NCBI GenBank assembly: GCA_041658325.1
Contig: JBBAAI010000001.1
Span: 279,266-343,265, forward strand
Length of the DNA stretch: 64,000 nucleotides
Direction: 5' to 3'
From: Minisyncoccota bacterium
GTDB lineage: Bacteria; Patescibacteriota; Minisyncoccia; Phycocordibacterales; UBA9973
Shown here: piece after piece, positions 1 through 64,000 of the stretch
How positions within the stretch are numbered: position 1 is the stretch's first letter
Layout: each line of letters begins with the position of its first letter
Notes under the pieces: model-generated
Databases searched by the model: none
Told to the model about the DNA's origin: nothing
What the model saw: the letters and a program-made list of their open reading frames with translations, nothing else
Program-made: the position numbers and the translations under genes

Positions 1-45
1 ATTTAAAATAATTGCTTTTTAAGTTTTTTATGTTAAGCTCTATTT

Positions 46-354
46 ATGTTAAAAATAAGATTACAAAGGATAGGCAGAAAGAACGACCCATCATTCCGGG
101 CTGTTTTGACTGATTCGAAAAATAGCACCAAAAGCGGAAGATTTTTAGAAATACTTGGCACCTATAATCCGAAAGCAGGAGAGAAAAATTTAAATGCTGA
201 TAGGATAAAATATTGGATGAGCAAAGGAGCGAAATGTTCAGATACGATGCATAATTTTTTGGTGCACGATAAAGTAATAGAAGGGAAGAAAAAAAATGTT
301 TTGCCAAAGAAAAAGCCGACAGTTAAAAGGAAGGAGTTGAAAGCGAAAAAATAA
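46..354 (+). CDS. rpsP: 30S ribosomal protein S16 with Lys-rich C-terminal tail
   Basis: The N-terminus MLKIRLQRIGRKN...FRAVL matches the bS16 signature. Gene order rpsP, KH protein, trmD is the conserved operon context. Confidence 0.9.
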   Translation: MLKIRLQRIGRKNDPSFRAVLTDSKNSTKSGRFLEILGTYNPKAGEKNLNADRIKYWMSKGAKCSDTMHNFLVHDKVIEGKKKNVLPKKKPTVKRKELKAKK

Positions 355-455
355 CTTGCCCGCCTTTGGAGGGTTTTGTATAATTACAGGTATAGCAGTA
401 TGTCAGGTCGTAACACTGCAAAATAAAAATTAAAAATATAAATTCAGAAATACAT

Positions 456-797
456 ATGGAAGACGCAGACAAGATATTTTTGGAATATGTAGTAAAAGCT
501 CTCGTAGATAATCCGAACGATGTAAAAATTGAAAGGACTGTTGACGAAATGGGTGTGCTCATTACTCTTACCGTAAATCCTGCCGATATGGGTAAGATTA
601 TCGGAAGAATGGGAAATACTGCAAAAGCTATCCGCACCTTGCTTCGCATTATTGGTATGAAGAATAACGCTCGCGTTAATCTAAAGATCAATGAACCGGA
701 AGGAAGCGTAAGACCAGAAAGACCAGCTGGATCCATGAGCTCTGCACCAACGATGAAGACCGTTGATCAGGCGATGGAAGACTTGAAAGGAATTTAA
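456..797 (+). CDS. KH-domain RNA-binding protein (YlqC/UPF0109-like) with C-terminal extension
   Basis: The segment VDEMGVLITLTV...GKIIGRMGNTAKAIRTLL is a KH-type fold with a GxxG motif. It lies between rpsP and trmD, as ylqC does. Confidence 0.65.
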   Translation: MEDADKIFLEYVVKALVDNPNDVKIERTVDEMGVLITLTVNPADMGKIIGRMGNTAKAIRTLLRIIGMKNNARVNLKINEPEGSVRPERPAGSMSSAPTMKTVDQAMEDLKGI

Positions 798-841
798 GTT
801 AAAAAATCCCCCGAAAGGGGGATTTTTGTTATAATATAAAA

Positions 842-1498
842 ATGCGTTTTCATATCATTACAATTTTTCCAGAGATTTTTGATTCATATTTAAATGAGTC
901 TATTATTGGGCGGGCGATAAAAAATAAATTAATTTCAGTAAAATTTTATAATCCAAGAGATTTTATTAAGGCTCCTAAAAATAATTATCGGCCGGTTGAT
1001 GACAAACCTTATGGTGGCGGTCCGGGTATGGTAATGCGAGCAGAGCCAATAATTAAAGCAATAGAAAAAGCCATTTCCAAAACTAAAAACAAAAAGAAAA
1101 CAAAAATTATTTTATTTTCTCCATCTGGTAAAAAGTTTACTACAAGCTATGCAAAAAATTCCGCAAAAAAATATACTGATATTATTTTAATTTCTGGTAG
1201 ATATGAGGGCATAGATGCACGGGTGCAGAAAATGTTTAAAGCAGAAGAAATTTCAATAGGGGATTATGTTTTAACTGGTGGAGAACTGCCAGCTATGGTT
1301 TTAGTAGACTCTATCTCTCGTCAGATTCCGGGAGTTTTAGGCAAATATGAATCCCTAGAAGAAGAACGAGTATCCTCTAGTGAAGTTTATACGCGTCCGG
1401 AAGTTTTAAAATACAAGAAGAAAAATTACAAAGTTCCAAAGGTTTTGCTTTCCGGAAATCATAAAAAAATAGAGGAATGGAGGAAAGGGCAAAACTAA
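842..1498 (+). CDS. trmD: tRNA (guanine37-N1)-methyltransferase
   Basis: The N-terminus MRFHIITIFPEIF and the SPOUT-family motifs ISIGDYVLTGGELPAMVLVDSISR identify TrmD. Confidence 0.9.
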   Translation: MRFHIITIFPEIFDSYLNESIIGRAIKNKLISVKFYNPRDFIKAPKNNYRPVDDKPYGGGPGMVMRAEPIIKAIEKAISKTKNKKKTKIILFSPSGKKFTTSYAKNSAKKYTDIILISGRYEGIDARVQKMFKAEEISIGDYVLTGGELPAMVLVDSISRQIPGVLGKYESLEEERVSSSEVYTRPEVLKYKKKNYKVPKVLLSGNHKKIEEWRKGQN

Positions 1499-1739
1499 AC
1501 AGAAGAATCCACAACATATATTTGACAAAAAAGCTGAAATAGAGTAGGCTGTTTAGGATTCATTGATTGAGTATCGGATGCAATCTCCGTTTTATTATAA
1601 GGCTGTAAAAAGCATTAATTTAATGTTATCCGAAGTTAGCTAATAAGAAGCAAAAAGAAGTAAGAGAAAAGCACCTTTTCGTCTGTTTTTCTTTTATTTT
1701 TGTTTATTTTTCTTGTTGCTATCTGGGGACTTAATCAAC

Positions 1740-4700
1740 ATGCAAGTAGATACAAAGCGTCCAAAGAAGTATTTTTCTAGATACAAAAAACCTTTAGTAG
1801 AATTTCCTAATTTGATTGAAGCTCAAGTAAAGAGTTTCAAATGGTTGGTAGAGACCGGGATCGGGGAAGTCTTTAAAGAATTTTCTCCGATTATTGATTA
1901 TTCTGGAAAAAAATTCCAATTAGAATTTACTTCTTTTTCTCTAGGTGAATCTAAAATTGACGAAAACAATTCAAAAATAAATAAACTTTCCTACCAAGGA
2001 TCTTTGAAGGCGCGGGTAAAATTAACTAACAAAATTTTAGGTACCGTTAAAGAACAAGAAATTTTTATGTCAGAGCTTCCTCTGATGACTCCGCATGGAA
2101 CATTTATTATTAATGGAGTAGAACGTGTCATCGTACCCCAACTTGCGCGATCTTTTGGAGTTTTCTTTACAGAGTCAGAAAGCAAGGGTACTAGATATTT
2201 TGGTGCAAAAATTATTCCAGCTCGTGGTGTCTGGATTGAAATAGAATCTGAATCTGATGGGGGAATTTATATCAGAATAGACAAAAAAAGAAAATTTCCC
2301 GCAACAGCATTGTTGCGTGCTATGGGTTATGAGACGAATGAGATGATTCTAAAGGCATTCTCACAAAATCCGACCGCAGAAGAAACTATCAAAGCTTCTT
2401 TAGCAAAAGACGGAATAAAAAGCTTAAATGAAGCATATATTGAAATTTATAAACGTCTTCGAGATGGTGATATGGCGACTGCTGACAACGCAAAGGAGTT
2501 TATTAATTCTTTATTTACCGCAGAACGTTATGACCTTTCTCCTGTTGGACGATTTAGATTTAATCAACGTTTTGATAAATCAATGGAAGAAGATGAAATG
2601 GCTCGTAGGATAATTTCTAAAGAAGATTTAGTAACTGTGATTTCTCATATTATCGTTTTGAACAATACTCCGTTAGCCAAAGCAGATGATATAGACCACC
2701 TGGGTCAAAGACGTGTGCGTTTTGTTGGAGAAATCCTTCAGCAAAAAGTGCGTACTGGTATGATGCAAATCAAAAGAAACATTCAAGATAGAATGTCTAT
2801 CATTGATGTTGATACAGCTATGCCTATCCAAATCATCAATCAACGTCCACTACAAGCTCGCATTAAAGAATTTTTTACGACTAACCAGCTTTCTCAATTT
2901 ATGGCACAGGAAAATGTGCTTTGTGAAATAGAACATTTGCGCACTCTTTCAGCGCTTGGGCCAGGAGGTCTTACTCGTGAGCGCGCAGGGCTAGAAGTGC
3001 GTGACGTGCACCCTTCTCATTACGGAAGAGTTTGTCCGATTCACACCCCAGAAGGTCCGAACATTGGGCTTATTTTGCATCTTTCAACTTACGCAAAAAT
3101 AAATGATTTCGGAATTATTGAAACTCCTTATGTAAAAGTAAAAAATGGCAAAATTACCAGTGAAATGGTTTATTTAAATGCGCTTGAAGAAGAAAAATAT
3201 AACATTGCACATGCCGGAACTCCTTACGATGAAAACGGAAAAATAACTGAGGAAAAAGTAGAAGCGAGAATTAAGACAGAACCCGGAACAGTTTCTCGCG
3301 ATCAGATTGATTTTATTGATGTAGCTCCCAATCAAGCCTTTTCTATTGCTACCTCAATGATTCCATTTTTGGAACACAATAATGCAAATCGTGCTTTGAT
3401 GGGAAGTAATATGCAGAAACAAGCTGTGCCTTGTGTGCTTCCAGAAATGCCACTCGTTGCAACTGGTGTTGAAAAATTAGCCTCACGGAATTTAGGTAGA
3501 TTGGTTATTTCACAAGAAGAAGGTGTCGTGTCTTATCTAGACGCAAAAAAAATAATTGTTAAAGGAAAGAAAGAAGTAACTTATAATTTGGTTAATTTTT
3601 TAAGAAACAATAATTTCGCTGTTTTTCACCAACGTCCATTGGTAAATATTGGGGATAAAGTAAAAAAAGGTGATGTCTTAGCAGATACTAGTAGTACGGT
3701 GGATGGACAGATTTCAATAGGACAAAATATTTTTGTTGCGTTTTTGTCTTGGTCTGGTTCTACTTACGAAGATGCGATTATAATTTCTGAACGTCTTGTT
3801 AAAAAAAGTAAATTTACTTCAGTTTATGTTGAAGAATTTACTTGCGTGGTTCGTGATACTAAACTTGGGCCTGAAATCACAACTCGAGATATTCCAAATG
3901 TCGGGGAACTCAAATTAAAAGACTTAGATGAAGATGGTATTGTTCGTATTGGAGCAGAAGTAAGAGAGAATGATATTCTAGTTGGGAAAATTACTCCAAA
4001 AGGAGAGACAGAACTTACTCCAGAAGAAAGGCTTCTCCGCTCAATCTTCGCTGAAAAAGCACGTGATGTAAAAGACACTTCTCTTCGTATGGAGCATGGT
4101 AAACGTGGACGTATTATTAATGTAAAGATTTTTTCACGTGACCTAGGACATACTCTTGAGGCTGGAATTATTAAAAAAATTGTTATTGAAGTTGCACAGA
4201 TCAGAAATATTTCAGTTGGAGACAAACTTTCAGGAAGACATGGAAACAAAGGAGTTATCTCAACAATTCTTCCAGAAGAAGATATGCCTTACACCGCTGA
4301 TGGTACGCCAATAGACATTATTCTTTCACCGCTTGGTGTTCCTTCTCGTATGAACCTAGGACAAATTTTAGAAATTCATTTAGGTATGGCCGCAAATAGC
4401 CTTGGTTATCAAGCTATCGTTCCGCCATTCTTGGGAGCTAGGCATGAAGAAATAAAAGAAGAGCTAGTTAAAGCAGGACTTCCAGAAAATGGTAAGTTAA
4501 AACTTTTTGATGGACGCACTGGAGAACCGTTTCAACAAGATATTGCTGTTGGTTATATGTACATGCTCAAACTTCACCACATGGTGGAAGACAAGATTCA
4601 CATGCGTTCGATTGGACCTTATTCTCTCATTACCCAACAACCTCTTGGTGGAAAAGCTCAAGGTGGAGGACAAAGATTTGGAGAAATGGAAGTGTGGGCT

Positions 4701-4910
4701 CTGGAAGGTTATGGTGCAGCTTATACACTTCGCGAAATGCTCACGATTAAATCTGACGATATTCTTGGTCGATCTGCTACGTTTGATTCTATTATCAAAA
4801 ATGAAACAATCAGGCCACCAAATTCTCCCGCATCCTTTAACGTGTTGCTCAATTATTTGAGAGGCCTCGCGCTTGATGTGGATTTAAAAAAAACTGGAGA
4901 TAATGAGTAA
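1740..4910 (+). CDS. rpoB: DNA-directed RNA polymerase subunit beta
   Basis: This is a long ORF with canonical beta-subunit motifs: the rifampicin-cluster region SQFMDQ-like FMAQENVL, GEMEVWALEGYGAAY and NLGQILE. I favour the ATG at 1740, which has a GGGGA Shine-Dalgarno. An alternative in-frame TTG lies at 1713. Confidence 0.93.
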   Translation: MQVDTKRPKKYFSRYKKPLVEFPNLIEAQVKSFKWLVETGIGEVFKEFSPIIDYSGKKFQLEFTSFSLGESKIDENNSKINKLSYQGSLKARVKLTNKILGTVKEQEIFMSELPLMTPHGTFIINGVERVIVPQLARSFGVFFTESESKGTRYFGAKIIPARGVWIEIESESDGGIYIRIDKKRKFPATALLRAMGYETNEMILKAFSQNPTAEETIKASLAKDGIKSLNEAYIEIYKRLRDGDMATADNAKEFINSLFTAERYDLSPVGRFRFNQRFDKSMEEDEMARRIISKEDLVTVISHIIVLNNTPLAKADDIDHLGQRRVRFVGEILQQKVRTGMMQIKRNIQDRMSIIDVDTAMPIQIINQRPLQARIKEFFTTNQLSQFMAQENVLCEIEHLRTLSALGPGGLTRERAGLEVRDVHPSHYGRVCPIHTPEGPNIGLILHLSTYAKINDFGIIETPYVKVKNGKITSEMVYLNALEEEKYNIAHAGTPYDENGKITEEKVEARIKTEPGTVSRDQIDFIDVAPNQAFSIATSMIPFLEHNNANRALMGSNMQKQAVPCVLPEMPLVATGVEKLASRNLGRLVISQEEGVVSYLDAKKIIVKGKKEVTYNLVNFLRNNNFAVFHQRPLVNIGDKVKKGDVLADTSSTVDGQISIGQNIFVAFLSWSGSTYEDAIIISERLVKKSKFTSVYVEEFTCVVRDTKLGPEITTRDIPNVGELKLKDLDEDGIVRIGAEVRENDILVGKITPKGETELTPEERLLRSIFAEKARDVKDTSLRMEHGKRGRIINVKIFSRDLGHTLEAGIIKKIVIEVAQIRNISVGDKLSGRHGNKGVISTILPEEDMPYTADGTPIDIILSPLGVPSRMNLGQILEIHLGMAANSLGYQAIVPPFLGARHEEIKEELVKAGLPENGKLKLFDGRTGEPFQQDIAVGYMYMLKLHHMVEDKIHMRSIGPYSLITQQPLGGKAQGGGQRFGEMEVWALEGYGAAYTLREMLTIKSDDILGRSATFDSIIKNETIRPPNSPASFNVLLNYLRGLALDVDLKKTGDNE

Positions 4911-4929
4911 TAAACAATAAATCAAAAAT

Positions 4930-7900
4930 ATGAAAACATTAAATACAACTGAATTTGATCAAATTGGACTTCGGCTCGCATCTCCAGAGCAAATAAAAGA
5001 ATGGTCTTTTGGAGAAATTACTAAACCAGAAACGATAAATTATCGTACAGGCAGATCTGAAAGAGGAGGTCTTTTTGACGAGAAAATTTTTGGTCCGGAA
5101 AAAGATTATGAATGTTATTGTGGAAAATATCGCCGAATTCGTTACAAAGATATTATTTGTGAAAAATGTGGAGTTGAAGTTACTCGTTCTATCGTGCGTC
5201 GAGAACGCATGGGACACATAGAACTTTCTACTCCAGTTTCGCATATTTGGTTTTTGCGAGGAGTTCCTTCGAGAATGAGTATTCTTCTTAATATATCTGT
5301 TTCTGATCTTGAAAAAGTGATTTATTTTGCCGGGTATATTATCACAAAAGTTCACGAAGATGAAAAAGAAACAATTTTGTCTAATCTAGACAAAGAATAT
5401 AAAACTAAATTAAAAAATTCAGCGGATGATGATACTCGCGAGAAATTAAAAACATTACTTTCTATAACCAAAAAAGAAATTGGAGAAATTTATGAAGGAA
5501 AAGTTTTGAATGAAATATCTTTCCATCATTATTCTCTTAAATACGGTACCTGTTTTGAGGCTAATATTGGAGCGGAAGCCATTTACTCTATTTTTAAAAA
5601 TCTCGATTTAAACAAACTAAAACATCTTACTGAAAAGATGTTAGAAAAAACGAGTGTAGCGGAAAAGGAGAAATTACAGAAAAGACTTTCTCTAATTCGT
5701 GCGATGAATTATGCAGGAATTCGACCGGAATGGATGTTTTTGACTGTTATCCCAGTTATTCCACCTGTTCTTCGTCCGATGGTGGCCCTAGACGGGGGGA
5801 GACACGCTACTTCTGATTTGAATGATCTTTATCGTCGAGTAATAAATAGAAATAATCGTTTGAAAAAATTAAAGGAAATTAATGCTCCAGATGTGATCTT
5901 GCGAAATGAAAAACGCATTATTCAAGAAGCAGTGGATGCCTTGATTGATAACTCTATTGCTAAACAAAATGATTCTGCTGCGATGAGTCAATCTCAAAAA
6001 CGTCCCCTTAAGTCGCTTTCAGATAACTTGAAATCCAAGCAGGGTCTCTTCCGTCAAAACTTGTTAGGAAAACGTGTGGACTATTCAGGCCGTAGCGTCA
6101 TCGTTGTTGGTCCTAATCTTAAACTCAACCAATGTGGATTGCCGAAGCATATGGCGTTGGAACTTTTCCGACCGTTCGTAATTTCAAGAATTTTGCTAGC
6201 AGAACTTGCTTTTAATATTCGAGGAGCCAACAAACTCATAGAAGAACGTTCACCTGAGGTTTGGGCGATATTAGAAGAAGTTATTCAAGGTAAATACGTA
6301 CTCTTGAACCGCGCTCCTACTTTGCACCGTTTAGGTATTCAAGCTTTCAATCCGATTCTAATTGAAGGAAATGCTATTCAAGTACACCCTCTTGTTTGTC
6401 AGGCTTTTAACGCTGACTTCGATGGAGACCAAATGGCCGTATACGTGCCCTTGCTGGAAGAAGCACAGTGGGAAGCAAAAGAGCTGATGGCAGCAAATAA
6501 AAACTTACTTAAACCACAAAACGGAGAACCGATCGTGAACCCACGTATGGATATGGTGTTAGGAGCTTACTGGATGACTAAATCAGTAGATGGAGAAGAA
6601 GGTGAAGGCAAATATTTTTCAAGTCCAAACAGCGCGATTGCCGCCTTTGAACACGGGGTTGTAACTTTGCGTGCGAAGATAAAAGTTCTTGCTACTGACA
6701 GACATAAATATAAAAAATTCAATGGAGAAATTTTTGAAACTTCTGTAGGCAAATTATTTTTTAATAGTATTTTGCCGAGCGATTTTGCTTATATTAGTGA
6801 TGAAATGACTCACGACAGATTGTCTTTTCTTTTAGACGAACTTATTTTACATTGTGGTGTAGAAAATACTCCTTCCATATTAGATAAAATTAAAGAATTT
6901 GGATTTAAGTATTCTACGGTTTCTGGTACTACTTGGGGGTTGGATAATGTTTCTCTTTCTCCTGAAAAACCAAAAATTATTGCACAAGGTAAAAAACTTG
7001 AAGAGGAAATCATCTCTCAGTGGAGTGAAGGTCTTTTGTCAGAAGAGGAAAAATATCAAAAGATTATTGAAATCTGGATGCACACAAAGAAAAATTTGGA
7101 AAAAGTTTTACCTAATACACTTGATAAAAATGGTTCAGCTTATGATTTATTTACTTCTAAGGCTAGAGGAAACATGAGTACTTTGTCTCAAATGATCGGG
7201 ATGATTGGTCTTATCCAAAACAACCAAGGTAAAATATTGGAATTTCCAATTATTCCGTGTTATCAAGAAGGACTTTCTCCGATTGAATATTTCGTTATTA
7301 CTCACGGTGCTCGTAAGGGTGCTTCTGATACCGCTCTTAACACTGCAAAGGCTGGATATCTAACACGAAGATTGGTGGATGTGGCGCAAGATGTGGTTAT
7401 CACGGAAGAAGATTGTGGCACAAAAGAGGGGAAAATAGTTACGCGAGAAAATATTTCTGGAATTGAAATTCCACTTTCAAAAAATATTCGTGGACGAGTG
7501 CTCGCAGGTGATCTTAAAGACAAAGACGGTAAAGTGGTTTATAAGAGAGGATTTTTAATTACCAAAGAAGAAGCTCGTAACATAGAGGGAGCAGGATTTA
7601 CGGAAGTATTCGTCCGTTCACCCCTTACTTGTAAAACAGTACACGGTCTTTGTGTACAATGTTATGGTCTTGATCTAGGAAGAAATCATTTAGTAGAACA
7701 AGGTGAAGCTGTAGGCATAATAGCTGCTCAGGCGATCGGTGAACCGGGTACTCAGTTGACGCTACGAACGTTCCATGCCGGAGGTGTGGCTGGAACTGAT
7801 ATCACTACGGGTCTTCCACGTGTTGAGGAAATATTTGAAAGAAGAATTCCCAAAAACCCTGCAATTATTTCTGAGACCGACGGAGAAGTGATTGAAATAA

Positions 7901-8538
7901 AAGATAAAGATGGTAAAGAAAAAACAATTAAAGTTTTATCTGATACTAAGGTTGACGGTAAGAGCAATGAAATGGAGTATGAAGTGGCTTTTCGTAGAAC
8001 CCCGATTGTTAAAGTAGGAGATTCTGTAAAGAAAGGACAACTTTTAACTGATGGATCAGCCGATATTGCAGAAATATTTAGATTAGGAAGCAAAGAATTA
8101 GTTGAAGAATATATAATTTCAGAAATAAACAAGGTTTATGAACTTCAAAGCGCTTCAATTTCTAGAAAACACACAGAAATTATTGTTCGTCAGATGTTTT
8201 CTCGTAGAAAAATAAAAGATACCGGGGAAACTAATTTCTCAATTGGTGATATCGTTGAACATACAGATTTCATAGAAGAAAATGCTAGAGTGGCGGAAAA
8301 TGGAGAAAAAGAAGCAAAGGCAGAAACAGTAGTATTGGGAATTACTGAAGTATCTCTACGTACAAAGAGTTGGTTGTCGGCTGCGTCATTCCAAAACACT
8401 AACCGTGTTCTTATTGAAAATGCGATAAAGGGTGGAGTTGACTCTCTCCGAGGCTTAAAAGAAAACGTCATAATCGGGCGCTTAATTCCAGCTGGAACTG
8501 GATTTAAAAATAAGTTTTCTCAAGTTAAAGAGGAGTAA
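4930..8538 (+). CDS. rpoC: DNA-directed RNA polymerase subunit beta'
   Basis: The zinc-binding CxxC...CxxC motif is present near the N-terminus. The catalytic NADFDGD motif appears as [13 protein letters not shown]. The gene immediately follows rpoB. Confidence 0.95.
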
Positions 8539-8547
8539 AAAATAATT

Positions 8548-10287
8548 ATGAACTCTCCCGTGCAAAAAATTAAGGAGAGGCTATCAATTGAAGAAGTAGT
8601 CTCTTCTTACATAAAGCTCGACCGAGTAGGTCCGAATTTAAAGGCTAAGTGTCCGTTTCATAACGAGAAAACCCCGTCGTTTTTCATCTCGCCTGATCGA
8701 GGTACTTATTATTGTTTTGGCTGTGGAGCGAAGGGTGATATTTTTACTTTCGTGGAAGAATTTGAGGGTCTTGATTTTAGAGGAGCCCTCAAATTGCTTG
8801 CCGGTAGGGCAGGAGTAGTGTTAGAAACCTTCAATCCAAAGGAAGAAAGCGAAAAAGAAAAAATATACAGAATCATGGAAGAAGCCTCTTTGTTTTTTGA
8901 AAAAAACTTGAAAGAAAATATTGAAGTTTTATCTTATCTTAAAAACAGGGGATTAAACGATGAAAGTATAAAAAATTTCCGTATTGGTTTTGTGAAGAAT
9001 GATTGGAGAGAATTATACCAGTATCTTACGAGTAGAGGTTTTAAAGATAGCGAATTAGAAAAAGCTGGTTTGGTGAAAAAAACAGAAAAAGGTTTTTATG
9101 ATAGATTTCGTGGACGCATAATGTTTCCCATGGGAGATTCTAGTGGGCGTATCGTCGCTTTTTCTGGAAGAATTTTTGTGGATGACGGGAAGTCGGCCAA
9201 ATATTTAAATAGTCCCGAGACCCTAATATTCAATAAATCTTCCGTTCTTTTCGGTATAGACAAAGCGAAAGAGACAATCAGAAAAAACAATTTTTCTATT
9301 CTCGTGGAAGGACAAATGGACTTGATTCTAGCGCACCAGGCAGGATTTAAAAATACCGTAGCCTCATCTGGCACAGCAATGACAGATTCAATATTGTCAA
9401 AAGAAAATATTATCAATAACCTTGGACTTGTTACTAGATTGTCGAAAAATATTGTCTTGGCTTACGATTCTGATAAGGCAGGCATTAATGCTTCAAATCG
9501 CTTTGCCAAAATTGCTTTATCTTTAGGAATGGATGTAAAAGTAGCAGATATACCAGAAGGTATGGATCCAGCTGATTTGATTTCTAAGATGGGGACAGAA
9601 GCTTGGCGAGAAGCGATAAGAAATTCAAAACATTTTATTGAATTTATGCTCGCTAGAATATTAAAGGATACTGACGATAAACGAAAAGTAGGCAGAGAGA
9701 TAAAAGAACGTTTACTTCCTTTCGTAAATGATTTAGAAAGTTCTATAGAAAAATCACATTTTATTACTTTAATTAGCAATCAATCTAGTATTCCAGAAAG
9801 TGCTTTAATAGAAGATTTAAAAAAGGTTGAATTCGAACAAAAACACGAAAAAGAAGATACAAAAATTGCTATAGAAAATGTAGAAAAAAAATTAAGAAAA
9901 GATCCAATCGAACGCAGGCTTCTAGGTATAGCTTTTTGGCAAGAAAGTTTGAAAATTAAAAAAATAGACCCGGAATTAATTTTTAAAAAGCTAGCCTTGT
10001 CTATAGGCTCTGGGCCGAAGGAGCAAGTAAAAGAAAAATATAAGGAAGTAAAAGAAGATTTAATCTATGAAGTAGAAGAATTTTATTTAAATGATGAAAA
10101 TTTAGAAAAAGATGTGAACGAAATGCTTCTTAGTATTGAAGAAGAGTATTTAAATGAAGAATTAATAAAAAAAATGATGGAATTGCAAAATTTAAAAGGG
10201 AAGGAAGAAGAGGTAGAAATTTTTAAAAAAATAAATGAATTAAATAAAAGAAAAGAAGAAATTAAAAATGGTCGTTTAAAAAAGTAA
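8548..10287 (+). CDS. dnaG: DNA primase
   Basis: The CHC2 zinc finger [30 protein letters not shown] is present. The TOPRIM region shows [13 protein letters not shown] Shine-Dalgarno precedes the ATG. The C-terminus is Lys/Glu-rich. Confidence 0.88.
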
Positions 10288-10292
10288 AATTT

Positions 10293-11519
10293 ATGAAGAA
10301 AAAAATAAAACCTAAAAAAATAAATAAAAATAGTAAAGCTTTGAAAAAAGTTAAGAAAAATAAAAAGATAAAAAAGATTATTAAAAAACCTAAAAAAATA
10401 AAGAAAAAAATTCTTAAAAAAGATAAAGTTAAAAAGTTATCTTTGGCCGAAAAAAAGGCTGAGGGGCTAGAACATCTTGCTAATACTATTATAGAAAAAG
10501 GGAGAAAGCGTGGGTTTATAACTTATGATGAGATATTAAAAACTTTTCCAGATATAGAAAATAATATTCTATTTTTAGACGAACTTTATGAAAAATTCGG
10601 AGTAGCTGGTATTGATGTGCTAGAGGGGGGGAATCTGCTTAACTTAGACATTGATTTAGATGACAAAGATTTGAATAAAGGAATCATGCATGATTCTATT
10701 CAAATGTATTTAAAAGAAATAGGACAGTATCCGCTTATTCATGCTGGTGATGAAAAAGATCTAGCGAAGCGTATTGAACACGGAGACCTAGAGGCAAAAA
10801 ACTTGCTTGCTCGTGCTAATTTGCGTCTAGTTGTTTCCATTGCCAAAAAATACGTAGGCAGGAGTGCAAATTTAACTTTGCTTGATTTGATTCAAGAGGG
10901 GAATTTAGGTTTATTTAAAGCAGTGGAAAAATTTGATTGGACCAAGGGGTATAAATTTTCTACTTATGCCACTTGGTGGATTCGTCAATCCATTACCCGT
11001 GCTTTGGCGGACCAATCCAGAACAATTCGTATTCCGGTACACATGGTGGAAACAATTTCTAAATATAAACAAACACATCGTAGATTGAGTCAGGATTTGG
11101 GACGAGAACCGTTGGCTGAAGAAATAGCAACTGAGATGGGCATACCGGTTGAAAAAATACACGTCATTGAAAATATTTCTCAAGAAACTGTTTCCCTAGA
11201 ACAGCCAGTAGGAGACGACGATGATAAATCAACATTAGAAAACTTTATTCCCGATGATAAAATTTTGCGTCCAGACCAGGAATCTTCTCGCAGAATTCTT
11301 TCGGACCAAATTCGAGAAGTTTTAGATGAGTTGAATCCAAAAGAGCGCAAGATATTAGAAATGCGCTACGGGTTACTTGATGGTATCCAGCATACACTAG
11401 AGCGGGTGGGGGAAGAGTTCGGCGTGACTCGTGAACGCATTCGTCAGATCGAAGCCAAAGTGCACGAAAAACTCCGCCAGCACGAAAAGATTGCAAGATT
11501 AAAGAATTATTTTGATTAA
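10293..11519 (+). CDS. rpoD: RNA polymerase sigma-70 factor with Lys-rich N-terminal tail
   Basis: Region 2 shows [13 protein letters not shown]. Regions 3 and 4 carry the [14 protein letters not shown]. About 50 aa of K-rich low-complexity sequence occupy the position where acidic region 1.1 normally sits. Confidence 0.9.
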
Positions 11520-11522
11520 ACT

Positions 11523-11552
11523 AAAAAATCCCCTGAACCCAGGGTATTTTTT
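11523..11552. terminator. Bidirectional rho-independent terminator between rpoD (+) and the dsbA-like gene (-)
   Basis: A ccctg/caggg stem is flanked by an A-run upstream and a T-run downstream. Confidence 0.4.
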
Positions 11553-11562
11553 AGTTAGCAAT

Positions 11563-12303
11563 TTATTTTAATGCAGCATCAATTTTTGGTTTTACCGTAG
11601 TGTATGATTCAGCTCCATCAATAGTAGAGACAATTTTACCATTCCTTAAAATAAATCCTTTTGGTGTACCAGTGACCCCAGCGCTAGCTCCTTCATTTTT
11701 TGAATCTGCGACAGCTTGTGCGTATTTACTATCATCGAGACATTTATCAAAATTAGATGTGTTTAAGCCGAGTTCTTTCGCAAAGGATTTTAAGTTTAGA
11801 TCAGAAAAGTTTCCTTCATTCTCTCCATTTTGGTGGGTGAAGAGGTAATCATGATATTCCCAAAATTTCCCTTGATCTCCAGCACACCTTGCAGCTTCAG
11901 CAGATTTTTGAGATTCAGGTCCTAGAAATGCAAAGTCTCGATAAACAAATTGCACACTTCCATTTTTTACATAGTCATTTATAATCCTAGATACAAAAGG
12001 AGTCCAAGTAGCATCTCTCTGTTGTAAAGATTGAACCAGGGATTGAGTTCCGGCAGAAAGAGGTTCTAGTCCAGAAATTACCCCACAGAAAGGACACTGA
12101 AAATCCTCATACATGACAACCGTAACTTTTGCACTTGGGTTTCCGAGTATTCTGTCTTCTTTATTAATTGGTGCCAAGGTTGCGACAGGAATTCCATTCC
12201 CTTTTTGGATATTAGGGTTTTTACTATCTTTTAATAATATTGCGCCAGCAATCAGAACTCCCACTATCAATATTGCTCCGGCTATTTGTTTTTGATCCTG
12301 CAT
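11563..12303 (-). CDS. DsbA-like thioredoxin-fold thiol:disulfide oxidoreductase, membrane anchored
   Basis: An N-terminal TM helix is followed by the CPFC active-site motif in YEDFQCPFCGV, and by a thioredoxin/DSBA-like C-terminal region. Confidence 0.7.
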   Translation of the reverse strand: MQDQKQIAGAILIVGVLIAGAILLKDSKNPNIQKGNGIPVATLAPINKEDRILGNPSAKVTVVMYEDFQCPFCGVISGLEPLSAGTQSLVQSLQQRDATWTPFVSRIINDYVKNGSVQFVYRDFAFLGPESQKSAEAARCAGDQGKFWEYHDYLFTHQNGENEGNFSDLNLKSFAKELGLNTSNFDKCLDDSKYAQAVADSKNEGASAGVTGTPKGFILRNGKIVSTIDGAESYTTVKPKIDAALK

Positions 12304-12396
12304 AATTTTGTTGGTTATTTGTAATAATGCTATTGTAGCATATTTTTTGATTGTGATATAATTACTATAATGATAAAGGTCTTATTATTAGCTAAT

Positions 12397-12417
12397 TGTT
12401 CTGCTTTACGCGGAACA
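12397..12417. promoter_or_regulatory. Imperfect inverted repeat 14 nt upstream of the DUF378 start
   Basis: The arms are tgttctgc and gcggaaca with spacer tttac, which is 7 of 8 complementary. Candidate operator. Confidence 0.2.
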
Positions 12418-12430
12418 GAATATAAATAAT

Positions 12431-12715
12431 ATGTGTTGTAATGGAAAACATTGGGGTGGTTGCGTTGTTCATAAGACTTGTAAGGTTTTAGTAATGGTAG
12501 GTGGTTTAAATTGGGGTTTGGTGGGTTTGGGAATGTTAATGGGTAGTAAATTGAATGTTGTTAATATGGTTTTAGGATCTTGGCCGACAGCTGAGGCAAT
12601 TGTCTATCTATTGGTAGGTGTCGCAGTAGTTATGAAACTCTTTAGTTGCAAATGCAAGAAGTGTATGGAGGCATGTGCCACTTGCGGTGTTGAAAATATG
12701 GACAAAAAGATGTAA
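12431..12715 (+). CDS. DUF378-family small membrane protein with Cys-rich N- and C-termini
   Basis: The VGGLNWGLVG motif is characteristic of DUF378. Cysteine clusters are MCCNGKHWGGC at the N-terminus and CKCKKCMEACATCG at the C-terminus. Confidence 0.6.
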   Translation: MCCNGKHWGGCVVHKTCKVLVMVGGLNWGLVGLGMLMGSKLNVVNMVLGSWPTAEAIVYLLVGVAVVMKLFSCKCKKCMEACATCGVENMDKKM

Positions 12716-12740
12716 AGATTGTTTTCTTTTAACAAAAAAA

Positions 12741-12770
12741 GCCTCTTTTAAACAAGAGGCTTTTTTTGTT
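12741..12770 (+). terminator. Rho-independent terminator
   Basis: The hairpin gcctctt TTAAACA aagaggc is followed by TTTTTTT and preceded by an A-run. Confidence 0.6.
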
Positions 12771-12808
12771 TACATTTTAGTCTAAAAATGATATATTAAG
12801 CGCAATAC

Positions 12809-14053
12809 ATGACTTCAATTTTTGATATTATATTTTATATATTAATCTTTTTGTCTGTCTACGTGCAGGTGTTTTTTTTCGTTACTTTTTTGGAAAATAG
12901 AAAAAAAATAATTATTAGAAATGGAAAAATTAAACTAGGATTTTATCCTGCTGTGACAATCGCTGTGCCTTGCTGGAATGAAGAAAAAACCGTTGAAAAA
13001 ACAATCCATTCACTTTTAAACTTAAATTATCCAAAAGAGAAACTAAAAATATTTCTTATTAACGATGGATCCACTGATAATACTTTAAATGTTATAAATA
13101 AATTTTCCGGGTATCCTAATATAAAAATTTTTAACAAAGAAAATGGGGGAAAGTATACTGCTCTAAATTTAGCACTTGAAAATACAGAAACAGATTTTTT
13201 TGGTGGTCTTGATGCTGATTCTTTTGCAGACCCAGAATCACTTATTCGAATTATGAGTTATTTTGAGAAAGATCCTAAAACTATGGCTGTTGCCCCTTCT
13301 GTAATTGTATCTGATTCAAAAAATATTATTAAAAATGCCCAAAGAGCTGAATACAATATGGGGGTTTATTTTAAGAAAATGCTTTGTTTTTTGGAGGCTA
13401 TCAACGTTACCCCTGGACCTCTTACTATTTTTCGCAAGAAAGTTTTTAATGATTTAGGGTATTATCGTCACGGGCACAACACAGAAGATATGGAAATTGC
13501 TTACAGAATGCAAAAAAGTAGTTACAAAATAGAACATTGTAACGATGCGTTTGTTTATACTAATACACCAGGAACAGTTGGTAAACTTTATCGACAAAGG
13601 TTGCGTTGGATTTATGGTTTTATTAACAATACGATTGATTATAAAAATGTTTTATTTAAAAAAAGATATGGTAATTTTGCCATGTTTACTTTACCAATGG
13701 GGGTTGTTTCTATCCTTGCTGTTGGTTATCTTTTTGCTCGGGTAGCTTATGATGTGGGGCATTTTTTGTATTTAAAAGTTATGCAACTAAAAATAATTGG
13801 TTTTGATTTTTCTGTTAAAAATGTTAGTCTTGATCCATTTTTTATAAATACACAATTTTTTATATTTTTAGTTATTTCCATTTATATTCTAGTTATTTTT
13901 GCAATTATTTTTGGTCGAAGAATGTCCGAAGGAAAATCAGGTTTTTCTTTAGACATACTTTATTTTTTCCCTGTTTTCGGCCTGGTGGCTCCATTTTGGA
14001 TTATGAAAGCGATTTATAATACTTTTTTACACAGAAAACCGGCATGGAGATAA
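12809..14053 (+). CDS. Family-2 glycosyltransferase, processive type (NodC/PgaC/HAS-like), integral membrane
   Basis: An N-terminal TM helix is followed by a GT-A domain (AVPCWNEE, INDGSTD, DAD) and the processive-synthase QRLRW motif, then several C-terminal TM helices. Confidence 0.8.
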   Translation: MTSIFDIIFYILIFLSVYVQVFFFVTFLENRKKIIIRNGKIKLGFYPAVTIAVPCWNEEKTVEKTIHSLLNLNYPKEKLKIFLINDGSTDNTLNVINKFSGYPNIKIFNKENGGKYTALNLALENTETDFFGGLDADSFADPESLIRIMSYFEKDPKTMAVAPSVIVSDSKNIIKNAQRAEYNMGVYFKKMLCFLEAINVTPGPLTIFRKKVFNDLGYYRHGHNTEDMEIAYRMQKSSYKIEHCNDAFVYTNTPGTVGKLYRQRLRWIYGFINNTIDYKNVLFKKRYGNFAMFTLPMGVVSILAVGYLFARVAYDVGHFLYLKVMQLKIIGFDFSVKNVSLDPFFINTQFFIFLVISIYILVIFAIIFGRRMSEGKSGFSLDILYFFPVFGLVAPFWIMKAIYNTFLHRKPAWR

Positions 14054-14059
14054 AAACAT

Positions 14060-14737
14060 ATGAATAATAATATTGATTGGAAAAAATATTTAATTGTGTT
14101 TTTGATTACAGTGGGTCTTTTCTTTACCGCTATTTATTTGAGCAATTTTTTTGGTGATAAAAAAATTAATCAACTAAAAAGTATTCAAGACAAGATAGCA
14201 ATTGATATTTTATCATCAGAGACTCAATTTTCATTACTTTCTGAGCTTTCTTGTAAAAATATTTCTGATTCTGTTTTTTCTAGCGAGCTTGGTGAATTGG
14301 GAAATAAATTAGAATGGAGTCAGAAAAATCTAGGGGCAACCGAAGAGGTGTCTTATTTGAAAAAATATTACGCATTATTGCAAATTAAGGATTACTTATT
14401 AGCAAAAAAGATTTCTGCGAGATGTGGAACAAAGTCTGCATTTATTTTATATTTTTACACTACAGCAGAAAATTGTAGCTTGTGTGAAGAAGAGAGCTTG
14501 GTGTTAGGAACCTTGCGAGCAGAATACCCAGAACTTCGTGTTTATTCTTTCGATTATAGTACTGATCTGTCTGCCATTACTTCCATGCTTCAAATCTATA
14601 AAATAAAAGATACTGTGCTTCCGGCATTAGTTATAGATGATAATGTTCTGACGGGTTTTCATTCTATAGAAGAACTAAAAAAGAGGATTCAAGAATCTTT
14701 TAAGCTTCAAACAACAAAACCAGCAGGTAATAATTAA
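14060..14737 (+). CDS. Membrane-anchored thioredoxin-fold-like protein (CxxC)
   Basis: An N-terminal TM helix is followed by YFYTTAENCSLCEEE, a CxxC motif in thioredoxin-like context. The C-terminal TVLPALVIDDNVLTGFHSIEEL resembles a DsbA/Grx C-terminal strand-helix. Confidence 0.4.
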   Translation: MNNNIDWKKYLIVFLITVGLFFTAIYLSNFFGDKKINQLKSIQDKIAIDILSSETQFSLLSELSCKNISDSVFSSELGELGNKLEWSQKNLGATEEVSYLKKYYALLQIKDYLLAKKISARCGTKSAFILYFYTTAENCSLCEEESLVLGTLRAEYPELRVYSFDYSTDLSAITSMLQIYKIKDTVLPALVIDDNVLTGFHSIEELKKRIQESFKLQTTKPAGNN

Positions 14738-14768
14738 ATTACGCTTTTAATCTCCGTTAACCTTTTTG

Positions 14769-14841
14769 AGCCGCCTCTCGGATTCGAACCGAGGACCTTC
14801 ACTTTACAAAAGTGTTGCTCTACCAACTGAGCTAAGGCGGC
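14769..14841 (-). tRNA. tRNA-Thr (anticodon TGT)
   Basis: The 73-nt cloverleaf was read by hand. The acceptor is GCCGCCT/AGGCGGC. The D-arm is GCTC-AGTTGGTA-GAGC. The anticodon loop is TTTGTAA. The T-arm is CTCGG-TTCGAAT-CCGAG. Confidence 0.85.
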
Positions 14842-14850
14842 GATTAATCG

Positions 14851-15246
14851 TTATAAATTTTCCTCTTCTTTTACTTTTTGTTTTATTTTTCTAATCTTGT
14901 TTTTATATTCTGAAATCTTTTTCAAAAATTTACTCACTTCTCTTTTTTCTTCAATATTTAATTTTTTACTATGTAAATCTTTTACTTTTACTTTTATTTC
15001 TTGATACTTGTTTTTAAAAACATTAGAAGATCGCATGTAAAGTCTTATTGTCGCTACAAGTCCAGCATAACCGTGTTTTTTTATTTCTTTTATTGCTTGG
15101 TGTCTCCATTCTTCTAGGTGTGGAGTTTTGAAAGAAATTTCTTCTCTAGCTAAGACTTGTCCACCTTGGAGCATCAATAATTTTCTTCCGATCATAAAAA
15201 TGATTCCCAAAAGCGATCCAAAAAATAAAATTAAAAGAAAATACAT
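14851..15246 (-). CDS. Hypothetical membrane protein (N-terminal TM, Lys/Glu-rich C-terminus)
   Basis: This ORF has coding-like composition and lies upstream of tRNA-Thr on the same strand. No family was recognised. Confidence 0.45.
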   Translation of the reverse strand: MYFLLILFFGSLLGIIFMIGRKLLMLQGGQVLAREEISFKTPHLEEWRHQAIKEIKKHGYAGLVATIRLYMRSSNVFKNKYQEIKVKVKDLHSKKLNIEEKREVSKFLKKISEYKNKIRKIKQKVKEEENL

Positions 15247-15256
15247 TATTTTATTA

Positions 15257-16036
15257 TTATATTGAGTAAATTTTTACTTCTTTGATTTTTGCCCCAGCTT
15301 TTTCCAGAAGCTTTCCAACCGTTTGTTCTCCGTCCTTTATGAAAGCTTGGTCCAATAAAGTTTTTTCTTTAAAATACGTTGCCATTTTCCCTAGGAGCAT
15401 TTTTTCTTTTATTTCTACTGGTTTATTTATATTAGCAATTTCTTTTTCAAAAATTTCTCTCATTGTATTCTTGGTATCTTCAGGTATTTCTTCTTGTGAA
15501 ATATATTCAGGTTTCATCGCAGTCACATGCATAGCCACATCTTTTGCAAGTTCTGTATTTCCACCCGTTAAGCTCACGATGACGCCTGTTTTGTTATTAT
15601 GTACGTAGTTTCCTAAAACATCGCCATTTACTTCATAAGTAACACCCAACTGAATATTTTCCCCAGTTTTTTGAATTATTGGATCTATCGTTTCTTTTGC
15701 ACTTGCTTTCATTTTTTCTACTCCATCTTTGAGTGCTTGTTTTGTGAGGGTTTCTAGGAGGTTCGTAAAATCTTCATTTCTTGCTACGAAATCGGTTTCA
15801 CAATGCAAAGATACTAAAACTGCTTTTTTGCCTTCAGTTTTGACAGAGACTCTTCCATCTTTAACTTCACGATTAATTTTCTTTAGGGCAATATCCGAAC
15901 TCGTTTTTTTTAAAATAGCGAGTGCTTTTTTCATATCTCCCTCTGCTTCTTCGAGGGCGCGCTTACATTGCATTACGGAAATACCCGTACTGTCGCGGAG
16001 CTCTTTTACTTGCTCTGTAGTGATTTGAATAGACAT
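15257..16036 (-). CDS. tsf: Elongation factor Ts
   Basis: The N-terminus MSIQITTEQVKELRDSTGISVMQCKRAL carries the EF-Ts UBA-like domain. I chose the internal ATG at 16036. The longer ORF would extend upstream and abut the rpsB stop. Confidence 0.9.
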   Translation of the reverse strand: MSIQITTEQVKELRDSTGISVMQCKRALEEAEGDMKKALAILKKTSSDIALKKINREVKDGRVSVKTEGKKAVLVSLHCETDFVARNEDFTNLLETLTKQALKDGVEKMKASAKETIDPIIQKTGENIQLGVTYEVNGDVLGNYVHNNKTGVIVSLTGGNTELAKDVAMHVTAMKPEYISQEEIPEDTKNTMREIFEKEIANINKPVEIKEKMLLGKMATYFKEKTLLDQAFIKDGEQTVGKLLEKAGAKIKEVKIYSI

Positions 16037-16040
16037 ATAT

Positions 16041-16766
16041 CTAAGATTTTTTTTCAGGGATAGAGTTTTGACCTTCTTTATAAGTGTTTCCAATAGCAGT
16101 AACAAAGAATTTGATAGATGGTATTCCTGCATCGTTGGCAACGATAGGGTAGTCGATTCCTTTTATGTTTGAATCAGAATTTATTAAAGCGATTACTGGA
16201 ATGCCAGATTTTCTAGATTCTGTCGCTGCGATGTGTTCACTGCGTGAATCTACAATAAACAATGCGCTTGGAGCTTTTTTCAGACCAATTAACCCAGAGT
16301 AGTATCTAGTAAGTTTTTCCATCTTTTTTGCCATTACCACTCTTTCTTTTTTTGTATATTTATCAAGACCACCTTCAACACTATCCTTGCGATAATTTTC
16401 AAGTTCAGTAATTCTCTTTTTTATTTCTGTGAAATTGCTCAATGTTCCCCCTATCCATCTTTCTACAACGTAAGGCATGTTGAGGGATTCTGCTATGTCT
16501 TTAACTACAACTTTAGCTTCAGGTTTTGTTCCAACAAAAAGAACAATTTTTCCTGCTGCTCCTAATTCCTTTATAAACTCTGCAGCCTTATCTAGCATTA
16601 CACTTGTTTTTTCAAGATTAATTATGTCTCCTTTGTTTTTTGTGGTGTATATATATGAAGAAACAGAAGGGTGTCTTCTGGTTTTGCTGTAGCCGTAATG
16701 CGCTCCAGCTTTGAACATTTTTTCTACCACTGTATCAACTTCTTTCTTGTTTTCTACTTTTTGCAT
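16041..16766 (-). CDS. rpsB: 30S ribosomal protein S2
   Basis: The uS2 N-terminal motif MFKAGAHYGYSKTRRHPS is present. I chose the start at 16766 because the longer ORF would overlap the divergent proS start. The rpsB-tsf order is conserved. Confidence 0.9.
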   Translation of the reverse strand: MQKVENKKEVDTVVEKMFKAGAHYGYSKTRRHPSVSSYIYTTKNKGDIINLEKTSVMLDKAAEFIKELGAAGKIVLFVGTKPEAKVVVKDIAESLNMPYVVERWIGGTLSNFTEIKKRITELENYRKDSVEGGLDKYTKKERVVMAKKMEKLTRYYSGLIGLKKAPSALFIVDSRSEHIAATESRKSGIPVIALINSDSNIKGIDYPIVANDAGIPSIKFFVTAIGNTYKEGQNSIPEKKS

Positions 16767-16869
16767 ATGAATTAATATAGCAGAAAGCTGTGTTTTTTGC
16801 AAATTCTCCTCTTGTTCTGTAAAAGTTTTTTTCTTTGACCAAAAGACTTTTTTCGGGTAAGATGCTCTT

Positions 16870-18132
16870 ATGAGACAATCTAAACTTTTTACCAAAACTA
16901 GGAAAGAAGCTCCGGCGGACGAAACTTCAAAAAATGCAGAGCTTTTGATACGAGGGGGATATATTCACAAAGAAATGGCAGGAGTGTACAGCTACCTACC
17001 GCTCGGTTTACGGGTCTTAAAGAAGATCGAGAACATAATCAGGGAAGAGATGAGCAAGGTGGGCGGGATAGAAATGAAAACATCCATACTTCAAGATAAG
17101 GAAATTTGGGAAAAGACTAACCGATGGGATGATAATGAGGTGGATATTTGGTTTAAAACCAAATTGAAGAATGGCGCAGACGTCGGCTTATCTTGGAGCA
17201 ACGAAGAAAATTTTGCCAACATTTTAAAACAATACGTTAGTTCTTACAAAGATCTACCTCTTTATCTTTATGATTTTAAAGATATTTTACGAAACGAGGT
17301 CAGAAGCAAATCAGGTATTATGCGGGGGAGAGAATTCTATTGGAAGGCATTGTATTCCTTTTCTAGAAACGAGACAGAGCATAATGATTTTTACGAGAGA
17401 ATGAAAGTAGCTTATCGAGATATTTTTAAAAGGGCCGGAATAGGACACGCGACTTATCTAACTTTTGCTTCCGGTGGAGCATTTTCAAAATATTCTCATG
17501 AATTTCAAACACTTACTTCCGCCGGTGAAGATACTATATATGTTAGTGAGGATAATGCTATGGCGGTAAATAAGGAAGTGATGGAGGAAGAAATACTCGC
17601 AAGTTTAGGTTTAGAAAAAAATAAACTAGTGGAACATAGGGCAATTGAAGTAGGTAATATTTTTACCCTAGGGACCAGTAAACCAGAAGCATTAGGACTT
17701 TCCTATGTGGATAAAAATGGAGAAAAAAACCATGTTTTTATGGGTTCCTATGGCGTCGGCCTTGGGCGCCTTATGGGGACGGTAGTAGAAGTACTTTCTG
17801 ATGATCATGGCATAGTTTGGCCGGAATCTATAGCGCCGTTTGCTGTGCACCTACTCGCGCTTGGTGACGACGAAGAAGTATTGAAAGAAGCAAACAAGAT
17901 TTACGAAAATCTAGAAAAAGCTGGTGTTGACGTTTTGTTTGATGATCGTGAAGGATTATCAGCAGGAGAAAAATTTTCTGATGCAGACTTGCTAGGTATG
18001 CCTTGGCGAGCAGTAGTTTCTGTTAGAAGTATGAAAGAAAAAGGTATCGAAATAAAAAAGCGAACAGAAGAGAAGGGGAAAATTGTTTCGACAGAAGAGT
18101 TATTAAAAATACTAAACGAAAAGGTTTCTTAA
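16870..18132 (+). CDS. proS: Prolyl-tRNA synthetase (short form lacking the INS editing domain)
   Basis: Class II motifs and the ProRS N-terminus (LFTKTRKEAPADETSKNAELLIRGGYI) are present. At 420 aa it is too short to contain the editing insertion. Confidence 0.88.
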   Translation: MRQSKLFTKTRKEAPADETSKNAELLIRGGYIHKEMAGVYSYLPLGLRVLKKIENIIREEMSKVGGIEMKTSILQDKEIWEKTNRWDDNEVDIWFKTKLKNGADVGLSWSNEENFANILKQYVSSYKDLPLYLYDFKDILRNEVRSKSGIMRGREFYWKALYSFSRNETEHNDFYERMKVAYRDIFKRAGIGHATYLTFASGGAFSKYSHEFQTLTSAGEDTIYVSEDNAMAVNKEVMEEEILASLGLEKNKLVEHRAIEVGNIFTLGTSKPEALGLSYVDKNGEKNHVFMGSYGVGLGRLMGTVVEVLSDDHGIVWPESIAPFAVHLLALGDDEEVLKEANKIYENLEKAGVDVLFDDREGLSAGEKFSDADLLGMPWRAVVSVRSMKEKGIEIKKRTEEKGKIVSTEELLKILNEKVS

Positions 18133-18136
18133 AAAT

Positions 18137-19183
18137 ATGTTCGAAAAATTTTACAAATTAATTTCAAATGATATCGGCATAGATTTGGGTACTTCCAATA
18201 CCTTGGTGTATTTAAAAGGTCACGGAATTGTAATCAATGAGCCATCCGTGGTAGCTGTTAATATAAAAACTAATCAAATTTTAGCGGTGGGAGCACAGGC
18301 TAAAGAAATGCTTGGACGTACTCCAGGACACATCAAAGCTATTCGTCCACTTGTGGATGGTGTTATTTCTGATTTTGAAGTGACCGAAGAAATGCTTTCT
18401 TATTTAATAAACAAAGCAGACAAGATATCAAAAAAAATAGCACGACCGAGGGTTTTGGTAGGCGTGCCTTCTGGTACAACCAATGTTGAGACAAGGGCTG
18501 TTTATGACGCAGCTCGTTCGGCTGGAGCCAGGGAAGTTTTTTTAGTAGAAGAACCAATGGCGGCTGCTATTGGGATAAGACTTCCCATTAAAGATCCAGT
18601 CGGATCTATGATTATAGACATTGGTGGTGGTACGACTGATATTGCGGTGATTTCTTTGGGCGGAATTGTAAAGTCAAAAAATTTAAAAATAGCTGGAGAC
18701 AGATTGAACAACGATATTATTACTTATATGCGAGATGAATTTAAAATACTTATTGGAGAAAGAACTGCGGAAATGGTAAAAATTGCTATTGGTTCAGCTA
18801 TTCCAGGAGAATATATGGAAACAGAAGTTCATGGGCGAGATCTCTTAACTGGATTGCCCAGGGAAGTAGTGGTAACAGATTCTGATATTCGCGAAGCTCT
18901 TTTGCTTTCGATAAAAGGTTTAGTTGAAGGGGTAAAAGATATGTTAGAAACGACGCCACCTGAAATTTTGTCTGACATAATGCATCGCGGAATTACTTTA
19001 TCTGGAGGTGGAGCTTTGCTTTCAGGGTTGGATCAGCTACTACAAAGAGTTCTAAAAATTCCAGTTTATGTTGTAGAAGATCCGCTCTCGGCGGTAGCTC
19101 GTGGGACGGGGGTTATTTTAGATGACATTTCATTTTATAAAGAAGTTTTGATTGGTAATCAAGATGAGTTACCTCCTAGATAA
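18137..19183 (+). CDS. mreB: Rod shape-determining protein MreB
   Basis: The actin-fold motif DIGIDLGTSNTLVY and the DIGGGTTDIAV phosphate-2 motif are present. Confidence 0.92.
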   Translation: MFEKFYKLISNDIGIDLGTSNTLVYLKGHGIVINEPSVVAVNIKTNQILAVGAQAKEMLGRTPGHIKAIRPLVDGVISDFEVTEEMLSYLINKADKISKKIARPRVLVGVPSGTTNVETRAVYDAARSAGAREVFLVEEPMAAAIGIRLPIKDPVGSMIIDIGGGTTDIAVISLGGIVKSKNLKIAGDRLNNDIITYMRDEFKILIGERTAEMVKIAIGSAIPGEYMETEVHGRDLLTGLPREVVVTDSDIREALLLSIKGLVEGVKDMLETTPPEILSDIMHRGITLSGGGALLSGLDQLLQRVLKIPVYVVEDPLSAVARGTGVILDDISFYKEVLIGNQDELPPR

Positions 19184-19955
19184 AAAAATAAAAAGAAAAA
19201 AGTTTTTAAACATTGCAATTGGTATTGTTTTTTTAATTATTTTGTTTTATTTTAGAGCCGGTATTTTTAACGGGCTTTCTTATATAACAGGGGGGATATT
19301 TCGTCCTGTTTTAATTTTAGGAAATAATGTTGGTGAAAGATTTGGAAACCTGGGTGTGTATTTTGCCTCCAAAAATTCTCTTTCTATTCAAAATCGAAAT
19401 TTGCAAACTCAATTAAACGAAGAAGAAATGCGAATATCAAATTATAATTCTCTTTTGGCTGAAAACAATAATCTTAAGGAAATTTTAAATAGAAAGAACA
19501 CAAAAATTCCTATGATTTTAGCCACGATTTTAGCTAAGCCGAATCAAAGTATTTACGATACACTCATTGTTGACGTGGGGCTGGAACAAGGATTGCAAAT
19601 GGGGAATATGGTTTTTGCTCTAGGCAATATTCCAGTCGGGCGAGTGGCGGAAGTTTATCCAAATTCTGCCAAAGTAGTTTTATTTTCTAATCCAGGTGAA
19701 AAAACGCAAGCAATAATCTCTAGTAAAGACATATTTATGGAATTGATCGGCCGAGGTGGAGGAAATTTTGAAATGGTTTTACCCCGCGATTTAACAGTGC
19801 AAAAAGGCGACCAAGTAGTAATGTCTGGAATTAATCCATATGTTTTAGCTGTTGTTGAAACAATAATTTCTGATCCACGAGATTCTTTTACTAAAGCATT
19901 ACTTTCTAGCCCAGTAAATATACAAGAACTTAAGTTTGTAGAGGTGGAAATTTAA
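19152..19955 (+). CDS. mreC: Rod shape-determining protein MreC
   Basis: It immediately follows and overlaps mreB. An N-terminal TM helix, a coiled-coil region and a beta-rich C-terminal domain match the MreC architecture. Confidence 0.7.
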   Translation: MVIKMSYLLDKKIKRKKFLNIAIGIVFLIILFYFRAGIFNGLSYITGGIFRPVLILGNNVGERFGNLGVYFASKNSLSIQNRNLQTQLNEEEMRISNYNSLLAENNNLKEILNRKNTKIPMILATILAKPNQSIYDTLIVDVGLEQGLQMGNMVFALGNIPVGRVAEVYPNSAKVVLFSNPGEKTQAIISSKDIFMELIGRGGGNFEMVLPRDLTVQKGDQVVMSGINPYVLAVVETIISDPRDSFTKALLSSPVNIQELKFVEVEI

Positions 19956-19957
19956 AA

Positions 19958-21229
19958 GTGATCTTCAAAATAGAGAAAAAATTAGAAAATAGTCTTGGGA
20001 GGGTTGGGGTTTTGGAAACGCCACACGGAATTATTGAAACTCCGGCTTTTGTGGCGGTGGGAACGAAGGCTACTGTTAAATCTTTAAATCCAGAACAGGT
20101 AAAAGATGCCGGTGTGCAAGTGGTACTCGGGAATACCTATCATTTATATTTACAGCCGGGAGATGAGATAGTGCGCGACGCCGGGGGAATTGGCAAATTT
20201 ATGAATTGGTCGGGACCAACGATGACAGACTCCGGTGGTTTTCAAGTTTTTTCTTTGGGGGTGGCTTACGGAAAAGATATTTCTAAAATTACCAAAATTA
20301 CCGATCCATCACTTTTAATTCCAGAACGTTTTGACGACAGTGATGCGCCACGCTTGGCAAAAATCGGGCAAGATGGTGTTTCTTTTAAATCACACCTGGA
20401 CGGTTCCATTCATTACATTACTCCGGAGAAATCAATCCAAATTCAACACAACCTAGGAGCGGACATAATTTTTGCCTTTGACGAATGTACCAGTCCTGCG
20501 GAGGATTTACGCTATCAAGAAGAAGCGCTAGAACGCACGCATCGCTGGGCGGAAAGGAGCTTGGCAGAACACCGAAAATTGCTGCTTTCTCACGGCTCGC
20601 ACACTAACCTGAATGTAGTAAACGAATCTAATATTGCGTATGCCGAAGAAAGCACAATTTCCGGTGTAGGGCCTGCATTGTTTGGCATTGTGCAAGGTGG
20701 ACGGGAAGAATCTTTACGAAAAAAATCAGCAGAATTTATAAAAAGTCTAGATTTTGATGGTTTTGGCATTGGCGGTTCTTTCGCTAAAGAAGATATGTCT
20801 ACGGCGGTGAAATGGGTCAATGAAATTTTGCCAGAAGAAAAACCTCGGCATTTACTAGGGATAGGGGAGCCAGAAGATCTTTTTATGGGGATAGAAAATG
20901 GGGTGGATCTTTTTGATTGTGTTTTGCCGACACGTCTTGGAAGAAATGGAACTATTTATACCAAATCAGGAAAAATAATTATTTCTAATACAAAATTCAG
21001 AAATGATTTTATGCCAATTGAAAAAGATTGCGAATGTTATACCTGTAAAAATTACACGAAGGCATATATAGCGCATCTTTTCCATGGAAAAGAAATGTTG
21101 GCTGGCACGTTAGCCTCAATTCACAACCTGTACTTTATAGTTAATCTGGTTAAAAAAATTCGGCAATCAATTTTGGACGATAACTTTTTTGAATTTAAAA
21201 ATGAATTTTTAGAGACATATTTGAAATAA
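19958..21229 (+). CDS. tgt: Queuine tRNA-ribosyltransferase (GTG start)
   Basis: The motifs LETPHGIIETPAFVAVGT and DCVLPTRLGRNGTIYT are present, and the zinc site CECYTCKNYTKAYIAHL is intact. Two short insertions are present relative to typical Tgt proteins. Confidence 0.88.
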   Translation: MIFKIEKKLENSLGRVGVLETPHGIIETPAFVAVGTKATVKSLNPEQVKDAGVQVVLGNTYHLYLQPGDEIVRDAGGIGKFMNWSGPTMTDSGGFQVFSLGVAYGKDISKITKITDPSLLIPERFDDSDAPRLAKIGQDGVSFKSHLDGSIHYITPEKSIQIQHNLGADIIFAFDECTSPAEDLRYQEEALERTHRWAERSLAEHRKLLLSHGSHTNLNVVNESNIAYAEESTISGVGPALFGIVQGGREESLRKKSAEFIKSLDFDGFGIGGSFAKEDMSTAVKWVNEILPEEKPRHLLGIGEPEDLFMGIENGVDLFDCVLPTRLGRNGTIYTKSGKIIISNTKFRNDFMPIEKDCECYTCKNYTKAYIAHLFHGKEMLAGTLASIHNLYFIVNLVKKIRQSILDDNFFEFKNEFLETYLK

Positions 21230-21274
21230 AGATTGCATTTTTTTTGACAGATTGTTATACTTGTTGTTACTTTA

Positions 21275-22669
21275 ATGAAAAAGAAAAAAGTAAAAAAACT
21301 TGGCAAAAATTGGAAAAAATTTTGGAAGCTGGGAGTAGATGAATTTAATACTCAGTTTTTTGGTGTTAATAAAGATGGCGAGTTGACAGCCACTGAAGGT
21401 CATCATGTTTATAATCTAAATGATCTAGCGCACAAATATGGCACACCATTGCAGGTAATATTTCCATTTATTATTGAAGACAGATTAAAAGATCTGATTG
21501 GCTATTTTCAGGCTTATATAAAAATTTATGGATATAAGGGTAAGTTTTCTTATCACTATCCAATGAAAGTAAATCAAAACAAGGAGTTTCTTCTTCCTAT
21601 TCTTTCTGAGGGCGCAAATTTAGAAGTAACTTCAGCCAACGAGCTTTGGATAGTAAAGAAACTTTGGGAAGGAGAAAAATTTAATGATAAAATTCGAGTG
21701 TTTTGTAATGGACCAAAGACTAATCAATATTTAGATTTAGTGGAAGAACTTCGTGCCAAGGGTATGAACATTGTTCCTATTATAGAAAGTAATGAAGAGA
21801 TAGAAAGACTTTCAAAATATAGGGGAGATATAGGAATAAGAATAGATTTGGCAGTGAAGGCAGATACGCATTGGGATAAGAAATTTGATCGTTTTGGGCT
21901 TTCAGAAAAAGAGGCTTTAGATTTGGGAAAAATGAAAAATTTAAAAGTGATGCATTATCACTTAGGTTCAGATATAAAAACACAAAAAAGTATTTTTGAT
22001 GGAGTGAAGTATGCTTTTGGTCTTTATGCACAATTACAAAAAACACATCCATCACTTGATACCCTAGACATCGGTGGAGGTTTTGGTATTCCATATGAAA
22101 AGAAAAAGTTTTATACAGCGAAAGTTGTTTCTAGCAAAATTATTAAAGTATTAAAGAACTTAGCTGATAAAGAGGGAATTAAACACCCTAACCTTGCGAT
22201 AGAATGGGGAAGATATATTGTTGCTCCGTCGCAAATAACAATGTATAAAGTAATTTCTAAAAAAATTATACCTAAGGCGAACGCCAAAGCTTGGTATATC
22301 ATTGATGGTAGTTTTATGAATGACCTAAAAGATACTTGGGCTATTCATCAAAAATGGCACATAATACCAGCCAACAATATGCAAGGTGCCTTAAAAACCG
22401 TTTGGTTGGCAGGAAGTACTTGCGATTCGGATGATAAATACACGGCTGGTGGAAACTATATTCTTATGCCAAAACTCCACGAAGGAGAAGACCAACTAAT
22501 GGCAGTTTTTGATACTGGGGCTTACCAAGAAGGATTGGCTTCGCATCATTGTCTTCTCTCTGCTCCGATGAAAATAATTGTTCAAGACGGAATGGTCAAG
22601 GTTATTCGTAAACATGAAACTTCAGAATCTATAGGAAAACTTTTTGGTTGGAACGGAGATCCAAAATAG
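21275..22669 (+). CDS. PLP-dependent fold-type III decarboxylase (Orn/DAP/Arg decarboxylase family)
   Basis: The PLP-lysine region YPMKVNQNKEFLLPILSEGANLEVTSANEL, a glycine-rich GGGFGIPY loop and the C-terminal CDSDD match the LysA/SpeA-like family. Substrate was not assigned. Confidence 0.65.
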   Translation: MKKKKVKKLGKNWKKFWKLGVDEFNTQFFGVNKDGELTATEGHHVYNLNDLAHKYGTPLQVIFPFIIEDRLKDLIGYFQAYIKIYGYKGKFSYHYPMKVNQNKEFLLPILSEGANLEVTSANELWIVKKLWEGEKFNDKIRVFCNGPKTNQYLDLVEELRAKGMNIVPIIESNEEIERLSKYRGDIGIRIDLAVKADTHWDKKFDRFGLSEKEALDLGKMKNLKVMHYHLGSDIKTQKSIFDGVKYAFGLYAQLQKTHPSLDTLDIGGGFGIPYEKKKFYTAKVVSSKIIKVLKNLADKEGIKHPNLAIEWGRYIVAPSQITMYKVISKKIIPKANAKAWYIIDGSFMNDLKDTWAIHQKWHIIPANNMQGALKTVWLAGSTCDSDDKYTAGGNYILMPKLHEGEDQLMAVFDTGAYQEGLASHHCLLSAPMKIIVQDGMVKVIRKHETSESIGKLFGWNGDPK

Positions 22670-22672
22670 TTT

Positions 22673-23125
22673 ATGTTTAAAAAAGTCTTAAGTTTTTTGA
22701 TAATAGTAATTATTCTTTTACTAGGATTTTTTTTGATAACTCGGTTTTCTGAAAATTTAACATCAGAAAATATAAAATATGTAAAAATCGCTGGGCAAAA
22801 CATAAAGGTTGATTTAGCTTTAACAAAAGAAACACAACAGCAAGGTCTTTCAGGAAGAAGCGAGTTAAAAGAAGATGAAGGTATGTTGTTTATTTTTAAC
22901 CACGAAGGTTTATATTCTTTTTGGATGAAAGATATGAATTTCCCAATAGATATCATTTGGATTAATAAAAACTTAGAGGTGGTAGATATGAAAAAAAATG
23001 TCCTACCGGAATCATATCCAGAAAATTTTGTGCCGAAAGAAAATGCAAAATATGTTTTAGAAATTGTTGCTGGTTTTGGAGAAAAAAATAACCTGAAAGA
23101 AGGGGATAGTATAGAATTTAAGTAA
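22673..23125 (+). CDS. DUF192 (COG1430) domain protein
   Basis: An N-terminal TM helix is followed by the DUF192-like core IKVDLALTKETQQQGLSGRSEL...GMLFIF...FWMKDMNFPIDIIWI. Confidence 0.65.
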   Translation: MFKKVLSFLIIVIILLLGFFLITRFSENLTSENIKYVKIAGQNIKVDLALTKETQQQGLSGRSELKEDEGMLFIFNHEGLYSFWMKDMNFPIDIIWINKNLEVVDMKKNVLPESYPENFVPKENAKYVLEIVAGFGEKNNLKEGDSIEFK

Positions 23126-23133
23126 AGAAAATC

Positions 23134-23165
23134 CCCTGCTTGTGGCAGGGGAGTTTCATTTTTCT
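23134..23165. terminator. Bidirectional rho-independent terminator shared by the DUF192 gene (+) and rnpB (-)
   Basis: The hairpin cccctgc-ttgt-gcagggg has U-rich tracts on both strands. Confidence 0.6.
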
Positions 23166-23166
23166 T

Positions 23167-23468
23167 GCAGGTATCTGTAAGCCGAATTTTGTATCCTGAC
23201 CGAAGTCAGGAGATAGCAATTTATCTAGGCCCTTGATTACTCAAAAGCTCAAGCGATTCTCCTCGACCGAAGTCGGGGCACGATCTTGCACACGCGTAGG
23301 TATTTTGCCGTTTCACCCGAACTAAATCGGTTCGTCACTGTTCGCAACCCTGAGATTGCTCTCGACGGGCGTTACCCGCTACGTTTAATCCCGCAAAAGC
23401 GGAGACTATGTGTTCGGACTTTCCTCTCTATGACTTACGCCTTAGAGTAGCTATCCGATGCCTGCCCC
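23167..23468 (-). ncRNA. rnpB: RNase P RNA (bacterial type A, reduced, ~300 nt)
   Basis: On the - strand, GAGGAAAGUCCGAAC matches the P4 5' consensus AGGAAAGUCCGGGC. GGGUAACGCC, GGUGAAACGG and CCUAGAUAAAUUGCUA are present. The P4 3' strand ACAAAAUUCGGCUUA matches the E. coli ACAGAACCCGGCUUA. The region is a GC-rich island with no ORF. Confidence 0.75.
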
Positions 23469-23494
23469 CGTACTCTAGCATATTTTCTCAAAAT

Positions 23495-23523
23495 TTGCAT
23501 TATTTTAACAAGTATGCTATACT
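23495..23523 (+). promoter_or_regulatory. Candidate sigma-70 promoter (TTGCAT-17-TATACT)
   Basis: Consensus-like hexamers with 17-nt spacing. A strong terminator lies ~60-90 nt downstream with no ORF between them. Confidence 0.3.
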
Positions 23524-23577
23524 CATCTAGTGAGTGTGAGGTTATTCTCACATTTATCGTAACAACATAAGTGCCGC

Positions 23578-23612
23578 AAAAGACGCCCTTCGGGGTGTCT
23601 TTTGTTTTTTGT
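23578..23612 (+). terminator. Rho-independent terminator
   Basis: The hairpin aagacgccc-ttcg-gggtgtctt is followed by TTGTTTTTT. Confidence 0.55.
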
Positions 23613-23638
23613 ATTTGATATACTACTAGTAGTTCTTT

Positions 23639-23669
23639 GTAGCTAATAAAATAGTCAGTTATTAGCTAC
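23639..23669. promoter_or_regulatory. Perfect 11-bp inverted repeat (GTAGCTAATAA-N9-TTATTAGCTAC) abutting a -35 box
   Basis: Read directly from the sequence. The right arm ends 1 nt before the TTGACA at 23670. Candidate operator. Confidence 0.4.
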
Positions 23670-23698
23670 TTGACATTATTAAACATAAGTGATACAAT
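23670..23698 (+). promoter_or_regulatory. Near-consensus sigma-70 promoter (TTGACA-17-TACAAT)
   Basis: Both hexamers are consensus or near-consensus with a 17-nt spacer. The -10 ends 9 nt before the ATG of the 23708 ORF. Confidence 0.5.
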
Positions 23699-23707
23699 GT
23701 TAGTATT

Positions 23708-23968
23708 ATGAATAAATTTGAAAAACCTATGGATAAAAATAACGGTAATTTAGCAGATGGTAAAGATAAATTTGGTAGTTTATCTGAAGACAAAGAGGTA
23801 AAAGCTTATATGCAATCAGAAGAGGTTAAGGGATTACACGATGCTCCTGTTGAATTTGTTGACGAGGAAAAAGGAGCAGAAGTGGTGCCAATAACAGGAA
23901 AAAGCGCAGAGGAAATGGAAAAAGAAGCCAGTGAGCTTTCTGAAAAAATAAAAAGCCAAATTAATTAA
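23708..23968 (+). CDS. Small acidic hypothetical protein (86 aa)
   Basis: The ORF is framed by a consensus promoter upstream and a hairpin terminator downstream. The protein is Glu/Lys-rich and no family was recognised. Confidence 0.5.
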   Translation: MNKFEKPMDKNNGNLADGKDKFGSLSEDKEVKAYMQSEEVKGLHDAPVEFVDEEKGAEVVPITGKSAEEMEKEASELSEKIKSQIN

Positions 23969-23984
23969 GTTTATAATGTTAGTT

Positions 23985-24014
23985 TCAAAAAACACCCTTT
24001 CGGGTGTTTTTTGT
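23985..24014 (+). terminator. Rho-independent terminator
   Basis: The hairpin aacaccc-tttc-gggtgtt is followed by TTTTGTTT. It closely resembles the terminator at 23578. Confidence 0.6.
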
Positions 24015-24156
24015 TTGGTGGACTTGGGGCTTCTTTTTTGGAAACAGTTTGCAAGAGAATCTGAGTATTTAGTCAGTATTTTGAAAGAGGTTGAAGTGTC
24101 CAGAAACACAAACACCCCACTAAAATAGTGAGGTGTTAATGTATTAAAATAAGTCG

Positions 24157-24291
24157 TTACTTCTTCTTCGGAGCACGTTGAGAGAGAGCACTTGCGGCAA
24201 CCGACCTTTCAAACTTAGTTGAATGAGGGTTTCGCAACACCGCCGCCGCTTCTGATGCAATCTTCGCACTTGTTTTTCTGCTGTGAGGCAT
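24157..24291 (-). CDS. Candidate small GC-rich ORF (44 aa)
   Basis: The product would be MPHSRKTSAKIASEAAAVLRNPHSTKFERSVAASALSQRAPKKK. The region is ~55% GC against a ~32% background. A hairpin and U-tract downstream (24103-24135) could terminate it. No Shine-Dalgarno is present, and it could instead be a structured RNA. Confidence 0.3.
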   Translation of the reverse strand: MPHSRKTSAKIASEAAAVLRNPHSTKFERSVAASALSQRAPKKK

Positions 24292-24422
24292 AAAGAATTT
24301 ATAGTGTTATTTTATAAATTTATAGAGATGACCGACTTCATCTTCTCTGTATTTATTTTCTAAAACAATAATACTTATGCACCACTAAGTAATTTTGTTT
24401 TAAAAATTTTAATCTTATAAAA

Positions 24423-24713
24423 CTAGCCCCAACATTTAGGGAGTTTCAAGAGATTATCAGTTTGAGTTGAATCAGGAACAGTTTTAACGTATTTTGTTCC
24501 CAAGGGACTTATGGCAGTGATTAAGTACGCTTTGTTGCCATATGCATCAGAAACGTATGCTCGTCCACCTTGGACAACAAAATTATACATTTCTATACGT
24601 GCACTTTTACCTCGTTGATTGGTATTCACGTTGACCCATCCTAATTCGCTTATAGCGGTATGAGGATTTTCATGATTACCACTGTCTTTCTTGATACAAG
24701 TGATTTCTAACAT
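24423..24713 (-). CDS. DUF3892 domain protein
   Basis: The pattern ITCIKKDSGNHENPHTAISELGW...GKSARIEM...GGRAYV...GTKYVKTV...TDNLLKLP matches the conserved spacing of DUF3892, including the terminal TDNLLxLP. Confidence 0.65.
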   Translation of the reverse strand: MLEITCIKKDSGNHENPHTAISELGWVNVNTNQRGKSARIEMYNFVVQGGRAYVSDAYGNKAYLITAISPLGTKYVKTVPDSTQTDNLLKLPKCWG

Positions 24714-24877
24714 ATTTTTATATATGAAATTATTGATAATGCCGTAAATAAGTGGTAAGCTTTGATTGTTGAGGTCTTGGCTCTTTTCCGTCCGACCGAA
24801 TGTGGTGCCATTATATAACGTCCAGTTTATCTGCGGAGGGAACCATTAATATTGATTCCTTAAACACATTGTAACAC

Positions 24878-24898
24878 ATGTAAAGGATTTCTTTACAT
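24878..24898. promoter_or_regulatory. Perfect palindrome ATGTAAAG-gattt-CTTTACAT between divergent DUF3892 and lexA-like genes
   Basis: Read directly from the sequence. Overlapping half-sites TGTAACA and ACATGT lie just upstream. Candidate repressor operator. Confidence 0.35.
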
Positions 24899-24920
24899 AG
24901 GAATGTTCATAAACTGTGGA

Positions 24921-24949
24921 TTGACAGTGGATAACTTGGGTGGTACACT
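24921..24949 (+). promoter_or_regulatory. Candidate sigma-70 promoter (TTGACA-17-TACACT) for the lexA-like gene
   Basis: A consensus -35 with 17-nt spacing. The -10 ends 14 nt before the ATG at 24964. Confidence 0.45.
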
Positions 24950-24963
24950 TATATCAATTCTCA

Positions 24964-25569
24964 ATGAGTCAATTACATAAAAATCAAATAAAACTCTTAA
25001 AATATTTAGAAGGAATCCAAGATTTTGATGGTATCAGTCTTTGGGATATTGCCAGAGAAGCAGAGCTTAATAACGCTCAGACAGTAAAACACCACCTTTC
25101 TCAATTAGAAAAATTAGGATATCTTAGAAGGGATTTAAAAAATTCTTCTTTTGAAATTCTTAAAAGTCCCATTGAAGACATTGCTTATATTAATCTTTTA
25201 GGATTCGCCGTGTGTGGCAATAGTGGAGAATTTTTTTCGGAAGAAAATCTGGAAGATAAAATTGCAGTTTCAACAAAGTTGTTGGGTATTTCAAATCTTC
25301 AGGATACTTTTGCAGTTAAAGCAAAAGGTGATTCTATGCTCCCTGAGGTGTTAGATAATGATTTAGTTATATTTCAAAAACAAGATGATATAGGTAATGC
25401 GGATATAGGTTTAGTTATAGACAACGGAGAGCCGAAGATTAAACAAGTTATTAAAAATAAAAATGAAATAATTTTAAGGTCTTATAACAAAAGTTACCCA
25501 GACAAAATCATCACAAAAAAAGACCTTTGTGTCCTTGGATTGGCTAAGAAAATAATTCATAGTATTTAG
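24964..25569 (+). CDS. LexA/phage CI-like repressor, S24 peptidase family
   Basis: The N-terminus is a winged-helix region (LWDIAREAELNNAQTVKHHLSQLEKLGYL). The C-terminal S24 domain carries the GDSM serine motif (AVKAKGDSMLPEV) and the catalytic-Lys region EPKIKQVI. I chose the ATG at 24964 because the annotated GTG at 24940 lies inside the predicted promoter. Confidence 0.8.
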   Translation: MSQLHKNQIKLLKYLEGIQDFDGISLWDIAREAELNNAQTVKHHLSQLEKLGYLRRDLKNSSFEILKSPIEDIAYINLLGFAVCGNSGEFFSEENLEDKIAVSTKLLGISNLQDTFAVKAKGDSMLPEVLDNDLVIFQKQDDIGNADIGLVIDNGEPKIKQVIKNKNEIILRSYNKSYPDKIITKKDLCVLGLAKKIIHSI

Positions 25570-25738
25570 TGAAACTTTTTTCTGTTTTAGTTTTTTTATC
25601 TTCAAGCCACAATTCAAAAAGAATCTCAGCCAATTTATCATCATTGTCTCTAAGTTTTTAAATTTGTTCCTCAGAAAGTTTTTTAAGCAATTTTTTTCCA
25701 AGAGCTTTTTTATATTATTTTAAAGAAAGCATTTTTGA

Positions 25739-26179
25739 TTATAGCCATTCATTCACCCCTCCATGACGAGAACAAGTACCTCTCCTATTTTGGCTAAAAC
25801 TGTAAGTGCCATCACCACATCGAGCAGAAGCTCCAGCTGGTACTGAATTTGAATAGGCTGGAGAATGGACACTATTGCCATAAGTATTTGTGTAATAATT
25901 ATCATTCGAAAGAGAACTTGTATTATTGCTTGGTGTTGTCTTTGGGGCTACCACACTTGGTGCTGTAAATTGGTGTGGTTGAGTATTATATGAATTATAT
26001 GTAGGAATTGTCTGTATTTCTGGATTTACTACTTGGTTGCTTGAATTACCGCCTGAACCTAAAATAACTAAAAATACTGCAATTAGACCAGTTCCGATAT
26101 ATCTTTTTTTCTTATACCAAGGTCTTTCGTCTTTAATATTGGGAATATTTTTTTTTTCGTTTTCCATATTTAATAACAA
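25739..26179 (-). CDS. DUF3761-like secreted/membrane-anchored protein
   Basis: An N-terminal TM helix is followed by a Ser/Thr/Asn-rich linker. The C-terminal CGDGTYSFSQNRRGTCSRHGGVNEWL matches the DUF3761 C-terminal motif. Confidence 0.55.
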   Translation of the reverse strand: MLLNMENEKKNIPNIKDERPWYKKKRYIGTGLIAVFLVILGSGGNSSNQVVNPEIQTIPTYNSYNTQPHQFTAPSVVAPKTTPSNNTSSLSNDNYYTNTYGNSVHSPAYSNSVPAGASARCGDGTYSFSQNRRGTCSRHGGVNEWL

Positions 26180-27108
26180 TTTATACTTCCGATTGTGCCA
26201 AATTCATCAGAATGAGAACTGAAGCTACAATTAAGAGGTTTTACTTGTTGAGAATATAATTGATTTAAACTACTTTGTAGTGCCTGTGTCTTTTTTAAAT
26301 CAGATACAGCGATAACTAACTGCGACCAGAAATTTTTGTACATTTCGTCCTTTGTGTTTGTTTGGCTCATATATTGAGTCATCGCTAATTTAACACCACC
26401 ATCATAAAGTTTTTGCCAATAATTTTGATATTCAGTCAGTATTTGAATTTCACTGTTATATTCTGCTTCTGATGCTGAAGATTTTGCGGAAAATTTTATA
26501 TATTCAATATTAAGTGCAGATATTTTTTCGTTATTGATGTGGTTTTTTATATCAGAAAAGATTTTCCGATAAAAATCAACAATCTGACTTTTATCAAGAT
26601 TGTAGGCTTCAATAAAAATACTATATGCATGACTAACAGAAGAATCTGTTTCACTAGCCATTAAAGAATTAGTGCTTGAGATAAGCCCGTTTAATATACT
26701 CTCTCTTTGGGAGAGTAGGGGCGTCATGTCATTATCAATCCACTGTATGATTGCTTTATAGGAATTGATTTGTGCATTTATAGCTGAAAGAATTGGCTCT
26801 CTGAAATTTTTAGCTGTGGGTGCAACAACTTCTGTTTTTATAGGTGGAGTTTGCACACTAACTTGTGTTGAAGTTCCGTTTGTTTCTTTTTTAGGAGCAG
26901 TATTTTTTGATACTTCTTCGCTGATTGTTTTTTCATTATTAACTGAAACTTCTTCTGTCGCTGTGGTGATTACGTTAGATTTAGGAATATTTTGTGGAGA
27001 TTTAGATATTTTGTGGGCGATAAAATAACCGCCACCGCCAAAAACAACTGCACTAACAATAATTGCTATTAAAATTGGTATTTGTATAAAGCCTTTTTGA
27101 TTTTTCAT
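26170..27108 (-). CDS. Hypothetical secreted protein with pilin-like hydrophobic N-terminus
   Basis: The N-terminus MKNQKGFIQIPILIAIIVSAVVFGG resembles a prepilin-like leader, but the +5 Glu is absent. The rest has no recognised domain. Confidence 0.45.
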   Translation of the reverse strand: MKNQKGFIQIPILIAIIVSAVVFGGGGYFIAHKISKSPQNIPKSNVITTATEEVSVNNEKTISEEVSKNTAPKKETNGTSTQVSVQTPPIKTEVVAPTAKNFREPILSAINAQINSYKAIIQWIDNDMTPLLSQRESILNGLISSTNSLMASETDSSVSHAYSIFIEAYNLDKSQIVDFYRKIFSDIKNHINNEKISALNIEYIKFSAKSSASEAEYNSEIQILTEYQNYWQKLYDGGVKLAMTQYMSQTNTKDEMYKNFWSQLVIAVSDLKKTQALQSSLNQLYSQQVKPLNCSFSSHSDEFGTIGSINCY

Positions 27109-27152
27109 ATTACACTTTTTTTAATTAATAATGTTAATTTGTAATTAGTTAA

Positions 27153-27584
27153 CTATTCTTCATCATTACTACCAAATGTCTTTAAATCAATTAATTTTGA
27201 CTTATACATAATTTCTATTTCTTTGTTTTCAGCATCACTTGTAAATGTGTGGAAAAAATATGTTTCTCCTGTATAAATATCTTTTATTGAATAATGACCC
27301 ACAGCCCCAGAATTCTTTTTATCTTTAAATAAAAGCACGCTTAAGTATAATGCTTCTATACAACTTTTTTGTTTTTGACTGTATAAGGCATGATTTGAAA
27401 CTGTCATTATTCCAGTATCATCTATGTTTGATTTTGGTGCTTCCGCACTCATTTTTTCATAAGCCTTAACACACCCTTCTTGCCTCGCTAGTAAATCTTT
27501 TGTTTGTTTCCCTGAGATATAAAAGATTGTAAAAGCTAAAACCGCGACTCCGATAAAAATAAAAAGTATATTTTGTTTCTTCAT
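27153..27584 (-). CDS. Hypothetical membrane-anchored protein
   Basis: An ORF with an N-terminal TM helix in the same minus-strand run as the flanking small genes. Confidence 0.45.
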   Translation of the reverse strand: MKKQNILFIFIGVAVLAFTIFYISGKQTKDLLARQEGCVKAYEKMSAEAPKSNIDDTGIMTVSNHALYSQKQKSCIEALYLSVLLFKDKKNSGAVGHYSIKDIYTGETYFFHTFTSDAENKEIEIMYKSKLIDLKTFGSNDEE

Positions 27585-27588
27585 GTTA

Positions 27589-27780
27589 TTAATTATTTTT
27601 TTTATTTTGGTAAGACCAATAAATGAACATTAAGAAAATTATTATTCCACCAGTTAAGGAGAAAGCTATGAACTTCTCTCCACCTGTTAAATCTTCTCCA
27701 TTTCTTATGAAATGACCAAAAGAAATAAGCAAGAACCACCAGTTGCGACTCAAAAATTTACCAAAAGTTTCTTTTTCCAT
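27589..27780 (-). CDS. Small hypothetical membrane protein (63 aa)
   Basis: It has two predicted hydrophobic helices and is the first gene of the minus-strand run 27780 to 25739. Confidence 0.3.
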   Translation of the reverse strand: MEKETFGKFLSRNWWFLLISFGHFIRNGEDLTGGEKFIAFSLTGGIIIFLMFIYWSYQNKKNN

Positions 27781-28196
27781 GTGCTTATATTTTGTTTATT
27801 ATTAATAATTCCCGCAGTTGGTAAACAAAAAGCCCACCACTAGGAAAGCCCGAAGGCTTTTATGCAAGTTTCCTCGCATAACGCGTTCAACGCCCCAATG
27901 ATGGGTTTTTTATGTTGAACGCGATTCATAACCATACTCTACTGTTCTTACAATGGAGGTTAGGTCTTATATTTATTTGATTGTTTAGGTATTATATCAC
28001 TTTGATATAGATTTACCATGCCATAGAGCATTATAGGCTTGCTATAGCAATAGCAGGTAAAATTATAGCTCATAAGAAAATCCTTTGTTTATAACCATGG
28101 GGACGGGAGGAGGGACAAATAAACATCACTAGAAAGAATATACTCATCCCTAAATCCATGCCTTTTTAAACTTTTTGTATTACAATTCCAATAGTT

Positions 28197-29075
28197 ATGA
28201 TTAATCCAAAAACGTCAAAGCCAAGTGAATTATTTGAGGGGTTAATAGAAATTGAATTACAACTTCAAAAGAAACTGGAAGAATTAGAAAATACCTACAA
28301 TGAAACCTATCAAAAAGTCAGTGTTGATTTTAAGGTAGCGGGTATTTTAGAATACGAACATGATTCTGGTTCACTGGGTGAAGTAATAAAACATGCAAAT
28401 GAAATTATAAAAATAATTGAGAATATTTTGCACAGTGAAACTATCAATAAAGCCTACACAAAAAGACTTAAGTCAATAACAGAAATTGACAGAAAAACAG
28501 GTTTGAAAAATTTTAAACAAGGGTGGTTAAAAGATGTTGGTAACCATGATTACATAACCGTGTTAATGGATGCCCTATCGGTTGATGAGTGGATTGATAA
28601 ATGTAAAGAAGTTGCACATTATTTAGCAGATTTTGTTGGAGAAAAAAATCCACTTGTTGAAGATTTAAATTTAAATAAAACTTCAAAAGAAAAAACGGAA
28701 ATAAAAGGAATAGATAATAGTAGTGAGGAAATTTACTTAAAAACTTTAGGCATAAAAATTAAGGGAGATTGTATTGCTAAGGGAACAATGAATCTTAAAA
28801 AAGTATTTAATCCCACAGAAAAAGCTTTGATATATTTTTTATTTTTTAGATTTTTAAAGAACAAAGATGAATGTTTTACAATAGATAGTTTAGCAAAAGA
28901 ACTAAAAAAATCAGAAGCTTATATAAAGAATAGCCTTACCAATATATATAAAATAATTAGAAAGACTATGTCACAAGCAAATACTTCTATAAAATGGGAA
29001 CCTCTCATAAAAAATGAACCGAGACGTGGGTATCACTTGAATCCTAGACTTTTTATAGAGGTCATAAAAAAATAA
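28197..29075 (+). CDS. Hypothetical regulator with OmpR/PhoB-type winged-helix C-terminal domain
   Basis: The C-terminus WEPLIKNEPRRGYHLNP resembles the Trans_reg_C recognition wing (xVRGxGYRL). There is no receiver domain. The N-terminal 200 aa are unrecognised. Confidence 0.4.
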   Translation: MINPKTSKPSELFEGLIEIELQLQKKLEELENTYNETYQKVSVDFKVAGILEYEHDSGSLGEVIKHANEIIKIIENILHSETINKAYTKRLKSITEIDRKTGLKNFKQGWLKDVGNHDYITVLMDALSVDEWIDKCKEVAHYLADFVGEKNPLVEDLNLNKTSKEKTEIKGIDNSSEEIYLKTLGIKIKGDCIAKGTMNLKKVFNPTEKALIYFLFFRFLKNKDECFTIDSLAKELKKSEAYIKNSLTNIYKIIRKTMSQANTSIKWEPLIKNEPRRGYHLNPRLFIEVIKK

Positions 29076-29240
29076 CAATTTTAAAAAAAGTTTTAGAATA
29101 TTAATCCTTTGTGTAAAAAACACCTTTCTAAATAATGGTGTTTTTTTTATTGTAATAAATGAGTCACAATTTTGTGATTTTTTTTCATGTCAAAATTAGA
29201 ATAATCCTAAATAAAGGAGATTATAAATAATTAAAAAAAG

Positions 29241-29456
29241 ATGAGAAGCATTGAAAGAAAATTTAAGTATGTTCAGAGAAAAAATCCTTACTGGTCATCA
29301 TTCACTTGCTTTGCCAACACAGTACGTGGGAGGAACTTTAGTAGAGATAGAATTAGGAAATATTTCAACGAATTGGTAGACAAAGAAGAATATGCAAAAG
29401 ACGAGAAGGGGCAAATATTAAAATACTTGTACGACTTAACAAAAGACATGCTGTAG
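29241..29456 (+). CDS. Hypothetical small basic protein (71 aa)
   Basis: ORF only. Confidence 0.3.
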   Translation: MRSIERKFKYVQRKNPYWSSFTCFANTVRGRNFSRDRIRKYFNELVDKEEYAKDEKGQILKYLYDLTKDML

Positions 29457-29472
29457 CGTACCAGTTTTAGAT

Positions 29473-29937
29473 GTGAATGTAGATTATAAACCAGACAGAA
29501 TTCTAAAATGGAGTACTCTGTCCACTAGTAAAAAAATTATGATAAATGACGTAAAAAAGTATTATTTTAGCGAAGCTGTGGCAAAAGAAATAGGAGTTGA
29601 AGAAGCTATTATGTTTAGCAACATATTCTTTTGGGTTAATCACAACAAAAAGAAAAAGAGCGATTATCATTATTATCAAGGCAAGTATTGGATGTTTAAT
29701 ACTGTGCTTAAATTTAAGGAGCAATACTCTTTCTGGACAGTTGCAACAATTAGAAGAATTCTTAATAACCTCCAAAAGAATTCTTATATAGAAGCTGGAA
29801 GATTTAACAAGCATGGGTATGACAAAACCAAATGGTACACAGTTGCCGAAAAAGCCTTTGATGTTGTTGAGAACGACAAAGACTTTGTTGAAACCATTAA
29901 TTCGTTAAGCGAAGAACAGCCAACCAATACCAGATAA
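29473..29937 (+). CDS. Hypothetical protein (154 aa), possible HTH
   Basis: ORF with coding-like composition. Contains SEAVAKEIGVEEAIM, a possible HTH. Confidence 0.4.
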   Translation: MNVDYKPDRILKWSTLSTSKKIMINDVKKYYFSEAVAKEIGVEEAIMFSNIFFWVNHNKKKKSDYHYYQGKYWMFNTVLKFKEQYSFWTVATIRRILNNLQKNSYIEAGRFNKHGYDKTKWYTVAEKAFDVVENDKDFVETINSLSEEQPTNTR

Positions 29938-30008
29938 TATACACAAATAGTATACACATATAGTAATTGATATTATTCATCTCTCCTGCGGATAGATGAA
30001 CCCCCTAT

Positions 30009-30041
30009 AAGATTTATATTCTGAACAGGAATAAATATCTT
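30009..30041. promoter_or_regulatory. Imperfect 13-bp inverted repeat flanking a 7-bp core (AAGATTTATATTC-tgaacag-GAATAAATATCTT)
   Basis: Read directly from the sequence, ~290 bp upstream of the serine recombinase. This geometry is typical of serine-recombinase sites. Confidence 0.3.
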
Positions 30042-30326
30042 GGTTGGCCTAATACGATTATGGTGGTGCGAAGTTAAAACTATTTAGGTGGTTTTTTCCA
30101 ACAATGCGTCAAAAATAAATTAGAAATGATATAATGAAGGAGCTACACGAAAGGTTAATAAGCGAAATTAATTTTATGCCTAGAGAGGGGCAACGAGACC
30201 TTTTGTGTAGCTACAGAAAGTCGCTTCGTTGTCCCTCTTTCGGTATTACTAATAACACGCCTGAAGATGCATCGCTAGATTATTTGGCAAGTATTCTGGT
30301 TGGGGCATTCTTGGATAAAAAAGAAC

Positions 30327-31880
30327 ATGAACATAACCAATTACACAAATCAAAAGAAAGCAGTAATATATTGCCGAGTATCAACCAAAGAACAAGTTGA
30401 CGAAGGCAACAGTTTAAGTACCCAAGAGAAAATCTGTAGAGAATATTGTTTTAAAAATGAATATGATATTTTCCAAACTTTTCTTGAGCAAGGGGAAAGT
30501 GCAAAGACGGCAGACCGTACAGAGCTTCAAAAGCTTCTTGCCTTTTGTGCGGATAAAAAGAATCAAGTAAAAGCAGTAGTAATTTATAAACTGGATAGAT
30601 TGTCTCGCAATACAGATGATTATAGTCAACTTCGTCTTTTACTAAAAAGATATGGAGTGGAAATTAAATCTACATCAGAACATTTTGAAAATAACCCTGT
30701 AGGTCGTTTTATGGAGAATACTATGGCGAATATCGCACAATTTGATAATGACATCCGCTCTGAACGCTGTGCTGGTGGAATGAAAGATGCCATGCGTGAT
30801 GGTAGGTATGTGTGGATGGCTACGGTGGGATATGACAACGTAAAAATAGCAGGGAGGGCAACTATTGCACAAAACGAAATAATGGCTCCATTGATAAAGA
30901 AAACATTTGAACTTATCGCCTTAAATACTTATCCAACGGAAGAAGTTCGAAGAATGATAACAAAAGAGGGGTTGTTAAATCGTAAAGGAAATCCTTTTTC
31001 AAAGGGATATTTTTATAAAATGCTTACCAATGAACTTTTTGCAGGGTGGATTGTTAAGTTTGGAGAAAGGCATAAAGGTACTTCTTTTACACCGATTATC
31101 TCGGAAGAACTTTTTAACCAAGTACAAAGGATATTAAAAAGAAAGGGGAGAAAACATTCTGCTTATCTTACAGATAATCCAGATTTTCCACTTCGTAAGT
31201 TTATAAAAAATGATACAGGTAAAGTACTAACGGGTAGTTGGTCTAGCGGAAGAGATAGAAAATATCCTTTTTATCGTTTTGGTAACGACAAATCAAGTCT
31301 TAATAGAGATACTTTTGAAAAAGACTTTAAAGAATTTATGGATAGATATAAATTAGATGAGAAACATTATCAAAAACTTAAAATACTTGTCCGAGACAAT
31401 CTTACAAAAGCAACATCTGAGCAGAGGAAAGAAGCCGAGCAACTTCAAAAACATATTGATGAATTAAATGAAAAACAATCTGCAATCATTAAGAAGAATC
31501 TTGATGGGGTAATTAATGATAATGTTTTAAAACAACAGCTAGAGCTTATTGAAAATCAATTAACAGATGCAACAGCTTCTCTTTCTAACATTCCAAATAG
31601 TGATGCTGACTACGAAAAGATGCTTGATTTTATGGAAGAATATTTAAAACAACCAAGCAAGATATGGTCTGAAATAAAAAAGGTAGGGATAAAAATTAAA
31701 CTTCAATGGTTCCAATTTCCTTTAGGTTTGACGTTTGAAAATAAAATATTTGGAACCAAGGAAGTAGCTAGTGTTTTCAAAGTAAAAGACGCTTTTTCAG
31801 CGTCTTCGTACTCTAGGGTGGACCGTACAGGACTCGAACCTGCCACCCCCTCATTGCAAATGAGGTGCTCTACCAGATGA
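30327..31880 (+). CDS. Large serine recombinase (resolvase/invertase-type catalytic domain plus recombinase and coiled-coil domains)
   Basis: The catalytic motif AVIYCRVSTKEQ contains the nucleophile Ser. The resolvase core YKLDRLSRN is followed by a ~350-aa C-terminal extension with a coiled-coil. The last ~20 codons read antisense through tRNA-Ala. Confidence 0.85.
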   Translation: MNITNYTNQKKAVIYCRVSTKEQVDEGNSLSTQEKICREYCFKNEYDIFQTFLEQGESAKTADRTELQKLLAFCADKKNQVKAVVIYKLDRLSRNTDDYSQLRLLLKRYGVEIKSTSEHFENNPVGRFMENTMANIAQFDNDIRSERCAGGMKDAMRDGRYVWMATVGYDNVKIAGRATIAQNEIMAPLIKKTFELIALNTYPTEEVRRMITKEGLLNRKGNPFSKGYFYKMLTNELFAGWIVKFGERHKGTSFTPIISEELFNQVQRILKRKGRKHSAYLTDNPDFPLRKFIKNDTGKVLTGSWSSGRDRKYPFYRFGNDKSSLNRDTFEKDFKEFMDRYKLDEKHYQKLKILVRDNLTKATSEQRKEAEQLQKHIDELNEKQSAIIKKNLDGVINDNVLKQQLELIENQLTDATASLSNIPNSDADYEKMLDFMEEYLKQPSKIWSEIKKVGIKIKLQWFQFPLGLTFENKIFGTKEVASVFKVKDAFSASSYSRVDRTGLEPATPSLQMRCSTR

Positions 31881-31891
31881 GCTAACGGCCC
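31819..31891 (-). tRNA. tRNA-Ala (anticodon TGC)
   Basis: The cloverleaf was read by hand. The acceptor is GGGCCGT/ACGGTCC with the G3:U70 Ala identity pair. The anticodon loop is TTTGCAA and the T-loop is TTCGAGT. The discriminator is A. Confidence 0.85.
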
Positions 31892-31939
31892 ATATTATTT
31901 TTTCAATCCCGCTTTTCTTATCCTATGTTGCTTTTACGA

Positions 31940-31975
31940 GGCGCTACAAATGAACTAATGGCCCATATTTACCCA
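31940..31975 (-). pseudogene. Degenerate duplicate of the tRNA-Ala 5' half (D-arm and anticodon stem)
   Basis: gaggcgctacaaatgaactaatggcccatat aligns to the tRNA region gaggtgctctaccagatgagctaacggcccatat. It lies 48 bp outside the tRNA 5' end in the same orientation. Confidence 0.5.
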
Positions 31976-32043
31976 AAGATATTCTATCTTATTTTGCCAA
32001 TAATGCAAATTTTTTTATTATTTTTTAGTGTACAATAAGTAAC

Positions 32044-33072
32044 ATGCTTTATAAATTTTTTACTAATTCAGAAAGAGCTTGGCAGGCGATGTTTGAGAGT
32101 ATGAAGGGGGCTCAAGTATCAATATATTTAGAAATGTATATTTTTGTAGATGATATGCAAGAATTTAATTTTTTAAAATTATTGAAAGAAAAAGCAAAAA
32201 ATGGAGTTAAAGTAAAAATAATCTTAGATTCTTTTGGTAGTTCCGATTTAAGCAAAAAAGCAATCTTAGGCTTAAAAGATGCAGGAGCAGAAGTTTTCTT
32301 TTTTAGTAACTTTTTACATCGAACGCATCGCAAAATCCTTATAGTAGATGAAAAGGTGGCATTCATAGGAGGAGTTAATTTTCGACAAAATATGAATAAA
32401 TGGAGAGATCTAGTAATAAGGGTGGGAGGTCGTTTGGTTAAAAGTGCTATTCGTTCTTTTGCTAAGGCTTATATTGTTTCTGGTGGTAAAGACCAATCTT
32501 TGATTGTATTGAATAAGGAGGTTGTTTCTTCAAGGGCTAGAGCTTGGCTTATAGAGCATTTTCCAATTAGTAAAAAATTTCGTTTAAAAAAAATTTACAA
32601 AGAAGCACTTAGAAATGCGGGGGAAAGTGTTTTTTTAATTAGTCCGTATTTTATCCCTAAATATTGGCTTATGCGAGCGATGCATCGAGCTGTGTTGCGG
32701 GGAATAAAAGTCGAAGTATTTATTCCCAAAATTACTGATAATTTTTTTGTTGATCGGGTAAATTATTTTTTTATATATAAAATGTCTAAACTTGGAGTAA
32801 ATTTTTATCTTGGTTCCAAAATGAATCATGCTAAAGCGTTGATCGTAGATGAAAAGGAGGGGATGGTGGGAAGTAATAATTTAGATCGTCTTTCTTTTGA
32901 ATTTAATTCTGAAATTGGAGTTTTTATAAAAGATGAGAAAGCCGTTCAGGAACTTTTAATAATTGTTAATCAATGGAAAAATGAATCTACTCTGTTTGAT
33001 TTAAAACAATACAGGCCTAGATGGATTGATTATTTACTATCACCTGTTATTTATTTATTGTTTTTTCTTTAA
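32044..33072 (+). CDS. Phospholipase D-superfamily protein with two HKD motifs (cardiolipin synthase/PLD-like)
   Basis: HKD motifs HRKILIVDEKVAFIGGVNF and NHAKALIVDEKEGMVGSNNLD. It lies between tRNA-Ala and tRNA-Asn. Confidence 0.7.
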   Translation: MLYKFFTNSERAWQAMFESMKGAQVSIYLEMYIFVDDMQEFNFLKLLKEKAKNGVKVKIILDSFGSSDLSKKAILGLKDAGAEVFFFSNFLHRTHRKILIVDEKVAFIGGVNFRQNMNKWRDLVIRVGGRLVKSAIRSFAKAYIVSGGKDQSLIVLNKEVVSSRARAWLIEHFPISKKFRLKKIYKEALRNAGESVFLISPYFIPKYWLMRAMHRAVLRGIKVEVFIPKITDNFFVDRVNYFFIYKMSKLGVNFYLGSKMNHAKALIVDEKEGMVGSNNLDRLSFEFNSEIGVFIKDEKAVQELLIIVNQWKNESTLFDLKQYRPRWIDYLLSPVIYLLFFL

Positions 33073-33095
33073 TTTCTGATAATATAAGAATAAAT

Positions 33096-33170
33096 TCCGG
33101 GGTAGCTCAGCGGTAGAGCGGTCGCCTGTTAAGCGATTGGTCGTAGGTTCGATCCCTACCCCCGGAGCCA
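33096..33170 (+). tRNA. tRNA-Asn (anticodon GTT), CCA encoded
   Basis: The cloverleaf was read by hand. The acceptor is TCCGGGG/CCCCGGA. The anticodon loop is CTGTTAA and the T-loop is TTCGATC. A terminal CCA is present. Confidence 0.85.
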
Positions 33171-33227
33171 GTGTCTTTGTGCTACAATAATTATTGTAGT
33201 AATTTATGGAATAGCTTAGAATTTTTT

Positions 33228-33743
33228 ATGAAAATATTTCACAAACTCTCCTCAATTTTATATTTTAGAAATTTTGTTTTTGGAGTAGAGGACAGTCTTG
33301 TCTCTACGGTTGGGTTGTTGTCGGGAATAGCAGTTGCCGACGTTCCCAGACAAACCATTTTACTTACCGGCGGAGTATTAATCTTCGTTGAGGCTGTTTC
33401 TATGGCGGCCGGTAGTTTTTTGTCTGAATATTCAGCCGAGGAATACGCAAGCCAAAGCGAAAAAATAACAAGAAGCACCCTGGTTTCAAGCGCAATCATG
33501 TTTTTCTCTTATTTTATTTCTGGTTTGATCGTTTTGTTTCCGTACATGGTTTTTGTGGTTCCCGAAGCGCTTAAGATGTCTATAGTATTGTCGATATTTT
33601 TTCTTTTTCTTCTTGGCGCGGTAGGGGCAAGAATTTCCAGAATTGGTATTTTAAAAAATGGCTTAAGAATGGCCATCATTGGTGGAATGGCAATAATTGT
33701 TGGAATTGTGGCGGGTAGTTGGCTTTCTAGCTTAAATAGATAA
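33228..33743 (+). CDS. VIT1/CCC1-family (DUF125) iron/manganese transporter
   Basis: The motif RNFVFGVEDSLVSTVGLLSGIA matches the VIT-family signature. Five TM helices are predicted. I chose the ATG at 33228 to avoid overlapping the tRNA. Confidence 0.7.
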   Translation: MKIFHKLSSILYFRNFVFGVEDSLVSTVGLLSGIAVADVPRQTILLTGGVLIFVEAVSMAAGSFLSEYSAEEYASQSEKITRSTLVSSAIMFFSYFISGLIVLFPYMVFVVPEALKMSIVLSIFFLFLLGAVGARISRIGILKNGLRMAIIGGMAIIVGIVAGSWLSSLNR

Positions 33744-33775
33744 TATATATAAAACTAAAAATTATATTTTCTCTT

Positions 33776-34210
33776 TTAGATTTTTTCTAAAACAATCGTA
33801 AGATTTTTTATCTGGCCCTCTTGTACGCTCACTTTCTGTCCTGGTTGAATTTTATAACCAGAAGGAAAACGATTCATGTTGAAATAAACATAGTAATCAC
33901 CAGGCGCAAGTTCAAAATTTGCTGTTCCGTTGACGTTGGCTTCTTTAACCCCCCAACTTTCCGGTGGTCCCGGTCGAACTCCGACATCAATTTCAATCCC
34001 TACCATTGGTTGATTGCTAGAATTCTTAACCGTTACTTCTAATATTCCTTTTCCACTCGGAATACTAGTGATTTTTGTACTATCATTTTCCTGATTGCCA
34101 ACAGTGGGATTACCTTGATTACTACTTGAAAAATTTTGCAATGGAACAAAGTTGCCCAGTAAATATCCAACAACCAAAAAAACGATAACGATTATTGATG
34201 TTTTAACCAT
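33776..34210 (-). CDS. Secreted protein with carboxypeptidase-regulatory-like (Ig-like beta-sandwich) domain
   Basis: A signal/TM helix is followed by GILEVTVKNSSNQPMVGIEIDV...GDYYVYFNMN, a beta-sandwich pattern. Confidence 0.4.
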   Translation of the reverse strand: MVKTSIIVIVFLVVGYLLGNFVPLQNFSSSNQGNPTVGNQENDSTKITSIPSGKGILEVTVKNSSNQPMVGIEIDVGVRPGPPESWGVKEANVNGTANFELAPGDYYVYFNMNRFPSGYKIQPGQKVSVQEGQIKNLTIVLEKI

Positions 34211-34362
34211 ATATTATATTCTTATGTATTACTATTAATTACTTATATTATACCTCTTCACTAGTCGGAAACAAGTTTTTATGCTTTCCAGCTAGTGGGG
34301 TAAATATATCGCATTGTGATATAATATAATGATAGTTTTATTATTAATTTGATATAAAAAAT

Positions 34363-35235
34363 ATGATTACAAAAAATTTTTTATGGTTATCTGCCTTTGT
34401 CTTTCTTGTAATTGGTTTTTTCGCCGGTCAGTATTTTGGTATTATCCCAGTCTTCGCTAGTGATAATGATCAAGATGGAATAATCGATTCGAAAGATGTT
34501 GATGACGACAATGATACTATTTTTGATGTGGATGATAAACAGCCATTTGATCACGACAATGACGGGATAGAAGATGACGCCGATGACAGTGATGGTAGTG
34601 AGGTTAAGGTGACAGAAGATAAAAAAGATGACGGAGATAATGAAGAGAAAGTAGACGATATAGGAGCAGTATCTTCAATTTCTGTTTCTGGAAAAGAAAG
34701 TTCTGTGATTTGGTCAGTAGTAGGGTATTCAAAAAATGGATTTAAGATTATTTGGTCAAAAAGTAGCAAGCCGACATACCCTACAGGAGAAAAAGATAAA
34801 TATATTTATTTGTCTGATCCAAAAAGTAGAACCGCCAGCTTAGATGCTTTTAATGGTCCTGGTACATATTATGTGAGGGTGTGTGAATATCTCGGTAGTG
34901 TGTGTGGAGTTTATTCAAACGAGATACGTGTTTCTTTAGGTGATAGCAACGATTCTAAACCCGTTTCTTCAATTTCTGTTACTGGAAGCGGTAGTTCTGT
35001 AGCTTGGTCAGTGGATGGGTATTCAAAAAATGGATTCAAGATTGTTTGGTCAAAGAATAGTCAACCAACCTATCCTACTAGAGAAGGAGATAAATACATA
35101 TATTTATCAGAACCAAACAGTAGAAATACAAGCTTAGATGCATTTAGTGGATCTGGTATGTACTATGTAAGAGTGTGTGAATATCTTGGTGGTGCATGTG
35201 GGGTTTATTCAAATCAAATACAAGTTTCTTTATAA
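34363..35235 (+). CDS. Membrane-anchored protein with Asp-rich Ca-binding-like segment and two tandem ~95-aa repeat domains
   Basis: An N-terminal TM helix is followed by DNDQDGIIDSKDVDDDNDTIFDVDD (thrombospondin-type-3-like). The duplicated domain SSISV(S/T)G..S(V/A).WSV.GYSKNGFKI.WSK...PTYPT...DKYIYLS...YYVRVCEYLG..CGVYSN occurs twice. The DNA-level repeat is ~34670-34950 vs ~34965-35235. Confidence 0.55.
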   Translation: MITKNFLWLSAFVFLVIGFFAGQYFGIIPVFASDNDQDGIIDSKDVDDDNDTIFDVDDKQPFDHDNDGIEDDADDSDGSEVKVTEDKKDDGDNEEKVDDIGAVSSISVSGKESSVIWSVVGYSKNGFKIIWSKSSKPTYPTGEKDKYIYLSDPKSRTASLDAFNGPGTYYVRVCEYLGSVCGVYSNEIRVSLGDSNDSKPVSSISVTGSGSSVAWSVDGYSKNGFKIVWSKNSQPTYPTREGDKYIYLSEPNSRNTSLDAFSGSGMYYVRVCEYLGGACGVYSNQIQVSL

Positions 35236-35253
35236 ATTTAATTTTAAAAAACT

Positions 35254-35442
35254 ATGCAAATTTTTAGAGATTGGACTTTTAAGTGGTGGGAGATAGCTCT
35301 GATAAAGATTTGTCTTCTTTCCTTGGGTATTTTATTGGGTTTATATTTTTATGATTTTTTAGTAAGTCTCTTGCAACTTTGGTGGGTATTGTTTGTGGTG
35401 ACCGCGGTCTATTTTGTTACTAGATTTATATCTGGAAAATAA
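35254..35442 (+). CDS. Small hypothetical membrane protein (62 aa)
   Basis: ORF with two hydrophobic helices. Confidence 0.3.
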   Translation: MQIFRDWTFKWWEIALIKICLLSLGILLGLYFYDFLVSLLQLWWVLFVVTAVYFVTRFISGK

Positions 35443-35507
35443 AATTAATTAAATTGTATGTTACAATGAGGGCGTCGAGGATTATTATCTTAATTTTGTA
35501 AATTTTT

Positions 35508-35867
35508 ATGGAAGAAAAAAACGATGTAAACGTCAGTGGCAATTCTAGCCCTTCTAGTAAAAAGGGGAATCAAACTATTATGGGGGTGCTCGCATATCTT
35601 GGTATTTTGATTCTAGTTCCATTTTTCATGGCGAAAGAAAATCCTTTTGTTAAATTCCACATCAAGCAAGGTTTAGTATTGGTAGTAATTGAGTTAATAA
35701 TCTGGGCACTTCGTCCGATGTTTTGGTCATATCCCATGTCTTCATTTATACAAATTCTAGATCTTGCCATTATCATTTTTATTATTATGGGTATTATAAA
35801 TGTTGTGCAAGGGCGAGAGAAAGAGCTTCCTTTGATTGGACAGTTTTCTCGCTACTTTTCTTTTTAA
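35508..35867 (+). CDS. DUF4870-like membrane protein
   Basis: GVLAYLGILILVPFFMAKENPFVKFHIKQGLVLVV matches the DUF4870 pattern (FxxFHxxQGL). Confidence 0.45.
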   Translation: MEEKNDVNVSGNSSPSSKKGNQTIMGVLAYLGILILVPFFMAKENPFVKFHIKQGLVLVVIELIIWALRPMFWSYPMSSFIQILDLAIIIFIIMGIINVVQGREKELPLIGQFSRYFSF

Positions 35868-35876
35868 GAAAAAGGA

Positions 35877-36467
35877 TTGTTGACAATCGTTGACATGAAA
35901 AAAATACTTGAATATAAAAGTTTGTTTTTGATAGTTTTAGTTATCTTGAGTTTTACCTCAATTATATTTTTAATTAGAGGAGATGAAGATACTTGGATTT
36001 GTGAGAATGGGCAATGGATAAAACACGGGAATCCAGATATTCCAATGCCAAGTAATGGTTGTGTAAAAGACAATAAAGACACTAGAAGAATTTCTCTCTA
36101 TTTTTATAATTCGAAGCAAGATAAAGATATTTTATGTAGTCCAGATGCTGTTTTGCCCGTTGAAAGAGAAATTCTTTTAAGTCAAACACCTATTCAAGAT
36201 GCAGTTAATTTATTACTCGAGGGAAAGATAACTCAAGAAGAAAAAGAAGCAGGATTTTCTTCAGAATTTCCATTAGAGGGAATAAAATTAATTGGAGCAA
36301 ATTTAAAAGATGGGATGCTTACCTTGGAGTTTAATGATCCACTTTTTAAAACCATAGGTGGTTCTTGTCGTGTTGGTTTGCTTTGGAATCAAATTGCAAA
36401 AACAGCCAAACAGTTTGAGGGAGTGAATGAAGTTGGATTTTTTCCAGAAGATCTTTTTCAACCGTAA
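35877..36467 (+). CDS. Membrane-anchored GerMN-like domain protein
   Basis: An N-terminal TM helix is followed by a C-terminal region (LEGIKLIGANLKDGMLTLEFNDPL...GGSCRVGLLWNQI) that resembles the GerMN domain. Confidence 0.35.
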   Translation: MLTIVDMKKILEYKSLFLIVLVILSFTSIIFLIRGDEDTWICENGQWIKHGNPDIPMPSNGCVKDNKDTRRISLYFYNSKQDKDILCSPDAVLPVEREILLSQTPIQDAVNLLLEGKITQEEKEAGFSSEFPLEGIKLIGANLKDGMLTLEFNDPLFKTIGGSCRVGLLWNQIAKTAKQFEGVNEVGFFPEDLFQP

Positions 36468-36503
36468 TTTTTTTATTGTTTATGTTATAATTTATCGAAA
36501 GAT

Positions 36504-37280
36504 ATGAAAAAATATATTATAATATTGCCTATTTTATTCGCTTTAATAATTTCTTCTATAGTTTTTTATTATAGGTTTGATCCCTCTTTACTCACTAAAC
36601 TTTCTTTTTATGCAAGTTTAGCAAATCCATCCATGCGTATCGTAAGAGTAGAAGAAGGATTACGTAAAGAAGAAGTGGCTCAAATTTTAGAAAATAAACT
36701 TGATTGGAGCGAAAAAGACAGGATAGATTTTATAAATAGTACTAAAGTAGAGGGGCATTATTTTCCTAAAACTTATTTAATATATAAAGATGAAGAACCA
36801 TCGGTAGTTAGTGCTACTATGCTTGATGAATTTTCAGCACAAGTAAGCAAAGTTAAAAAACCAAAATCAAAACAAATAGTGAATGAAGATACAGCCATAA
36901 AGATCGCTTCAATTATCCAAAGAGAAGCTGGAGGAAAGAGCGATATGGCTTTGATCTCAGGAATTATTTGGAATCGTATTTTTAATGGAATGAAATTACA
37001 AGTAGATGCAACCTTGCAATATGCTAAAGGTAACGAAGAAGATGGTTGGTGGGGAGAAGTAAACCCGGAAGATAAAAAAATAAAATCCTCTTTTAATACA
37101 TATTTACACGAAGGTCTTCCTCCTGGAGCTATCGCCAATCCAGGGATAGCTGCTATCAATGCTGCCTACAATCCTCAAAAAACAAGTTGCTTATTTTATT
37201 TGCACGATAAAAAAAGAAGAATCCATTGCGCTAAAACTTACGAGGAACATAAAAAAAATATTGAAATTTATTTAAAATAA
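36504..37280 (+). CDS. mltG: Endolytic murein transglycosylase MltG (YceG family)
   Basis: An N-terminal TM helix is followed by the YceG core ASIIQREAGG...IWNRIFNGMKLQVDATLQY. Confidence 0.8.
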   Translation: MKKYIIILPILFALIISSIVFYYRFDPSLLTKLSFYASLANPSMRIVRVEEGLRKEEVAQILENKLDWSEKDRIDFINSTKVEGHYFPKTYLIYKDEEPSVVSATMLDEFSAQVSKVKKPKSKQIVNEDTAIKIASIIQREAGGKSDMALISGIIWNRIFNGMKLQVDATLQYAKGNEEDGWWGEVNPEDKKIKSSFNTYLHEGLPPGAIANPGIAAINAAYNPQKTSCLFYLHDKKRRIHCAKTYEEHKKNIEIYLK

Positions 37281-37308
37281 AAAAACGGCGGTCCCAAAGG
37301 GCCGCCGT
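37279..37308 (-). terminator. Rho-independent terminator for the minus-strand GC-rich gene
   Basis: The hairpin acggcgg(t)ccc-aaa-gggccgccgt has a U-tract on the minus strand. Confidence 0.45.
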
Positions 37309-37332
37309 ACTCGCTTCGCGAGTTGATGATTT

Positions 37333-38535
37333 CTAGTTTGAGATTGGAATTTGAGGATTCTCGGGCACTGGCTCCGAGACTCCATTTTTGTTGCTGACAA
37401 CCCTGTAGAAGTACAGGGTATTGTTCAGCAATGCTCCGGGATCAAAGAACGCCAACATGGTGTTCCCTCCGGAAGCAACTAACGACCAGGGACCGTTTGG
37501 GGAAAGAGCTTGATAGATCAAGTATCCGTCTACGAGTCCGACGCCCGTCCCGCACGGCACTTCGGCCGTTTGAGCAATCCAAGATCCCTTCACGTCCGTT
37601 CCTGCTGATTTTGACACCAGAAGGAGAGTCATCGGAGGTTTCCCAGTGCATGTCGGAGTAAGAACAGATGTGGTGACTGACGCCACGTTTCCGTAGCTGT
37701 CAGAGTTTCTGATCTCGATAGAATGGAATGAACCATTTACGAGACCATTAACTTGAAGCGGGGATGTAGGGGTTCCCATAGACACCCCGTTATCAAACAC
37801 CTCCGTGCTGATGATACGAGGGTCAGGTGTTACGCTCCAATCGACATAGATACTGGAGTTGTCGTAACTTCCGATCACATTTGTGGGTGCGTCCAGTGGA
37901 GCATCCCAATACTCAAAATTGGTCAGCCAGACTCCGCTCAACCCAACTGAAAGGTCGGAGATGAATCTAATTCGAAAGATCACATTCGAACCTACGAGGG
38001 TTGATTCTCGAAGGTCCACTCTGATCTTCGTGGATGTCATGGTGCCGGAGTAGGCTTTGGAGATACCTGACCACACGGACCCCACCATGGTTGCGTTGTA
38101 TGTGGGGGTTAGAATACCTCCCACCGTCGTGAATTCAAGCCAGGTTGTGCCGAGGTCGGGCGAGATCTCTACGATCCAGCCGTCGTGTTTGTACTCATTG
38201 GCCCCATTGGCCTGAAGAAAAGCGACGGACATATTGGTGACGAAGAATTGTTGACTCCCGTCGCCGATTTGCAACGTGGAGGTAACCGCCGTCGTTGGAT
38301 CTGGCATGAACCAGGCATAGCTTCCGTTGACATAAGTAGGCATCCAGTTCCAGGAGGGGTTGCTTGTTGCCGGAGTCCATGTCTCACACGGACTCGTGTT
38401 CGGTGATGTGGACGAACTCGCCATCCAGGCAAAGTTGTCCGAACAAATGCTAGCCGACGGTTGCGGAATGGTAGCCCACGTCGCCATGGACACCAAGGTA
38501 ACCAACAGGAACAAAACCAACCCCTTCGTTTTCAT
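37333..38535 (-). CDS. Secreted Ser/Thr-rich protein with fibronectin-III-like domains; GC-rich compositional outlier
   Basis: I chose the start ATG at 38535, which has a GGAGGAAAGG Shine-Dalgarno 8 nt upstream. A signal peptide MKTKGLVLFLLVTLVSMATWA is predicted. GC is ~50% over ~1.2 kb against the ~32% background. Many spurious overlapping ORFs on both strands are consistent with high GC. Confidence 0.6.
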   Translation of the reverse strand: MKTKGLVLFLLVTLVSMATWATIPQPSASICSDNFAWMASSSTSPNTSPCETWTPATSNPSWNWMPTYVNGSYAWFMPDPTTAVTSTLQIGDGSQQFFVTNMSVAFLQANGANEYKHDGWIVEISPDLGTTWLEFTTVGGILTPTYNATMVGSVWSGISKAYSGTMTSTKIRVDLRESTLVGSNVIFRIRFISDLSVGLSGVWLTNFEYWDAPLDAPTNVIGSYDNSSIYVDWSVTPDPRIISTEVFDNGVSMGTPTSPLQVNGLVNGSFHSIEIRNSDSYGNVASVTTSVLTPTCTGKPPMTLLLVSKSAGTDVKGSWIAQTAEVPCGTGVGLVDGYLIYQALSPNGPWSLVASGGNTMLAFFDPGALLNNTLYFYRVVSNKNGVSEPVPENPQIPISN

Positions 38536-38854
38536 CCTTTCCTCCATTTCTCCCTCTCTCAGAGGGATTTTTTTCCCTCTATTTTCACTTGTCAAAGTTC
38601 CAAAAGGATCGCAAGTTGCCAATCCTTCTAGAATAGCCTCTGAATTTTCCATTAATATTGTATTATAAAGAACAACAAATGTCAATAGCAAAAAAAAAGA
38701 AGGAAAAGGTTTTTCTTAACGTGGGTCTTGACATTTTTGTAGTAATAGTAGATAATGTGATCTATTATAAGATCGATAAAATAAGTAATAAATGTTGGGT
38801 TTAATGCGTCTTTATTAGAAGGTCAATTAATTTAGTAGTTAATATTAAAGATAT

Positions 38855-40942
38855 ATGAAAAAGATAAATAATATTGTTTTTGGTTTATTGGTCGCAACGT
38901 TGTTCGCTGGTGTTACTCCAGGTGTAGTTTTCGCAGCTGATAATGAAAGTATTTCATTAGCAGGAGTTGACGCTCGCACGATTGTAACAAACGGAACGAC
39001 GAGTTATGTTTCTAATTTTAATAATACTAATGTTTCAACATTAGATTTTAGTCTTATTCCTCCCGCTTTATCTGCGACAGCTTCGCTTGTTGGTGATGGT
39101 GCTTATGGTCTTTCTTTTGCTAGCGGTAATCTTTTTATAGCAGCTGGAAAATATGATTCAGCTTCCACTTATGGTGGGTTGCAAGTACTTGGCACTTCTG
39201 CTATTTATGGAAAAACTGATACCTATACATACAGTAAGGTTTTCGCTGTAAGCGGTGGATCAGCTTTCTCTGCCTTTCTTGATGGCTCATATATTCCTTA
39301 TCTTGAAGCAGTTTCGTACGATGGTGCTTCTACCATTACTCCTGTTTCTGATGTTGCATTAGATACAACATCAGTTAATGATATTACTGCACTTACTATT
39401 TCTGGAAGTAATGCATATGTTGGGATACAGGATAGTTCAAATGCCGGTTATGTTAAGGTTGTAGATACTTCTACAATGACTTCAACTGGAACATACACGA
39501 CCACTGACACCATAACTTCTGTAACAGTAAGCGGAAGCAATCTATATGTAGGACACGGAAACAAGGTTGATGTTGTAGATACTTCTGGATTAAGTCTTTC
39601 GTCTACTATAGAGACAGGGGCAACAGTCAATGGTTTAGCAACTGATGGAACCTATCTCTATGTGGCAAATGCAAATGGACTTAGAGTTTACACTCTTTCA
39701 GGTTCATTCGTAGGTGAACGTAATACTACAATGAGTGCCACCGCAGTTTCTGTCGATGGTGGTTTTATTTATGTTGCAACCAGTAACGGAACAAATAGTG
39801 AAGTATTTAAAATTAAAATGGTAGTTATCACTTTGACTGGAGCTAATCCACAAACTATAGAATTTGGTGCTGGCTATACAGAATTAGGTGCAACAGTTAG
39901 CGATGGTTCAACTCCTGTAATTACTTCAGACTTTGTTGACGCAATTGGTTCTTATACTGTTACTTATACTGCAGTTGATGCTTCAAGTAATCCCGGTTTT
40001 CAAGTTACAAGAACAGTAAATGTTTCTGACACTACCGCCCCAACAATTACTCTTTTGGGAGCTAATCCACAAAATATTCAGCAAGGTTCTGGTTATACAG
40101 AGTTGGGTGCAACTACGAACGATGGTTCTTCTGTGCAAATAAACACTTCTGCTTTTGTTGACGCAGTTGGTTCTTATGTCATTACTTATGATTCAGTTGA
40201 TGCTTCAGGAAATCATGCAACCCAAGTTGAAAGAAGGGTAAATGTTACTGGCCCAGTAGGCGGCGGTGGAGGCGGTAGCGGTGGTGGCGGATCCTCTGGA
40301 GACACCACTCCTCCCACAGACACTTCTATCTCTATCAGTGCAGGAGCAACTTCCACAGCTACACTAGCCGTTTCTCTAACTCTCGGAGCTACTGGTGCTA
40401 CTCAAATGATCATCTCAAACGATGCAGGATTTGCTGGAGCATCTTGGGAAACATATGCGACAAGTAGAGCTTGGACACTTACTTCTGGAGATGGATTGAA
40501 GACAGTTTATGCAAAGTTCAAAGATGCTGCTGGTAACATATCTGCTGCTATTTCAGATACTATTACTGTTTCTGGAAGTGGGACGACAACAACCACTACT
40601 GGATCTATTCCTGGATGTACTGGAACCACTGGTTACAGTATCACTACTGGCCAATCTTGTGCGGGAAATACAGGAGGGCAAGTTTTGGGCGCTGAAAAAT
40701 TTATTTTCACACTTTTCCTAAAACAAACAACTCCTCCACCATATCCAAAACTTGTTGCCTATGTTAATGAGGTAAAAGAACTTCAAAAATTCTTGAATGC
40801 TGCTCCATATAATAGTGGTTTAGTAGTTGATGGCAAATTTGGTCCACTGACTAAGGCTGCAGTTATTAAATTCCAATTGGCAAATGGATTAGTAGGGGAT
40901 GGTAAAGTTGGTCCTCTTACCCGAGCAGTGTTGAACAAATAA
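38855..40942 (+). CDS. Secreted surface protein: beta-propeller-like repeats, two Ig-like (DUF5011-type) domains, Gly-rich linker, C-terminal PG_binding_1 domain
   Basis: A signal peptide is predicted. Repeated SGSN(L/A)YVG...VVDTS blocks are LVIVD-like. The Ig-like domains are tandem, each LTGANPQ.I..G.GYTELGAT..DGS....TS.FVDA(I/V)GSY.(V/I)TY..VDASSN. The Gly-rich linker is GGGGGSGGGGSSG. The C-terminal PGB1 domain is VVDGKFGPLTKAAVIKFQLANGLVGDGKVGPLT. Confidence 0.65.
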   Translation: MKKINNIVFGLLVATLFAGVTPGVVFAADNESISLAGVDARTIVTNGTTSYVSNFNNTNVSTLDFSLIPPALSATASLVGDGAYGLSFASGNLFIAAGKYDSASTYGGLQVLGTSAIYGKTDTYTYSKVFAVSGGSAFSAFLDGSYIPYLEAVSYDGASTITPVSDVALDTTSVNDITALTISGSNAYVGIQDSSNAGYVKVVDTSTMTSTGTYTTTDTITSVTVSGSNLYVGHGNKVDVVDTSGLSLSSTIETGATVNGLATDGTYLYVANANGLRVYTLSGSFVGERNTTMSATAVSVDGGFIYVATSNGTNSEVFKIKMVVITLTGANPQTIEFGAGYTELGATVSDGSTPVITSDFVDAIGSYTVTYTAVDASSNPGFQVTRTVNVSDTTAPTITLLGANPQNIQQGSGYTELGATTNDGSSVQINTSAFVDAVGSYVITYDSVDASGNHATQVERRVNVTGPVGGGGGGSGGGGSSGDTTPPTDTSISISAGATSTATLAVSLTLGATGATQMIISNDAGFAGASWETYATSRAWTLTSGDGLKTVYAKFKDAAGNISAAISDTITVSGSGTTTTTTGSIPGCTGTTGYSITTGQSCAGNTGGQVLGAEKFIFTLFLKQTTPPPYPKLVAYVNEVKELQKFLNAAPYNSGLVVDGKFGPLTKAAVIKFQLANGLVGDGKVGPLTRAVLNK

Positions 40943-41005
40943 TTCTCATTAAGAATAACAAAGCCCTATCTTTACAGATAGGGCTTTGTTTGTTATAATT
41001 GGATA

Positions 41006-41971
41006 ATGTTTAATTGGTTAAAAAAGCATTTTATTCCGCATGAGGGAAATGAACATCGTCCGCATATTTTGCGTGATTATAATATTCGTAATATTGTTGC
41101 TGTTATTTTATTTTTGGAAATATTTACTTTTTTAATACCAACTCTTACTCACATAAATATAACAGGTGGTATGGCGGCGGTGTTGCCTGGGGTTTTATCT
41201 ATTCTCACAAACGAAGAACGTCAATCACAAAACCTCAAAACACTTACAGTAAGTCCAGTTTTAAATCAAGTGGCAGAAATGAAAGCCAAAGATATGGCTA
41301 CAAAAGGATACTTTGCGCATATTAGTCCAGAGGGAAAAACCCCTTGGTATTGGCTTGAAAAAGTAGGATACAAATATCAATATGCTGGAGAAAATCTTGC
41401 TATCAATTTCAATGATTCGAAAGATGTTACGAATGCATGGATGGCAAGTCCAACTCATAAAAAAAATATTATGAAAGGAAACTACACTGAGATTGGCACA
41501 GGTATCGCTATGGGAATTTATGAAGGAAGAGAAACGATTTTTGTAGCGCAAGTATATGCTAATCCTCTTTCAAAAACAGAAACTCAAACGGAGCCTATAA
41601 AAAAACCTACCCCTACCTCTGTAATTAGAGAAGAGTCAACAAATGTTCTTGGAGCAGAGGTTGCTGTTAATATAGAAAACGTTGATGTTGTGCCACCTGC
41701 TCCAATTTTACAACCAACACTTTGGCAAAAAGCTTTTTCTTCTCCTCGTAATACAATGAATATAATTTTGTTTAGCATATTTGCTGTAATTGGTTTTGCT
41801 TTGCTTTTATACATACTTGTAAAAGCAAGACAATATCACCTTGATCTGATAACAAATGGACTGATTGTTCTTGCTATTTTAGGAGCAATTTTTATTGTGA
41901 ATTACTATTTTAGTAATAAAAATATGGTTATTACTCAAAGTATGGATTATTCTCTAGGCTCAAATAATTAG
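41006..41971 (+). CDS. CAP/SCP (PR-1-like, YkwD-type) domain protein with N- and C-terminal TM helices
   Basis: The CAP motifs are GYFAHISPEGKTPWYWLEKVGYKYQYAGENLA and WMASPTHKKNIM. Confidence 0.7.
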   Translation: MFNWLKKHFIPHEGNEHRPHILRDYNIRNIVAVILFLEIFTFLIPTLTHINITGGMAAVLPGVLSILTNEERQSQNLKTLTVSPVLNQVAEMKAKDMATKGYFAHISPEGKTPWYWLEKVGYKYQYAGENLAINFNDSKDVTNAWMASPTHKKNIMKGNYTEIGTGIAMGIYEGRETIFVAQVYANPLSKTETQTEPIKKPTPTSVIREESTNVLGAEVAVNIENVDVVPPAPILQPTLWQKAFSSPRNTMNIILFSIFAVIGFALLLYILVKARQYHLDLITNGLIVLAILGAIFIVNYYFSNKNMVITQSMDYSLGSNN

Positions 41972-42077
41972 CCGTTGTATTAATATCTTGTTTTGAAAGT
42001 AAATTAAATAGTAAATTGCATTTTTTTTCAATATAAAGTATAATTTTATTAATCTTTTATTAATAACAAAAAAATAT

Positions 42078-42203
42078 ATGGCAAAAAGAGGAACCACACT
42101 TAGCCCCAAAAATAAATCAAGACGCTCTCATAAAACCAAAAAGCGTTTAGAAATCAAAAGACTTATGTTGGCCAAAAAGGTCGCTCATAAAAAGTTTAAA
42201 TAA
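42078..42203 (+). CDS. Candidate small basic ORF (41 aa), weakly L32-like
   Basis: The product would be MAKRGTTLSPKNKSRRSHKTKKRLEIKRLMLAKKVAHKKFK. KNKSRRSH resembles the bL32 KxKxRRRSH motif. No Shine-Dalgarno is present. It falls below the ORF-track cutoff. Confidence 0.2.
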   Translation: MAKRGTTLSPKNKSRRSHKTKKRLEIKRLMLAKKVAHKKFK

Positions 42204-42211
42204 AATTCTAT

Positions 42212-42886
42212 ATGGAAAACATTAAAAATCACAGTGTCTGGATTATTAGTGCAGGATTATTGGTTTTTTCTATTATATTTTTTATCTCCGCGCAAGCTTT
42301 TTCGGATCAGGGTTCTTTTGTCGAAGTAAAAGGTTTGTCGGAAAAAATAGTCAAAGCCGATGTTGCAATTTGGTCTATTAATTTTGAAGTAAAATCAAAT
42401 AATATAGATTCTCTGTATGCTGATATAGAAAAAAATACTTCAACTATTCAATCATTTCTTGTAGAAAAAGGTTTTGAAAAATCGGAAATAAATGTTGCCC
42501 CCGTTAATATTTATCAAGATACATATAAAGATGCTTTATTCAGATATAATTCTAACACTCAACTTTCTGTTTATACAAAAAAAGTTGATCTAGTGCGATC
42601 GGCTTCAAAGGAAACATTGTTATTGGTTAAAAAGGGGGTCACTTTAAATCAAAATTCAATTGTTTTTGAATATTCTGATATAAATAGTATTAAACCCCAA
42701 ATGCTCGCTGAAGCTATAAAGAATGCAAAAATATCAGCGCAACAATTTGCACAGGAATCAGGATCACGTCTTGGTTCTATTTCTCGTGGAAATCAAGGTG
42801 TGTTTGATATTTCTGAAAAAGATCCAGGATCTCCTGAATATAAAAAGATTCGCGTTGTTTCTACCTTAAGATTTTTATTAAAATAG
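42212..42886 (+). CDS. SIMPL/DUF541-family secreted protein (YggE-like)
   Basis: An N-terminal TM/signal is followed by GSFVEVKGLSEKIVKADVAIWSINFEV, which matches the DUF541 N-terminal pattern. Confidence 0.65.
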   Translation: MENIKNHSVWIISAGLLVFSIIFFISAQAFSDQGSFVEVKGLSEKIVKADVAIWSINFEVKSNNIDSLYADIEKNTSTIQSFLVEKGFEKSEINVAPVNIYQDTYKDALFRYNSNTQLSVYTKKVDLVRSASKETLLLVKKGVTLNQNSIVFEYSDINSIKPQMLAEAIKNAKISAQQFAQESGSRLGSISRGNQGVFDISEKDPGSPEYKKIRVVSTLRFLLK

Positions 42887-42905
42887 GTGTTTAATAATAT
42901 TTAAT

Positions 42906-43304
42906 ATGCTAAAGGATTTCAAACAATTTTTACTCAGAGGGAATGTTGTTGATTTAGCAGTTGGTGTTGTCATTGGTGCTTCTTTTGGAACAGTGGTAAC
43001 AGCTCTTGTTTCAGATTTATTGACGCCATTTATTTCAGCAATAATAAAAATTCCAGATTTTAATACTCTTTTTTTCACCATAAATGGAAGCAAGTTTATG
43101 TATGGGCATTTATTAAATGTCCTTATTTCGTTTGTGCTTGTTGCTGGAACTATTTTCTTCTTTATTGTTAAACCGATGAATATCCTAATTTCTAAATCTC
43201 ACAAAGAACCACCCTCTGATCCTACCACTAAAAAATGTAAGGAATGTCTAAGCGAAATACCAATTGAAGCAAAACGTTGTTCGCACTGCACTCAAGTTTT
43301 ATAG
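42906..43304 (+). CDS. mscL: Large-conductance mechanosensitive channel with C-terminal zinc-ribbon extension
   Basis: The MscL signature is MLKDFKQFLLRGNVVDLAVGVVIGASFG. The C-terminus ends in CKECLSEIPIEAKRCSHCTQVL (CxxC-N11-CxxC). Confidence 0.85.
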   Translation: MLKDFKQFLLRGNVVDLAVGVVIGASFGTVVTALVSDLLTPFISAIIKIPDFNTLFFTINGSKFMYGHLLNVLISFVLVAGTIFFFIVKPMNILISKSHKEPPSDPTTKKCKECLSEIPIEAKRCSHCTQVL

Positions 43305-43355
43305 TTTTTTAGGAATGTAATCTGTTTTAACCTAAATAATTAATTTGTTGTAGTT

Positions 43356-43832
43356 ATGCAAAAAAAATCTTCTCCAAAAAAAAATAAAAAAACAGTTATG
43401 GTTAGTGGAGGATTTGATCCTGTGCACATAGGACACGTGCGAATGTTCAATGAGGCAAAAAGATTGGGAGACAGACTTGTGGTAGTAATAAATAATGATA
43501 ATTGGCTGAGATTAAAAAAGGGATATTCTTTTATGTCGGAAGACGAAAGAAAAGAAATTATTGAAGCCTTCAACTCAGTTGACGAAGTGGTAATAACTAG
43601 CCACACGGAAAACACAAAAGACATTAGTGTTTGCGAAGAAATACGTAAAATAAAACCACATATTTTTGCGAATGGTGGAGACAGGAAACCAGATGGTGAT
43701 CCAGTTCCAGAGGTAACAGTTTGTGCAGAGCTTGGTATCCAAATGGTTTATAATGTAGGACTTGGTGGAAAAGTTCAAAGCTCGTCGGAGCTTGTAAAAA
43801 AAGCAAAAAAAATAAGCAAAAAGAAAAAATAA
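43356..43832 (+). CDS. Cytidylyltransferase-fold sugar-phosphate nucleotidyltransferase (RfaE domain II / TagD-like)
   Basis: The Rossmann-like nucleotidyltransferase HIGH motif is present in VMVSGGFDPVHIGHVRMF. The 158-aa size matches a standalone CTP/ATP transferase domain. Confidence 0.7.
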   Translation: MQKKSSPKKNKKTVMVSGGFDPVHIGHVRMFNEAKRLGDRLVVVINNDNWLRLKKGYSFMSEDERKEIIEAFNSVDEVVITSHTENTKDISVCEEIRKIKPHIFANGGDRKPDGDPVPEVTVCAELGIQMVYNVGLGGKVQSSSELVKKAKKISKKKK

Positions 43833-43833
43833 A

Positions 43834-44601
43834 ATGTTACCACAAAAAAAAATTATTGCTTTTGATCTTGATGGAACCTTAACCGTAAGTAAAAGTCTGA
43901 TAACGGAAGAGGTTGCTGATTTAGTTAAACAACTTGCTAAACAAAAAATCGTTGTGATAATCAGTGGCGGATGGTTAAAACAATTTAAAACACAATTTCT
44001 TCCGCCTTTTCACGGTGATGATTCTATGGCTCCTTTTGTTCGTAATTTAATCTTGTTGCCGACGAGTGGAAGTCAGAGATATGAATATAATGAAGAAAAA
44101 AAAGAGTGGGAACTTACTGACAAAGAACCACTAGATGATGGCGTAAAAGAGCGAGCGAAGAAATTACTGCAAGGTGTTATTGATTCTGGTTTATATGATA
44201 TACCGTCGAATCCGATAGGCGAAATTATTGAAGACAGAGATACCCAAATAACCTTTACCCCGAACGGTCAGCAAGCGCCGATAGAGTTGAAGAGACTTTG
44301 GGATCCTGATAGAAAAAAAAGGGAAAAAATAAGAGCAACGCTGGCTCCACAATTACCAGAAGTTGATCTTTTGATTAACGGGAGCTCTAGTATTGATATT
44401 TTAGCAAAAGGATTTAATAAGGCGGTGGGATTAACACGACTACTGGATAAACTCCATCTTCAAAAATCAGACATGCTTTTTGTGGGAGATGCGCTTTTTC
44501 CAGGGGGAAATGACTATTCTGTTTTTGAGGCGGGGATAGAAACCATTGCGGTAAAAGGACCAGAGGAAACTGCTTCTGTTATTAGGCAGTGGGTTGGCTA
44601 A
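43834..44601 (+). CDS. HAD-IIB hydrolase of the eukaryotic-type phosphomannomutase family
   Basis: HAD motif I is FDLDGTLT. The C-terminal FVGDALFPGGNDYSVFEAG...AVKGPEETASVIRQWV aligns with the PMM2-family block FFGDKTMPGGNDHEIF...TAPEDTRRICELLF. Confidence 0.6.
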   Translation: MLPQKKIIAFDLDGTLTVSKSLITEEVADLVKQLAKQKIVVIISGGWLKQFKTQFLPPFHGDDSMAPFVRNLILLPTSGSQRYEYNEEKKEWELTDKEPLDDGVKERAKKLLQGVIDSGLYDIPSNPIGEIIEDRDTQITFTPNGQQAPIELKRLWDPDRKKREKIRATLAPQLPEVDLLINGSSSIDILAKGFNKAVGLTRLLDKLHLQKSDMLFVGDALFPGGNDYSVFEAGIETIAVKGPEETASVIRQWVG

Positions 44602-44630
44602 AAAATCATTTAGTAATATAATAGAAGAAT

Positions 44631-44981
44631 ATGGAGGGACTTAAAATATATAAAGAGGAACGTCCGTGGGGCGGATTTGAGCAATTTGTCCAGAATACTC
44701 TCTCAACAGTAAAAATTATTTTAGTAAAAAAAGATGAAGCCTTTAGTTTGCAGTATCATAACAACAGAAAAGAGTTTTGGAAAATTCTTTCCGGAACGCC
44801 AGAAATTACAATAGGGGATTCTGTTGTTCGGGCAAAAGAAGGAGATGAATTTGAAATACCACCGAAAACAAAACATCGTGTTCATTCTAGTGATACTGAT
44901 ACAGAATTTTTAGAAATTTCGCTTGGGGAGTTTGATGAAAATGATATTATAAGGCTAGAAGACAAATATGGCCGTGCTTAA
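44631..44981 (+). CDS. Cupin-2 domain protein, type-II mannose-6-phosphate isomerase-like
   Basis: ERPWGGFEQF...KIILVKKDEAFSLQYHNNRKEFWKILSGT...IGD...EGDEFEIPPKTKHRV...DIIRLEDKYGR matches the C-terminal cupin of GMP/PMI (RPWG...HxHR..EHW..VSG...HR..N..EDDIVR.EDxYGR). Confidence 0.65.
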   Translation: MEGLKIYKEERPWGGFEQFVQNTLSTVKIILVKKDEAFSLQYHNNRKEFWKILSGTPEITIGDSVVRAKEGDEFEIPPKTKHRVHSSDTDTEFLEISLGEFDENDIIRLEDKYGRA

Positions 44982-46212
44982 AAAAAGGAAAATAATTAAA
45001 AAAAAGAAAATTAAAATTGCTGTAAAAAAGAAAACAGTAATAAAAAAAGTTTCTCCAAAAAAGAAAAAGAAAGTTATTGTAGTGCGAAGAAAAATAATAA
45101 AGAAAAAGATTGTAAAAAAAACAGTATTGAAACCAAAAAAGAAAGGCAAAAAATTAGCAAAAATTTTAAAACTTTCCAGATCTTCGCGTAATCCAATTAT
45201 TGATCCAGGGGCACATTATTGGGAATCTCAAGCTGTCTTTAACCCAGCAACAGTTGTTTCAAATGGACGCATACACCTTTTTTATCGAGCTCTTGGTGGA
45301 GACGGTATTTCTCGTATTGGTTATGCTTCTAGTAAAGATGGAATAAATTTTGATGAAAGACTTTCTTATCCAGTTTATTTTTTGAAAAACGATGAAGAAA
45401 TGAAAAAGCATTGGCCTTATACTTCTCCCGCACGACCTGTTTATGACACGGCTCTCTATGCTTCAGGTGGAGGGTGGGGTGGTTGTGAAGACCCTCGTGC
45501 AGTGTTAATAGGAGATAAAGTATATATGACTGTTAATATTTTTAATGGTTGGAATTCTATACGGGTAGCGGTAATTTCGATTAAAGAGGAAGATTTATTA
45601 GATAAAAAATGGCTTTGGCAAGATTTTTCTTACCTCTCTCATCTAGGAGATAGGCAAAAAAATTGGCTTTTATTTCCTGAAAAGATAAACGGTAAATTTG
45701 CGATATTTCACAATTTAGATAAAGGTGATCCATCGCGGGTGTCCATTGCTTTTGTAAATAAGCTTGATACTTCTGAAACACCCTCCGGGAAGAATGCTCC
45801 AGATCCCCAGACTCTACCAGATCACATTGTGGCTTGGCATAAACGTACTCGTAGTGCCGCTGCTCCACCGATTAAAACCAAAGAGGGTTGGCTTCTTTTA
45901 TACCATGCTATGGACAAAGACAATTCTCGTTATAAATTAGGTGCATTATTGCTTGATTTAAAAGATCCGGAGAAAGTTCTTTATCGAGCCCAGCATCCGA
46001 TTCTTGAGCCAGAGACTTGGTATGAAAATGATTGGAAGCCAGGAATTATTTATGCGAGTGGCGCGATTGTGTTGAAAGATAAACTTTTTGTCTATTATGG
46101 AGGAGGAGATAAACACATCGGTGTAGCATCAATAAAACTCTCCGACTTGATAGATAGTATGAAAAAGAATGGATCGGTAAAATTAGAAAAAAACAAATCA
46201 CTAAAATTTTAA
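44968..46212 (+). CDS. GH130-like glycoside phosphorylase/hydrolase (DUF377 beta-propeller) with Lys-rich N-terminal tail
   Basis: After ~65 aa of K-rich sequence, NPIIDPGAHYWESQAVFNPA...FYRALG...IGYASSKDGINF is a GH130/DUF377 block. Repeated GW.LLYH and YYGGGD patterns are present. It overlaps the cupin gene by 14 nt. Confidence 0.7.
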   Translation: MAVLKKRKIIKKKKIKIAVKKKTVIKKVSPKKKKKVIVVRRKIIKKKIVKKTVLKPKKKGKKLAKILKLSRSSRNPIIDPGAHYWESQAVFNPATVVSNGRIHLFYRALGGDGISRIGYASSKDGINFDERLSYPVYFLKNDEEMKKHWPYTSPARPVYDTALYASGGGWGGCEDPRAVLIGDKVYMTVNIFNGWNSIRVAVISIKEEDLLDKKWLWQDFSYLSHLGDRQKNWLLFPEKINGKFAIFHNLDKGDPSRVSIAFVNKLDTSETPSGKNAPDPQTLPDHIVAWHKRTRSAAAPPIKTKEGWLLLYHAMDKDNSRYKLGALLLDLKDPEKVLYRAQHPILEPETWYENDWKPGIIYASGAIVLKDKLFVYYGGGDKHIGVASIKLSDLIDSMKKNGSVKLEKNKSLKF

Positions 46213-46221
46213 TAAGTATTT

Positions 46222-48159
46222 ATGTACGTAGTAAAAAGATCTCATCATAATCCAATCCTTGCCCCATATAGAGACCATTATTGGGAGGCTTTTGCTACGT
46301 TCAATATGAGTGTCGTAAAAAAAGGTAAAACTTTTTATGGTGTATATCGCGCTATTTCGGCAGAAGATAGATTACTTACTCCACATCAAATTTCTACTAT
46401 AGGTATAGGAAAAAGTGAGAACACTGTGCACTTTGAAGATTGTGTACCTTTTATTGTACCTGAAGAAGAATGGGAAAAATACGGTTGTGAAGATCCACGC
46501 ATTACTTTCTTTGAAGGAAATTATTATACATTTTATACAGCTCTTTCAAAATATCCTTTTGAAGCCAGCGGAATCAAAGTTGCTGTAGCGATTTCAAAAG
46601 ATTTAAAAAAAATCGATGAAAGACATTTGATAACACCTTTTAATGCGAAAGCAATGACTCTTTTCCCGGAACGCATCAATGGAAAGATCACGGTTATTGT
46701 TACGGTAAATACAGATATGCCTCCCTCGAAAATTGCGATAGCACAAGTAGATAAAATAGAAGATTTGTGGAATCAAAAGTTTTGGGAAAAATGGTATTTG
46801 AACATAGATAAATATGCAGTTGATTTTAGAAGAGTACCGTCTGACCATACAGAGATTGGAGCTTCGCCAATTAAAACTGCTCACGGTTGGTTGCTCTTGT
46901 ATTCACATATTCAAAATTATTTTCCTGGGGGAGACGGCTCTGATCGTATCTTTGGAATTGAAGCGGTACTTCTCGATATTAATAATCCTCTTAAAATTTT
47001 AGGACGGACGCGTAGTCCTCTTTTAGTCCCTAGAGAATCATATGAACTGTTAGGGCATGTTTCTGATATAGTTTTTCCCTCGGGCGCAATTTTAGAAAAA
47101 GATACACTTTATATTTATTATGGGGCAGCAGATACAACGACTTGTATGGCTCATGTAAATTTGACTGATCTTTTGGGAACAATTCGTCCAGAAACTTCTC
47201 ACAAATGGCGTTTTTGTCGTTCTTCTAAAAACCCAATTATCACACCAGAAAAAACACATTCATGGGAATCTAAAGCTACGTTTAATCCAGCTGCTTTAAG
47301 AATCCGTGGGATAACCCATTTATTATATCGAGCGCTTTCAGAAGATAATACTTCCTCTATTGGTTATGCTAAAAGTAAAGATGGTATTACTTTCTACGAA
47401 AGATCTGAGCAACCCATTTATATTCCAAGAGAAGATTTTGAATTAAAAAAAGTTGCAGGTGGTAATTCTGGTTGCGAGGATCCTAGATTAACGAAAATAG
47501 GGAAAATTATTTATATGTGCTACACAGCCTTTGATGGCATTGGTCCGCCACGTGTTGCTGTTACTTCTATCACAGAGAAAAATTTTCTTCTTAAAAATTG
47601 GCAATGGGAAAAACCTACCATAATAACACCTGCCGGTTTTGATGATAAAGATACTTGTATTTTTCCTGAAAAAACAAATGGTAAATATTTTATTTTGCAC
47701 CGAGTGGGAGATGAAATGTGTGGAGATTATCTTAAGGCACTTAATTTTAAAACTCAAATAGTTAAAAAATGTACCAGAATCATAGGACCAAGAAAAAACA
47801 GTTGGGACAGTTTAAGAGTTGGAATATCTGCTCCACCAATAAAAACAAAATATGGATGGCTGCTTCTTTATCATGGTATTTCAAAAAGCCATCATACCTA
47901 TCGTATCGGAGCTCTTTTACTTGACCTTAAAGATCCAGCTATAATTTTGGCGCGTTCATCTGATCCTATCTTTGAGCCAGAAGAATTATATGAAAAGGTT
48001 GGTATAGTTAATAACGTTGTTTTCCCGTGCGGGATGGTAGAGAAAGATGGTTTGCTTTATATATATTATGGTGGGGCGGATACAGTTGTCGGAGTAGCCA
48101 CTATGGATCTTAAAATTCTTTTAAGAGCTCTCATGAGGGATATAAAGAAAAAAAGGTAA
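46222..48159 (+). CDS. Tandem double GH130-like (DUF377) domain protein
   Basis: Two full copies of the NPI(L/I).P...W(E/S)..ATFN...YRA(I/L)S...IG(I/Y)(G/A)KS.DG..F block are present. Each has HGWLLLY, YYG(A/G)AD and C-terminal beta-propeller blades. Confidence 0.7.
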   Translation: MYVVKRSHHNPILAPYRDHYWEAFATFNMSVVKKGKTFYGVYRAISAEDRLLTPHQISTIGIGKSENTVHFEDCVPFIVPEEEWEKYGCEDPRITFFEGNYYTFYTALSKYPFEASGIKVAVAISKDLKKIDERHLITPFNAKAMTLFPERINGKITVIVTVNTDMPPSKIAIAQVDKIEDLWNQKFWEKWYLNIDKYAVDFRRVPSDHTEIGASPIKTAHGWLLLYSHIQNYFPGGDGSDRIFGIEAVLLDINNPLKILGRTRSPLLVPRESYELLGHVSDIVFPSGAILEKDTLYIYYGAADTTTCMAHVNLTDLLGTIRPETSHKWRFCRSSKNPIITPEKTHSWESKATFNPAALRIRGITHLLYRALSEDNTSSIGYAKSKDGITFYERSEQPIYIPREDFELKKVAGGNSGCEDPRLTKIGKIIYMCYTAFDGIGPPRVAVTSITEKNFLLKNWQWEKPTIITPAGFDDKDTCIFPEKTNGKYFILHRVGDEMCGDYLKALNFKTQIVKKCTRIIGPRKNSWDSLRVGISAPPIKTKYGWLLLYHGISKSHHTYRIGALLLDLKDPAIILARSSDPIFEPEELYEKVGIVNNVVFPCGMVEKDGLLYIYYGGADTVVGVATMDLKILLRALMRDIKKKR

Positions 48160-48207
48160 GAGTTATTTTGGGTATCATCGTTTTATGATATAATCTCTCT
48201 ATATAGT

Positions 48208-49782
48208 ATGAAAAAAAACGACATAGAGAAAGTGATACTAATAGTTTTGGACGGTTTTGGTTTAGCTCCTAGGGGTCCAGGAAATCCTGTAACGGCAAAA
48301 AACATGCCCTTTTTTGATAGTTTAATTTCGACCTATAAATCTTATAGCTTGGTTGCGGCAGGACTCGTGGTAGGGCTTGAGTGGGGGACTTATGGCAATA
48401 GTGAAGTCGGACACGGGGCCCTTGGTACAGGAAGGGTGGTGGTGCAGAGCTTAGCTAGAATTAACTCTGAAATAAAAGATAGAAAATTTTTCAAAAATGA
48501 AGCTTTTTTAAAAATATTAGAGCATGCAAAAACGAATCATTCTAAAATTCACCTTATTGGTTGTGTGAGTCCTGGTGGGCTACATTCGCACGAAGGTCAT
48601 CTTGTCGGACTTTTGAATTTTTTTGCGGAAAATGATTTTTCTTCAGTCTATGTTCACATGATAACCGACGGAGAAGATAGTGTTCCTGAAGAAGGAATAA
48701 AAAGTCTGGAGAGAATAAACGAAGCACTTGTAAAAGCAAAAGCAAAAATTGTTTCTATCGGTGGTCGCGATTATACAATGGATCGTGTAAAAAACTGGCT
48801 TTTAATCAAAAAAGCTTGGGATGTCATGGTGCACGCGAATGGAGAAAAATATAAAATCCCATCAGATTATTTAAAAAAATCCTACAAAGAGGGGATATTT
48901 GATCCTGATATTGTTCCAGCTTCTTTAGTAGACGATAAGGGACAAAGTATTAAAATAGAAGATGGTGATGGAATTATTTTTTTTAATTTTAGGAATGATC
49001 GAATGAAACAAATAGTAGCACCTTTTGTTTTTGAAGATTTCAAAGATTTTGAAAGGGGTCATATTTTAAAAAATTTAATGGTTGCTACAATGACCAACTA
49101 CGATGACAGTTTTAAAGTATTGGTCGCTTATCCTCCCGACATTCCTGTAAATACTCTGGGAGAAGTTATAAGTAAAAATAAAATGAAACAGCTTCGTTTT
49201 GCAGAGGGTGAAAAAGAAGCTCACGTTACAAACTTTTTTAATGGAGGGAAGCTCGATCCTTATTCCGGAGAAGAAAGAATAATCGCTCGTTCTCGAGCCC
49301 TCTTAGGAAAAGGATATTTAGAACACCCAGAGATGTCTGCTCAAAAAATAACAGAAAATATTTTAAGTAATATTGATAAGCTGTATAGTTTAATGGTTGT
49401 GAATTTTGCTAATAGTGATATGGTGGCGCATTCGGGAGATATTCCTGCTGTAGAAAAAGCTTTAAGTGTTGTGGATAAATCATTAGAAAAAATAATAAAA
49501 GCAGCTGATTTGTCTAAAATGGCGATTATTATAACAGCTGATCATGGCAACGTAGAAGAGATGGTGGACCCAGCTACCAATACTCCAGATACTCAACATT
49601 CAACAGTGAATGTTCCCATTATATTTATAAATGAAAAATTCAAAGATCCAAGTGATAAAAATTTGGATAATTTGTATCAACAAAACCCAGTAGGATCGCT
49701 TATTGACGTAGCCCCAACAATTTTAGGTATTTTGGGCATTGATAAACCTAAAGAAATGTCTGGGACTAAGATTATAGATTGA
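48208..49782 (+). CDS. gpmI: 2,3-bisphosphoglycerate-independent phosphoglycerate mutase
   Basis: The iPGM N-terminus LIVLDGFGLAP is present. The catalytic Ser region and metal-binding residues are ADHGN and MVAHSGD. Confidence 0.9.
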   Translation: MKKNDIEKVILIVLDGFGLAPRGPGNPVTAKNMPFFDSLISTYKSYSLVAAGLVVGLEWGTYGNSEVGHGALGTGRVVVQSLARINSEIKDRKFFKNEAFLKILEHAKTNHSKIHLIGCVSPGGLHSHEGHLVGLLNFFAENDFSSVYVHMITDGEDSVPEEGIKSLERINEALVKAKAKIVSIGGRDYTMDRVKNWLLIKKAWDVMVHANGEKYKIPSDYLKKSYKEGIFDPDIVPASLVDDKGQSIKIEDGDGIIFFNFRNDRMKQIVAPFVFEDFKDFERGHILKNLMVATMTNYDDSFKVLVAYPPDIPVNTLGEVISKNKMKQLRFAEGEKEAHVTNFFNGGKLDPYSGEERIIARSRALLGKGYLEHPEMSAQKITENILSNIDKLYSLMVVNFANSDMVAHSGDIPAVEKALSVVDKSLEKIIKAADLSKMAIIITADHGNVEEMVDPATNTPDTQHSTVNVPIIFINEKFKDPSDKNLDNLYQQNPVGSLIDVAPTILGILGIDKPKEMSGTKIID

Positions 49783-49881
49783 ATAATTTAATATAAAGCT
49801 TGTGGAAATCGTGCGGGGGGGGGGTATAATTAGCTCGTCGAGATTTTATAAATTATAGTATAACAAAACAAAAAGAAATTC

Positions 49882-51750
49882 ATGAGGAAAATATTTAAAA
49901 GTAAAATTTTAATATTAATAATCTTATTGGGGCTATCAGCTCAAATAGCTTTTGCTTATAGTATTACACCGTTTGGTATTACTGATGCTATTCCCGGGGG
50001 GATAACAATAGACGGAGCCGGGAATATATATACGGCAAACTACAATGGTGCAAATAACGTCTCTAAAATCACTCCAGCCGGTGTTTCAACTATTCTTGGC
50101 ACTACTGGTGCCGAGCCGACCGGCATAATAACAGACGGAGCCGGGAATATATATACGGCAAACTATAGCGCAAATAACGTCTCTAAAATCACTCCAGCCG
50201 GTGTTTCAACTATTCTTGGCACGACTGGTACCAATCCGTATAGTATAACAATAGACGGAGATGGGAATATATATACGGCAAACATTGGTTCAGATAATGT
50301 CACTAAGATCACCCCAGCCGGTGTTTCAACTATTCTTGGCACTACTGGTGCCGGTCCGTATGGTATAACAATAGACGGAGCTGGGAATATATATACTTCA
50401 AACTATAGCGCAAATAACGTCTCTAAAATCACTCCAGCCGGTGTTTCAACTATTCTTGGCACGACTGGTAATGGTCCATGGGGTATAACAATAGACGGAG
50501 CTGGAAATATATATACTTCAAACTATGAAGCAAACAACGTCTCTAAAATCACTCCAGCCGGTGTTTCAACTATTCTTGGCACTACTGGTGCCAATCCGCA
50601 AGATATAACAATAGACGGAGCTGGGAATATATATACTTCAAACTATAGCGCAAATAACGTCTCTAAAATCACTCCAGCCGGTGTTTCAACTATTCTTGGC
50701 ACTACTGGTACCGAGCCGCAAGAGATAACAATAGACGGAGCTGGGAATATATATACGGCAAACAGTGGCTCAAATAATGTTTCTAAAATCACTAATCCGA
50801 CAATCACCGAAGTAACTCCGGTTACAACGCCAATAGTTACTGATAGTCTATTAGACTATACTTTTAATAGCAATAGCGATGGATCAATTTCTGTAGGGGG
50901 CTCTTGTGGTTCAATCACAACAAGCGCAATCGCAGGAGATAATGCTATTACTTTTGATGCGCTTCCTGCTGGCACATATTCTAATTGTACAATAATAGTT
51001 ACCGATAGTTTTGGTCCAAGTAATACGCTTGCAGTTTCTTCTTTTGTTGTTTCTACTACCCCCACCGTCACATCTTCTCCTGCCACAAACATAACTAGAG
51101 TCGGAGCCACCTTAAATGGAGAAATCACTGCTACCGGAGGAGCCGATGCTACCGCCAGAGGTTTCCAATATGGTATGACCAACAGTTATGGCACGACAGT
51201 TACTGAATCAAGTGGTCCCTACAGTACAGGAGTCTTCACCGCTGACCTCTCTAACTTACTCACCTGTGGTCAACCCTACTATTTCCGTGCTTACGCTACC
51301 AACATTGCAGGTACGAGCTATGGAGCAGAAACTACTTTTACCACCACTACTTGTGATACCGGAGGGGGAGGAGGCGGAACAGTAACTCCACCTCCAGTAA
51401 TTCCTCCCGTAACCCCACCCGTTGTTCCTCCTGTCACTCCACCGGTTGTACCACCACCCACAACCATAAACACCATCTGTAATCTTGGAGATAATTTCAG
51501 TGCTACAACTGGTTTGCCTTGTACTTCTTATTATCAAACAAATCCAACATCAAGTTGTCCCATTACTGTTACTTTAAGGTTTGGTTATAGGGGGAATCAA
51601 GTTAAATGTTTACAAATAGGTTTAAATATTTCTGCTGATGGTATTTTTGGATTACAAACCAAAGCGGCTGTTATTAAATTTCAAAAAAGCAAGGGTTTGG
51701 TGCCAGACGGAATATTTGGTCCTAAATCACGAGCTTTGTGGCTAAAATAA
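49882..51750 (+). CDS. Secreted repeat protein: ~9 tandem 40-aa beta-propeller (NHL/SBBP-like) repeats, Pro-rich linker, C-terminal PG_binding_1 domain
   Basis: A signal peptide is predicted. The repeat ITIDGAGNIYT(A/S)NY.ANNVSKITPAGVSTILGTTG occurs ~9 times. The Pro-rich linker is PPVIPPVTPPVVPPVTPPVVPPP. The C-terminal PGB1 domain is ADGIFGLQTKAAVIKFQKSKGLVPDGIFGPKS. Confidence 0.65.
   Translation: MRKIFKSKILILIILLGLSAQIAFAYSITPFGITDAIPGGITIDGAGNIYTANYNGANNVSKITPAGVSTILGTTGAEPTGIITDGAGNIYTANYSANNVSKITPAGVSTILGTTGTNPYSITIDGDGNIYTANIGSDNVTKITPAGVSTILGTTGAGPYGITIDGAGNIYTSNYSANNVSKITPAGVSTILGTTGNGPWGITIDGAGNIYTSNYEANNVSKITPAGVSTILGTTGANPQDITIDGAGNIYTSNYSANNVSKITPAGVSTILGTTGTEPQEITIDGAGNIYTANSGSNNVSKITNPTITEVTPVTTPIVTDSLLDYTFNSNSDGSISVGGSCGSITTSAIAGDNAITFDALPAGTYSNCTIIVTDSFGPSNTLAVSSFVVSTTPTVTSSPATNITRVGATLNGEITATGGADATARGFQYGMTNSYGTTVTESSGPYSTGVFTADLSNLLTCGQPYYFRAYATNIAGTSYGAETTFTTTTCDTGGGGGGTVTPPPVIPPVTPPVVPPVTPPVVPPPTTINTICNLGDNFSATTGLPCTSYYQTNPTSSCPITVTLRFGYRGNQVKCLQIGLNISADGIFGLQTKAAVIKFQKSKGLVPDGIFGPKSRALWLK
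49990..50790 (+). repeat. Near-identical ~120-123-bp tandem DNA repeats (about 7 units) inside the 49882 gene
   Basis: The block ctctaaaatcactccagccggtgtttcaactattcttggcac recurs at ~120-bp period with only a few substitutions per unit. The repeats are in-frame coding. Confidence 0.7.
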
Positions 51751-51798
51751 AAGAGTTTACCCGTTGGGTATTTTTTGACAATCAGTTTTTTAAAAATG

Positions 51799-51807
51799 TG
51801 ATACAAT
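51799..51807 (+). promoter_or_regulatory. Extended -10 promoter element (TGaTACAAT) upstream of hpf
   Basis: This is a TGnTAnAAT-type extended -10. It would place the transcription start at about 51814-51816, the first base of the inverted repeat. Confidence 0.35.
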
Positions 51808-51814
51808 AAATATA

Positions 51815-51886
51815 TGCATCCCGTTAGAAATCTACGGGATTTGCAGAAAAGTAGATTATTAACTAATTAATTTCTAACGGGATGCA
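51815..51886 (+). promoter_or_regulatory. Perfect 17-bp inverted repeat in the hpf 5' leader that encloses the start codon
   Basis: The left arm tgcatcccgttagaaat (51815-51831) is the exact reverse complement of the right arm atttctaacgggatgca (51870-51886). The right arm contains the hpf ATG (51882-51884) and its RBS. A nested atctac...gtagat repeat lies in the loop. Confidence 0.5.
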
Positions 51887-52280
51887 AATAAATTTACAAG
51901 GGAAAAATATGGAGTTGACAGAGGCTATTAAGGATTATGCCTTGAAAAGAGTTACTAATTTGGGTAAACTGCTTTCTTCGATTGAAAAAGGAGGAGGTGA
52001 AGTTATGATTAATCTTGAAGTTGGTCAAAGTACGAAGCATCACAAATCAGGCGTTATTTTTCATTCTGATTGCTTAGTTAATATTAATGGGGAAAAGTTT
52101 TATTCAGAAAGCGACAATGAAGATTTATACGCCGCTATTGATGCGGTAAAAGATAGTCTTTTCAACGAAATAGAAAAAAACAAAAATCGTAAACAAACAC
52201 TTTTCAGACGTGGAGCATCAAGTATTAAAAAGATGTTAAAGGGACTTTCAGACCGTAACCCGTTTACTTCAAAATATTAG
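51882..52280 (+). CDS. hpf: Ribosome hibernation-promoting factor / RaiA family
   Basis: The N-terminus MQINLQGKNMELTEAIKDYALKRV aligns to the HPF consensus MNIQITGKNIEVTEAIRDYV. Confidence 0.8.
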   Translation: MQINLQGKNMELTEAIKDYALKRVTNLGKLLSSIEKGGGEVMINLEVGQSTKHHKSGVIFHSDCLVNINGEKFYSESDNEDLYAAIDAVKDSLFNEIEKNKNRKQTLFRRGASSIKKMLKGLSDRNPFTSKY

Positions 52281-53091
52281 TTTTTAATAAATCTTCGTAT
52301 TTTATTTCCTTTTTACCTTCTGGTAACACTTTTTTGATTGCAAACTCTCCATCTTCCAATATTGCGTCAGTAATAATAATTCTTTTTCCATCTTTAAAAA
52401 AGAAAGTTCTGGGCCAGTATGCATAGGCGCGAAATTTGTTGTAATTTTTTATAGCGCTGTCGTTTAAATCAATAAGTCCATCCTCTTTTTTGATTTTTTT
52501 ACAAAAAGTTGCTTCGGATTCATCCTGAGCAATTTCTTTAATTTTTCCATTAATAAAATCTGGTAAAGTTTTTGTTAGAAGTTCTCCACCAGTCTTTATT
52601 AAACGAGTCTTTAGCTCTGGTGTTTTTTCATCAGGTAATATTGTTGTTTTTTCTTTAGCAATAACGGGCCCAGAGTCCATTTTGTATGCCATTTTTTGAA
52701 TTGTCACTCCTGTCTCTGTTTCGCCATTTAGAATTACAGATTCTACTGGTGAGGCTCCTCGATATTTTGGAAGTAGAGAATAGTGAACATTAATAGAGCC
52801 TAATTTTGGTATATTTAAGAGATTCTCTGGTATTATTTTCCCGTAGGCAACAACGATAGATAAATCTGCTTGAAAATCTATGTCTAATTTTTCTGGCTGA
52901 ACGTAAGGAATATTGTTTTTTATTGCCCAAATTTTTACTGGCGGGGGAGTAATAAGCATTTTACGTCCTTGTGGTTTGTCAGGCGCAGTCACAATAAGTG
53001 ATGGTAGAAAGCCATTTTTTTTTAAAATCTCCAAAGTTTCATATGCTACATCTGGAGTACCCCAAAATATAAAGTTCAATTTTTCCTTCAT
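52264..53091 (-). CDS. fmt: Methionyl-tRNA formyltransferase
   Basis: The N-terminus is IFWGTPDVAYETLEIL. The formyltransferase core is IINVHYSLLPKYRGASPV. It follows def in the conserved order. Confidence 0.85.
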   Translation of the reverse strand: MKEKLNFIFWGTPDVAYETLEILKKNGFLPSLIVTAPDKPQGRKMLITPPPVKIWAIKNNIPYVQPEKLDIDFQADLSIVVAYGKIIPENLLNIPKLGSINVHYSLLPKYRGASPVESVILNGETETGVTIQKMAYKMDSGPVIAKEKTTILPDEKTPELKTRLIKTGGELLTKTLPDFINGKIKEIAQDESEATFCKKIKKEDGLIDLNDSAIKNYNKFRAYAYWPRTFFFKDGKRIIITDAILEDGEFAIKKVLPEGKKEIKYEDLLKTNILK

Positions 53092-53092
53092 T

Positions 53093-53632
53093 TTATTTAG
53101 GCAATTCTTCTTTTATTTCTTTTGCGTGGTCAATAAAAAGTATGCCATTTAAATGATCAGTTTCGTGTTGAAAAATTTGTGCCAGAAGTCCAGAAGCACC
53201 TCTAGTAAATTTTTTACCATTTTCATCGTAGGCCGTGATCGTTGCCTTTTTGGATCTAAAAGTCTTGCCATAAAGCCATCTTACAGAAAGACACCCTTCA
53301 GGTAACCAGTCTTTTTCTCTAGATAGTTTAGAAATTTTGGGGTTTATGAAAATTAGATCCTTAATATTTTCTTTGTCTTTTGACACATCGTCAATATTTT
53401 TTTCTCTATCTTTAGTAAAATCTTTTTCAAATATTTTTCCCGATACGACAAAAATTCGTAATGGATATCCAATTTGTGGCGCAGCGATAGCTACGCCATC
53501 ACTCTGGCTTTTTAATGCTTCAGACATTTCTTTCAAGACAGTTTTTATTTTTTTTGTTTTAATATCAGCAATATCCAATTCTGTTGCATTTTGACGCAAA
53601 ACTTTTTCTTTTTGTTGAAGAATTTTCTTCAT
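53093..53632 (-). CDS. def: Peptide deformylase
   Basis: All three PDF motifs are present: GVAIAAPQIG, EGCLSV and HETDHLNG. Confidence 0.9.
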   Translation of the reverse strand: MKKILQQKEKVLRQNATELDIADIKTKKIKTVLKEMSEALKSQSDGVAIAAPQIGYPLRIFVVSGKIFEKDFTKDREKNIDDVSKDKENIKDLIFINPKISKLSREKDWLPEGCLSVRWLYGKTFRSKKATITAYDENGKKFTRGASGLLAQIFQHETDHLNGILFIDHAKEIKEELPK

Positions 53633-53637
53633 TTCTT

Positions 53638-54945
53638 TTATTTAATTTCTTTTAAATATTCCAGAAGTTTGTTTAATTTAACAGTTTCTTGAGATCTATT
53701 AGACATATCTCGCACAATAACAGAATTATCAAGTGCTTCTTTTACTCCAAAGATTATGGCATAGGGAATAGCTAATTTTTCAGCGATGGAGAGTTGAGAT
53801 CCTATGCTATCCTTAGAAAGTGATTGAGTTATGGGAATATGTGCCTTGCGTAATATTTCGATTATATTTAAACTTTTTAGTTTAGCTTCAGATCCTAATT
53901 GAATGAAATAAATTTTTGGTTTCTTTAATATGCGGGGTGAAAGTTTTTTATACCAGGTTGATGCGATTATTCGATCTACGCCAATAGATATTCCTACTGC
54001 TGGGACATCACGCTTGTTTCCTATTTGGCGAGCTAAATAATCATAACGCCCACCACCAGCGAGAGTAAGAGGTAATCCTTCTTCGCTTCCTTTTTGTTCT
54101 ATAATTTCAAAAACAGTACGAGTATAATAAGAAAGTCCACGTACTAAATTTTTGTTTATATTATAGGAGATATTCATTTCTTCTAAATATTCCAATACTT
54201 CTTTGAAATGTTTTTTGCAGGAAGTACAAAGAAAGGAGATTGAATCTGGGGCACCCTCGTTGATTTCTCTCGTTTTTTCTTCTTTTGAATCTAAGATTCG
54301 AAGTGGGTTTGTTTTTAAGCGTTCACGGTCTACTGCTGGTAGACTACTTAGGTGTTTTTTATAATAATTTGTGAGTTCTTTCAAATATACACTCTTGCAC
54401 TCTTTGTCACCTATTGAGTTTATATCTATTGAAAGATTAGAAGCTCCAGCTTCTTCCAATATACTTATACCTGTCTTTATTACTAACGCATCCATAATGC
54501 TTTTATCATTTCCCAAGCAATCTAAATCAAATTGCCAAAATTGTCTGTATCGTCCACGTTGAGGTTTGTCGTGTCTAAAAACTGGACCATATTGATAAAA
54601 CATTACTGGTTGAGGCATTGTTTGCATTCCATGTTCTATATAAGCACGCATAAGTGGGGCAGTGTGTTCAGGCCTGAGGGCTAAATGATCTCCTCCTTTG
54701 GTTTTAAGTGTATACATTTCTTTATCTATAATGTCAGTGCCTTCTCCTATGCTTCCAGTAAAAACTCCTTCATATTCCAACATAGGTGTTTCTATCGGCT
54801 TGAAACCATAATACATTGCTACCTCTTGAGCCTTTTCGAAAAATCCTTGAAAAGAATAATATTCTTCATTTATCAAATCTCGCATTCCTTTTGGTGAAGA
54901 AATATCTGTTATCTTATTTTTATTTGTGTGTGCTGTTTTTTTCAT
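53638..54945 (-). CDS. hisS: Histidyl-tRNA synthetase
   Basis: The class IIa motifs and HisRS N-terminus GMRDLINEEYY...FKPIETPMLE are present, with a C-terminal anticodon-binding domain. Confidence 0.9.
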   Translation of the reverse strand: MKKTAHTNKNKITDISSPKGMRDLINEEYYSFQGFFEKAQEVAMYYGFKPIETPMLEYEGVFTGSIGEGTDIIDKEMYTLKTKGGDHLALRPEHTAPLMRAYIEHGMQTMPQPVMFYQYGPVFRHDKPQRGRYRQFWQFDLDCLGNDKSIMDALVIKTGISILEEAGASNLSIDINSIGDKECKSVYLKELTNYYKKHLSSLPAVDRERLKTNPLRILDSKEEKTREINEGAPDSISFLCTSCKKHFKEVLEYLEEMNISYNINKNLVRGLSYYTRTVFEIIEQKGSEEGLPLTLAGGGRYDYLARQIGNKRDVPAVGISIGVDRIIASTWYKKLSPRILKKPKIYFIQLGSEAKLKSLNIIEILRKAHIPITQSLSKDSIGSQLSIAEKLAIPYAIIFGVKEALDNSVIVRDMSNRSQETVKLNKLLEYLKEIK

Positions 54946-54958
54946 AATTTTACTAGTT

Positions 54959-55510
54959 TTAGTTGTAATTGCCGGGTAATATATCTATTTTATTTATGGG
55001 TAATAATCGCAAAAATGCTTTTCCTGATAGGAGATTTTTCTTTACCGCTCCCCAATATCTTGAATCAGAACTTGCTCCCCTGTTATCACCCAGTACAAAA
55101 TATTCATCACTTTTTAATTCAAGATGGGCATCAATTCCACCAAAATTTTTTATAAAAGGTTGGTCCAATTTAAAGCCGTCTTTATTTTCTTCGTTTGTGA
55201 TAGTTACTTCATTATTTTTTATATCCACTGTTTCATTGGGAAGACCGATAATTCTTTTAATAAAGAATTTCGTTGGGTTGTTCGGATATCGGAAAACAAC
55301 TACGTCGTTTCTTTGTGGACTGCTTAATTTATAAGATAATTTGTCTACGATTAAATAATCTCCGTTTTGAAAAGTCGGTGCCATTGAAAGACCCGAAACG
55401 ATAAATGGTTCAGCGATAAAGAGACGAATAGGTATAACTATAATCAACGCAATTACCGCAAAACGTACAAGTTCCAAAAATGATTGCCATTTATTTTTTA
55501 TTTGTTCCAT
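54959..55510 (-). CDS. lepB: Signal peptidase I
   Basis: The S26 catalytic Ser box is SGLSMAPTF and the Lys box is YFVLGDNRGASSDSR. Confidence 0.85.
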   Translation of the reverse strand: MEQIKNKWQSFLELVRFAVIALIIVIPIRLFIAEPFIVSGLSMAPTFQNGDYLIVDKLSYKLSSPQRNDVVVFRYPNNPTKFFIKRIIGLPNETVDIKNNEVTITNEENKDGFKLDQPFIKNFGGIDAHLELKSDEYFVLGDNRGASSDSRYWGAVKKNLLSGKAFLRLLPINKIDILPGNYN

Positions 55511-55610
55511 TGGTATAGTATAGCAGGTTTAATCCTTGACAGGGTAGTAAAATTAATTGGATAATGATTAATTTTGAATTAAGAATTACAAAGTTTGTTA
55601 TGATAGGAAT

Positions 55611-56138
55611 ATGAAATTAGTAGTTGGTTTAGGTAATCCGGGAAAAGAATATGAAAACACAAGGCACAATACTGGGCGTATTTTGGTTGGCATGATTGAG
55701 AAAAAACTGGAAGAAAAAAAGATCAAGTTTATAACCCCTGATAATTTTATGAATAATTCCGGTAAAGCAGTTGCCCCCCTAGTGAAAAGTAAAAAAGATT
55801 TGAAAGATCTTGTCGTAATTTATGATGATATAGATTTACCGCTCGGAAAAATAAAAATTTCTTTTAATCGATCTTCTGGTGGTCACAACGGATTGGGTTC
55901 TATTATTAAATCATTAAAGTCTGAAGAATTTTTACGTATTAGAGTAGGCATTTCTCCTGCTACTCCGAAAGGTGTAGTGAAAAAACCAAAAGGGGAGAAA
56001 GCTGTATTAAATTTTTTACTTGGCGAATTCAAAAAACCAGAATTAGAAACTCTCAAAAAACTTTCCAAAAAAGTTGCCGAAGCAGTAGAAACCATCTTTG
56101 AGGAAAGCAGAGAAAAAGCAATGAGTTTGTATAATTAA
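55611..56138 (+). CDS. pth: Peptidyl-tRNA hydrolase
   Basis: MKLVVGLGNPGKEYENTRHNTG contains the catalytic His. The HNGL motif is present. Confidence 0.9.
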   Translation: MKLVVGLGNPGKEYENTRHNTGRILVGMIEKKLEEKKIKFITPDNFMNNSGKAVAPLVKSKKDLKDLVVIYDDIDLPLGKIKISFNRSSGGHNGLGSIIKSLKSEEFLRIRVGISPATPKGVVKKPKGEKAVLNFLLGEFKKPELETLKKLSKKVAEAVETIFEESREKAMSLYN

Positions 56139-59100
56139 ATTTCTTTTACTGCTTCAATAATGATACTTTTTTCGCCGTTTCTGTTGGAAACTTTGCCGGA
56201 CAGGGCGATGCATTTTTCGGGAACGAGAATATCAATTGATTCTTTAAAGAGGGAAGGGAAAGCGACGGCCTCGATAGAGTCAGTCAAGTCTGCAATTTTC
56301 AAAAAAGCCATGCGCTCGTTGTTTTTTGTCACTACTTGCCTGGAAGATTCTATAATGCCGGCGATGGTGATTTGCATACCATTACCGAATTCTTCTTTTA
56401 TTTTTTTAATATTTACAGTCCTTTTTTCTAATTTGTCGCGTAGCCTATCAAGCGGATGTCCGGAAATATAAAGTCCCAACAATTCTTTTTCCCAAAGTAA
56501 TTTTTCGGCTTGATTGGCTTCTTTACCAGGTTGCATTTTGAATTCCAGAGCTTTTATCTCGGTTGTTCCACCAAAAAGAGAAACTTGATTTTGGCTTTGT
56601 TTAAAATTCTCTTTATTGTATTCCAGCATTGCTTCAAGATTCGCTAGAAGTATACCTCGGTCATTCCATTCATCCATACATCCGGACTTTATTAATGCAT
56701 CCATCGATTTCTTATTTAAATTTTTATGTTTGATTCTATCCAAAAAGTCCGTGATGGATTTGAATTTTCCGTTTAATTTTCTTTCTGCAATAATCGCATC
56801 AGAAATATCTGTGCCTAAATTTTTAATGGTATAAAAGCCGAAGCGAATTTTTTCACTTTTATTCTCTGTACTTATCACCGTGTCTTTTTCATGAGGTAAA
56901 CAAGTGAATCCCCCAAAGCTTTCATTTATATTCGGGGGCATTACGGGAATTTTCATGTTTTTACATTCTTCAATGATTTCAGAAATTTTTTCTACATCAC
57001 CGGATTCGGCGGTAAGAATTGCCGTCATGTATTCCACTGGATAATGCGCTTTCATATAAGCTGTTTGATAGGCGACTCTACCGTATGAAGCAGCATGAGC
57101 TTTGTTGAAACCATATGCCTGGAACGGCTCGAAAAGTTTCCAAAGTTTCTCAGCAAATTCTGGTGTTTGGCCGTTTTTTATTATCCCTTCTGTAAATTTT
57201 TCTCTCTGGGCTGCCATTTCTTTTGGAATTTTCTTACCGACAGCTTTACGAAATTTGTCCGCTTCTTCCCAGTTATAACCGGCGAGTTCTATCGCAGAGA
57301 AAAGCAAATCATCTTGATAAACAATAAGTCCGTATGATTCACCTAAGAATTTTTTCATTCGTGGATCTAAATATTTTACGAGTTTTGAATTGTGTTTACG
57401 TTTTATATACTCTGGGATTGATTCCATTGGACCTGGACGATAAAGCGCAACCATCGCGTTTATGTCATGGATAGATGTAGGTTTTAGTTCTTTTAAATAC
57501 CTTGTCATGCCCGAGCCGTTTAATTGAAACAATCCTTCTGTTTGGCCATTTGCCAAAAGAGCAAAAGTTTTTTTATCATCAAGTGGAATATGATTTATTT
57601 CTATTTTTATATCATAGAATTTTTTTACTAAACTTATTGCGTCTGCTAAGATTGCTAGATTTCTAATACCCAAGAAATCAAATTTTAAAAGTCCCGCATC
57701 TTCAGCGCTATACATATCATATTGGGTAATTATTTTTCCACCCTTGGGGTCAAGTTGCGTTGGCATATATTCATAGATGGGTTTCGGAGCGATAACCACT
57801 CCAGCCGCGTGCACAGAAATATGGCGGACACAACCCTCTAATTTTTTTGCGAGATCTATTATTTCTTTTGTGTCTTTTTCATTTTTGTATGCGTCTCTTA
57901 ACTCAGGGACTATTTCCATGGCGTGGTCTATGGTCATTGGCATTCCCTGAGAACCCATCGGTATCATTTTTGAAATTCTGTCACCAATGGCATATGGATG
58001 AGCTAGGGCTCTAGCTACATCACGTACTGCTCCTCGTGCCATCATCGTACCGAAAGTTCCTATTTGCGCCACTTTGTCTTCACCATATTTCCTTTTTGCG
58101 TATTCGATCATTTCATCTCGGCGGTTGTCAGCAAAGTCCATATCAATATCGGGAGCTGATGGTCTAAAAGGATTTAAAAATCTTTCGAATGGGAGTTTAT
58201 ATTCAATTGGGTTAACATTTGTAATGCCGAGTAGATAAGTGACGATTGATCCGGCGACAGAGCCTCTAATGGTGGTCAAAATACCATTTGCGGTAGCGTA
58301 ATCTAACAAGTCATCTACAACTAAAAAGTATGGAGAATACCCCTTATCAAAAATAATTTTAAGTTCATATTCAATACGTTCTTTTATTTCCGGAGTTTCT
58401 TTAATTTCTAAATTTTTTAAACCCGCGTAGGTAAGTTCGCGCAATTTTTCGTCATAAGTTTTTCCTTCTTCTATTATAAAATTAGGGAAAACCCAACGGC
58501 CCAACTCTAATTCTAAGTTGCATAAATCAGCTACCATCGCTGTATTAGTTACGGCCTCTGGTGTGTCTTTGAAAAGTTCTTGTGCTTGTTTAGTATCTAT
58601 AAAAGAATAATCATCATCACCAAAGGAAAATTTATTTTCATCTTTTGTGTCAGAGTTCGTTTGTATTGCGAGCAATGTTTCGTGCGCCTTATTGTCACCG
58701 CTACAAGGATAATGGGAATCAACTGTCGCTACAAGTGGAATATTAAATTTATTACCAAGCTTGATTATGCTTTCCCGAACTTCTCTATCTCCGGGAACTG
58801 TCGGATGTTTCATTATTTCTAGAAAATAATTTTCCTTACCAAAAATATCTTGATACTCTTTTATTATTGTTTCACCTTTTTCTTCGTTTTTATTTGCTAA
58901 AGCGCGAGAAAGTTCTCCACCGAGACATCCGGAAAGAGCGATAATGCCTTCTGAATACTCACGTAGAATTTCTTTATCCATTCTGGGTTTGTAATAAAAT
59001 CCTTCAAGGTTAGAAATTGTCACTAGGCGCATCAAGTTTTTATAACCCTGCATATTTTTGGCGAGTAGGGTAAGGTGATATCTTTTATTATCTACGCCCG

Positions 59101-59350
59101 GATCTTTGTCTTTTCTTCCGCGGCTTGAGATGTAAGCTTCTACTCCGATAATTGGTTTTATTCCAGCTTTTTTAGCTAGTTTATAAAATTCAATGGCTCC
59201 GTACATATTGCCGTGGTCTGTTATGGCTATCGCTGGCATATCGCGTTCTTTTGCCAGATCGACTAAATCTTCAAGCTTAGAAAGCCCATCCAATAGTGAA
59301 TAGTGCGAGTGGGTATGGAGGTGTATAAATTGTGGGCTATCTTTTTCCAT
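56135..59350 (-). CDS. dnaE: DNA polymerase III alpha subunit
   Basis: The N-terminal PHP domain is FIHLHTHSHYSLLDG. Polymerase palm, fingers and OB regions are present. The protein is 1071 aa. Confidence 0.9.
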   Translation of the reverse strand: MEKDSPQFIHLHTHSHYSLLDGLSKLEDLVDLAKERDMPAIAITDHGNMYGAIEFYKLAKKAGIKPIIGVEAYISSRGRKDKDPGVDNKRYHLTLLAKNMQGYKNLMRLVTISNLEGFYYKPRMDKEILREYSEGIIALSGCLGGELSRALANKNEEKGETIIKEYQDIFGKENYFLEIMKHPTVPGDREVRESIIKLGNKFNIPLVATVDSHYPCSGDNKAHETLLAIQTNSDTKDENKFSFGDDDYSFIDTKQAQELFKDTPEAVTNTAMVADLCNLELELGRWVFPNFIIEEGKTYDEKLRELTYAGLKNLEIKETPEIKERIEYELKIIFDKGYSPYFLVVDDLLDYATANGILTTIRGSVAGSIVTYLLGITNVNPIEYKLPFERFLNPFRPSAPDIDMDFADNRRDEMIEYAKRKYGEDKVAQIGTFGTMMARGAVRDVARALAHPYAIGDRISKMIPMGSQGMPMTIDHAMEIVPELRDAYKNEKDTKEIIDLAKKLEGCVRHISVHAAGVVIAPKPIYEYMPTQLDPKGGKIITQYDMYSAEDAGLLKFDFLGIRNLAILADAISLVKKFYDIKIEINHIPLDDKKTFALLANGQTEGLFQLNGSGMTRYLKELKPTSIHDINAMVALYRPGPMESIPEYIKRKHNSKLVKYLDPRMKKFLGESYGLIVYQDDLLFSAIELAGYNWEEADKFRKAVGKKIPKEMAAQREKFTEGIIKNGQTPEFAEKLWKLFEPFQAYGFNKAHAASYGRVAYQTAYMKAHYPVEYMTAILTAESGDVEKISEIIEECKNMKIPVMPPNINESFGGFTCLPHEKDTVISTENKSEKIRFGFYTIKNLGTDISDAIIAERKLNGKFKSITDFLDRIKHKNLNKKSMDALIKSGCMDEWNDRGILLANLEAMLEYNKENFKQSQNQVSLFGGTTEIKALEFKMQPGKEANQAEKLLWEKELLGLYISGHPLDRLRDKLEKRTVNIKKIKEEFGNGMQITIAGIIESSRQVVTKNNERMAFLKIADLTDSIEAVAFPSLFKESIDILVPEKCIALSGKVSNRNGEKSIIIEAVKEI

Positions 59351-59364
59351 GATAGAATAATAAC

Positions 59365-60390
59365 ATGAAAAAAATAAGAGTGGGCATTAATGGTTTTGGG
59401 AGAATTGGCAGGGCTTTTTTGAAGATTGCCCTAGAGAGACCAGAAATTGAAATAGTGGCATTAAACGATCTGGGTGACATTGCTAATATGGCCTATTTAC
59501 TTAAACATGACACGGTTTATCGAGAATGGAATCACAATATTTCTGTGGACGGAGACTCTTTAGTAATTGATGGAAAAAAAGTAAAAGTCTTAGCGCAAAA
59601 AGATCCAAGTGCTCTTCCTTGGAAAGATTTAGAGATAGACGTAGTGGTGGAGTCAACTGGACTTTTTATTTCTTATGATAAAGCAAATGCACACATTAAA
59701 GCAGGAGCAAAAAAGGTGGTAATTTCTGCGCCGGAGAAAGGTGGAGATGGCACAGTACAGGGGGAGACAATTCTGCTTGGGGTGAATGAAGAAAAATTTG
59801 GTGTCTGTGATATTACTTCAAATGCGTCTTGCACGACGAATGCCGCTAGCCCCTTAATCGCGATTTTAGATGAGGCGCTTGGTATAGAGAAAGCAATTTT
59901 AAATACCGTGCATGGATATACCGCTTCCCAGGGAATTGTCGATGGACCAAATAAAAAAGATTTTCGTGAAGGTCGCGCCGCAGCGCAAAACATCGTGCCT
60001 AGTTCTACCGGGGCGGCTATTGCCGTGACCAAAGCTTTTACAAAACTAGAAGGACTTTTTGACGGAGTGGCGATGAGGGTGCCAGTGCCAGCTGGATCTA
60101 TCGTAGACGTTACTTTTATTTCCAAAAAGAATACATCTAAAGAAGAAGTAAATGAAATTTTAGAAAAAGCATCTAAAGATGAAAGATGGAAAAATATTTT
60201 TGCTGTTACCGAAGAAGAACTTGTTTCAAGTGATATTCTTGGGAGCAAATACGGCTCTATCGCGGATCTAAAAATGACTCGTGTGGTCGGAGGTAATCTC
60301 GTAAAAGTTATGGGCTGGTACGACAACGAAATGGGATATGCCTACACTCTAGTTGACCACGTTATCAAAACAGGGGAGACTATAAAATAA
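59365..60390 (+). CDS. gap: Glyceraldehyde-3-phosphate dehydrogenase, type I
   Basis: The NAD-binding N-terminus is RVGINGFGRIGR. The catalytic Cys is in SNASCTTN. Confidence 0.9.
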   Translation: MKKIRVGINGFGRIGRAFLKIALERPEIEIVALNDLGDIANMAYLLKHDTVYREWNHNISVDGDSLVIDGKKVKVLAQKDPSALPWKDLEIDVVVESTGLFISYDKANAHIKAGAKKVVISAPEKGGDGTVQGETILLGVNEEKFGVCDITSNASCTTNAASPLIAILDEALGIEKAILNTVHGYTASQGIVDGPNKKDFREGRAAAQNIVPSSTGAAIAVTKAFTKLEGLFDGVAMRVPVPAGSIVDVTFISKKNTSKEEVNEILEKASKDERWKNIFAVTEEELVSSDILGSKYGSIADLKMTRVVGGNLVKVMGWYDNEMGYAYTLVDHVIKTGETIK

Positions 60391-60401
60391 AAAAGAATAA
60401 A

Positions 60402-61406
60402 TTAAACATAAAAGGCAGATAACTTTTCAGTGACCGTATTGTCTAAAAGTTCATTTTCTATCATCCAAGTGTCTGAGAAAGCGTGAGTTAAATAACTTTC
60501 CCCACTGTCTCCTATCATTAAAACCATCGTTTTAACGCTAGAATCTTTCGGGCTGTTTTGAATAAATTTCATAGCATAGTAAAGCGCCATACCGCTTGAG
60601 TCTCCAACCAGTAATCCTTTCTTGTGGGCAAAAAATCGCATAGTATTAAAAGCTTCAGCGTCAGACACATAATCGTGTAGATCAAAAATTGAGGAGTCAA
60701 TATTTTTAGGTAAGATAGCTCCGGCAGGGTATCCGGGACCAGAAATAAAATATCCATGGCCGTGAGGAGAGAAATGACTAGAGCCCTCTGGTTCCAAGGC
60801 AATTATTTTTACTTTACTATTTTCTTTAAGATATTTACCTGACCCAGAGAGAGAGCTGCCTGTGCCAATGGTTCCCACTAGATAATCAATATCGGGTGTC
60901 TGTTCAAAAATTTCTTTACCTAAAGTTTTATAAAAACCGAGGGGATTTTCAGGATTATCATATTGATCTAGATTAATGCCATTAGTTTCTTCTGCTAATT
61001 TTTTTGCCATATTTCGACGAACATCTACTAAATGGCCACCTGGGTCGCCTTCTTTTTCAGCGCAAAAATGAAGTTTAGCTCCATAAGCCAAAATAGAATT
61101 AAGTTTGTCTGCTGGGGCGTGGTTATCAACAACTGCCACAAATTTATATCCTCTTTCTGCAGAAAGCATCGCTAAGGCTTTAGCGGTATTGCCCGAAGAA
61201 GATTCATAGATTGTCATTCCACTTTTTAATTTTCCAGATTTCTCCGCTGCCTCTATCAGTGCTCTCGCGGTACGGTCCTTAAAACTTCCGCCAGGGTTAA
61301 AATATTCTAACTTTAAATATATTTTCCAATCGGTCCTTATGGTTTTTACCTCCAGCATTGGAGTGTTTCCAATCAGGTCGCGCAGATTGTCTTTTACATT
61401 ATGCAT
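60402..61406 (-). CDS. PLP-dependent cysteine synthase/cystathionine beta-synthase family enzyme
   Basis: The PLP-lysine motif is GGSFKDRTA. The fold-type II pattern is SSGNTAKALAM. Substrate specificity was not assigned. Confidence 0.7.
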   Translation of the reverse strand: MHNVKDNLRDLIGNTPMLEVKTIRTDWKIYLKLEYFNPGGSFKDRTARALIEAAEKSGKLKSGMTIYESSSGNTAKALAMLSAERGYKFVAVVDNHAPADKLNSILAYGAKLHFCAEKEGDPGGHLVDVRRNMAKKLAEETNGINLDQYDNPENPLGFYKTLGKEIFEQTPDIDYLVGTIGTGSSLSGSGKYLKENSKVKIIALEPEGSSHFSPHGHGYFISGPGYPAGAILPKNIDSSIFDLHDYVSDAEAFNTMRFFAHKKGLLVGDSSGMALYYAMKFIQNSPKDSSVKTMVLMIGDSGESYLTHAFSDTWMIENELLDNTVTEKLSAFYV

Positions 61407-61493
61407 TGTTGGATTATATCATGATATTTGTAAAATTTGAGCATGTTGTGGATTATATACTACAGATAAAAAAAGTGATATAATTTTATTATT

Positions 61494-61970
61494 ATGAAAA
61501 TATATATTGGCACAGATCATGCGGGGTACGTATTAAAAGAAAAACTTGTTTCTTTTTTGAAAGTTCAAGGATATGAAGTTATAGATGAGGGCGCTTATAC
61601 TTATGATGAAAATGATGATTACCCAGATTTTGTTGTTCCTGTGGCGCGTGCTATTTCAAAAGATCCAGATGGAACAAAGGGCATTATCCTCGGTGGTACA
61701 GGACAAGGGGAAGCTATGGTGGCAAATAGATTTCCTCACGTTCGAGCTATTGTTTATTATGGTAAAGTTACGCCTGTTGTAGAAGATGAATCAGGTATTT
61801 TAGCTAGATCAAGAGCACACAATAATTCAAATATTCTTTCTTTGGGCGCCAGATATTTTACCGAGGAAGATATGATGGAAATAGTTAATTATTGGCTTCA
61901 TGCTCCATATAGTGGGGAAGAAAGACACGTTCGTCGTTTGAAAAAAATTGATGATCTCAAAATAAATTAA
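61494..61970 (+). CDS. rpiB: Ribose-5-phosphate isomerase B
   Basis: The N-terminus is MKIYIGTDHAGYVLKEKL. The RpiB/LacAB core includes GILIGGTGQG. Confidence 0.85.
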   Translation: MKIYIGTDHAGYVLKEKLVSFLKVQGYEVIDEGAYTYDENDDYPDFVVPVARAISKDPDGTKGIILGGTGQGEAMVANRFPHVRAIVYYGKVTPVVEDESGILARSRAHNNSNILSLGARYFTEEDMMEIVNYWLHAPYSGEERHVRRLKKIDDLKIN

Positions 61971-61971
61971 T

Positions 61972-62694
61972 ATGGCTGAAATAATTCCTACGATATTGGA
62001 AAAAAATTTTAATGAAATAAAAAATAAACTTACTTTTTTACGTGGGCGAGCGAAATGCGTGCAAATAGATTTTTGTGATGGACTTTACGTCCAAAATCAG
62101 ACTTGGCCTTTTGCTACTGGTGGATTTAATGATTATGATTTTCAGAAAATTTTAAACGAAGAAGAGGGAATGCCTTTTTGGGAGGAATTCGATTTTGAAT
62201 TTGATTTAATGGTGGAACATGCGATAGAGAATTTTGATATTTATATGAAGCTGGGACCAAAGAGAATGATTTTTCATCTTAAGGGGGAAAAGAATGTTAA
62301 AGATTTCGAACATTTTTTAGAAGGCTTGGATATGTATGTACGCGATAATGTAGAAATCGGTATCGCCATTTATCCGGAAGATGATTTGTCGGTCGCATTG
62401 CATTTTGCTAATTCTGTCGCATCACGTTTTGCCAACAAAGTTGATTTTATACAGTGTATGGGAATAGATAAAGTTGGTTTTCAAGGGCAAAAATTAAATG
62501 AGAAAGTAATAAAAAATATTGCATTATTAAAAAATAAATTACCCGGAATAGTATTGTCTGTAGATGGTGGTGTAAATTTAGAAAATATTGAAATGTTATT
62601 GAAGGCAGGAGTAGATAGAATTACAGTTGGTTCCGGTATTTGGAAAAGCCCGGATCCGATCGGCGCATTGGAAACCCTTCAAAGTTTGGTATAA
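61972..62694 (+). CDS. Ribulose-phosphate 3-epimerase-like TIM-barrel protein (divergent; metal-binding His residues not conserved)
   Basis: IIPTIL...VQIDFCDGLYVQN...FDLMVE...SVDGGVN...VGSGIW aligns to the RPE blocks IAPSIL, HVDVMDGHFVPN, FDVHLM, EVDGGIN and AGSAIF. The positions of His34, His67 and the GHF His carry Gln, Met and Leu. Confidence 0.5.
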   Translation: MAEIIPTILEKNFNEIKNKLTFLRGRAKCVQIDFCDGLYVQNQTWPFATGGFNDYDFQKILNEEEGMPFWEEFDFEFDLMVEHAIENFDIYMKLGPKRMIFHLKGEKNVKDFEHFLEGLDMYVRDNVEIGIAIYPEDDLSVALHFANSVASRFANKVDFIQCMGIDKVGFQGQKLNEKVIKNIALLKNKLPGIVLSVDGGVNLENIEMLLKAGVDRITVGSGIWKSPDPIGALETLQSLV

Positions 62695-62702
62695 TAAATT
62701 TA

Positions 62703-63545
62703 ATGTTTCTTTCTGAAGAAAAAATAAAAGAACTGGCGAAGAAAGCAAATGATATTCGAATATCTATTATTGAGATGCTCGTAGAAGCAAAGAGTGGGCA
62801 CACGGCAGGGCCTCTCGGTATGGCGGATATTTTTACACTTTTTTATTTTCATATTTTAAAACACGATCCGAAAAATCCATCTTGGGAAGAGCGCGACAGA
62901 TTTGTACTTTCTAATGGCCACATTGCGCCGGTACTTTATGCGACGATGGCGCATGCTGGATATTTTCCAGTTGAAGAATTAAAAACTTTACGAAAATTCG
63001 GTACGAGATTACAAGGTCATCCACACCGCGAATATATGCCGTGGTTAGAAAATTCCTCAGGGCCGTTAGGTTCTGGGCTTTCGCAAGCGGTAGGTATGGC
63101 TCTTGCGGACAAAATAGACAAAAAAGATAAAGATAGATTTATATATTGCTTTATGTCTGATGGGGAAATGGATGAAGGAAATACTTGGGAAGCAATAATG
63201 CTTGCGGGAAAACATAAATTAAGAAATTTAATTGCGGTGGTTGATAGAAACAATATTCAAATTGAAGGATATACCGAGGACGTGATGCCCCTTGAGCCAT
63301 TTCATGCGAAATGGAAATCTTTTAATTGGCACGTGATAGAAGTTTCCGGACATGACTTTAGAGCATTGAATGAAGTAGTGGAAGAAGCGCAAGAAATTTT
63401 TGAAAAACCGACAGTGATTATTGCGCATACGATACCAGGCAAAGGAGTAAAAGAATTTGAAAGAGATTATAAATGGCACGGAAAGCCACCGACTAAAGAA
63501 GAAGGAGAGATGGCTTTAAAAGAATTAAGAAATTTAAGATTTTAA
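62703..63545 (+). CDS. Transketolase, N-terminal subunit (split form)
   Basis: The TPP-binding region SGHTAGPLGMADI is present. The GDG-like motif appears as CFMSDGEMDEGNTWEA. The gene is directly followed by the C-terminal subunit gene. Confidence 0.85.
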   Translation: MFLSEEKIKELAKKANDIRISIIEMLVEAKSGHTAGPLGMADIFTLFYFHILKHDPKNPSWEERDRFVLSNGHIAPVLYATMAHAGYFPVEELKTLRKFGTRLQGHPHREYMPWLENSSGPLGSGLSQAVGMALADKIDKKDKDRFIYCFMSDGEMDEGNTWEAIMLAGKHKLRNLIAVVDRNNIQIEGYTEDVMPLEPFHAKWKSFNWHVIEVSGHDFRALNEVVEEAQEIFEKPTVIIAHTIPGKGVKEFERDYKWHGKPPTKEEGEMALKELRNLRF

Positions 63546-63557
63546 TATGTTGCTTAT

Positions 63558-64000
63558 ATGTTAAATGCAAAACTAAAATTAAATCCGAAAATTTTTAATG
63601 AAGACGTGGAGCAAGTGCCTATTCGCAAAGGTTTCGGGCAAGGATTGCTCACGGCAGGAGAAATAGATGAAAATGTTGTCGGACTTTGCGCCGACTTAAC
63701 AGAGAGTACGCAGATGCATTTATTCGCGGATAAATTTCCAAATAGATTTATACAAGTTGGAGTGGCTGAGCAAAATTTAGCGACGATTGCTTCGGGGATG
63801 TCGGCGATGGGGAAAATTCCATTTTGTTCTTCTTATGCGATGTTCTCTCCGGGCAGAAACTGGGAACAAATAAGAACAACAATAACTTATAATGATAGAA
63901 AAGTTGTTATTGTTGGATCACATGCAGGTATTTCTGTGGGTCCTGATGGGGGAACGCATCAAGCCCTGGAAGATATCGCCTTGATGAGGGTGATGCCTAA
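63558..64000 (+). CDS. Transketolase, C-terminal subunit (3' partial, runs off window)
   Basis: The pyrimidine-binding domain is FIQVGVAEQNLATIASGMS and GSHAGISVGPDGGTHQALEDIALMR. The ORF is open to the end of the window. Confidence 0.8.
   Translation, partial: MLNAKLKLNPKIFNEDVEQVPIRKGFGQGLLTAGEIDENVVGLCADLTESTQMHLFADKFPNRFIQVGVAEQNLATIASGMSAMGKIPFCSSYAMFSPGRNWEQIRTTITYNDRKVVIVGSHAGISVGPDGGTHQALEDIALMRVMP

What the first reader, a model, noticed from the sequence alone, without database searches (positions are those of the whole stretch)
24878..25569. LexA/CI-type S24 repressor with a perfect palindrome upstream, divergent from DUF3892
The repressor has a wHTH plus a C-terminal autopeptidase domain (GDSM...KIK), so RecA-stimulated self-cleavage is expected by family knowledge. 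A 21-bp perfect palindrome ATGTAAAG-N5-CTTTACAT lies at about -70 to -45, with overlapping TGTAACA and ACATGT half-sites. It matches neither the E. coli (CTGT-N8-ACAG) nor the Gram-positive (GAAC-N4-GTTC) SOS boxes. Two readings are open: a host LexA with a lineage-specific box, or the CI-like switch of the adjacent integrative element with DUF3892 as divergent partner.
Basis: partly seen in the sequence, partly recalled or inferred. Interest (0 to 1): 0.5.

Follow-up and report, generated by a model that had tools for sequence, protein, structure and literature searches.

The report
Mobile-island LexA-like repressor with conserved operator
The gene is a self-cleaving LexA-type repressor carried on a 7.8-kb mobile island inserted at a tRNA gene of a candidate-phyla-radiation bacterium, and the palindrome in front of it is a conserved, clade-specific candidate operator placed over the promoter of the neighbouring cargo gene, a slot that holds anti-phage systems in four of the five related islands tested.

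Summary
The ORF is a 201-aa LexA-fold protein (start ATG 24964) with a winged helix-turn-helix, an S24 domain, an invariant Ser124/Lys160 and a Cys84-Gly85 cleavage site. The palindrome is exact at 24878-24898. Such palindromes are common in this window, so its weight comes from conservation. TGTAAA-N7-TTTACA lies at the same place in 13 of 14 distinct promoters of this protein clade. It is in none of 114 promoters of other LexA homologues, which carry AGAAC direct repeats.

A syntenic relative (L178) lacks 24024-31816. That stretch is bounded by GGTGGAC repeats at the tRNA-Ala 3' end. It carries DUF3892, the repressor, a LOOT RNA, a DnaD-like initiator and a large serine recombinase.

In related islands the divergent slot holds CBASS, Thoeris, DUF2188 or DUF3892. 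The palindrome covers -18 to -36 of a predicted leftward promoter, so cargo repression released by autocleavage is the likely mechanism. Three DnaA-box-like 9-mers overlap the repressor's own -35. The "TGTAACA half-site" is probably an extended -10.

Binding, cleavage and a genome-wide regulon are untested.

The parts
24964..25569 (+). LexA-family repressor gene, 201 aa. It has an N-terminal LexA-type winged helix-turn-helix, a Cys84-Gly85 putative cleavage site, and an S24 autopeptidase domain with Ser124 and Lys160.
   Evidence: Pfam. Alignments. TIGR00498 scores 75.4 bits over its full length. Best PDB match is T. maritima LexA 3k2z at 1.6e-16, full length. AlphaFold2 mean pLDDT 86 and Foldseek top hits are LexA.
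24879..24897 (.). Conserved dyad TGTAAAG-N5-CTTTACA, the candidate operator.
   Evidence: Conserved in orthologous promoters. Specific to this clade: 11 of 15 family promoters against 0 of 114 others.
24921..24949 (+). Predicted promoter of the repressor gene: TTGACA, 17 nt, TACACT with a TG before the -10. The inferred transcription start is near 24956.
   Evidence: TTGAC and a TAnAnT -10 are conserved in the family alignment.
24904..24934 (+). Three head-to-tail 9-mers separated by exactly 2 bp: TGTTCATAA, TGTGGATTG and AGTGGATAA. Each is 1-2 mismatches from the DnaA-box consensus TGTGNATAA. They span -52 to -22 of the repressor promoter.
   Evidence: Read. The first two are conserved in nearly all of the 14 family promoters (the second is degenerate in L004) and the third in 7 of 14. 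GTGGAT-N5-GTGGAT is unique in the window. Apart from one 1-mismatch hit in L055 it occurs only at these promoters in 1.25 Mb of loci.
24868..24876 (-). Predicted extended -10 (TGTTACAAT) of the leftward cargo promoter. It places the palindrome at -18 to -36.
   Evidence: Read. The same TGnTAnAAT lies 2-4 nt from the dyad in L103, L002 and L082. The consensus scan requires a -35 and did not find it.
24423..24713 (-). DUF3892 gene in the divergent cargo slot.
   Evidence: Pfam 2e-11. DUF3892 is divergent from the repressor also in L002, L082/L083, L084, L103 and L014.
24017..24023 (.). Left copy of the 7-bp direct repeat GGTGGAC, the candidate left attachment core.
   Evidence: Junction comparison with the empty sites in L178 and L177.
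24024..31816 (.). 7.8-kb island that is absent from the syntenic site of L178.
   Evidence: blastn against L178: synteny holds up to 23581 and resumes at 31818. Gene lists.
27845..27966 (-). LOOT RNA (Rfam RF03000), a recurrent part of this kind of island.
   Evidence: Found in 10 of the 17 other recombinase-bearing LexA loci scanned, including all 7 scanned ones of this clade.
29473..29937 (+). DnaD-like replication-initiator gene.
   Evidence: phrog_11233 at 1.7e-27.
30327..31880 (+). Large serine recombinase gene. Its last 64 nt run antisense into tRNA-Ala.
   Evidence: Pfam Resolvase 1.6e-32 and Recombinase 5e-11. Gene call. Overlap with the tRNA.
31816..31892 (-). tRNA-Ala(TGC), the integration target. 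The right copy of GGTGGAC is at 31817-31823.

Best explanation
The gene encodes a LexA-family autocleavable repressor that belongs to a 7.8-kb integrative island (window 24024-31816). The island is inserted at the 3' end of tRNA-Ala by a large serine recombinase.

Proposed mechanism:
1. A dimer binds the conserved dyad TGTAAAG-N5-CTTTACA.
2. The dyad lies over the spacer and -35 region (-18 to -36) of the leftward promoter, so binding blocks transcription of the divergent cargo gene, here DUF3892.
3. The dyad is centred at about -68 of the repressor's own promoter. That promoter carries a separate array of three DnaA-box-like 9-mers across its -35.
4. On DNA damage, or on damage caused by phage, activated RecA would stimulate self-cleavage at Cys84-Gly85 by the Ser124/Lys160 dyad. 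This would free the cargo promoter.

Shown: the fold and catalytic residues, conservation and clade specificity of the dyad, the insertion, and the nature of the cargo in relatives.
Inferred: DNA binding at the dyad, the position of the leftward promoter, RecA dependence, and the identity of whatever binds the 9-mers.
For: Protein. It matches LexA over its full length. S124, K160 and G85 are invariant across all 29 aligned sequences, and C84 within the clade.

Operator.
- TGTAAA is invariant in 14 of 14 promoters and TTTACA is exact in 10 of 14, at 22-24 nt from the -35.
- The dyad is present in 11 of 15 family promoters and 0 of 114 others. AGAAC-N7/8-AGAAC is present in 0 of 15 family promoters and 61 of 114 others.
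- The recognition helix also differs between the clades: N-A-Q-T/N-V-x-H-H here against S-P/T-S-x-V/M-x-H-H.
- DnaA-like boxes occur in both clades (5 of 15 and 20 of 114, against 0.009 expected per region). They are therefore not the clade-specific site.

Leftward promoter. An extended -10 lies 2-4 nt from the dyad in the window, L103, L002 and L082. In 7 of 14 loci the left arm is itself a -35, TTTACA with a TATAAT-like -10 16 nt downstream. Only 10% of control TTTACA sites show this.

Island.
- L178 keeps MreB, TGT, OrnDC, DUF192, RNase P RNA, the small unit, tRNA-Ala(-) and PLD, but lacks 24024-31816.
- The junctions share GGTGGAC.
- A serine recombinase lies downstream on the same strand in 6 of 10 family loci, and upstream in 0 of 54 loci of either clade.
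- The recombinase abuts a tRNA in 7 loci.
- L013 has a perfect 25-bp repeat bracketing lexA through the recombinase.

Cargo slot. L001 has a CBASS cyclase plus patatin effector. L088 has a CBASS cyclase plus 2TM effector. L095 has DUF2188 plus ThsB and ThsA. L086 has a ThsB TIR protein. DUF3892 and DUF2188 are also cargo of the DNA-damage-responsive CapH/CapP modules (bioRxiv 10.1101/2022.04.27.489752).
Against: No binding or cleavage data exist.

Operator.
- There is only one dyad per locus. No second copy was found in the window or in any flank.
- It lies 59-77 bp upstream of the repressor's own start, so autoregulation is unexplained.
- The right arm is degenerate in 4 of 14 promoters, and the spacer is one base longer in L095.
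- L102, at 51% identity, has no dyad.

Promoter. The leftward promoter in the window was read by eye. The consensus scan did not find it.

Alternative sites. Related LexA clades use direct repeats, so the phased 9-mers over the -35 could be the real operator.

Context. Four family loci (L002, L003, L082, L089) show no recombinase within reach. The first stretch of the island (24024-24128) holds no recognisable attachment sequence apart from an open frame continuous with the recombinase.

Inducer. Neither RecA nor any other LexA of this genome was seen.
Confidence: 0.6

Rival explanations
1. The protein is an island-borne LexA-family repressor, but it binds the three 11-bp-phased 9-mers (TGTKCATAA, TGTGGATTG, AGTGGATAA) that overlap its own -35. 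This would resemble the direct-repeat LexA boxes of Alphaproteobacteria and of other Patescibacteria. On this reading the palindrome is mainly promoter sequence for the leftward gene, or the site of another factor.
For: - The 9-mer block is the most conserved part of the promoter and overlaps the -35, which is the usual place for a repressor.
- Apart from one 1-mismatch hit in L055, it occurs only at these promoters in 1.25 Mb of loci.
- LexA homologues of other candidate-phyla-radiation lineages have phased AGAAC direct repeats that run into GTTCTTGAC.
- A secondary source cites the 2017 Patescibacteria study for direct-repeat LexA motifs (PMC7739468).
- The left arm of the dyad doubles as a -35 in 7 of 14 loci. 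That alone could explain why it is invariant.
Against: - Exact TGTGNATAA boxes also occur in 20 of 114 promoters of the other clade, which has a different recognition helix and its own AGAAC sites. They lie there at varied positions and in both orientations. This points to a shared host factor.
- The boxes match the DnaA consensus, and 9-mers 2 bp apart fit a DnaA-type array (my own knowledge of E. coli oriC).
- The third box is missing in 7 of 14 promoters, and the second is degenerate in L004.
- No rightward promoter function accounts for conservation of the right arm. No -10 lies at a workable spacing from it.
Confidence: 0.2
2. This is the host's SOS master regulator with a lineage-specific box. 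The dyad also precedes recA, uvrA or polymerase genes elsewhere in the genome, and the island context is incidental or the gene has been domesticated.
For: - The protein has full LexA architecture.
- LexA-binding motifs are known to change between lineages and after duplication (PMC8565304).
- L089 and L082 have housekeeping neighbours and no recombinase within 10 kb.
- Only 64 kb of the 356,709-bp source contig could be read.
Against: - The gene lies inside an insertion that the syntenic relative L178 lacks.
- It is linked to a recombinase, LOOT RNA, terminase, methyltransferase and defence cargo in relatives.
- Chromosomal neighbours differ at every locus.
- One copy is cut by an insertion sequence, judged by eye from the upstream DNA of L005.
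- No second site was found in the window or in any flank.
- The TIGR00498 score is 75.4 against a cut-off of 110.95.
- In L089 and L082 a tRNA lies 170-380 bp downstream of the gene, as expected for island remnants.
Confidence: 0.12
3. The palindrome has no function. It is one of many chance AT-rich palindromes.
For: About 35 distinct perfect palindromes with 8-nt arms occur in the window, against about 20 in shuffles. The specific pattern with up to 3 mismatches is expected 0.76 times per window.
Against: It is conserved in position and sequence across promoters whose proteins are only 51-75% identical, while the spacer and flanks vary. It is absent from 114 promoters of the other clade.
Confidence: 0.03

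Closest known systems
Canonical LexA (E. coli; Thermotoga maritima, PDB 3k2z)
   Same: Same two-domain fold over the full length: a winged helix-turn-helix plus an S24 domain with a Ser/Lys dyad. The cleavage loop with its invariant Gly is in the same place. The candidate operator is a roughly 19-bp dyad of a size a dimer could span.
   Different: - Only 17-28% identical.
- Below the TIGR00498 cut-off.
- Cys-Gly instead of Ala-Gly at the cleavage site.
- The operator, TGTAAA-N7-TTTACA, matches no box I know of.
- Encoded on a mobile island with a single known site next to cargo. No DNA-repair regulon was seen.
LexA homologues of other Patescibacteria and candidate-phyla-radiation lineages (loci L006-L080 and L104-L174; compare Sanchez-Osuna et al. 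2017, Environ Microbiol 19:3465, not readable here)
   Same: - 31-42% identical, of the same length, with a Cys-Gly site.
- The promoter is built in the same way, with sites upstream of and running into a TTGAC -35.
- DnaA-box-like 9-mers are frequent.
- Eight of 53 also sit upstream of a serine recombinase.
   Different: - Their promoters carry tAGAACa-N5-tAGAACa followed by GTTCTTGAC and never the dyad.
- The recognition-helix residues differ.
- Most of them are not next to a recombinase.
Lambda CI, SXT SetR and the S24 repressors of phage satellites
   Same: An autocleavable S24 repressor encoded on an integrative element, next to a divergent promoter. Induction is expected through RecA*. 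Weak matches (25-29%) to repressors of Streptococcus satellite phages. phrog_4 'transcriptional repressor' matches at 3.7e-21.
   Different: - The DNA-binding domain is of the LexA winged-helix type, not the Xre/HTH_3 type.
- There is one operator, not an OR1-3 array.
- The divergent partner is cargo, not a Cro-like protein.
- In relatives the repressor appears to be the first gene of an operon with p253, a methyltransferase, TerS and TerL.
CapH/CapP (and BrxR/CapW) regulators of defence systems
   Same: Same layout and cargo: a regulator upstream of, and divergent from, CBASS, DUF3892 or DUF2188 operons. Release on DNA damage is proposed in both cases.
   Different: Here a single polypeptide combines the repressor with a serine autopeptidase. 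CapH/CapP is an HTH repressor plus a separate metallopeptidase. There is no sequence relationship.

Membership tests
LexA (SOS repressor, TIGR00498 equivalog) | N-terminal LexA-type winged helix-turn-helix (PF01726) | tested here: met
   PF01726 scores 22.5 bits against a cut-off of 23.7 in this protein, and passes in many clade members. The profile aligns residues 1-202 to 3k2z residues 1-196. The AlphaFold2 model shows helices 6-16, 26-32 and 38-50 plus a beta wing. The Foldseek top hits are full-length LexA.
LexA (SOS repressor, TIGR00498 equivalog) | S24 domain with catalytic Ser and Lys | tested here: met
   PF00717 at 4e-19. S124 and K160 are invariant in 29 sequences.
LexA (SOS repressor, TIGR00498 equivalog) | Ala-Gly scissile bond in the cleavage loop | tested here: inconclusive
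   The aligned position is Cys84-Gly85, invariant in the clade. Cys-Gly is the UmuD cleavage site (my own knowledge). Cleavage itself was not tested.
LexA (SOS repressor, TIGR00498 equivalog) | Score at or above the curated equivalog cut-off | tested here: not met
   75.4 bits against 110.95.
LexA (SOS repressor, TIGR00498 equivalog) | Controls a DNA-repair regulon through repeated boxes (recA, uvrA, translesion polymerases) | tested here: inconclusive
   No second site in the 64-kb window or in 1.25 Mb of flanks. No recA or uvrA is in the window. The rest of the genome could not be searched.
LexA (SOS repressor, TIGR00498 equivalog) | Stable chromosomal gene of the host | tested here: not met
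   It lies inside a 7.8-kb insertion that is absent from syntenic L178. Its neighbours vary among relatives.
LexA (SOS repressor, TIGR00498 equivalog) | RecA*-stimulated self-cleavage | not testable with these tools
   Needs biochemistry.
S24 immunity repressors of mobile elements (CI/SetR type) | Encoded within an integrative element, at a divergent promoter region | tested here: met
S24 immunity repressors of mobile elements (CI/SetR type) | Xre/HTH_3-type N-terminal domain | tested here: not met
   There is no HTH_3 hit. The domain is the LexA type.
S24 immunity repressors of mobile elements (CI/SetR type) | Multiple operators and a divergent Cro-like antagonist | tested here: not met
   There is a single dyad. 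The divergent genes are DUF3892, CBASS or Thoeris.
CapH/CapP-type defence regulators | Regulator divergent from a defence or DUF3892/DUF2188 operon | tested here: met
CapH/CapP-type defence regulators | Two proteins: an HTH repressor plus a metallopeptidase | tested here: not met
   One S24 protein, with no PADLOC hit.

The most novel reading that the evidence does not exclude
A distinct LexA clade with a new operator (TGTAAA-N7-TTTACA) acts as a one-protein DNA-damage gate for a swappable defence-cargo slot holding CBASS, Thoeris, DUF2188 or DUF3892. The slot belongs to an undescribed family of small tRNA-integrating islands in candidate-phyla-radiation bacteria. These islands share three features: a LOOT RNA, a serine recombinase whose reading frame spans the attachment site, and a repressor promoter additionally wired to a DnaA-box array, that is, to replication status.
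Probability: 0.35. Interest if true: 0.65.

Novelty: new variant of a known kind. Interest (0 to 1): 0.5.

Why it matters
Mobile elements and gene regulation in candidate-phyla-radiation bacteria are almost unstudied, because the organisms are not cultured.

This locus offers a short, testable regulatory unit: one protein and one 19-bp dyad, with a cargo promoter beneath it. It links a LexA-type damage sensor to anti-phage cargo.

It also gives a genomic home to the orphan LOOT RNA.

Finally, it shows that 'LexA' annotations in these genomes mix host regulators with island repressors. That matters for any reconstruction of SOS networks from metagenome-assembled genomes.

Tried and rejected
- GTG 24940 as the start codon. 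Rejected, because homologues start at the position of ATG 24964 and the -10 overlaps the GTG.
- 'TGTAACA' and 'ACATGT' as half-sites. They are not conserved. TGTAACA fits an extended -10 on the other strand.
- A second operator at 29112 (TGTAAAAAACACCTTTCTA, 2 mismatches). It is the stem of a terminator-like hairpin after the 292-aa ORF.
- The 10-bp repeat CGTACTCTAG (23469-78 and 31807-16) as island ends. Rejected, because RNase P RNA, the small unit and the position of the 86-aa ORF are conserved in L178.
- A 35-nt inverted repeat (23470-23504 and 31999-32033). The two arms are similar promoters, not island ends.
- A displaced tRNA-Ala 3' half at the left end. None was found.
- L175 and L176 as empty sites. 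Their tRNA-Ala is on the other strand and their neighbours differ, so they were not usable. L178 was usable.
- The exact-protein look-up of PLD gave only the same arrangement.
- IMG/VR holds neither the clade nor its promoter core.
- The 2017 Patescibacteria SOS paper could not be read, so its motif is known here only from my own reading of the promoters.
- PADLOC finds nothing for the window's own cargo genes.
- No attempt was made to find a second lexA or recA in the same genome.
Full report
**1. What is in the sequence**

The palindrome ATGTAAAG-GATTT-CTTTACAT is exact at 24878-24898. It is the only match in the window even with three mismatches.

The ORF listed by the tool runs 24940-25569 from a GTG. 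The real start is almost certainly ATG 24964:
- Every homologue starts at the equivalent M-x-L-H.
- The GTG lies upstream of the predicted -10.

The 201-aa product matches Peptidase_S24 at 4e-19. It matches LexA_DNA_bind at 22.5 bits, just below the cut-off of 23.7. A profile of the clade aligns end to end with Thermotoga maritima LexA, PDB 3k2z, at 1.6e-16.

An AlphaFold2 model has mean pLDDT 86. It shows three helices, a beta wing and a beta-rich C-terminal domain. Its best Foldseek matches are full-length LexA structures.

- Ser124 (in GDSM), Lys160 (in KIK) and Gly85 are invariant across 29 sequences.
- The residue before Gly85 is Cys, invariant within the clade. The predicted scissile bond is therefore Cys-Gly, as in UmuD (my own knowledge), not Ala-Gly.
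- The protein scores 75.4 bits on the NCBI lexA equivalog model, below the cut-off of 110.95.

**2. Is the palindrome more than chance?**

Not on its own. The window holds about 35 distinct perfect palindromes with 8-nt arms, against about 20 in shuffles. The evidence comes from relatives.

The protein defines a small clade, 51-92% identical among members. All come from Paceibacteria-type metagenome genomes. I collected 14 distinct promoters of this clade and aligned them.

- TGTAAA is invariant in 14 of 14.
- The partner TTTACA is exact in 10 of 14.
- The five or six bases between the 7-nt arms vary freely.
- The dyad ends 22-24 nt before a TTGAC -35.

The cross-tabulation of distinct promoters:

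| Motif | This clade (n=15) | Other LexA homologues (n=114) |
|---|---|---|
| Dyad, up to 1 mismatch | 11 | 0 |
| AGAAC-N7/8-AGAAC | 0 | 61 |
| Exact TGTGNATAA | 5 | 20 |

The other homologues are 31-42% identical. They carry tAGAACa-N5-tAGAACa followed by GTTCTTGAC.

The recognition helix differs in step with the motif. It reads N-A-Q-T/N-V-x-H-H in this clade and S-P/T-S-x-V/M-x-H-H in the other. A motif that changes together with the DNA-binding helix is the best available in-silico pointer to the operator.

**3. The rest of the promoter**

The predicted promoter of the repressor gene is TTGACA (24921-26), 17 nt, TACACT (24944-49). The dyad therefore spans -77 to -59 of the repressor's own transcription start.

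Between the dyad and the -10 lie three 9-mers separated by exactly 2 bp:
- TGTTCATAA (24904-12)
- TGTGGATTG (24915-23)
- AGTGGATAA (24926-34)

Each is one or two mismatches from the DnaA-box consensus TGTGNATAA. In several relatives the first is an exact match, TGTGCATAA.

- The first two boxes are present in nearly all of the 14 promoters (the second is degenerate in L004), and the third in 7 of 14.
- Exact TGTGNATAA occurs in 25 of 129 distinct LexA-homologue promoters of both clades. The expectation is 0.009 per region.
- In the other clade the boxes lie between the -35 and the -10, or just before the start codon, in either orientation.

Because the boxes are shared by clades with different recognition helices, I read them as the site of a common host factor, most simply DnaA. 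That assignment is inference.

**4. The leftward promoter**

This is an extended -10, 2 nt from the dyad.

- The same TGnTAnAAT lies 2-4 nt from the dyad in L103, L002 and L082, the other loci with DUF3892 cargo.
- It puts the dyad at -18 to -36 of the leftward start.
- In 7 of 14 loci the left arm is itself a -35, TTTACA with a TATAAT-like hexamer 16 nt downstream. Only 10% of control TTTACA sites show this.

In both arrangements a protein bound at the dyad would occupy the RNA polymerase site of the cargo promoter. The consensus scan, which requires a -35, did not report the window's leftward promoter. It remains a prediction.

**5. Host gene or element gene?**

Locus L178 comes from a relative whose PLD protein is 73% identical. 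It keeps the gene order MreB, MreC, TGT, OrnDC, DUF192, RNase P RNA, a small conserved unit, tRNA-Ala (minus strand), PLD and tRNA-Asn.

The alignment with the window holds up to 23581 and resumes at 31818. In L178 a single small ORF and its terminator fill the gap. In the window the positional counterpart is the 86-aa ORF with its terminator, ending near 24012.

The junctions read as follows:

| Site | Sequence |
|---|---|
| L178, empty | ...TTTTTTTCTC-GTGGAC-CGTACAGG |
| Window, left | ...TTTTGTTTG-GTGGAC-TTGGGGCTTC |
| Window, right | ...GTACTCTAGG-GTGGAC-CGTACAGG |

So 24024-31816 (7.8 kb) is an insertion at the very 3' end of tRNA-Ala. It is flanked by GGTGGAC at 24017-23 and 31817-23. 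From left to right it contains:
- a 44-aa ORF;
- DUF3892;
- the repressor;
- four minus-strand genes for small membrane-anchored or DUF3761 proteins, headed by a LOOT RNA (27845-27966);
- a 292-aa ORF with no family match in Pfam, PHROGs or NCBIfam;
- a DnaD-like replication initiator (phrog_11233, 1.7e-27);
- a large serine recombinase.

**6. The same kind of island elsewhere**

A serine recombinase lies downstream on the same strand as follows:

| Clade | Loci with at least 6 kb of flank | Recombinase downstream, same strand | Recombinase upstream |
|---|---|---|---|
| This clade | 10 downstream, 7 upstream | 6 | 0 |
| Other clade | 53 downstream, 47 upstream | 8 | 0 |

- In L001, L086, L088 and L095 the repressor is followed by a ParB-methyltransferase, a small terminase subunit and a large terminase subunit (L086 scored against phrog_38 at 3.9e-78). 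L001, L086 and L095 also carry a reverse transcriptase. L084 has the methyltransferase and small terminase subunit only.
- No capsid genes were seen in these loci.
- The recombinase gene abuts a tRNA on the other strand in seven loci: Ala, Arg, Asp, Trp and Asn, plus two tRNAs cut by contig ends.
- L013 has a perfect 25-bp direct repeat bracketing lexA through the recombinase.
- In L089 and L082 there is no recombinase, but a tRNA lies 170-380 bp after the repressor gene. They look like remnants.
- In L005 the N-terminal part of the gene is missing from the match. I read the upstream DNA by eye as an IS3-type transposase.
- The clade is absent from IMG/VR.

**7. The divergent slot**

| Locus | Genes divergent from the repressor |
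|---|---|
| L001 | CBASS cyclase (6e-135) and patatin effector (8e-106) |
| L086 | ThsB-like TIR protein |
| L088 | CBASS cyclase and 2TM effector |
| L095 | DUF2188, ThsB (7e-73) and ThsA (1e-80) |
| L084 | DUF3892 and a PADLOC candidate protein |
| Window, L103, L002, L082/L083 | DUF3892 |

L001 and L086 share a backbone that is 92-96% identical, yet they differ in this slot. L014, which has a LexA of the other clade, also has DUF3892 in the slot.

DUF3892 and DUF2188 operons are also found divergent from CapH/CapP regulators. Those regulators switch CBASS on after DNA damage (bioRxiv 10.1101/2022.04.27.489752). The window's pair is therefore a one-protein analogue of that layout.

**8. Mechanism and its status**

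- **Shown:** the LexA fold with an intact dyad and cleavage loop; a clade-specific conserved dyad; its position relative to predicted promoters; the insertion; the cargo content of relatives.
- **Inferred:** the protein binds the dyad as a dimer and blocks the leftward promoter; RecA* triggers cleavage at Cys84-Gly85; cleavage releases DUF3892 expression; the 9-mer array is bound by DnaA and sets the repressor's own expression.

The main uncertainty is which of the two conserved elements the protein binds. I put the dyad at roughly 3 to 1 over the 9-mers. The host-SOS reading keeps about 0.12, because the rest of the genome could not be scanned.

**9. Novelty**

Autocleavable repressors on integrative elements are textbook. 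What differs here:
- a LexA-type DNA-binding domain in that role;
- an operator that matches no LexA box I know of;
- a single site placed over a cargo promoter rather than a lysis-lysogeny switch;
- a host group in which almost nothing is known about regulation or mobile elements.

I rate it a new variant of a known kind, with interest 0.5.

Noticed in passing
window 27845-27966 (-); L001 13164-13282, L084 6676-6800, L086 16267-16386, L088 15652-15771, L095 7230-7355, L098 14867-14985, L102 7599-7716, L027 4754-4882, L035 8887-9012, L104 5423-5541; also L177 8654-8772 and L178 13794-13916: LOOT RNA (Rfam RF03000, an orphan motif) occurs in 10 of the 17 other recombinase-bearing LexA loci scanned, including all 7 scanned ones of this clade. 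It occurs in none of the four family loci without a recombinase. In the six loci checked its 3' end lies 53-66 nt before the start of a same-strand gene, often one for a small membrane-anchored protein. It looks like a 5' leader. L177 has LOOT beside a recombinase and a Rep gene but no S24 gene within the locus.
   Followed up: partly
window 30327-31880 against tRNA-Ala 31816-31892; L027 13574-15112, L171 12921-14459, L014 8115-9641, L007 3810-5345: In five islands at five different tRNAs, the serine recombinase reading frame runs 39-64 nt antisense into the tRNA. The attachment core therefore lies inside the gene's 3' end. In the window the frame would continue across a circle junction for 36 codons, to 24128, instead of 18. 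Integration thus swaps the C-terminal tail of the recombinase, which could act as a directionality or stability switch.
   Followed up: partly
upstream 150 nt of LexA homologues in L006, L008, L035, L038, L047, L074, L130 and others: Exact DnaA-box consensus (TGTGNATAA or TTATNCACA) occurs in 25 of 129 distinct LexA-homologue promoters of candidate-phyla-radiation and related lineages, about 20-fold over background. Many are perfect TTATCCACA between the -35 and the -10, or TGTGGATAA 15-17 nt before the start codon. This suggests a link between replication status and lexA expression that I have not seen described.
   Followed up: partly
L007, L009, L011, L014, L018-L020, L023, L035, L037, L061 and others, upstream of lexA: The other LexA clade has a very uniform promoter: tAGAACa-N5-tAGAACaAGTCAA-N3-GTTCTTGAC. 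This is presumably the Patescibacteria LexA box. Eight of 53 such loci also have a serine recombinase downstream, so some 'host' LexA annotations there are island repressors.
   Followed up: partly
L013 3411-3435 and 8681-8705: A perfect 25-bp direct repeat spans the tRNA-Trp 3' end and brackets a 5.3-kb unit from lexA to the serine recombinase. This is a clean example of the island type.
   Followed up: no
window 31935-31969 (-); L176 about 9695-9730; L178 about 9910-9945: A degenerate copy of the first 33 nt or so of tRNA-Ala lies between the tRNA promoter and the intact tRNA. It is conserved in three relatives but absent from L175. L176 also has a 20-nt duplicate of the tRNA-Ala 3' end about 170 nt downstream, a likely scar of a past integration.
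   Followed up: partly
window 23490-23612 (+); L175 1436-1558; L178 9175-9246; L177 16-95: A small conserved unit follows RNase P RNA. It has a promoter-like TTTGCA, 18 nt, TATACT, then about 60 nt, then a strong terminator (23577-23612). It has no ORF and no Rfam hit, so it may be an unknown small RNA.
   Followed up: no
window 23162-23466 (-) against L175 1080-1387 (+) and L178 8780-9116 (+): The RNase P RNA gene is inverted in the window relative to both relatives, while the genes on either side keep their orientation.
   Followed up: no
L176 11084-11333 and 15518-17845: A group I intron (RF00028) lies where the window has tRNA-Asn. The flanks align to the two tRNA halves. Nearby is a 775-aa protein that combines an SLFN-like helicase, nSTAND3 and Peptidase_S24.
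   Followed up: no
L001 against L086, about 100 nt between the dyad and the first cargo gene; also L084: The leader of the leftward transcript is conserved between islands with different cargo (for example CCTGACTAGT...GGCGCA...AGCATTA). It may be a regulatory leader or the edge of the cargo-exchange site.
   Followed up: no

Follow-up and report, generated by a model that had tools for sequence, protein, structure and literature searches.

A candidate surface-display protein with a beta-propeller head and a C-terminal PG_binding_1 domain in a Nomurabacteria-like member of the Paceibacteria

The gene and its surroundings

The window, that is, the whole stretch of 64,000 nucleotides that was analysed, carries on its forward strand a complete gene of 695 codons at 38855..40942. 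The identical protein is already deposited, under a generic annotation, from a Candidatus Paceibacterota MAG. The features of the gene, of its flanks and of a related gene further downstream are as follows.

38728..38756, + strand: TTGACA-17-GATAAT (11/12), promoter-like by consensus match only, some 100 nt before the start codon
38855..40942, + strand: complete CDS, 695 aa, ATG start, NCBI MFA5778204.1
38855..38935, + strand: Sec-type signal peptide, residues 1-27 (MKK, hydrophobic core, VFA/ADNES cleavage; rule-of-thumb call)
38936..39829, + strand: seven-bladed beta-propeller, residues 28-325 (HMMs and structure model)
39830..40039, + strand: Ig-like domain 1 (DUF5011 / Bact_surface_Ig-like), residues 326-395 (Pfam, model)
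40040..40252, + strand: Ig-like domain 2 (DUF5011; also matches InlK_D3), residues 396-466 (Pfam, model)
40253..40303, + strand: residues 467-483, a flexible Gly/Ser linker that marks the left junction of the swapped module
40304..40585, + strand: Ig-like domain 3 (FN3/PKD/Big_13-like beta-sandwich), residues 484-577 (model, fold match)
40616..40660, + strand: Cys-bracketed loop CTGTTGYSITTGQSC, residues 588-602, a recurrent mini-motif just upstream of PGB1 in the lineage
40670..40939, + strand: C-terminal PG_binding_1 (PGB1) unit, residues 606-695 (Pfam match 638-693)
40957..40990, + strand: 15-bp GC-containing hairpin, terminator-like and bidirectional, directly after the stop codon
49882..51750, + strand: another protein of this design, with a signal peptide and an NHL/SBBP-type propeller, beta-sandwich domains and Pro/Gly linkers; a Cys loop (at 51478) and PG_binding_1 are also present

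The gene order around 38855..40942 is shared by orthologs in at least four related genomes, and the surroundings are conserved housekeeping and envelope genes (MltG, a CAP-domain protein, SIMPL and sugar-nucleotide/GH130 genes). Peptidoglycan-related machinery (MreB, MreC, MltG/YceG) is encoded within the window. The gene is unlikely to form an operon with the CAP gene that follows it, since the strong terminator-like hairpin lies between the two together with a new promoter-like site (40971-40999) that overlaps it; promoter-like sites in the region are no more numerous than in shuffled sequence. The GC content of the gene exceeds that of the window (0.40 vs 0.35), and horizontal acquisition was considered and rejected because codon usage is native (GC3 0.20). 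The GC excess follows from a composition rich in T, G, S, A and V (57% of residues).

The divergently transcribed neighbour at 37333..38535 differs from the window's other ORFs in GC3 (0.60 vs ~0.25), an anomaly also seen in its orthologs; it is fast-evolving, and its product is probably secreted. Neither folding z-scores nor Rfam supported a structured RNA behind its high GC, and a phage origin was set aside with no PHROG match and no phage tblastn match. At 49882, where the preliminary description had seen the same design logic as in 38855..40942, we found an NHL/SBBP/Vgb_lyase-type propeller, linkers, a PG_binding_1 match of 38.1 bits and the same Cys-loop motif, and the claimed likeness holds.

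Signal peptide, propeller, Ig-like domains and tail

The 695-aa protein begins with the n-h-c pattern of a signal peptide, as had been described. A core of 17 hydrophobic residues, the sole Kyte-Doolittle peak in the protein, is followed by V-F-A/A, and the A-x-A/A site is kept in all seven orthologs; the call was made heuristically, on small residues at -3 and -1, with no trained predictor. Signal peptidase I would cut after VFA(27). With this conserved Sec-type signal and no cytoplasmic signature, the protein is probably secreted, and the cytoplasmic localisation that would have spoken against the earlier proposal is not indicated. No lipobox is present (the first Cys is residue 588), and neither an LPXTG-like motif nor a C-terminal hydrophobic segment was found in the protein, which places it outside both the lipoprotein and the sortase-anchored (LPXTG) classes. 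In the absence of a second hydrophobic segment, a lipobox or LPXTG, PGB1 is therefore the only candidate retention module.

The head has a beta-propeller fold. Its last four blades, 4-7, which span residues 174-325, are evident as tandem repeats of LVIVD type, 34-43 aa long where the family repeat measures about 42 aa. Blades 1-3 are degenerate and were undetected by a repeat HMM built from the other four, and residues 46-75 have low confidence in the AlphaFold2 model. The LVIVD-like propeller proposed at the outset is supported by the agreement of HMMs and structure model, with a Pfam match (PF08309) that is marginal here (21.0 bits vs a cut-off of 20.2, or +0.8, in one stretch at residues 222-247) and clear in orthologs (32.2 bits in P0006, 36.9 in P0018 and 29.4 in P0255). 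Further support comes from a propeller-domain profile, which retrieves proteins scoring 470-613 bits on LVIVD; the LVIVD proteins found with it are mostly giants with 5-28 matched stretches. This exhaustive profile search was used for propeller relatives inside longer proteins; a word-index search with the N-terminal 330 aa, among matches up to ~1.75x the query length, gave a single fragment. The LVIVD repeat was defined on cell-surface proteins (PMC2447325). With 695 aa and a single propeller, however, the product is not the large repeat protein, in the adhesin sense, that it had been called.

Structural matches of the propeller are generic WD40-like scaffolds at 9-17% identity, with YncE and BamB, two propellers of the bacterial envelope, among the best, and a PDB sequence search with the propeller and Ig region gave no match. 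These results bear on the idea of a hidden enzymatic activity in the propeller, for example that of a lyase, a lactonase or some other hydrolase, which PGB1 would bring to wall or host polysaccharide as it does in the classical wall enzymes with this domain. We regard this as very improbable: Pfam, NCBIfam and PDB sequence searches with the propeller matched no enzyme family, the proteins related to it in sequence are LVIVD repeat proteins without known catalysis, and its structural matches are of the generic kind.

The two tandem DUF5011 domains of the preliminary description are confirmed by a PF16403 (Bact_surface_Ig-like/DUF5011) match in two stretches (59.9 bits, cut-off 27) and by the model, in which residues 326-466 are all-beta (pLDDT 79-88) and form Ig-like beta-sandwiches. 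The same domains match InlK_D3 at 26.6 bits (cut-off 25). The poly-Gly linker is likewise present, as GGGGGGSGGGGSSG at residues 469-482 (pLDDT <50). It is encoded by an imperfect GGN repeat of 9 nt (40259-40290); phase variation through this repeat was rejected, the imperfect 9-nt unit being in-frame. What had been taken for a domain of unknown function, residues 484-577, is instead a third Ig-like spacer, modelled as a beta-sandwich (pLDDT 94-98) that matches FN3/PKD/BIg folds and has a sub-threshold Big_13 match (E 0.024).

Ig-like domain 3 is 95.7% identical to its counterpart in a paralog from the same genome (MFA5777922.1) and is absent from all orthologs, some of which carry one or two InlB-B-repeat-like domains (divergent, Flg_new_2) as middle modules and others none. 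The junctions of the swapped module are located within low-complexity linkers, and the swap is read from protein identity only. For DNA of the paralog (P0122), sought in order to examine gene conversion at synonymous sites, an exact look-up gave no match, and a metagenome scan returned only relatives 33-76% identical and not its contig.

The Cys loop CTGTTGYSITTGQSC is covered by no Pfam or NCBIfam model and is poorly modelled (pLDDT 55-66). The C-terminal PGB1 claimed earlier is secure: PF01471 matches at 57.1 bits (cut-off 23) over model positions 3-57 of 57, and the AlphaFold2 model is a three-helix bundle (H634-648, H664-676, H687-694; pLDDT 84-97). A D-G-x-x-G-x-x-T consensus is familiar from the phiKZ/EL endolysin literature. 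The tail carries it twice, as DGKFGPLT (residue 659) and DGKVGPLT (residue 682), and in 93 relatives no columns are better conserved, with G, G and T at >=90%. Solved structures similar to the unit are PG-binding domains from wall enzymes and endolysins (1lbu, 4xxt, 4lpq, 7rum, 3bkh). Of 103 related proteins, 96 carry PGB1 no more than five residues from the C-terminus, behind many different passenger domains, and to judge from these sequences such placement is what a generic anchoring module would show.

Conservation and the proposed function

Identity between orthologs is highest in PGB1 (80-84%), intermediate in the Ig pair (53-78%) and lowest in the propeller (41-61%); for the housekeeping genes on either side the figure is 70-86%. 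This gradient would fit a tail with a constant self-ligand and a head that faces outward and diversifies, and weaker constraint on the head would explain it just as well. The likeliest reading, to which we give a probability of about 0.55, is that 38855..40942 is a monocistronic gene for a Sec-secreted cell-envelope protein of a Nomurabacteria-like member of the Paceibacteria (CPR/Patescibacteria), held on the producer's own wall and displaying a binding head. The three-helix bundle of PGB1 would hold the protein non-covalently on the producer's peptidoglycan, with a disulfide-type Cys loop that would probably assist in wall retention. The three Ig-like domains and the flexible Gly linker would form a stalk, and this would project the seven-bladed LVIVD-type propeller as the ligand-binding head. 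The likeliest class of ligand would be a structure exposed on a partner or host cell, or a polymer from the environment, making the product an adhesin-like display protein. What the analysis shows is the ORF with its domain composition and predicted folds, the conserved synteny and the conservation gradient; secretion, wall retention, orientation and binding function of the 695-aa protein are what we infer. Non-covalent wall anchoring is consistent with PGB1 being the only possible retention module, the best conserved and terminal throughout the lineage, and with the peptidoglycan machinery encoded in the window. As a counterpoint to a display anchor, PGB1 is joined to a wall-active enzyme or endolysin in every solved structure that was matched.

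PGB1 might instead target a foreign wall, that of a bacterial host or prey, with the protein released or otherwise held; the Cys loop may then help PGB1, and the propeller and Ig part would stay by the episymbiont or recruit factors. PGB1 does direct solved proteins and phage endolysins to the wall that is their substrate, release is possible for a protein with no membrane or covalent anchor, and PGB domains have been suggested for host attachment (PMC10936435). We nevertheless consider a foreign wall quite unlikely, since it would leave no module to retain the protein on the producer, and 80-84% identity in PGB1 while the rest diverges is easier explained by a constant self-ligand. Moreover, this type of tail serves many unrelated passengers. 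To our knowledge, methanogenic archaea have no murein. The hosts reported for Paceibacteria in PMC10936435 are such archaea, which also argues against this possibility.

A structural or organising envelope component, S-layer-like or a wall scaffold, would involve no host contact, and the propeller would bind envelope proteins or polymers of the producing cell itself, as BamB or YncE do in the periplasm. Consistent with such a role, YncE and BamB are among the best structural matches, the neighbourhood is one of conserved housekeeping and envelope genes, and the combination of a propeller with an Ig-like (PKD) domain is known from an archaeal surface-layer protein (1l0q). Sequence change in the head, however, is much faster than in the neighbouring genes, and close relatives carry swapped stalk modules, a pattern unusual for a core structural scaffold. 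The family was also found in only three GTDB species representatives, in a search with two peptide patterns. We judge this role possible at about one chance in five.

Comparison with known systems

Proteins of the Listeria internalin B type combine a binding head, an Ig-like inter-repeat domain, a B-repeat and non-covalent GW wall-association modules. The design logic of an N-terminal head, Ig-like spacers and a C-terminal non-covalent wall module is shared with the 695-aa protein, and the link extends to the InlK_D3 match of its Ig domains and to the divergent InlB B-repeat domains (Flg_new_2) of its orthologs. Internalin B, however, has a leucine-rich-repeat head and a GW anchor where a propeller and PG_binding_1 are found here, and with no LRR match in the 695-aa protein it falls outside the internalin family.

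The C-terminal 60-70 residues are homologous to domains of the Streptomyces albus Zn DD-carboxypeptidase (1lbu), an L,D-transpeptidase (4lpq) and phiKZ gp144 (3bkh), with which the three-helix bundle and the twin DG..G..T are common. In those proteins PGB1 is fused to a catalytic domain, whereas here it is accompanied only by binding and spacer modules and a lineage-specific Cys loop. Closer to hand, the P0122-type Paceibacteria proteins of ~350 aa, known as 'peptidoglycan-binding domain-containing' (among them MFA5777922.1 and Nomurabacteria A2903_02485), share the Gly linker, Ig-like module, Cys loop and PGB1, but a small, different N-terminal beta domain replaces the propeller and DUF5011 pair, and their PGB1 is of a different subtype, ~40% identical in the aligned part.

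A surface-layer fragment of Methanosarcina mazei (1l0q) has a seven-bladed propeller followed by PKD, and the order of propeller and Ig-like domain is thus shared. The Methanosarcina proteins (1l0q; LVIVD, PMC2447325) are archaeal and have no PGB1 tail, and the solved structure is of the YVTN subtype. The giant LVIVD proteins, with their 5-28 matched stretches, differ from the single propeller found here.

Paceibacteria highly express extracellular proteins with PGB domains and Ig-like folds, for which host attachment has been proposed (Kuroda et al. 2024; PMC10936435). Those proteins, from Ca. Yanofskyibacterium and Ca. Minisyncoccus, are secreted, as the 695-aa protein probably is, and come from organisms of the same class; the proposed attachment role is shared too, as well as the combination of Ig-like folds with a PGB domain, which is C- or N-terminal in them. 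They were chosen by expression level, and their published description mentions no LVIVD propeller head; the likeness drawn here is one of description. With this proposal as its one precedent for Paceibacteria, host adhesion by the candidate adhesin at 38855..40942 is plausible; with the adhesin class itself, only the architecture and the conservation gradient of the product are compatible. A more far-reaching idea is that the Cys loop and PGB1 form a wall-sorting signal specific to Nomurabacteria-like Paceibacteria, for which the SLH, LysM and GW modules of Firmicutes are the proposed analogues, with interchangeable heads that recombination in the low-complexity linkers would reshuffle, and that the propeller protein and the product of 37333..38535 form an episymbiont's conserved two-gene host-attachment module. 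We hold this to be doubtful, with odds well against it.

The product of 38855..40942 is an ordinary but real example of a putative surface-display protein, put together from familiar domains. Most CPR/Patescibacteria are episymbionts that have not been cultured, and their attachment to hosts is a standing question, for which the gene offers a conserved, clonable attachment candidate with a defined propeller head, a Cys loop and PGB1 as putative anchor, and natural stalk variants, and PGB1 itself would act as a general C-terminal display tag in the lineage.

Domains and predicted structure of the propeller protein

The reading frame that had been proposed for a secreted propeller protein was recovered as placed in the preliminary description, starting with ATG and encoding 695 residues, and the Pfam scan found each of the domain families named there. 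Two stretches matched the DUF5011 pair (Bact_surface_Ig-like, PF16403) at 59.9 bits (cut-off 27), and the C-terminal PG_binding_1 domain (PGB1, PF01471) scored 57.1 bits (cut-off 23) over residues 638-693; the protein is a member of both families. LVIVD (PF08309) passed narrowly, at 21.0 bits vs 20.2, and the protein belongs to this repeat family marginally. InlK_D3 was also above cut-off on the second Ig-like domain (26.6 vs 25). The expected signal peptide is present at the N-terminus, where MKK is followed by a 17-residue hydrophobic core and V-F-A/A-D-N-E-S; this core is the sole hydrophobic segment of the protein, and the signal peptide with its A-x-A/A site is kept in all orthologs. There is no Cys ahead of residue 588, and inspection of the protein sequence found no LPXTG-like motif.

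38855..40942, + strand: gene for the propeller protein
40616..40660, + strand: Cys-bracketed loop CTGTTGYSITTGQSC, 15 residues, after the third Ig-like domain and ahead of PGB1

A full-length AlphaFold2 model, built from 36 aligned sequences, had a mean pLDDT of 77.9, with residues 130-320 above 90 and four parts of low confidence: residues 46-75 and 576-610, the signal peptide and the Gly linker (469-483). At the sequence level, only the last four propeller blades (residues 174-325) are recognisable as mutual repeats, and the first three are degenerate. In a second model, of the C-terminal 223 residues (93 aligned relatives, mean pLDDT 86), residues 484-577, previously described as a domain of unknown function, fold with confidence into a beta-sandwich (pLDDT 94-98). 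This is a third Ig-like domain; among solved structures it comes closest to FN3-like, PKD and BIg modules from secreted enzymes and adhesins, and its Pfam match to Big_13 was below threshold (E 0.024). This module (residues 483-579, 40301..40591) also matched phrog_10898, a PHROG family of unknown function, at E 8.9e-9, and is therefore also present in phage proteins. PGB1 is predicted to form a three-helix bundle with two DG-x-x-G-P-L-T motifs, whose columns are the most conserved among the 93 relatives. Its sequence is similar to those of the PG-binding domains in 1lbu, 4xxt, 4lpq, 7rum and phiKZ gp144. Because searches of Pfam, NCBIfam and PDB sequences gave no match to a catalytic family, a cryptic enzyme is the weakest of the three alternatives considered here and very improbable.

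AlphaFold confidence was only moderate for the Cys-bracketed loop, and neither Pfam nor NCBIfam covers the motif. The pattern C-x(2-6)-[GDN]-x(0,1)-[FYM]-[SNT]-x2-[TS]-G-x2-C was found, in one to three copies each, in 53 proteins out of the 388 retrieved, and lies directly upstream of the C-terminal PG_binding_1 in the members inspected. It spans 15-16 residues with the consensus C-[GD]-N-R-T-T-G-F-S-x2-T-G-Q-S-C, many instances falling among retrieved proteins P0122-P0237, and could belong to the wall-binding unit. The motif recurs (51478..51522) in the gene at 49882..51750, which had been singled out as a second protein of the same design and does combine an NHL/SBBP/Vgb_lyase-type propeller with PG_binding_1 (38.1 bits, Pfam scan).

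Distribution, conservation and a probable module exchange

An identical protein is already at NCBI (MFA5778204.1, from a 356,709-bp contig of a Candidatus Paceibacterota bacterium MAG), annotated generically as 'immunoglobulin-like domain-containing protein'. The full-length search gave 611 matches, most over the DUF5011 pair alone (~20% of the query); the full LVIVD, DUF5011 and PGB1 design was found in seven retrieved proteins (P0006, at 80% identity in the search listing, P0007, P0008, P0010, P0013, P0018 and P0021). A propeller-region profile run against 1.84 billion cluster representatives matched end to end only in P0001, P0018 and P0255 and over most of its length in P0363, and the remaining 21,240 matches were mostly giant repeat proteins in which the last blades were matched many times. 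LVIVD was present in all five of the profile matches scanned with Pfam, the three multi-repeat ones scoring 470-613 bits. Among GTDB species representatives, the family was found at only three loci (two peptide patterns), one of them in Candidatus Nomurabacteria GW2011_GWB1_40_7.

Orthologs in four other genomes, where synteny is kept, are 44-66% identical to the protein overall, with identity rising from the head to the tail.

Identity to orthologs, by domain or flanking gene
Propeller: 41-61%
DUF5011 pair: 53-78%
PGB1: 80-84%
Flanking CAP: 70-71%
Flanking SIMPL: 76-79%
Flanking HAD: 84-86%

The middle of the protein follows no orthology across the family. The third Ig-like module is absent from all orthologs; the corresponding place in them is either empty or taken up by divergent InlB-B-repeat domains (Flg_new_2), one or two in number. 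Its reciprocal closest match at the protein level is in MFA5777922.1 (P0122), a 371-aa PGB protein encoded on a contig of equal length (356.7 kb), probably elsewhere on the same one, with 95.7% identity over 94 residues; the second-best match reaches 83%. The shared stretch (40271..40600; 96% identical with the Gly linker included) starts within the Gly linker and stops in a Thr-rich linker, and the PGB1 behind it is of the kind found in the orthologs rather than in P0122. From these sequence comparisons we infer a probable recent intragenomic exchange of the module via low-complexity linkers.

Gene neighbourhood and an anomalous divergent gene

The promoter-like site, the hairpin and a new promoter-like site downstream indicate that the gene appears to be monocistronic. 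Its GC3 of 0.20 reflects native codons.

38728-38756: promoter-like TTGACA-17-GATAAT, upstream of the gene
40957-40990: 15-bp hairpin, directly 3' of the stop codon
40971-40999: promoter-like site of the next gene, overlapping the terminator hairpin

The conserved order runs from a ~400-aa secreted protein on the opposite strand, with no Pfam match, through the propeller protein gene to genes for a CAP-domain membrane protein, SIMPL, a cytidylyltransferase-like protein, a HAD/PMM-type hydrolase, a cupin/mannose-6-phosphate isomerase-like protein and GH130 genes. The gene directly downstream (41006..41971, +) keeps its place in all relatives; in its product a CAP/SCP (PR-1-like) domain precedes a hydrophobic region at the C-terminus. 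The adjacent GH130-family pair (414 and 645 aa; 44968..48159, +) follows the cytidylyltransferase-like, HAD/PMM and cupin/MPI-like trio. Conserved in all related loci, this cassette resembles a unit for mannosides or sugar nucleotides, set beside the surface-protein genes.

The divergent gene (37333..38535, -) most likely starts at 38535, with an SD-like GGAGGA, and encodes 400 aa with the signal peptide MKTKGLVLFLLVTLVSMATWA. It has a GC of 0.518, and its GC3 of 0.601 lies ~8 sd above the average of ~0.25 for the window's remaining 53 ORFs; both C-ending and G-ending codons are enriched, and the anomaly is limited to the CDS. Orthologs have a GC3 of 0.58-0.69 and are the top outlier at each of the three loci checked.

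L001:6407-7615, - strand: ortholog of the divergent gene
L002:6585-7709, - strand: ortholog
L004:6509-7696, - strand: ortholog
L005:2357-3544, - strand: ortholog

These orthologs are just 33-44% identical in amino acids, compared with 70-86% for flanking genes, at strictly conserved synteny; simple recent HGT does not account for the anomaly. Structured RNA as its cause found no support, folding z-scores giving no sign of pervasive RNA structure. Searches of Pfam, PDB, PHROG and phage proteins returned no match.

Further upstream, a serine recombinase ORF (30300..31880, +) with Resolvase and Recombinase domains overlaps at its 3' end tRNA-Ala (31816..31892, -). It is adjoined by a region of low GC (0.295-0.31, 26-30 kb) with several ORFs without Pfam matches and by a LOOT RNA (27845..27966, -); 26000..32000 may be an integrated mobile element.

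Proposed retention on the cell wall and the use of PGB1 in relatives

The best-supported reading is that the C-terminal PGB1 unit would retain the secreted protein on the producer's own peptidoglycan, with the Ig-like stalk carrying a propeller head that would bind an external ligand. Arguing for it are PGB1 as the only retention module, the conservation of the tail while the head diverges, the modular stalk and the generic use of the same tail behind many passengers; the wall-anchored design of the preliminary description agrees with it. The window encodes MreB, MreC and MltG/YceG, and the organism therefore has wall-building machinery. That PGB1 instead binds a foreign wall seems to us distinctly unlikely. 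A purely structural envelope scaffold, to which envelope propellers and the archaeal S-layer propeller + PKD structure 1l0q offer an analogy, is somewhat less doubtful, though still unlikely. Display on the producer's own wall would resemble in function that by internalin-B-type proteins, in which a binding head and Ig-like spacers are joined to a module that associates non-covalently with the wall, although the protein lacks LRR and is therefore not a member of that family. The one pointer to a host cell as the ligand is a proposal for related Paceibacteria, in which extracellular PGB-domain and Ig-like proteins are highly expressed and host attachment was proposed (PMC10936435); by analogy, the propeller head may bind a host cell.

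Of the 103 retrieved Patescibacteria proteins with a similar PGB1, 96 have no more than 5 residues between this domain and the C-terminus; the passengers that precede it include DUF5011, Big_2, Flg_new, LTD, SdrD_B and MBG domains, and in two genomes (L001, L002) extra PGB1 protein genes lie just upstream of the orthologous locus. Given this position, the varied passengers and the clustered genes, the behaviour of PGB1 in this Patescibacteria lineage is like that of a general display tag.

Follow-up and report, generated by a model that had tools for sequence, protein, structure and literature searches.

Two adjacent GH130 paralogues of Thermoanaerobacter sp. X-514, Teth514_1788 and Teth514_1789 (GH130_6), form a beta-1,2 phosphorylase pair with differing chain-length preference, encoded beside a mannose-1-phosphate (Man1P) guanylyltransferase (Chiku et al. 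2014, PMC4264767). In Teth514_1789, which is limited to DP 3 or less, W120 blocks subsite +3 (PMC12814180). GH130 phosphorylases are recognized by a phosphate-binding Arg and His and by the absence of a signal peptide and a carboxylate base (Li et al. 2020, PMC7660257). A Glu beside the catalytic Asp combined with a Lys at the position of UhgbMP R150 (E/K pair) predicts beta-1,2 linkage (PMC7660257, PMC4599007). In Uhgb_MS, the exchange R202A lowered phosphorylase activity 16-fold and R242 contacts the donor phosphates; GH130 enzymes have a weak GT activity whose physiological relevance is doubtful (PMC12814180). In the secreted GH130_3 beta-1,2-mannosidases BT3780 and BACOVA_03624, the basic phosphate ligands are missing and a Glu227/Glu268 pair is present (Cuskin et al. 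2015, PMC4599007).

In the mannogen cycle of Leishmania, the GT108 enzymes MTP1-7 act on a cytoplasmic beta-1,2-mannan tied to Man1P and GDP-Man (Sernee et al. 2019; PMC10913872). These paralogues are split into GDP-Man transferases lacking the phosphate Arg and phosphorylases with it. Strict transferases have a His at the Arg position and an Arg-to-His exchange abolishes phosphorylase activity, although GT versus GP activity is not decided by this Arg alone (PMC10913872). Here we compare these systems with a gene cluster of a tiny Candidatus Nomurabacteria (Paceibacterota, CPR) genome.

Results

The window, i.e. the whole 64,000-nt stretch of DNA analysed, contained the six ORFs of the cluster on the forward strand (Table 1), with successive spacers of 1, 29, −14, 9 and 48 nt; the negative value is a 14-nt overlap between the cupin 3' end and the GH130a start. 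The preceding sequence-only reading had described six overlapping or abutting genes on one strand. Its coordinates and quoted motifs (HIGH, FDLDGTLT, GDALFPGGNDYSVF, RPWG and EDKYGR) were all recovered, and its family assignments held, with every domain call passing the Pfam gathering score. The gap gene and transketolase piece that it had placed in the window were also found.

Table 1. Coordinates of the gene cluster and of other features in the window.
Feature	Position	Strand	Remarks
Nucleotidyltransferase (NT)	43356-43832	+	158 aa
Predicted HAD-IIB phosphohexomutase	43834-44601	+	255 aa
Predicted type II PMI cupin	44631-44981	+	116 aa
GH130a ORF	44968-46212	+	tail and a-type domain
Lys/Arg-rich N-terminal tail of GH130a	44968-45159	+	~64 aa
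a-type domain of GH130a	45160-46212	+	
Double GH130 (GH130bc) ORF	46222-48159	+	645 aa
b-type domain	46222-47199	+	residues 1-326
c-type domain	47200-48159	+	residues 327-645
gpmI	48208-49782	+	TIGR01307 equivalog
gap	59365-60390		same window
N-terminal transketolase ORF	62640-63545		same window
Sigma-70 gene	10293-11519		K-rich tail

The gene order NT, variable slot, cupin, GH130a and GH130bc was kept in most of 80 related genomes. In the 55 related loci whose upstream sequence reached far enough, an a-type GH130 gene lay 5' of the double protein in 54, the NT gene in 48, the cupin gene in 45 and all three in 38; given these frequencies, the arrangement is not due to chance. Synteny alone is weak evidence, since the Nomurabacteria loci also share unrelated genes (HPF and fmt). 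In the annotated subset of flanking ORFs from the 80 Nomurabacteria loci, the only recurrent neighbours were SIMPL, MscL, HPF and fmt, and no transporter, binding protein or secreted glycosidase or glycanase was seen. The operon itself encoded no mannosyltransferase, and a hydrophobic N-terminus or signal peptide was absent from all its GH130 proteins.

The last of the six genes was identified as 2,3-bisphosphoglycerate-independent phosphoglycerate mutase (gpmI; NCBIfam equivalog TIGR01307, 509.8 against a cutoff of 330.65; Pfam iPGM_N, 214.1 bits). The cluster had been thought to feed into gpmI, a view contradicted by the related loci: gpmI was found within 2.5 kb downstream of the module in only one of 66 loci and was present in two of 80, the usual neighbours being HPF and fmt. 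The link is incidental, and gpmI is an adjacent gene outside the module.

The combination of a-, b- and c-type GH130 domains recurred in distant lineages (as a-b-c, a/b-c, c-b/x-a and a-c). The neighbouring gene there encoded a GT2, a PMM-family HAD, a canonical ManC (402.6 versus 372.95) or a class I ManA (161.6 versus 116.2). In locus L081 all three domains form one polypeptide; a canonical ManC gene overlaps this triple GH130 gene, and GT2 and sugar-nucleotide enzymes are encoded upstream. In L084 an a-c GH130 protein is followed by a PMM-family HAD. The earlier suggestion that GH130, PMM and PMI belong together is thus borne out.

The cupin scored 63.8 bits against PF01050 (MannoseP_isomer; cutoff 23.6), aligned to profile positions 13-116 of 116 and contained the motifs RPWG, QxH..E.W and DDxxRxxDxYGR. 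Its match to TIGR01479, the model of bifunctional type II PMI-GMP (ManC/AlgA/XanB), was limited to the C-terminal part (positions 361-467) and stayed below the cutoff because only the PMI third of the model is present. The protein is predicted to be a stand-alone type II PMI that interconverts Fru6P and Man6P, a function supported by a canonical class I ManA at the equivalent position in L083. As in the bifunctional enzymes, which occur in polysaccharide clusters, the PMI cupin is coupled by adjacency or fusion to a predicted Man1P nucleotidylyltransferase; in contrast to their NTP_transferase/GT-A-like half, the transferase is here a protein of ~150 aa with an HxGH cytidylyltransferase fold.

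The HAD protein contained FDLDGTLT (DLDGT/DxDGT nucleophile) and PGGNDY (GGND), and matched PF03332 (PMM; 38.3 bits, cutoff 22.4), Hydrolase_3 (53.2) and TIGR01484 (71.6, cutoff 41.8). By HMM it therefore fell inside the PMM family, as the cupin did inside the PMI-type cupins, and it carried the profile, DxDGT and GGND marks of the PMM/PgmH family. Its description as a eukaryotic-type PMM agrees with PF03332 but not with its closest characterised relative, the alpha-phosphoglucomutase PgmH of L. lactis (4bnd; E 1.6e-34), a glucose mutase. This alignment spanned the full length, and PgmH and eukaryotic PMM1/2 share the HAD-IIB type and both motifs; matches to PMMs had E values of 1e-14 to 1e-6. 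Unlike in those systems, the slot is variable: across related loci it held a Cof-type HAD (14), DUF1361 (7) or a classical PGM_PMM phosphohexomutase (1, L037), or was empty (6). The PMI/GH130 context and the PGM_PMM replacement suggest a mutase in this slot, while neither context nor sequence discriminates glucose from mannose. We predict a Man6P/Man1P mutase, although the substrate may be a glucose phosphate.

The NT had K-rich termini and an HxGH motif (HIGH), and scored 57.2 bits against PF01467 (CTP_transf_like; cutoff 21). It had no PF00483 match and was rejected as an NTP_transferase-fold ManC/GMP. Its best NCBIfam match was rfaE_dom_II (TIGR02199) at 77.6 bits, below the cutoff of 181.5, placing it in the wider cytidylyltransferase superfamily and not among the orthologues of HldE (heptose-1-P adenylyltransferase). 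The best PDB matches were ethanolamine-P cytidylyltransferase, 3glv and TagD. To our knowledge, enzymes of this fold act on heptose-1-P, polyol-phosphates and FMN, and we know of none acting on alpha-Man1P; HldE takes the beta anomer.

Fusions of such an NT with a PMI cupin were found in >100 Parcubacteria proteins, and at least 119 of the best 120 homologues of one of them (P0095) carried both PF01467 and PF01050. All four fusion genes inspected lay within polysaccharide-synthesis clusters (Wzx/Wzy/GT). Because of these fusions and their location, the NT would behave as an analogue of ManC, and we predict a mannose-1-phosphate nucleotidylyltransferase with a cytidylyltransferase fold. Man1P activation had been mentioned earlier as an alternative role; the context now points to NDP-mannose formation, i.e. 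to anabolism or cycling, with the NT as an integral member of the operon.

PF04041 (Glyco_hydro_130; cutoff 26) matched GH130a with 131.5 bits and the double protein with 319.6 bits in two stretches. The AF2 model of the double protein (pLDDT 92.4, pTM 0.84) showed five-bladed beta-propellers, with Teth514_1788 (9fj8) as the best Foldseek match (E 1.5e-28, TM 0.90 over the target); MTP2 and MTP4 were matched at E about 1e-10. Across 68 a-, 79 b- and 82 c-type orthologues, the catalytic proton-donor Asp at the UhgbMP D104 position (D175/D91/D420) and, in the −1 subsite, the Asn (N92/N28/N355) and Asp (D381/D304/D620) were invariant, as was the E/K pair (E174/K231, E90/K143 and E419/K476). The classes differed at the phosphate site. 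The phosphate Arg (UhgbMP R168, Uhgb_MS R202) was kept in every true c-type and missing from every true a- and b-type orthologue, and the His at the UhgbMP H231 position was kept in a and c but not in b. Class-specific invariant residues occurred at positions 195-197, the site of Uhgb_MS R242. In a and b, the alignment showed a short loop L2 as in Teth514_1788.

The c-type domain has the signature of a canonical beta-1,2-oligomannan phosphorylase: Asp420, Glu419/Lys476, Arg494, His551, Tyr560 and Arg532, with N355 and D620 in the −1 subsite and no Trp lid. The same active-site signature is found in Teth514_1788, with which it shares 45% identity (9fj8, E 1.7e-62; 7fip, E 1e-56). In sequence as well as fold, the domain is close to the characterised Teth514_1788 and Teth514_1789. 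Its score for beta-1,2-mannobiose phosphorylase (NF052550, 419.7 bits) was slightly below the cutoff of 450. In the c-class the Arg was present in 79/82 (the three exceptions had a-type markers), and His and Tyr in 82/82 each.

The a-type domain keeps the catalytic Asp175, the mannose-binding (−1) residues Asn92 and Asp381 and, in the +1 subsite, Arg107 and the Glu174/Lys231 pair. Asn249 occupies the position of the phosphate-binding Arg, where the class has S36/N27/A4/G1 (Arg 0/68), and Arg295, Lys357 and Trp195 are invariant. Class-wide, the R196 equivalent was found in 68/68, the K258 equivalent in 67/68, the His (H313) in 65/68 and the Tyr in 68/68. The Trp at the Teth514_1789 W120 position was present in 68/68, and with this lid the domain is predicted to be restricted to DP 2-3. 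Its predicted mechanism is non-canonical, that of an NDP-Man transferase or of a phosphorylase with a relocated Arg. In the N-terminal tail of GH130a, basic residues make up 60% of one 30-aa window. The K-rich tail had been regarded as atypical for GH130; it is rather a trait of this genome, being similar to that of the sigma-70 gene. Such tails also occur in a-type orthologues, whereas the distant a-types of L081 and L083 have none. The tail is presumably translated, given its conserved open frame.

The b-type domain keeps Asp91, Asn28, Arg43, Glu90/Lys143 and Asp304 but has lost three of four phosphate ligands, with Thr161, Ser228 and Phe244 in their place and a His shifted by +1 from Ser228. 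Among the 79 orthologues, the Arg position was S49/T26/A4 (Arg 0/79), the His position S77/A2, and Tyr was replaced by Phe in 78. The invariant residues of the class were His209, Glu211, Glu247 and Asp165, with counts of 79/79 for E211 and E247 and 77/79 for H209; the b-signature was found in 31 diverse representatives. In the mannosidase BT3780 the candidate for the base is Glu268; Glu211 is placed at its position by the end coordinates of the alignment, with a chain offset of +4 throughout, and not by a superposition. The domain resembles BT3780 and BACOVA_03624 in the loss of the basic phosphate ligands, the retained Asp, Glu and Lys199 equivalent, and the Glu at the Glu268 position. It differs in having no signal peptide and lying outside any PUL, it scored far below the NF058598 cutoff of GH130_3 mannosidases, no counterpart of their second Glu (Glu227) could be identified, and its similarity to BT3780 (63.8 bits) was lower than to phosphorylases (126.9 bits). 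Most likely, judging from its residues, the b-type domain is non-phosphorolytic and hydrolase-like.

The sequence-only reading had named a lack of the phosphate-binding residues and of the catalytic Asp as speaking against its view, and this applies by half: the Asp is kept in all three domains, and the complete Arg/His/Tyr set in c. Types a and b are not canonical phosphorylases, because the phosphate Arg is missing in every orthologue and b also lacks His and Tyr.

Discussion

The sequence-only reading had considered this gene combination not to be a described operon, which is only partly so in view of the Thermoanaerobacter cluster. Both have adjacent GH130 paralogues beside a (here predicted) Man1P nucleotidylyltransferase, and the a-type domain shares the Trp of Teth514_1789. 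However, the present operon has three paralogues, two of them without the phosphate Arg, and two fused domains; it contains PMI and PMM, a different NT fold and no ABC transporter, GH5 or GT4. The enzymes of the mannogen cycle share the five-bladed propeller, the catalytic logic and the split into paralogues with and without the phosphate Arg. They belong to another CAZy family, have His where Ser, Asn or Thr is found here, and offer no counterpart to the hydrolase-like features of b. Membership of a and b in GT108 was rejected at 14–15% identity to MTPs, and the comparison concerns the way of working.

Every enzymatic activity and the direction of flux are read here from the genes present, their conservation and fusions, their residue patterns and their neighbours. 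Because only one of the three GH130 domains resembles a normal phosphorylase, the organism may build and recycle a mannan and not merely consume one. A strong rival, which we nevertheless place on the unlikely side, is the original proposal of purely catabolic scavenging, in which imported beta-mannosides would yield Man1P and, via PMM and PMI, Fru6P for glycolysis with a saving of ATP. The three GH130 domains would then differ in the chain length or substrate that they serve, and phosphate would be bound unconventionally in a and b. GH130 phosphorylases have an established role of this kind with PMM and PMI (PMC4264767), c is canonical, and a retains Lys, His and Tyr together with an invariant Arg295 that could stand in for the lost Arg; with a lidded by Trp and c left open, the two resemble the phosphorylases for mannobiose and for oligomannan in Thermoanaerobacter. 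Yet among the recurrent neighbours in the 80 loci neither a transporter or binding protein nor a secreted glycanase was seen, unlike in that cluster, beta-1,2-mannan is scarce in the environment, gpmI adjacency is not conserved, and b lacks most phosphate ligands. The NT, conserved here and fused to PMI in biosynthetic clusters elsewhere, would be left unexplained.

The NT is accounted for if GH130 frees Man1P from acquired or recycled beta-1,2-mannosides for conversion to NDP-mannose and use by glycosyltransferases encoded elsewhere in envelope glycan synthesis, while PMI and PMM would supply that pool de novo. Just such a salvage was put forward by Chiku et al. for GH130 genes beside Man1P guanylyltransferase (PMC4264767), and it fits the ManC overlap and upstream genes in L081 and the NT-PMI fusions within Wzx/Wzy clusters. 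We consider it improbable: the conservation of two Arg-less classes beside a phosphorylase is not explained, and the Nomurabacteria operon has no mannosyltransferase. It overlaps heavily with building and recycling of a mannan, the sole difference being a mannoside end product versus a reserve. A further reading is that GH130a and GH130b are catalytically dead and, within a hetero-oligomer, bind carbohydrate or act as a scaffold for c, the single active phosphorylase domain. It would agree with the obligate oligomers of GH130 and the donor site of Uhgb_MS shaped by the dimer interface (PMC12814180), with the b-c fusion and its confident inter-domain arrangement, and with the single a-b-c polypeptide of L081. 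This is very improbable, as the catalytic Asp and all −1 and +1 subsite residues are invariant in a and b (68–79 orthologues plus distant representatives), and further invariant residues, specific to each class and newly acquired, are gathered around the active site, a pattern of changed chemistry and not of decay.

Building and recycling of a mannan is the explanation that we prefer, tentatively and at slightly less than even confidence. The cupin would interconvert Fru6P and Man6P, the PMM/PgmH-type HAD Man6P and alpha-Man1P, and the NT would convert Man1P to NDP-mannose, doing the job of ManC with another fold. Domain a, with its Trp lid (DP 2-3) and two extra invariant basic residues, would make or handle a short primer, plausibly from NDP-Man. 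Domain c would catalyse Man_n + Pi <-> Man_n-1 + Man1P, and b, with its lost phosphate site and a Glu at the BT3780 base-candidate position, would trim by hydrolysis. Against this, all pathway enzymes are reversible, so that these genes could also work in the catabolic direction, and we know of no report of beta-1,2-mannan from any CPR bacterium. The substrates known for the fold of the NT, its rfaE_dom_II score under the cutoff, the glucose mutase as nearest characterised relative of the HAD protein, the weak GT activity of GH130, the limited say of the Arg in GT108 and the coordinate-based mapping of Glu211 also count against it. If the preferred explanation holds, the conserved operon would let Nomurabacteria build an endogenous cytoplasmic beta-1,2-mannoside or mannan from Fru6P and recycle it phosphorolytically, in a manner resembling the mannogen cycle.

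Conservation of the gene cluster

All six plus-strand ORFs of the sequence-only reading were recovered where it had placed them, with every motif it quoted. Each ORF scored above the Pfam gathering threshold, and the spacers between them (1, 29, −14, 9 and 48 nt) indicated tight packing. Database records of the exact window proteins, from a Candidatus Paceibacterota MAG, were labelled 'hypothetical protein' or 'adenylyltransferase/cytidyltransferase family protein'. Promoter and terminator scans gave counts at background (41 vs 35.8 ± 5.7 and 10 vs 7.4 ± 3.1, respectively), so operon boundaries could not be drawn.

Coordinates of features in the window and in related loci
Feature	Sequence	Coordinates	Strand	Assignment
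Nucleotidyltransferase (NT)	window	43356-43832	+	CTP_transf_like (Pfam)
HAD protein	window	43834-44601	+	PMM + Hydrolase_3 (Pfam)
Cupin	window	44631-44981	+	MannoseP_isomer (Pfam)
Single GH130 (domain a)	window	44968-46212	+	Glyco_hydro_130, single domain (Pfam)
Double GH130 (domains b and c)	window	46222-48159	+	Glyco_hydro_130, double domain (Pfam)
gpmI	window	48208-49782	+	iPGM (Pfam)
Sigma-70 (RpoD)	window	10293-11519	+	
GT2 glycosyltransferase	window	12809-14053	+	cellulose/chitin-synthase-like
RNase P RNA, bacterial	window	23162-23466	-	
Lowest-GC stretch	window	26000-30000		GC 0.295-0.311
LOOT RNA	window	27845-27966	-	RF03000, 75.3 bits vs gathering score 46.4
Serine recombinase, 526 aa	window	30300-31892		Resolvase + Recombinase
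Flanking repeat protein	window	38855-40942		
Flanking repeat protein	window	49882-51750		PG_binding_1
NT-PMI fusion	L088	6001-6966		
NT-PMI fusion	L089	6001-6804		
NT-PMI fusion	L090	6001-6780		
NT-PMI fusion	L091	6001-6837		
Cof-type HAD between NT and cupin	L008 (and 13 other loci)	5728-6489		
DUF1361 protein between NT and cupin	L055 (and 6 others)	5712-6362		
Classical phosphohexomutase between NT and cupin	L037	4272-5876		PGM_PMM
b-c protein, 1029 aa (P0123)	L083	4591-7680		

With each species represented by one genome, the scan for the double GH130 protein returned 272 relatives, and 80 loci were kept. Every related locus belonged to a MAG of Candidatus Nomurabacteria, Paceibacterota or Patescibacteria. 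In the 55 loci whose available upstream sequence reached 4.8 kb or more, the single GH130 was located upstream of the double protein in 54, the NT in 48 and the cupin in 45, with all three together in 38; a PgmH-like HAD protein was upstream in 23. The commonest downstream neighbours were HPF (40 of 66 loci) and fmt. gpmI was within 2.5 kb downstream in only one of 66 loci, and synteny thus ruled it out as a pathway member. The glycolytic link is therefore incidental, and the earlier suggestion that the module feeds into gpmI was dropped.

Sister genomes carried different genes in the slot that separates the NT from the cupin. It held a PgmH-like HAD at 21 loci, a Cof-type HAD at 14, a DUF1361 membrane protein at seven and a classical phosphohexomutase at one, and was empty at six. 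The Cof-type HADs were distinct from the PgmH-like proteins, shared 72–84% mutual identity and had no PMM Pfam match; they are candidate mutases, or candidate phosphatases giving free mannose as a primer.

Residues of the GH130 domains

Compared with solved structures, domain c matched the beta-1,2-oligomannan phosphorylase Teth514_1788 (E 1.7e-62) and the beta-1,2-mannobiose phosphorylase Teth514_1789 (E 1e-56); a and b matched the same two enzymes more weakly. The AF2 model of b-c (pLDDT 92.4, pTM 0.84) superposed on Teth514_1788 with a TM of 0.90. Mechanism and linkage criteria were taken from PMC7660257 (Table 2), PMC4599007 and PMC12814180, and were applied to domains of the 80 loci (a-type, 68; b-type, 79; c-type, 82) aligned with the two Thermoanaerobacter enzymes. 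The proton-donor Asp, the Asn and Asp of subsite −1, the Arg of subsite +1 and the Glu/Lys pair marking beta-1,2 specificity were invariant in all three types. Differences were found at the phosphate site, including the Arg position 18 residues after the Lys (UhgbMP R168, Uhgb_MS R202). The three c-type exceptions at this position bore a-type markers and were misassigned.

Phosphate-site and class-specific residues, numbered as in the window proteins and counted across orthologues
Position	a-type	b-type	c-type
Phosphate Arg	Ser/Asn/Ala/Gly, never Arg (N249)	Ser/Thr/Ala, never Arg (T161)	Arg (R494), 79/82
Phosphate His	retained (H313), 65/68	Ser (S228); S77/A2 of 79	retained (H551), 82/82
Phosphate Tyr	retained (Y322), 68/68	Phe (F244), 78/79	retained (Y560), 82/82
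Class-specific	R295 (68/68), K357 (67/68), W195 (68/68)	H209 (77/79); E211, E247, D165 (79/79 each)	Lys/Arg at the Uhgb_MS R242 position (R532), 79/82

The a-type Trp195 aligned with Teth514_1789 W120, which obstructs subsite +3 and restricts that enzyme to DP 3 or less (PMC12814180). The segment containing a-Arg295 and b-His209/Glu211 showed a gap-free alignment with Teth514_1788 R195-V196-G197 and with Uhgb_MS R242, a residue that binds the donor phosphates (PMC12814180). Based on the alignment coordinates of 5a7v and a +4 chain offset (checked at BT3780 Asn74 and Asp363), rather than on superposition, b-Glu211 would correspond to BT3780 Glu268, the stronger of two catalytic-base candidates in this beta-1,2-mannosidase (PMC4599007).

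The K-rich tail of the single GH130, which the sequence-only reading called atypical for the family, was ruled out as GH130-specific: the sigma-70 protein of the window has a similar N-terminal tail (63% K/R in 30 aa), and distant a-types have none. Lys-rich tails appear to be a trait of the source genome.

The GH130 triad in distant lineages

A search with domain b against 1.84 billion cluster representatives yielded 2762 relatives, with E values under 1e-30 for 107. The signatures of a (NREDKH[S/N]YHAD), b (NREDK[LFV][T/S/A]Y[S/A/C][H/Y]D) and c (NREDKHRYHGD) all recurred among these relatives. The a-types kept the R196-equivalent in 89% and the K258-equivalent in 100%, and the b-types kept the E197-equivalent in 94%. 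Domain order varied, as did the neighbouring genes. In L081, a-b-c formed a single protein of 971 aa; a canonical Man-1-P guanylyltransferase gene (TIGR01479, 402.6 vs 372.95) overlapped its gene, and GT2 and sugar-nucleotide enzymes were encoded upstream. In L083, a class I ManA (161.6 vs 116.2) preceded a and then b-c. Elsewhere, c-b and then x-a adjoined a GT2 (L086), a-c was followed by a PMM-family HAD (L084), and x-c and then b had GT2, methyltransferase and BacA genes nearby (L082). Since the PMI, PMM and Man-1-P nucleotidylyltransferase neighbours of the triad differed, the association outlasts non-orthologous replacement, and as evidence this weighs far more than the synteny seen within Nomurabacteria.

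The metagenome representatives P0125, P0157 and P0197 were GH130 variants lacking both the phosphate Arg and His (NREDKY[C/S/F/Q]YN[A/G]D), at times in both domains of a double protein; judging from these sequences, Arg-less GH130 diversity exceeds the a and b types. The b-c protein of L083 carried approximately 390 additional C-terminal residues without a Pfam match. A GT2 adjoined the triad in the distant L081 and L086; the GT2 of the window stands 30 kb upstream of the GH130 genes.

Predicted enzymes of mannose phosphate metabolism

The cupin was a homologue of the type II PMI C-terminal domain (63.8 bits, profile positions 13-116 of 116). The HAD protein belonged to the PMM family, with L. 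lactis alpha-phosphoglucomutase as its best characterised relative (4bnd, E 1.6e-34); it is a predicted phosphohexomutase, for which the context suggests a preference for mannose. The NT was placed generically in the HxGH cytidylyltransferase superfamily. The best-scoring model, rfaE_dom_II, stayed under its cutoff, and the PDB neighbours of the NT were ethanolamine-P, glycerol-3-P and choline-P cytidylyltransferases and 3glv.

Comparative evidence from fusions and neighbourhoods was decisive for the NT. One homologue (P0095) was an NT-PMI-cupin fusion, and when it was used as the query, at least 119 of the best 120 matches were fusions of this kind, from Kaiserbacteria, Parcubacteria and Paceibacterota. 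These proteins of about 260–320 aa are abundant in Parcubacteria and are publicly annotated as 'cytidyltransferase-like', as 'adenylyltransferase/cytidyltransferase family protein' or, mistakenly, as heptose-phosphate adenylyltransferase. All four fusion genes whose contigs were examined were located in surface-polysaccharide clusters with GT4, GT2, Wzx, Wzy, GDP-mannose-dehydratase-like epimerases and methyltransferases; these clusters had no GH130 genes. Such clusters are the usual location of manC. Because of the fusions and these settings, the NT and cupin are together predicted to do the work of bifunctional PMI-GMP, with a transferase of another fold. The recurrent fusion to the PMI cupin and the polysaccharide-cluster settings likewise make it less likely that the NT is a TagD or an FAD synthetase of the RibL type.

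Other features of the window

Two large, secreted-looking repeat proteins flank the operon region, one of them with NHL/beta-propeller repeats. Both share a similar terminal peptidoglycan-binding-type motif, so they are probably cell-surface proteins. The 3' end of the large serine recombinase overlaps an opposite-strand tRNA-Ala. ORFs in the adjacent low-GC stretch, the lowest of the window, had no Pfam matches, and this stretch and the recombinase may constitute an integrated element. The window also encodes LOOT RNA and RNase P RNA.

Proposed pathway and alternatives

The operon very probably concerns mannose phosphates and beta-1,2-mannosides. Its well-supported core would comprise the chain Fru6P↔Man6P↔Man1P→NDP-Man and reversible phosphorolysis of beta-1,2-oligomannan by c. 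In Uhgb_MS, the R202A substitution lowered phosphorylase activity 16-fold (PMC12814180). The strict GDP-Man transferases of GT108 have His at the phosphate Arg position, and Arg-to-His exchange abolishes phosphorylase activity (PMC10913872). A published decision scheme assigns a short loop L2 with only three phosphate contacts to a 'transferase with little or no phosphorylase activity' (PMC12814180). This description suits the a-type, whose lid restricts it to short products; a primer-level role, possibly with NDP-Man as the donor, would therefore be favoured. For the b-type, hydrolysis would be favoured: its phosphate pocket is gone, and among its newly acquired acidic residues one occupies a known base position. 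Both Arg-less subfamilies are well defined and widely distributed, with the sugar site retained and the phosphate site rebuilt; that a and b are inactive scaffolding domains is very improbable.

An endogenous make-and-recycle cycle resembling mannogen turnover is plausible, with a slightly less than even chance. Among the recurrent neighbours no transporter appeared, signal peptides were absent and external beta-1,2-mannan is rare, all of which counted towards such a cycle. We consider scavenging catabolism somewhat unlikely. NDP-mannose salvage, as proposed for Thermoanaerobacter, is rather improbable. The pathway enzymes are reversible and their activities predicted only, so flux direction is not settled by these data. 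Returning to the endogenous cycle, we tentatively hypothesize, as a reading that is itself rather unlikely, that Parcubacteria (CPR) build and recycle an intracellular beta-1,2-mannan reserve. One operon would use the GH130 scaffold in three chemistries (a as NDP-mannose-dependent primer transferase, b as hydrolase, c as phosphorylase). The pathway would be supplied by a mannose-1-phosphate nucleotidylyltransferase of the cytidylyltransferase fold, not recognised before and in many cases fused to a PMI cupin. Such a reserve would be a bacterial counterpart of Leishmania mannogen.

Significance

GH130 beta-1,2 phosphorylases beside a Man-1-P nucleotidylyltransferase (PMC4264767) and GH130-GH130 fusions, listed in CAZy (PMC7660257), were already known. 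The searched literature yielded no description of two conserved Arg-less GH130 subfamilies always beside a canonical phosphorylase, or of an NT of cytidylyltransferase fold that, paired with or fused to a PMI, stands in for ManC, and mentioned GH130 in CPR, Patescibacteria, Parcubacteria or Nomurabacteria only in passing. GH130 is a model family for the switching of one fold among phosphorylase, hydrolase and transferase chemistry. With a canonical phosphorylase at their side, the Arg-less subfamilies would offer natural experiments on this switch, and they could serve as new catalysts in making beta-mannosides. Through the NT-PMI fusion, NDP-mannose would gain a further, non-homologous route, and the findings are relevant to CAZyme and CPR specialists. 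For uncultured CPR symbionts, in which to our knowledge neither has been described, a core operon linking glycolysis and beta-1,2-mannosides in genomes of ~1 Mb suggests a carbon reserve or an envelope glycan.
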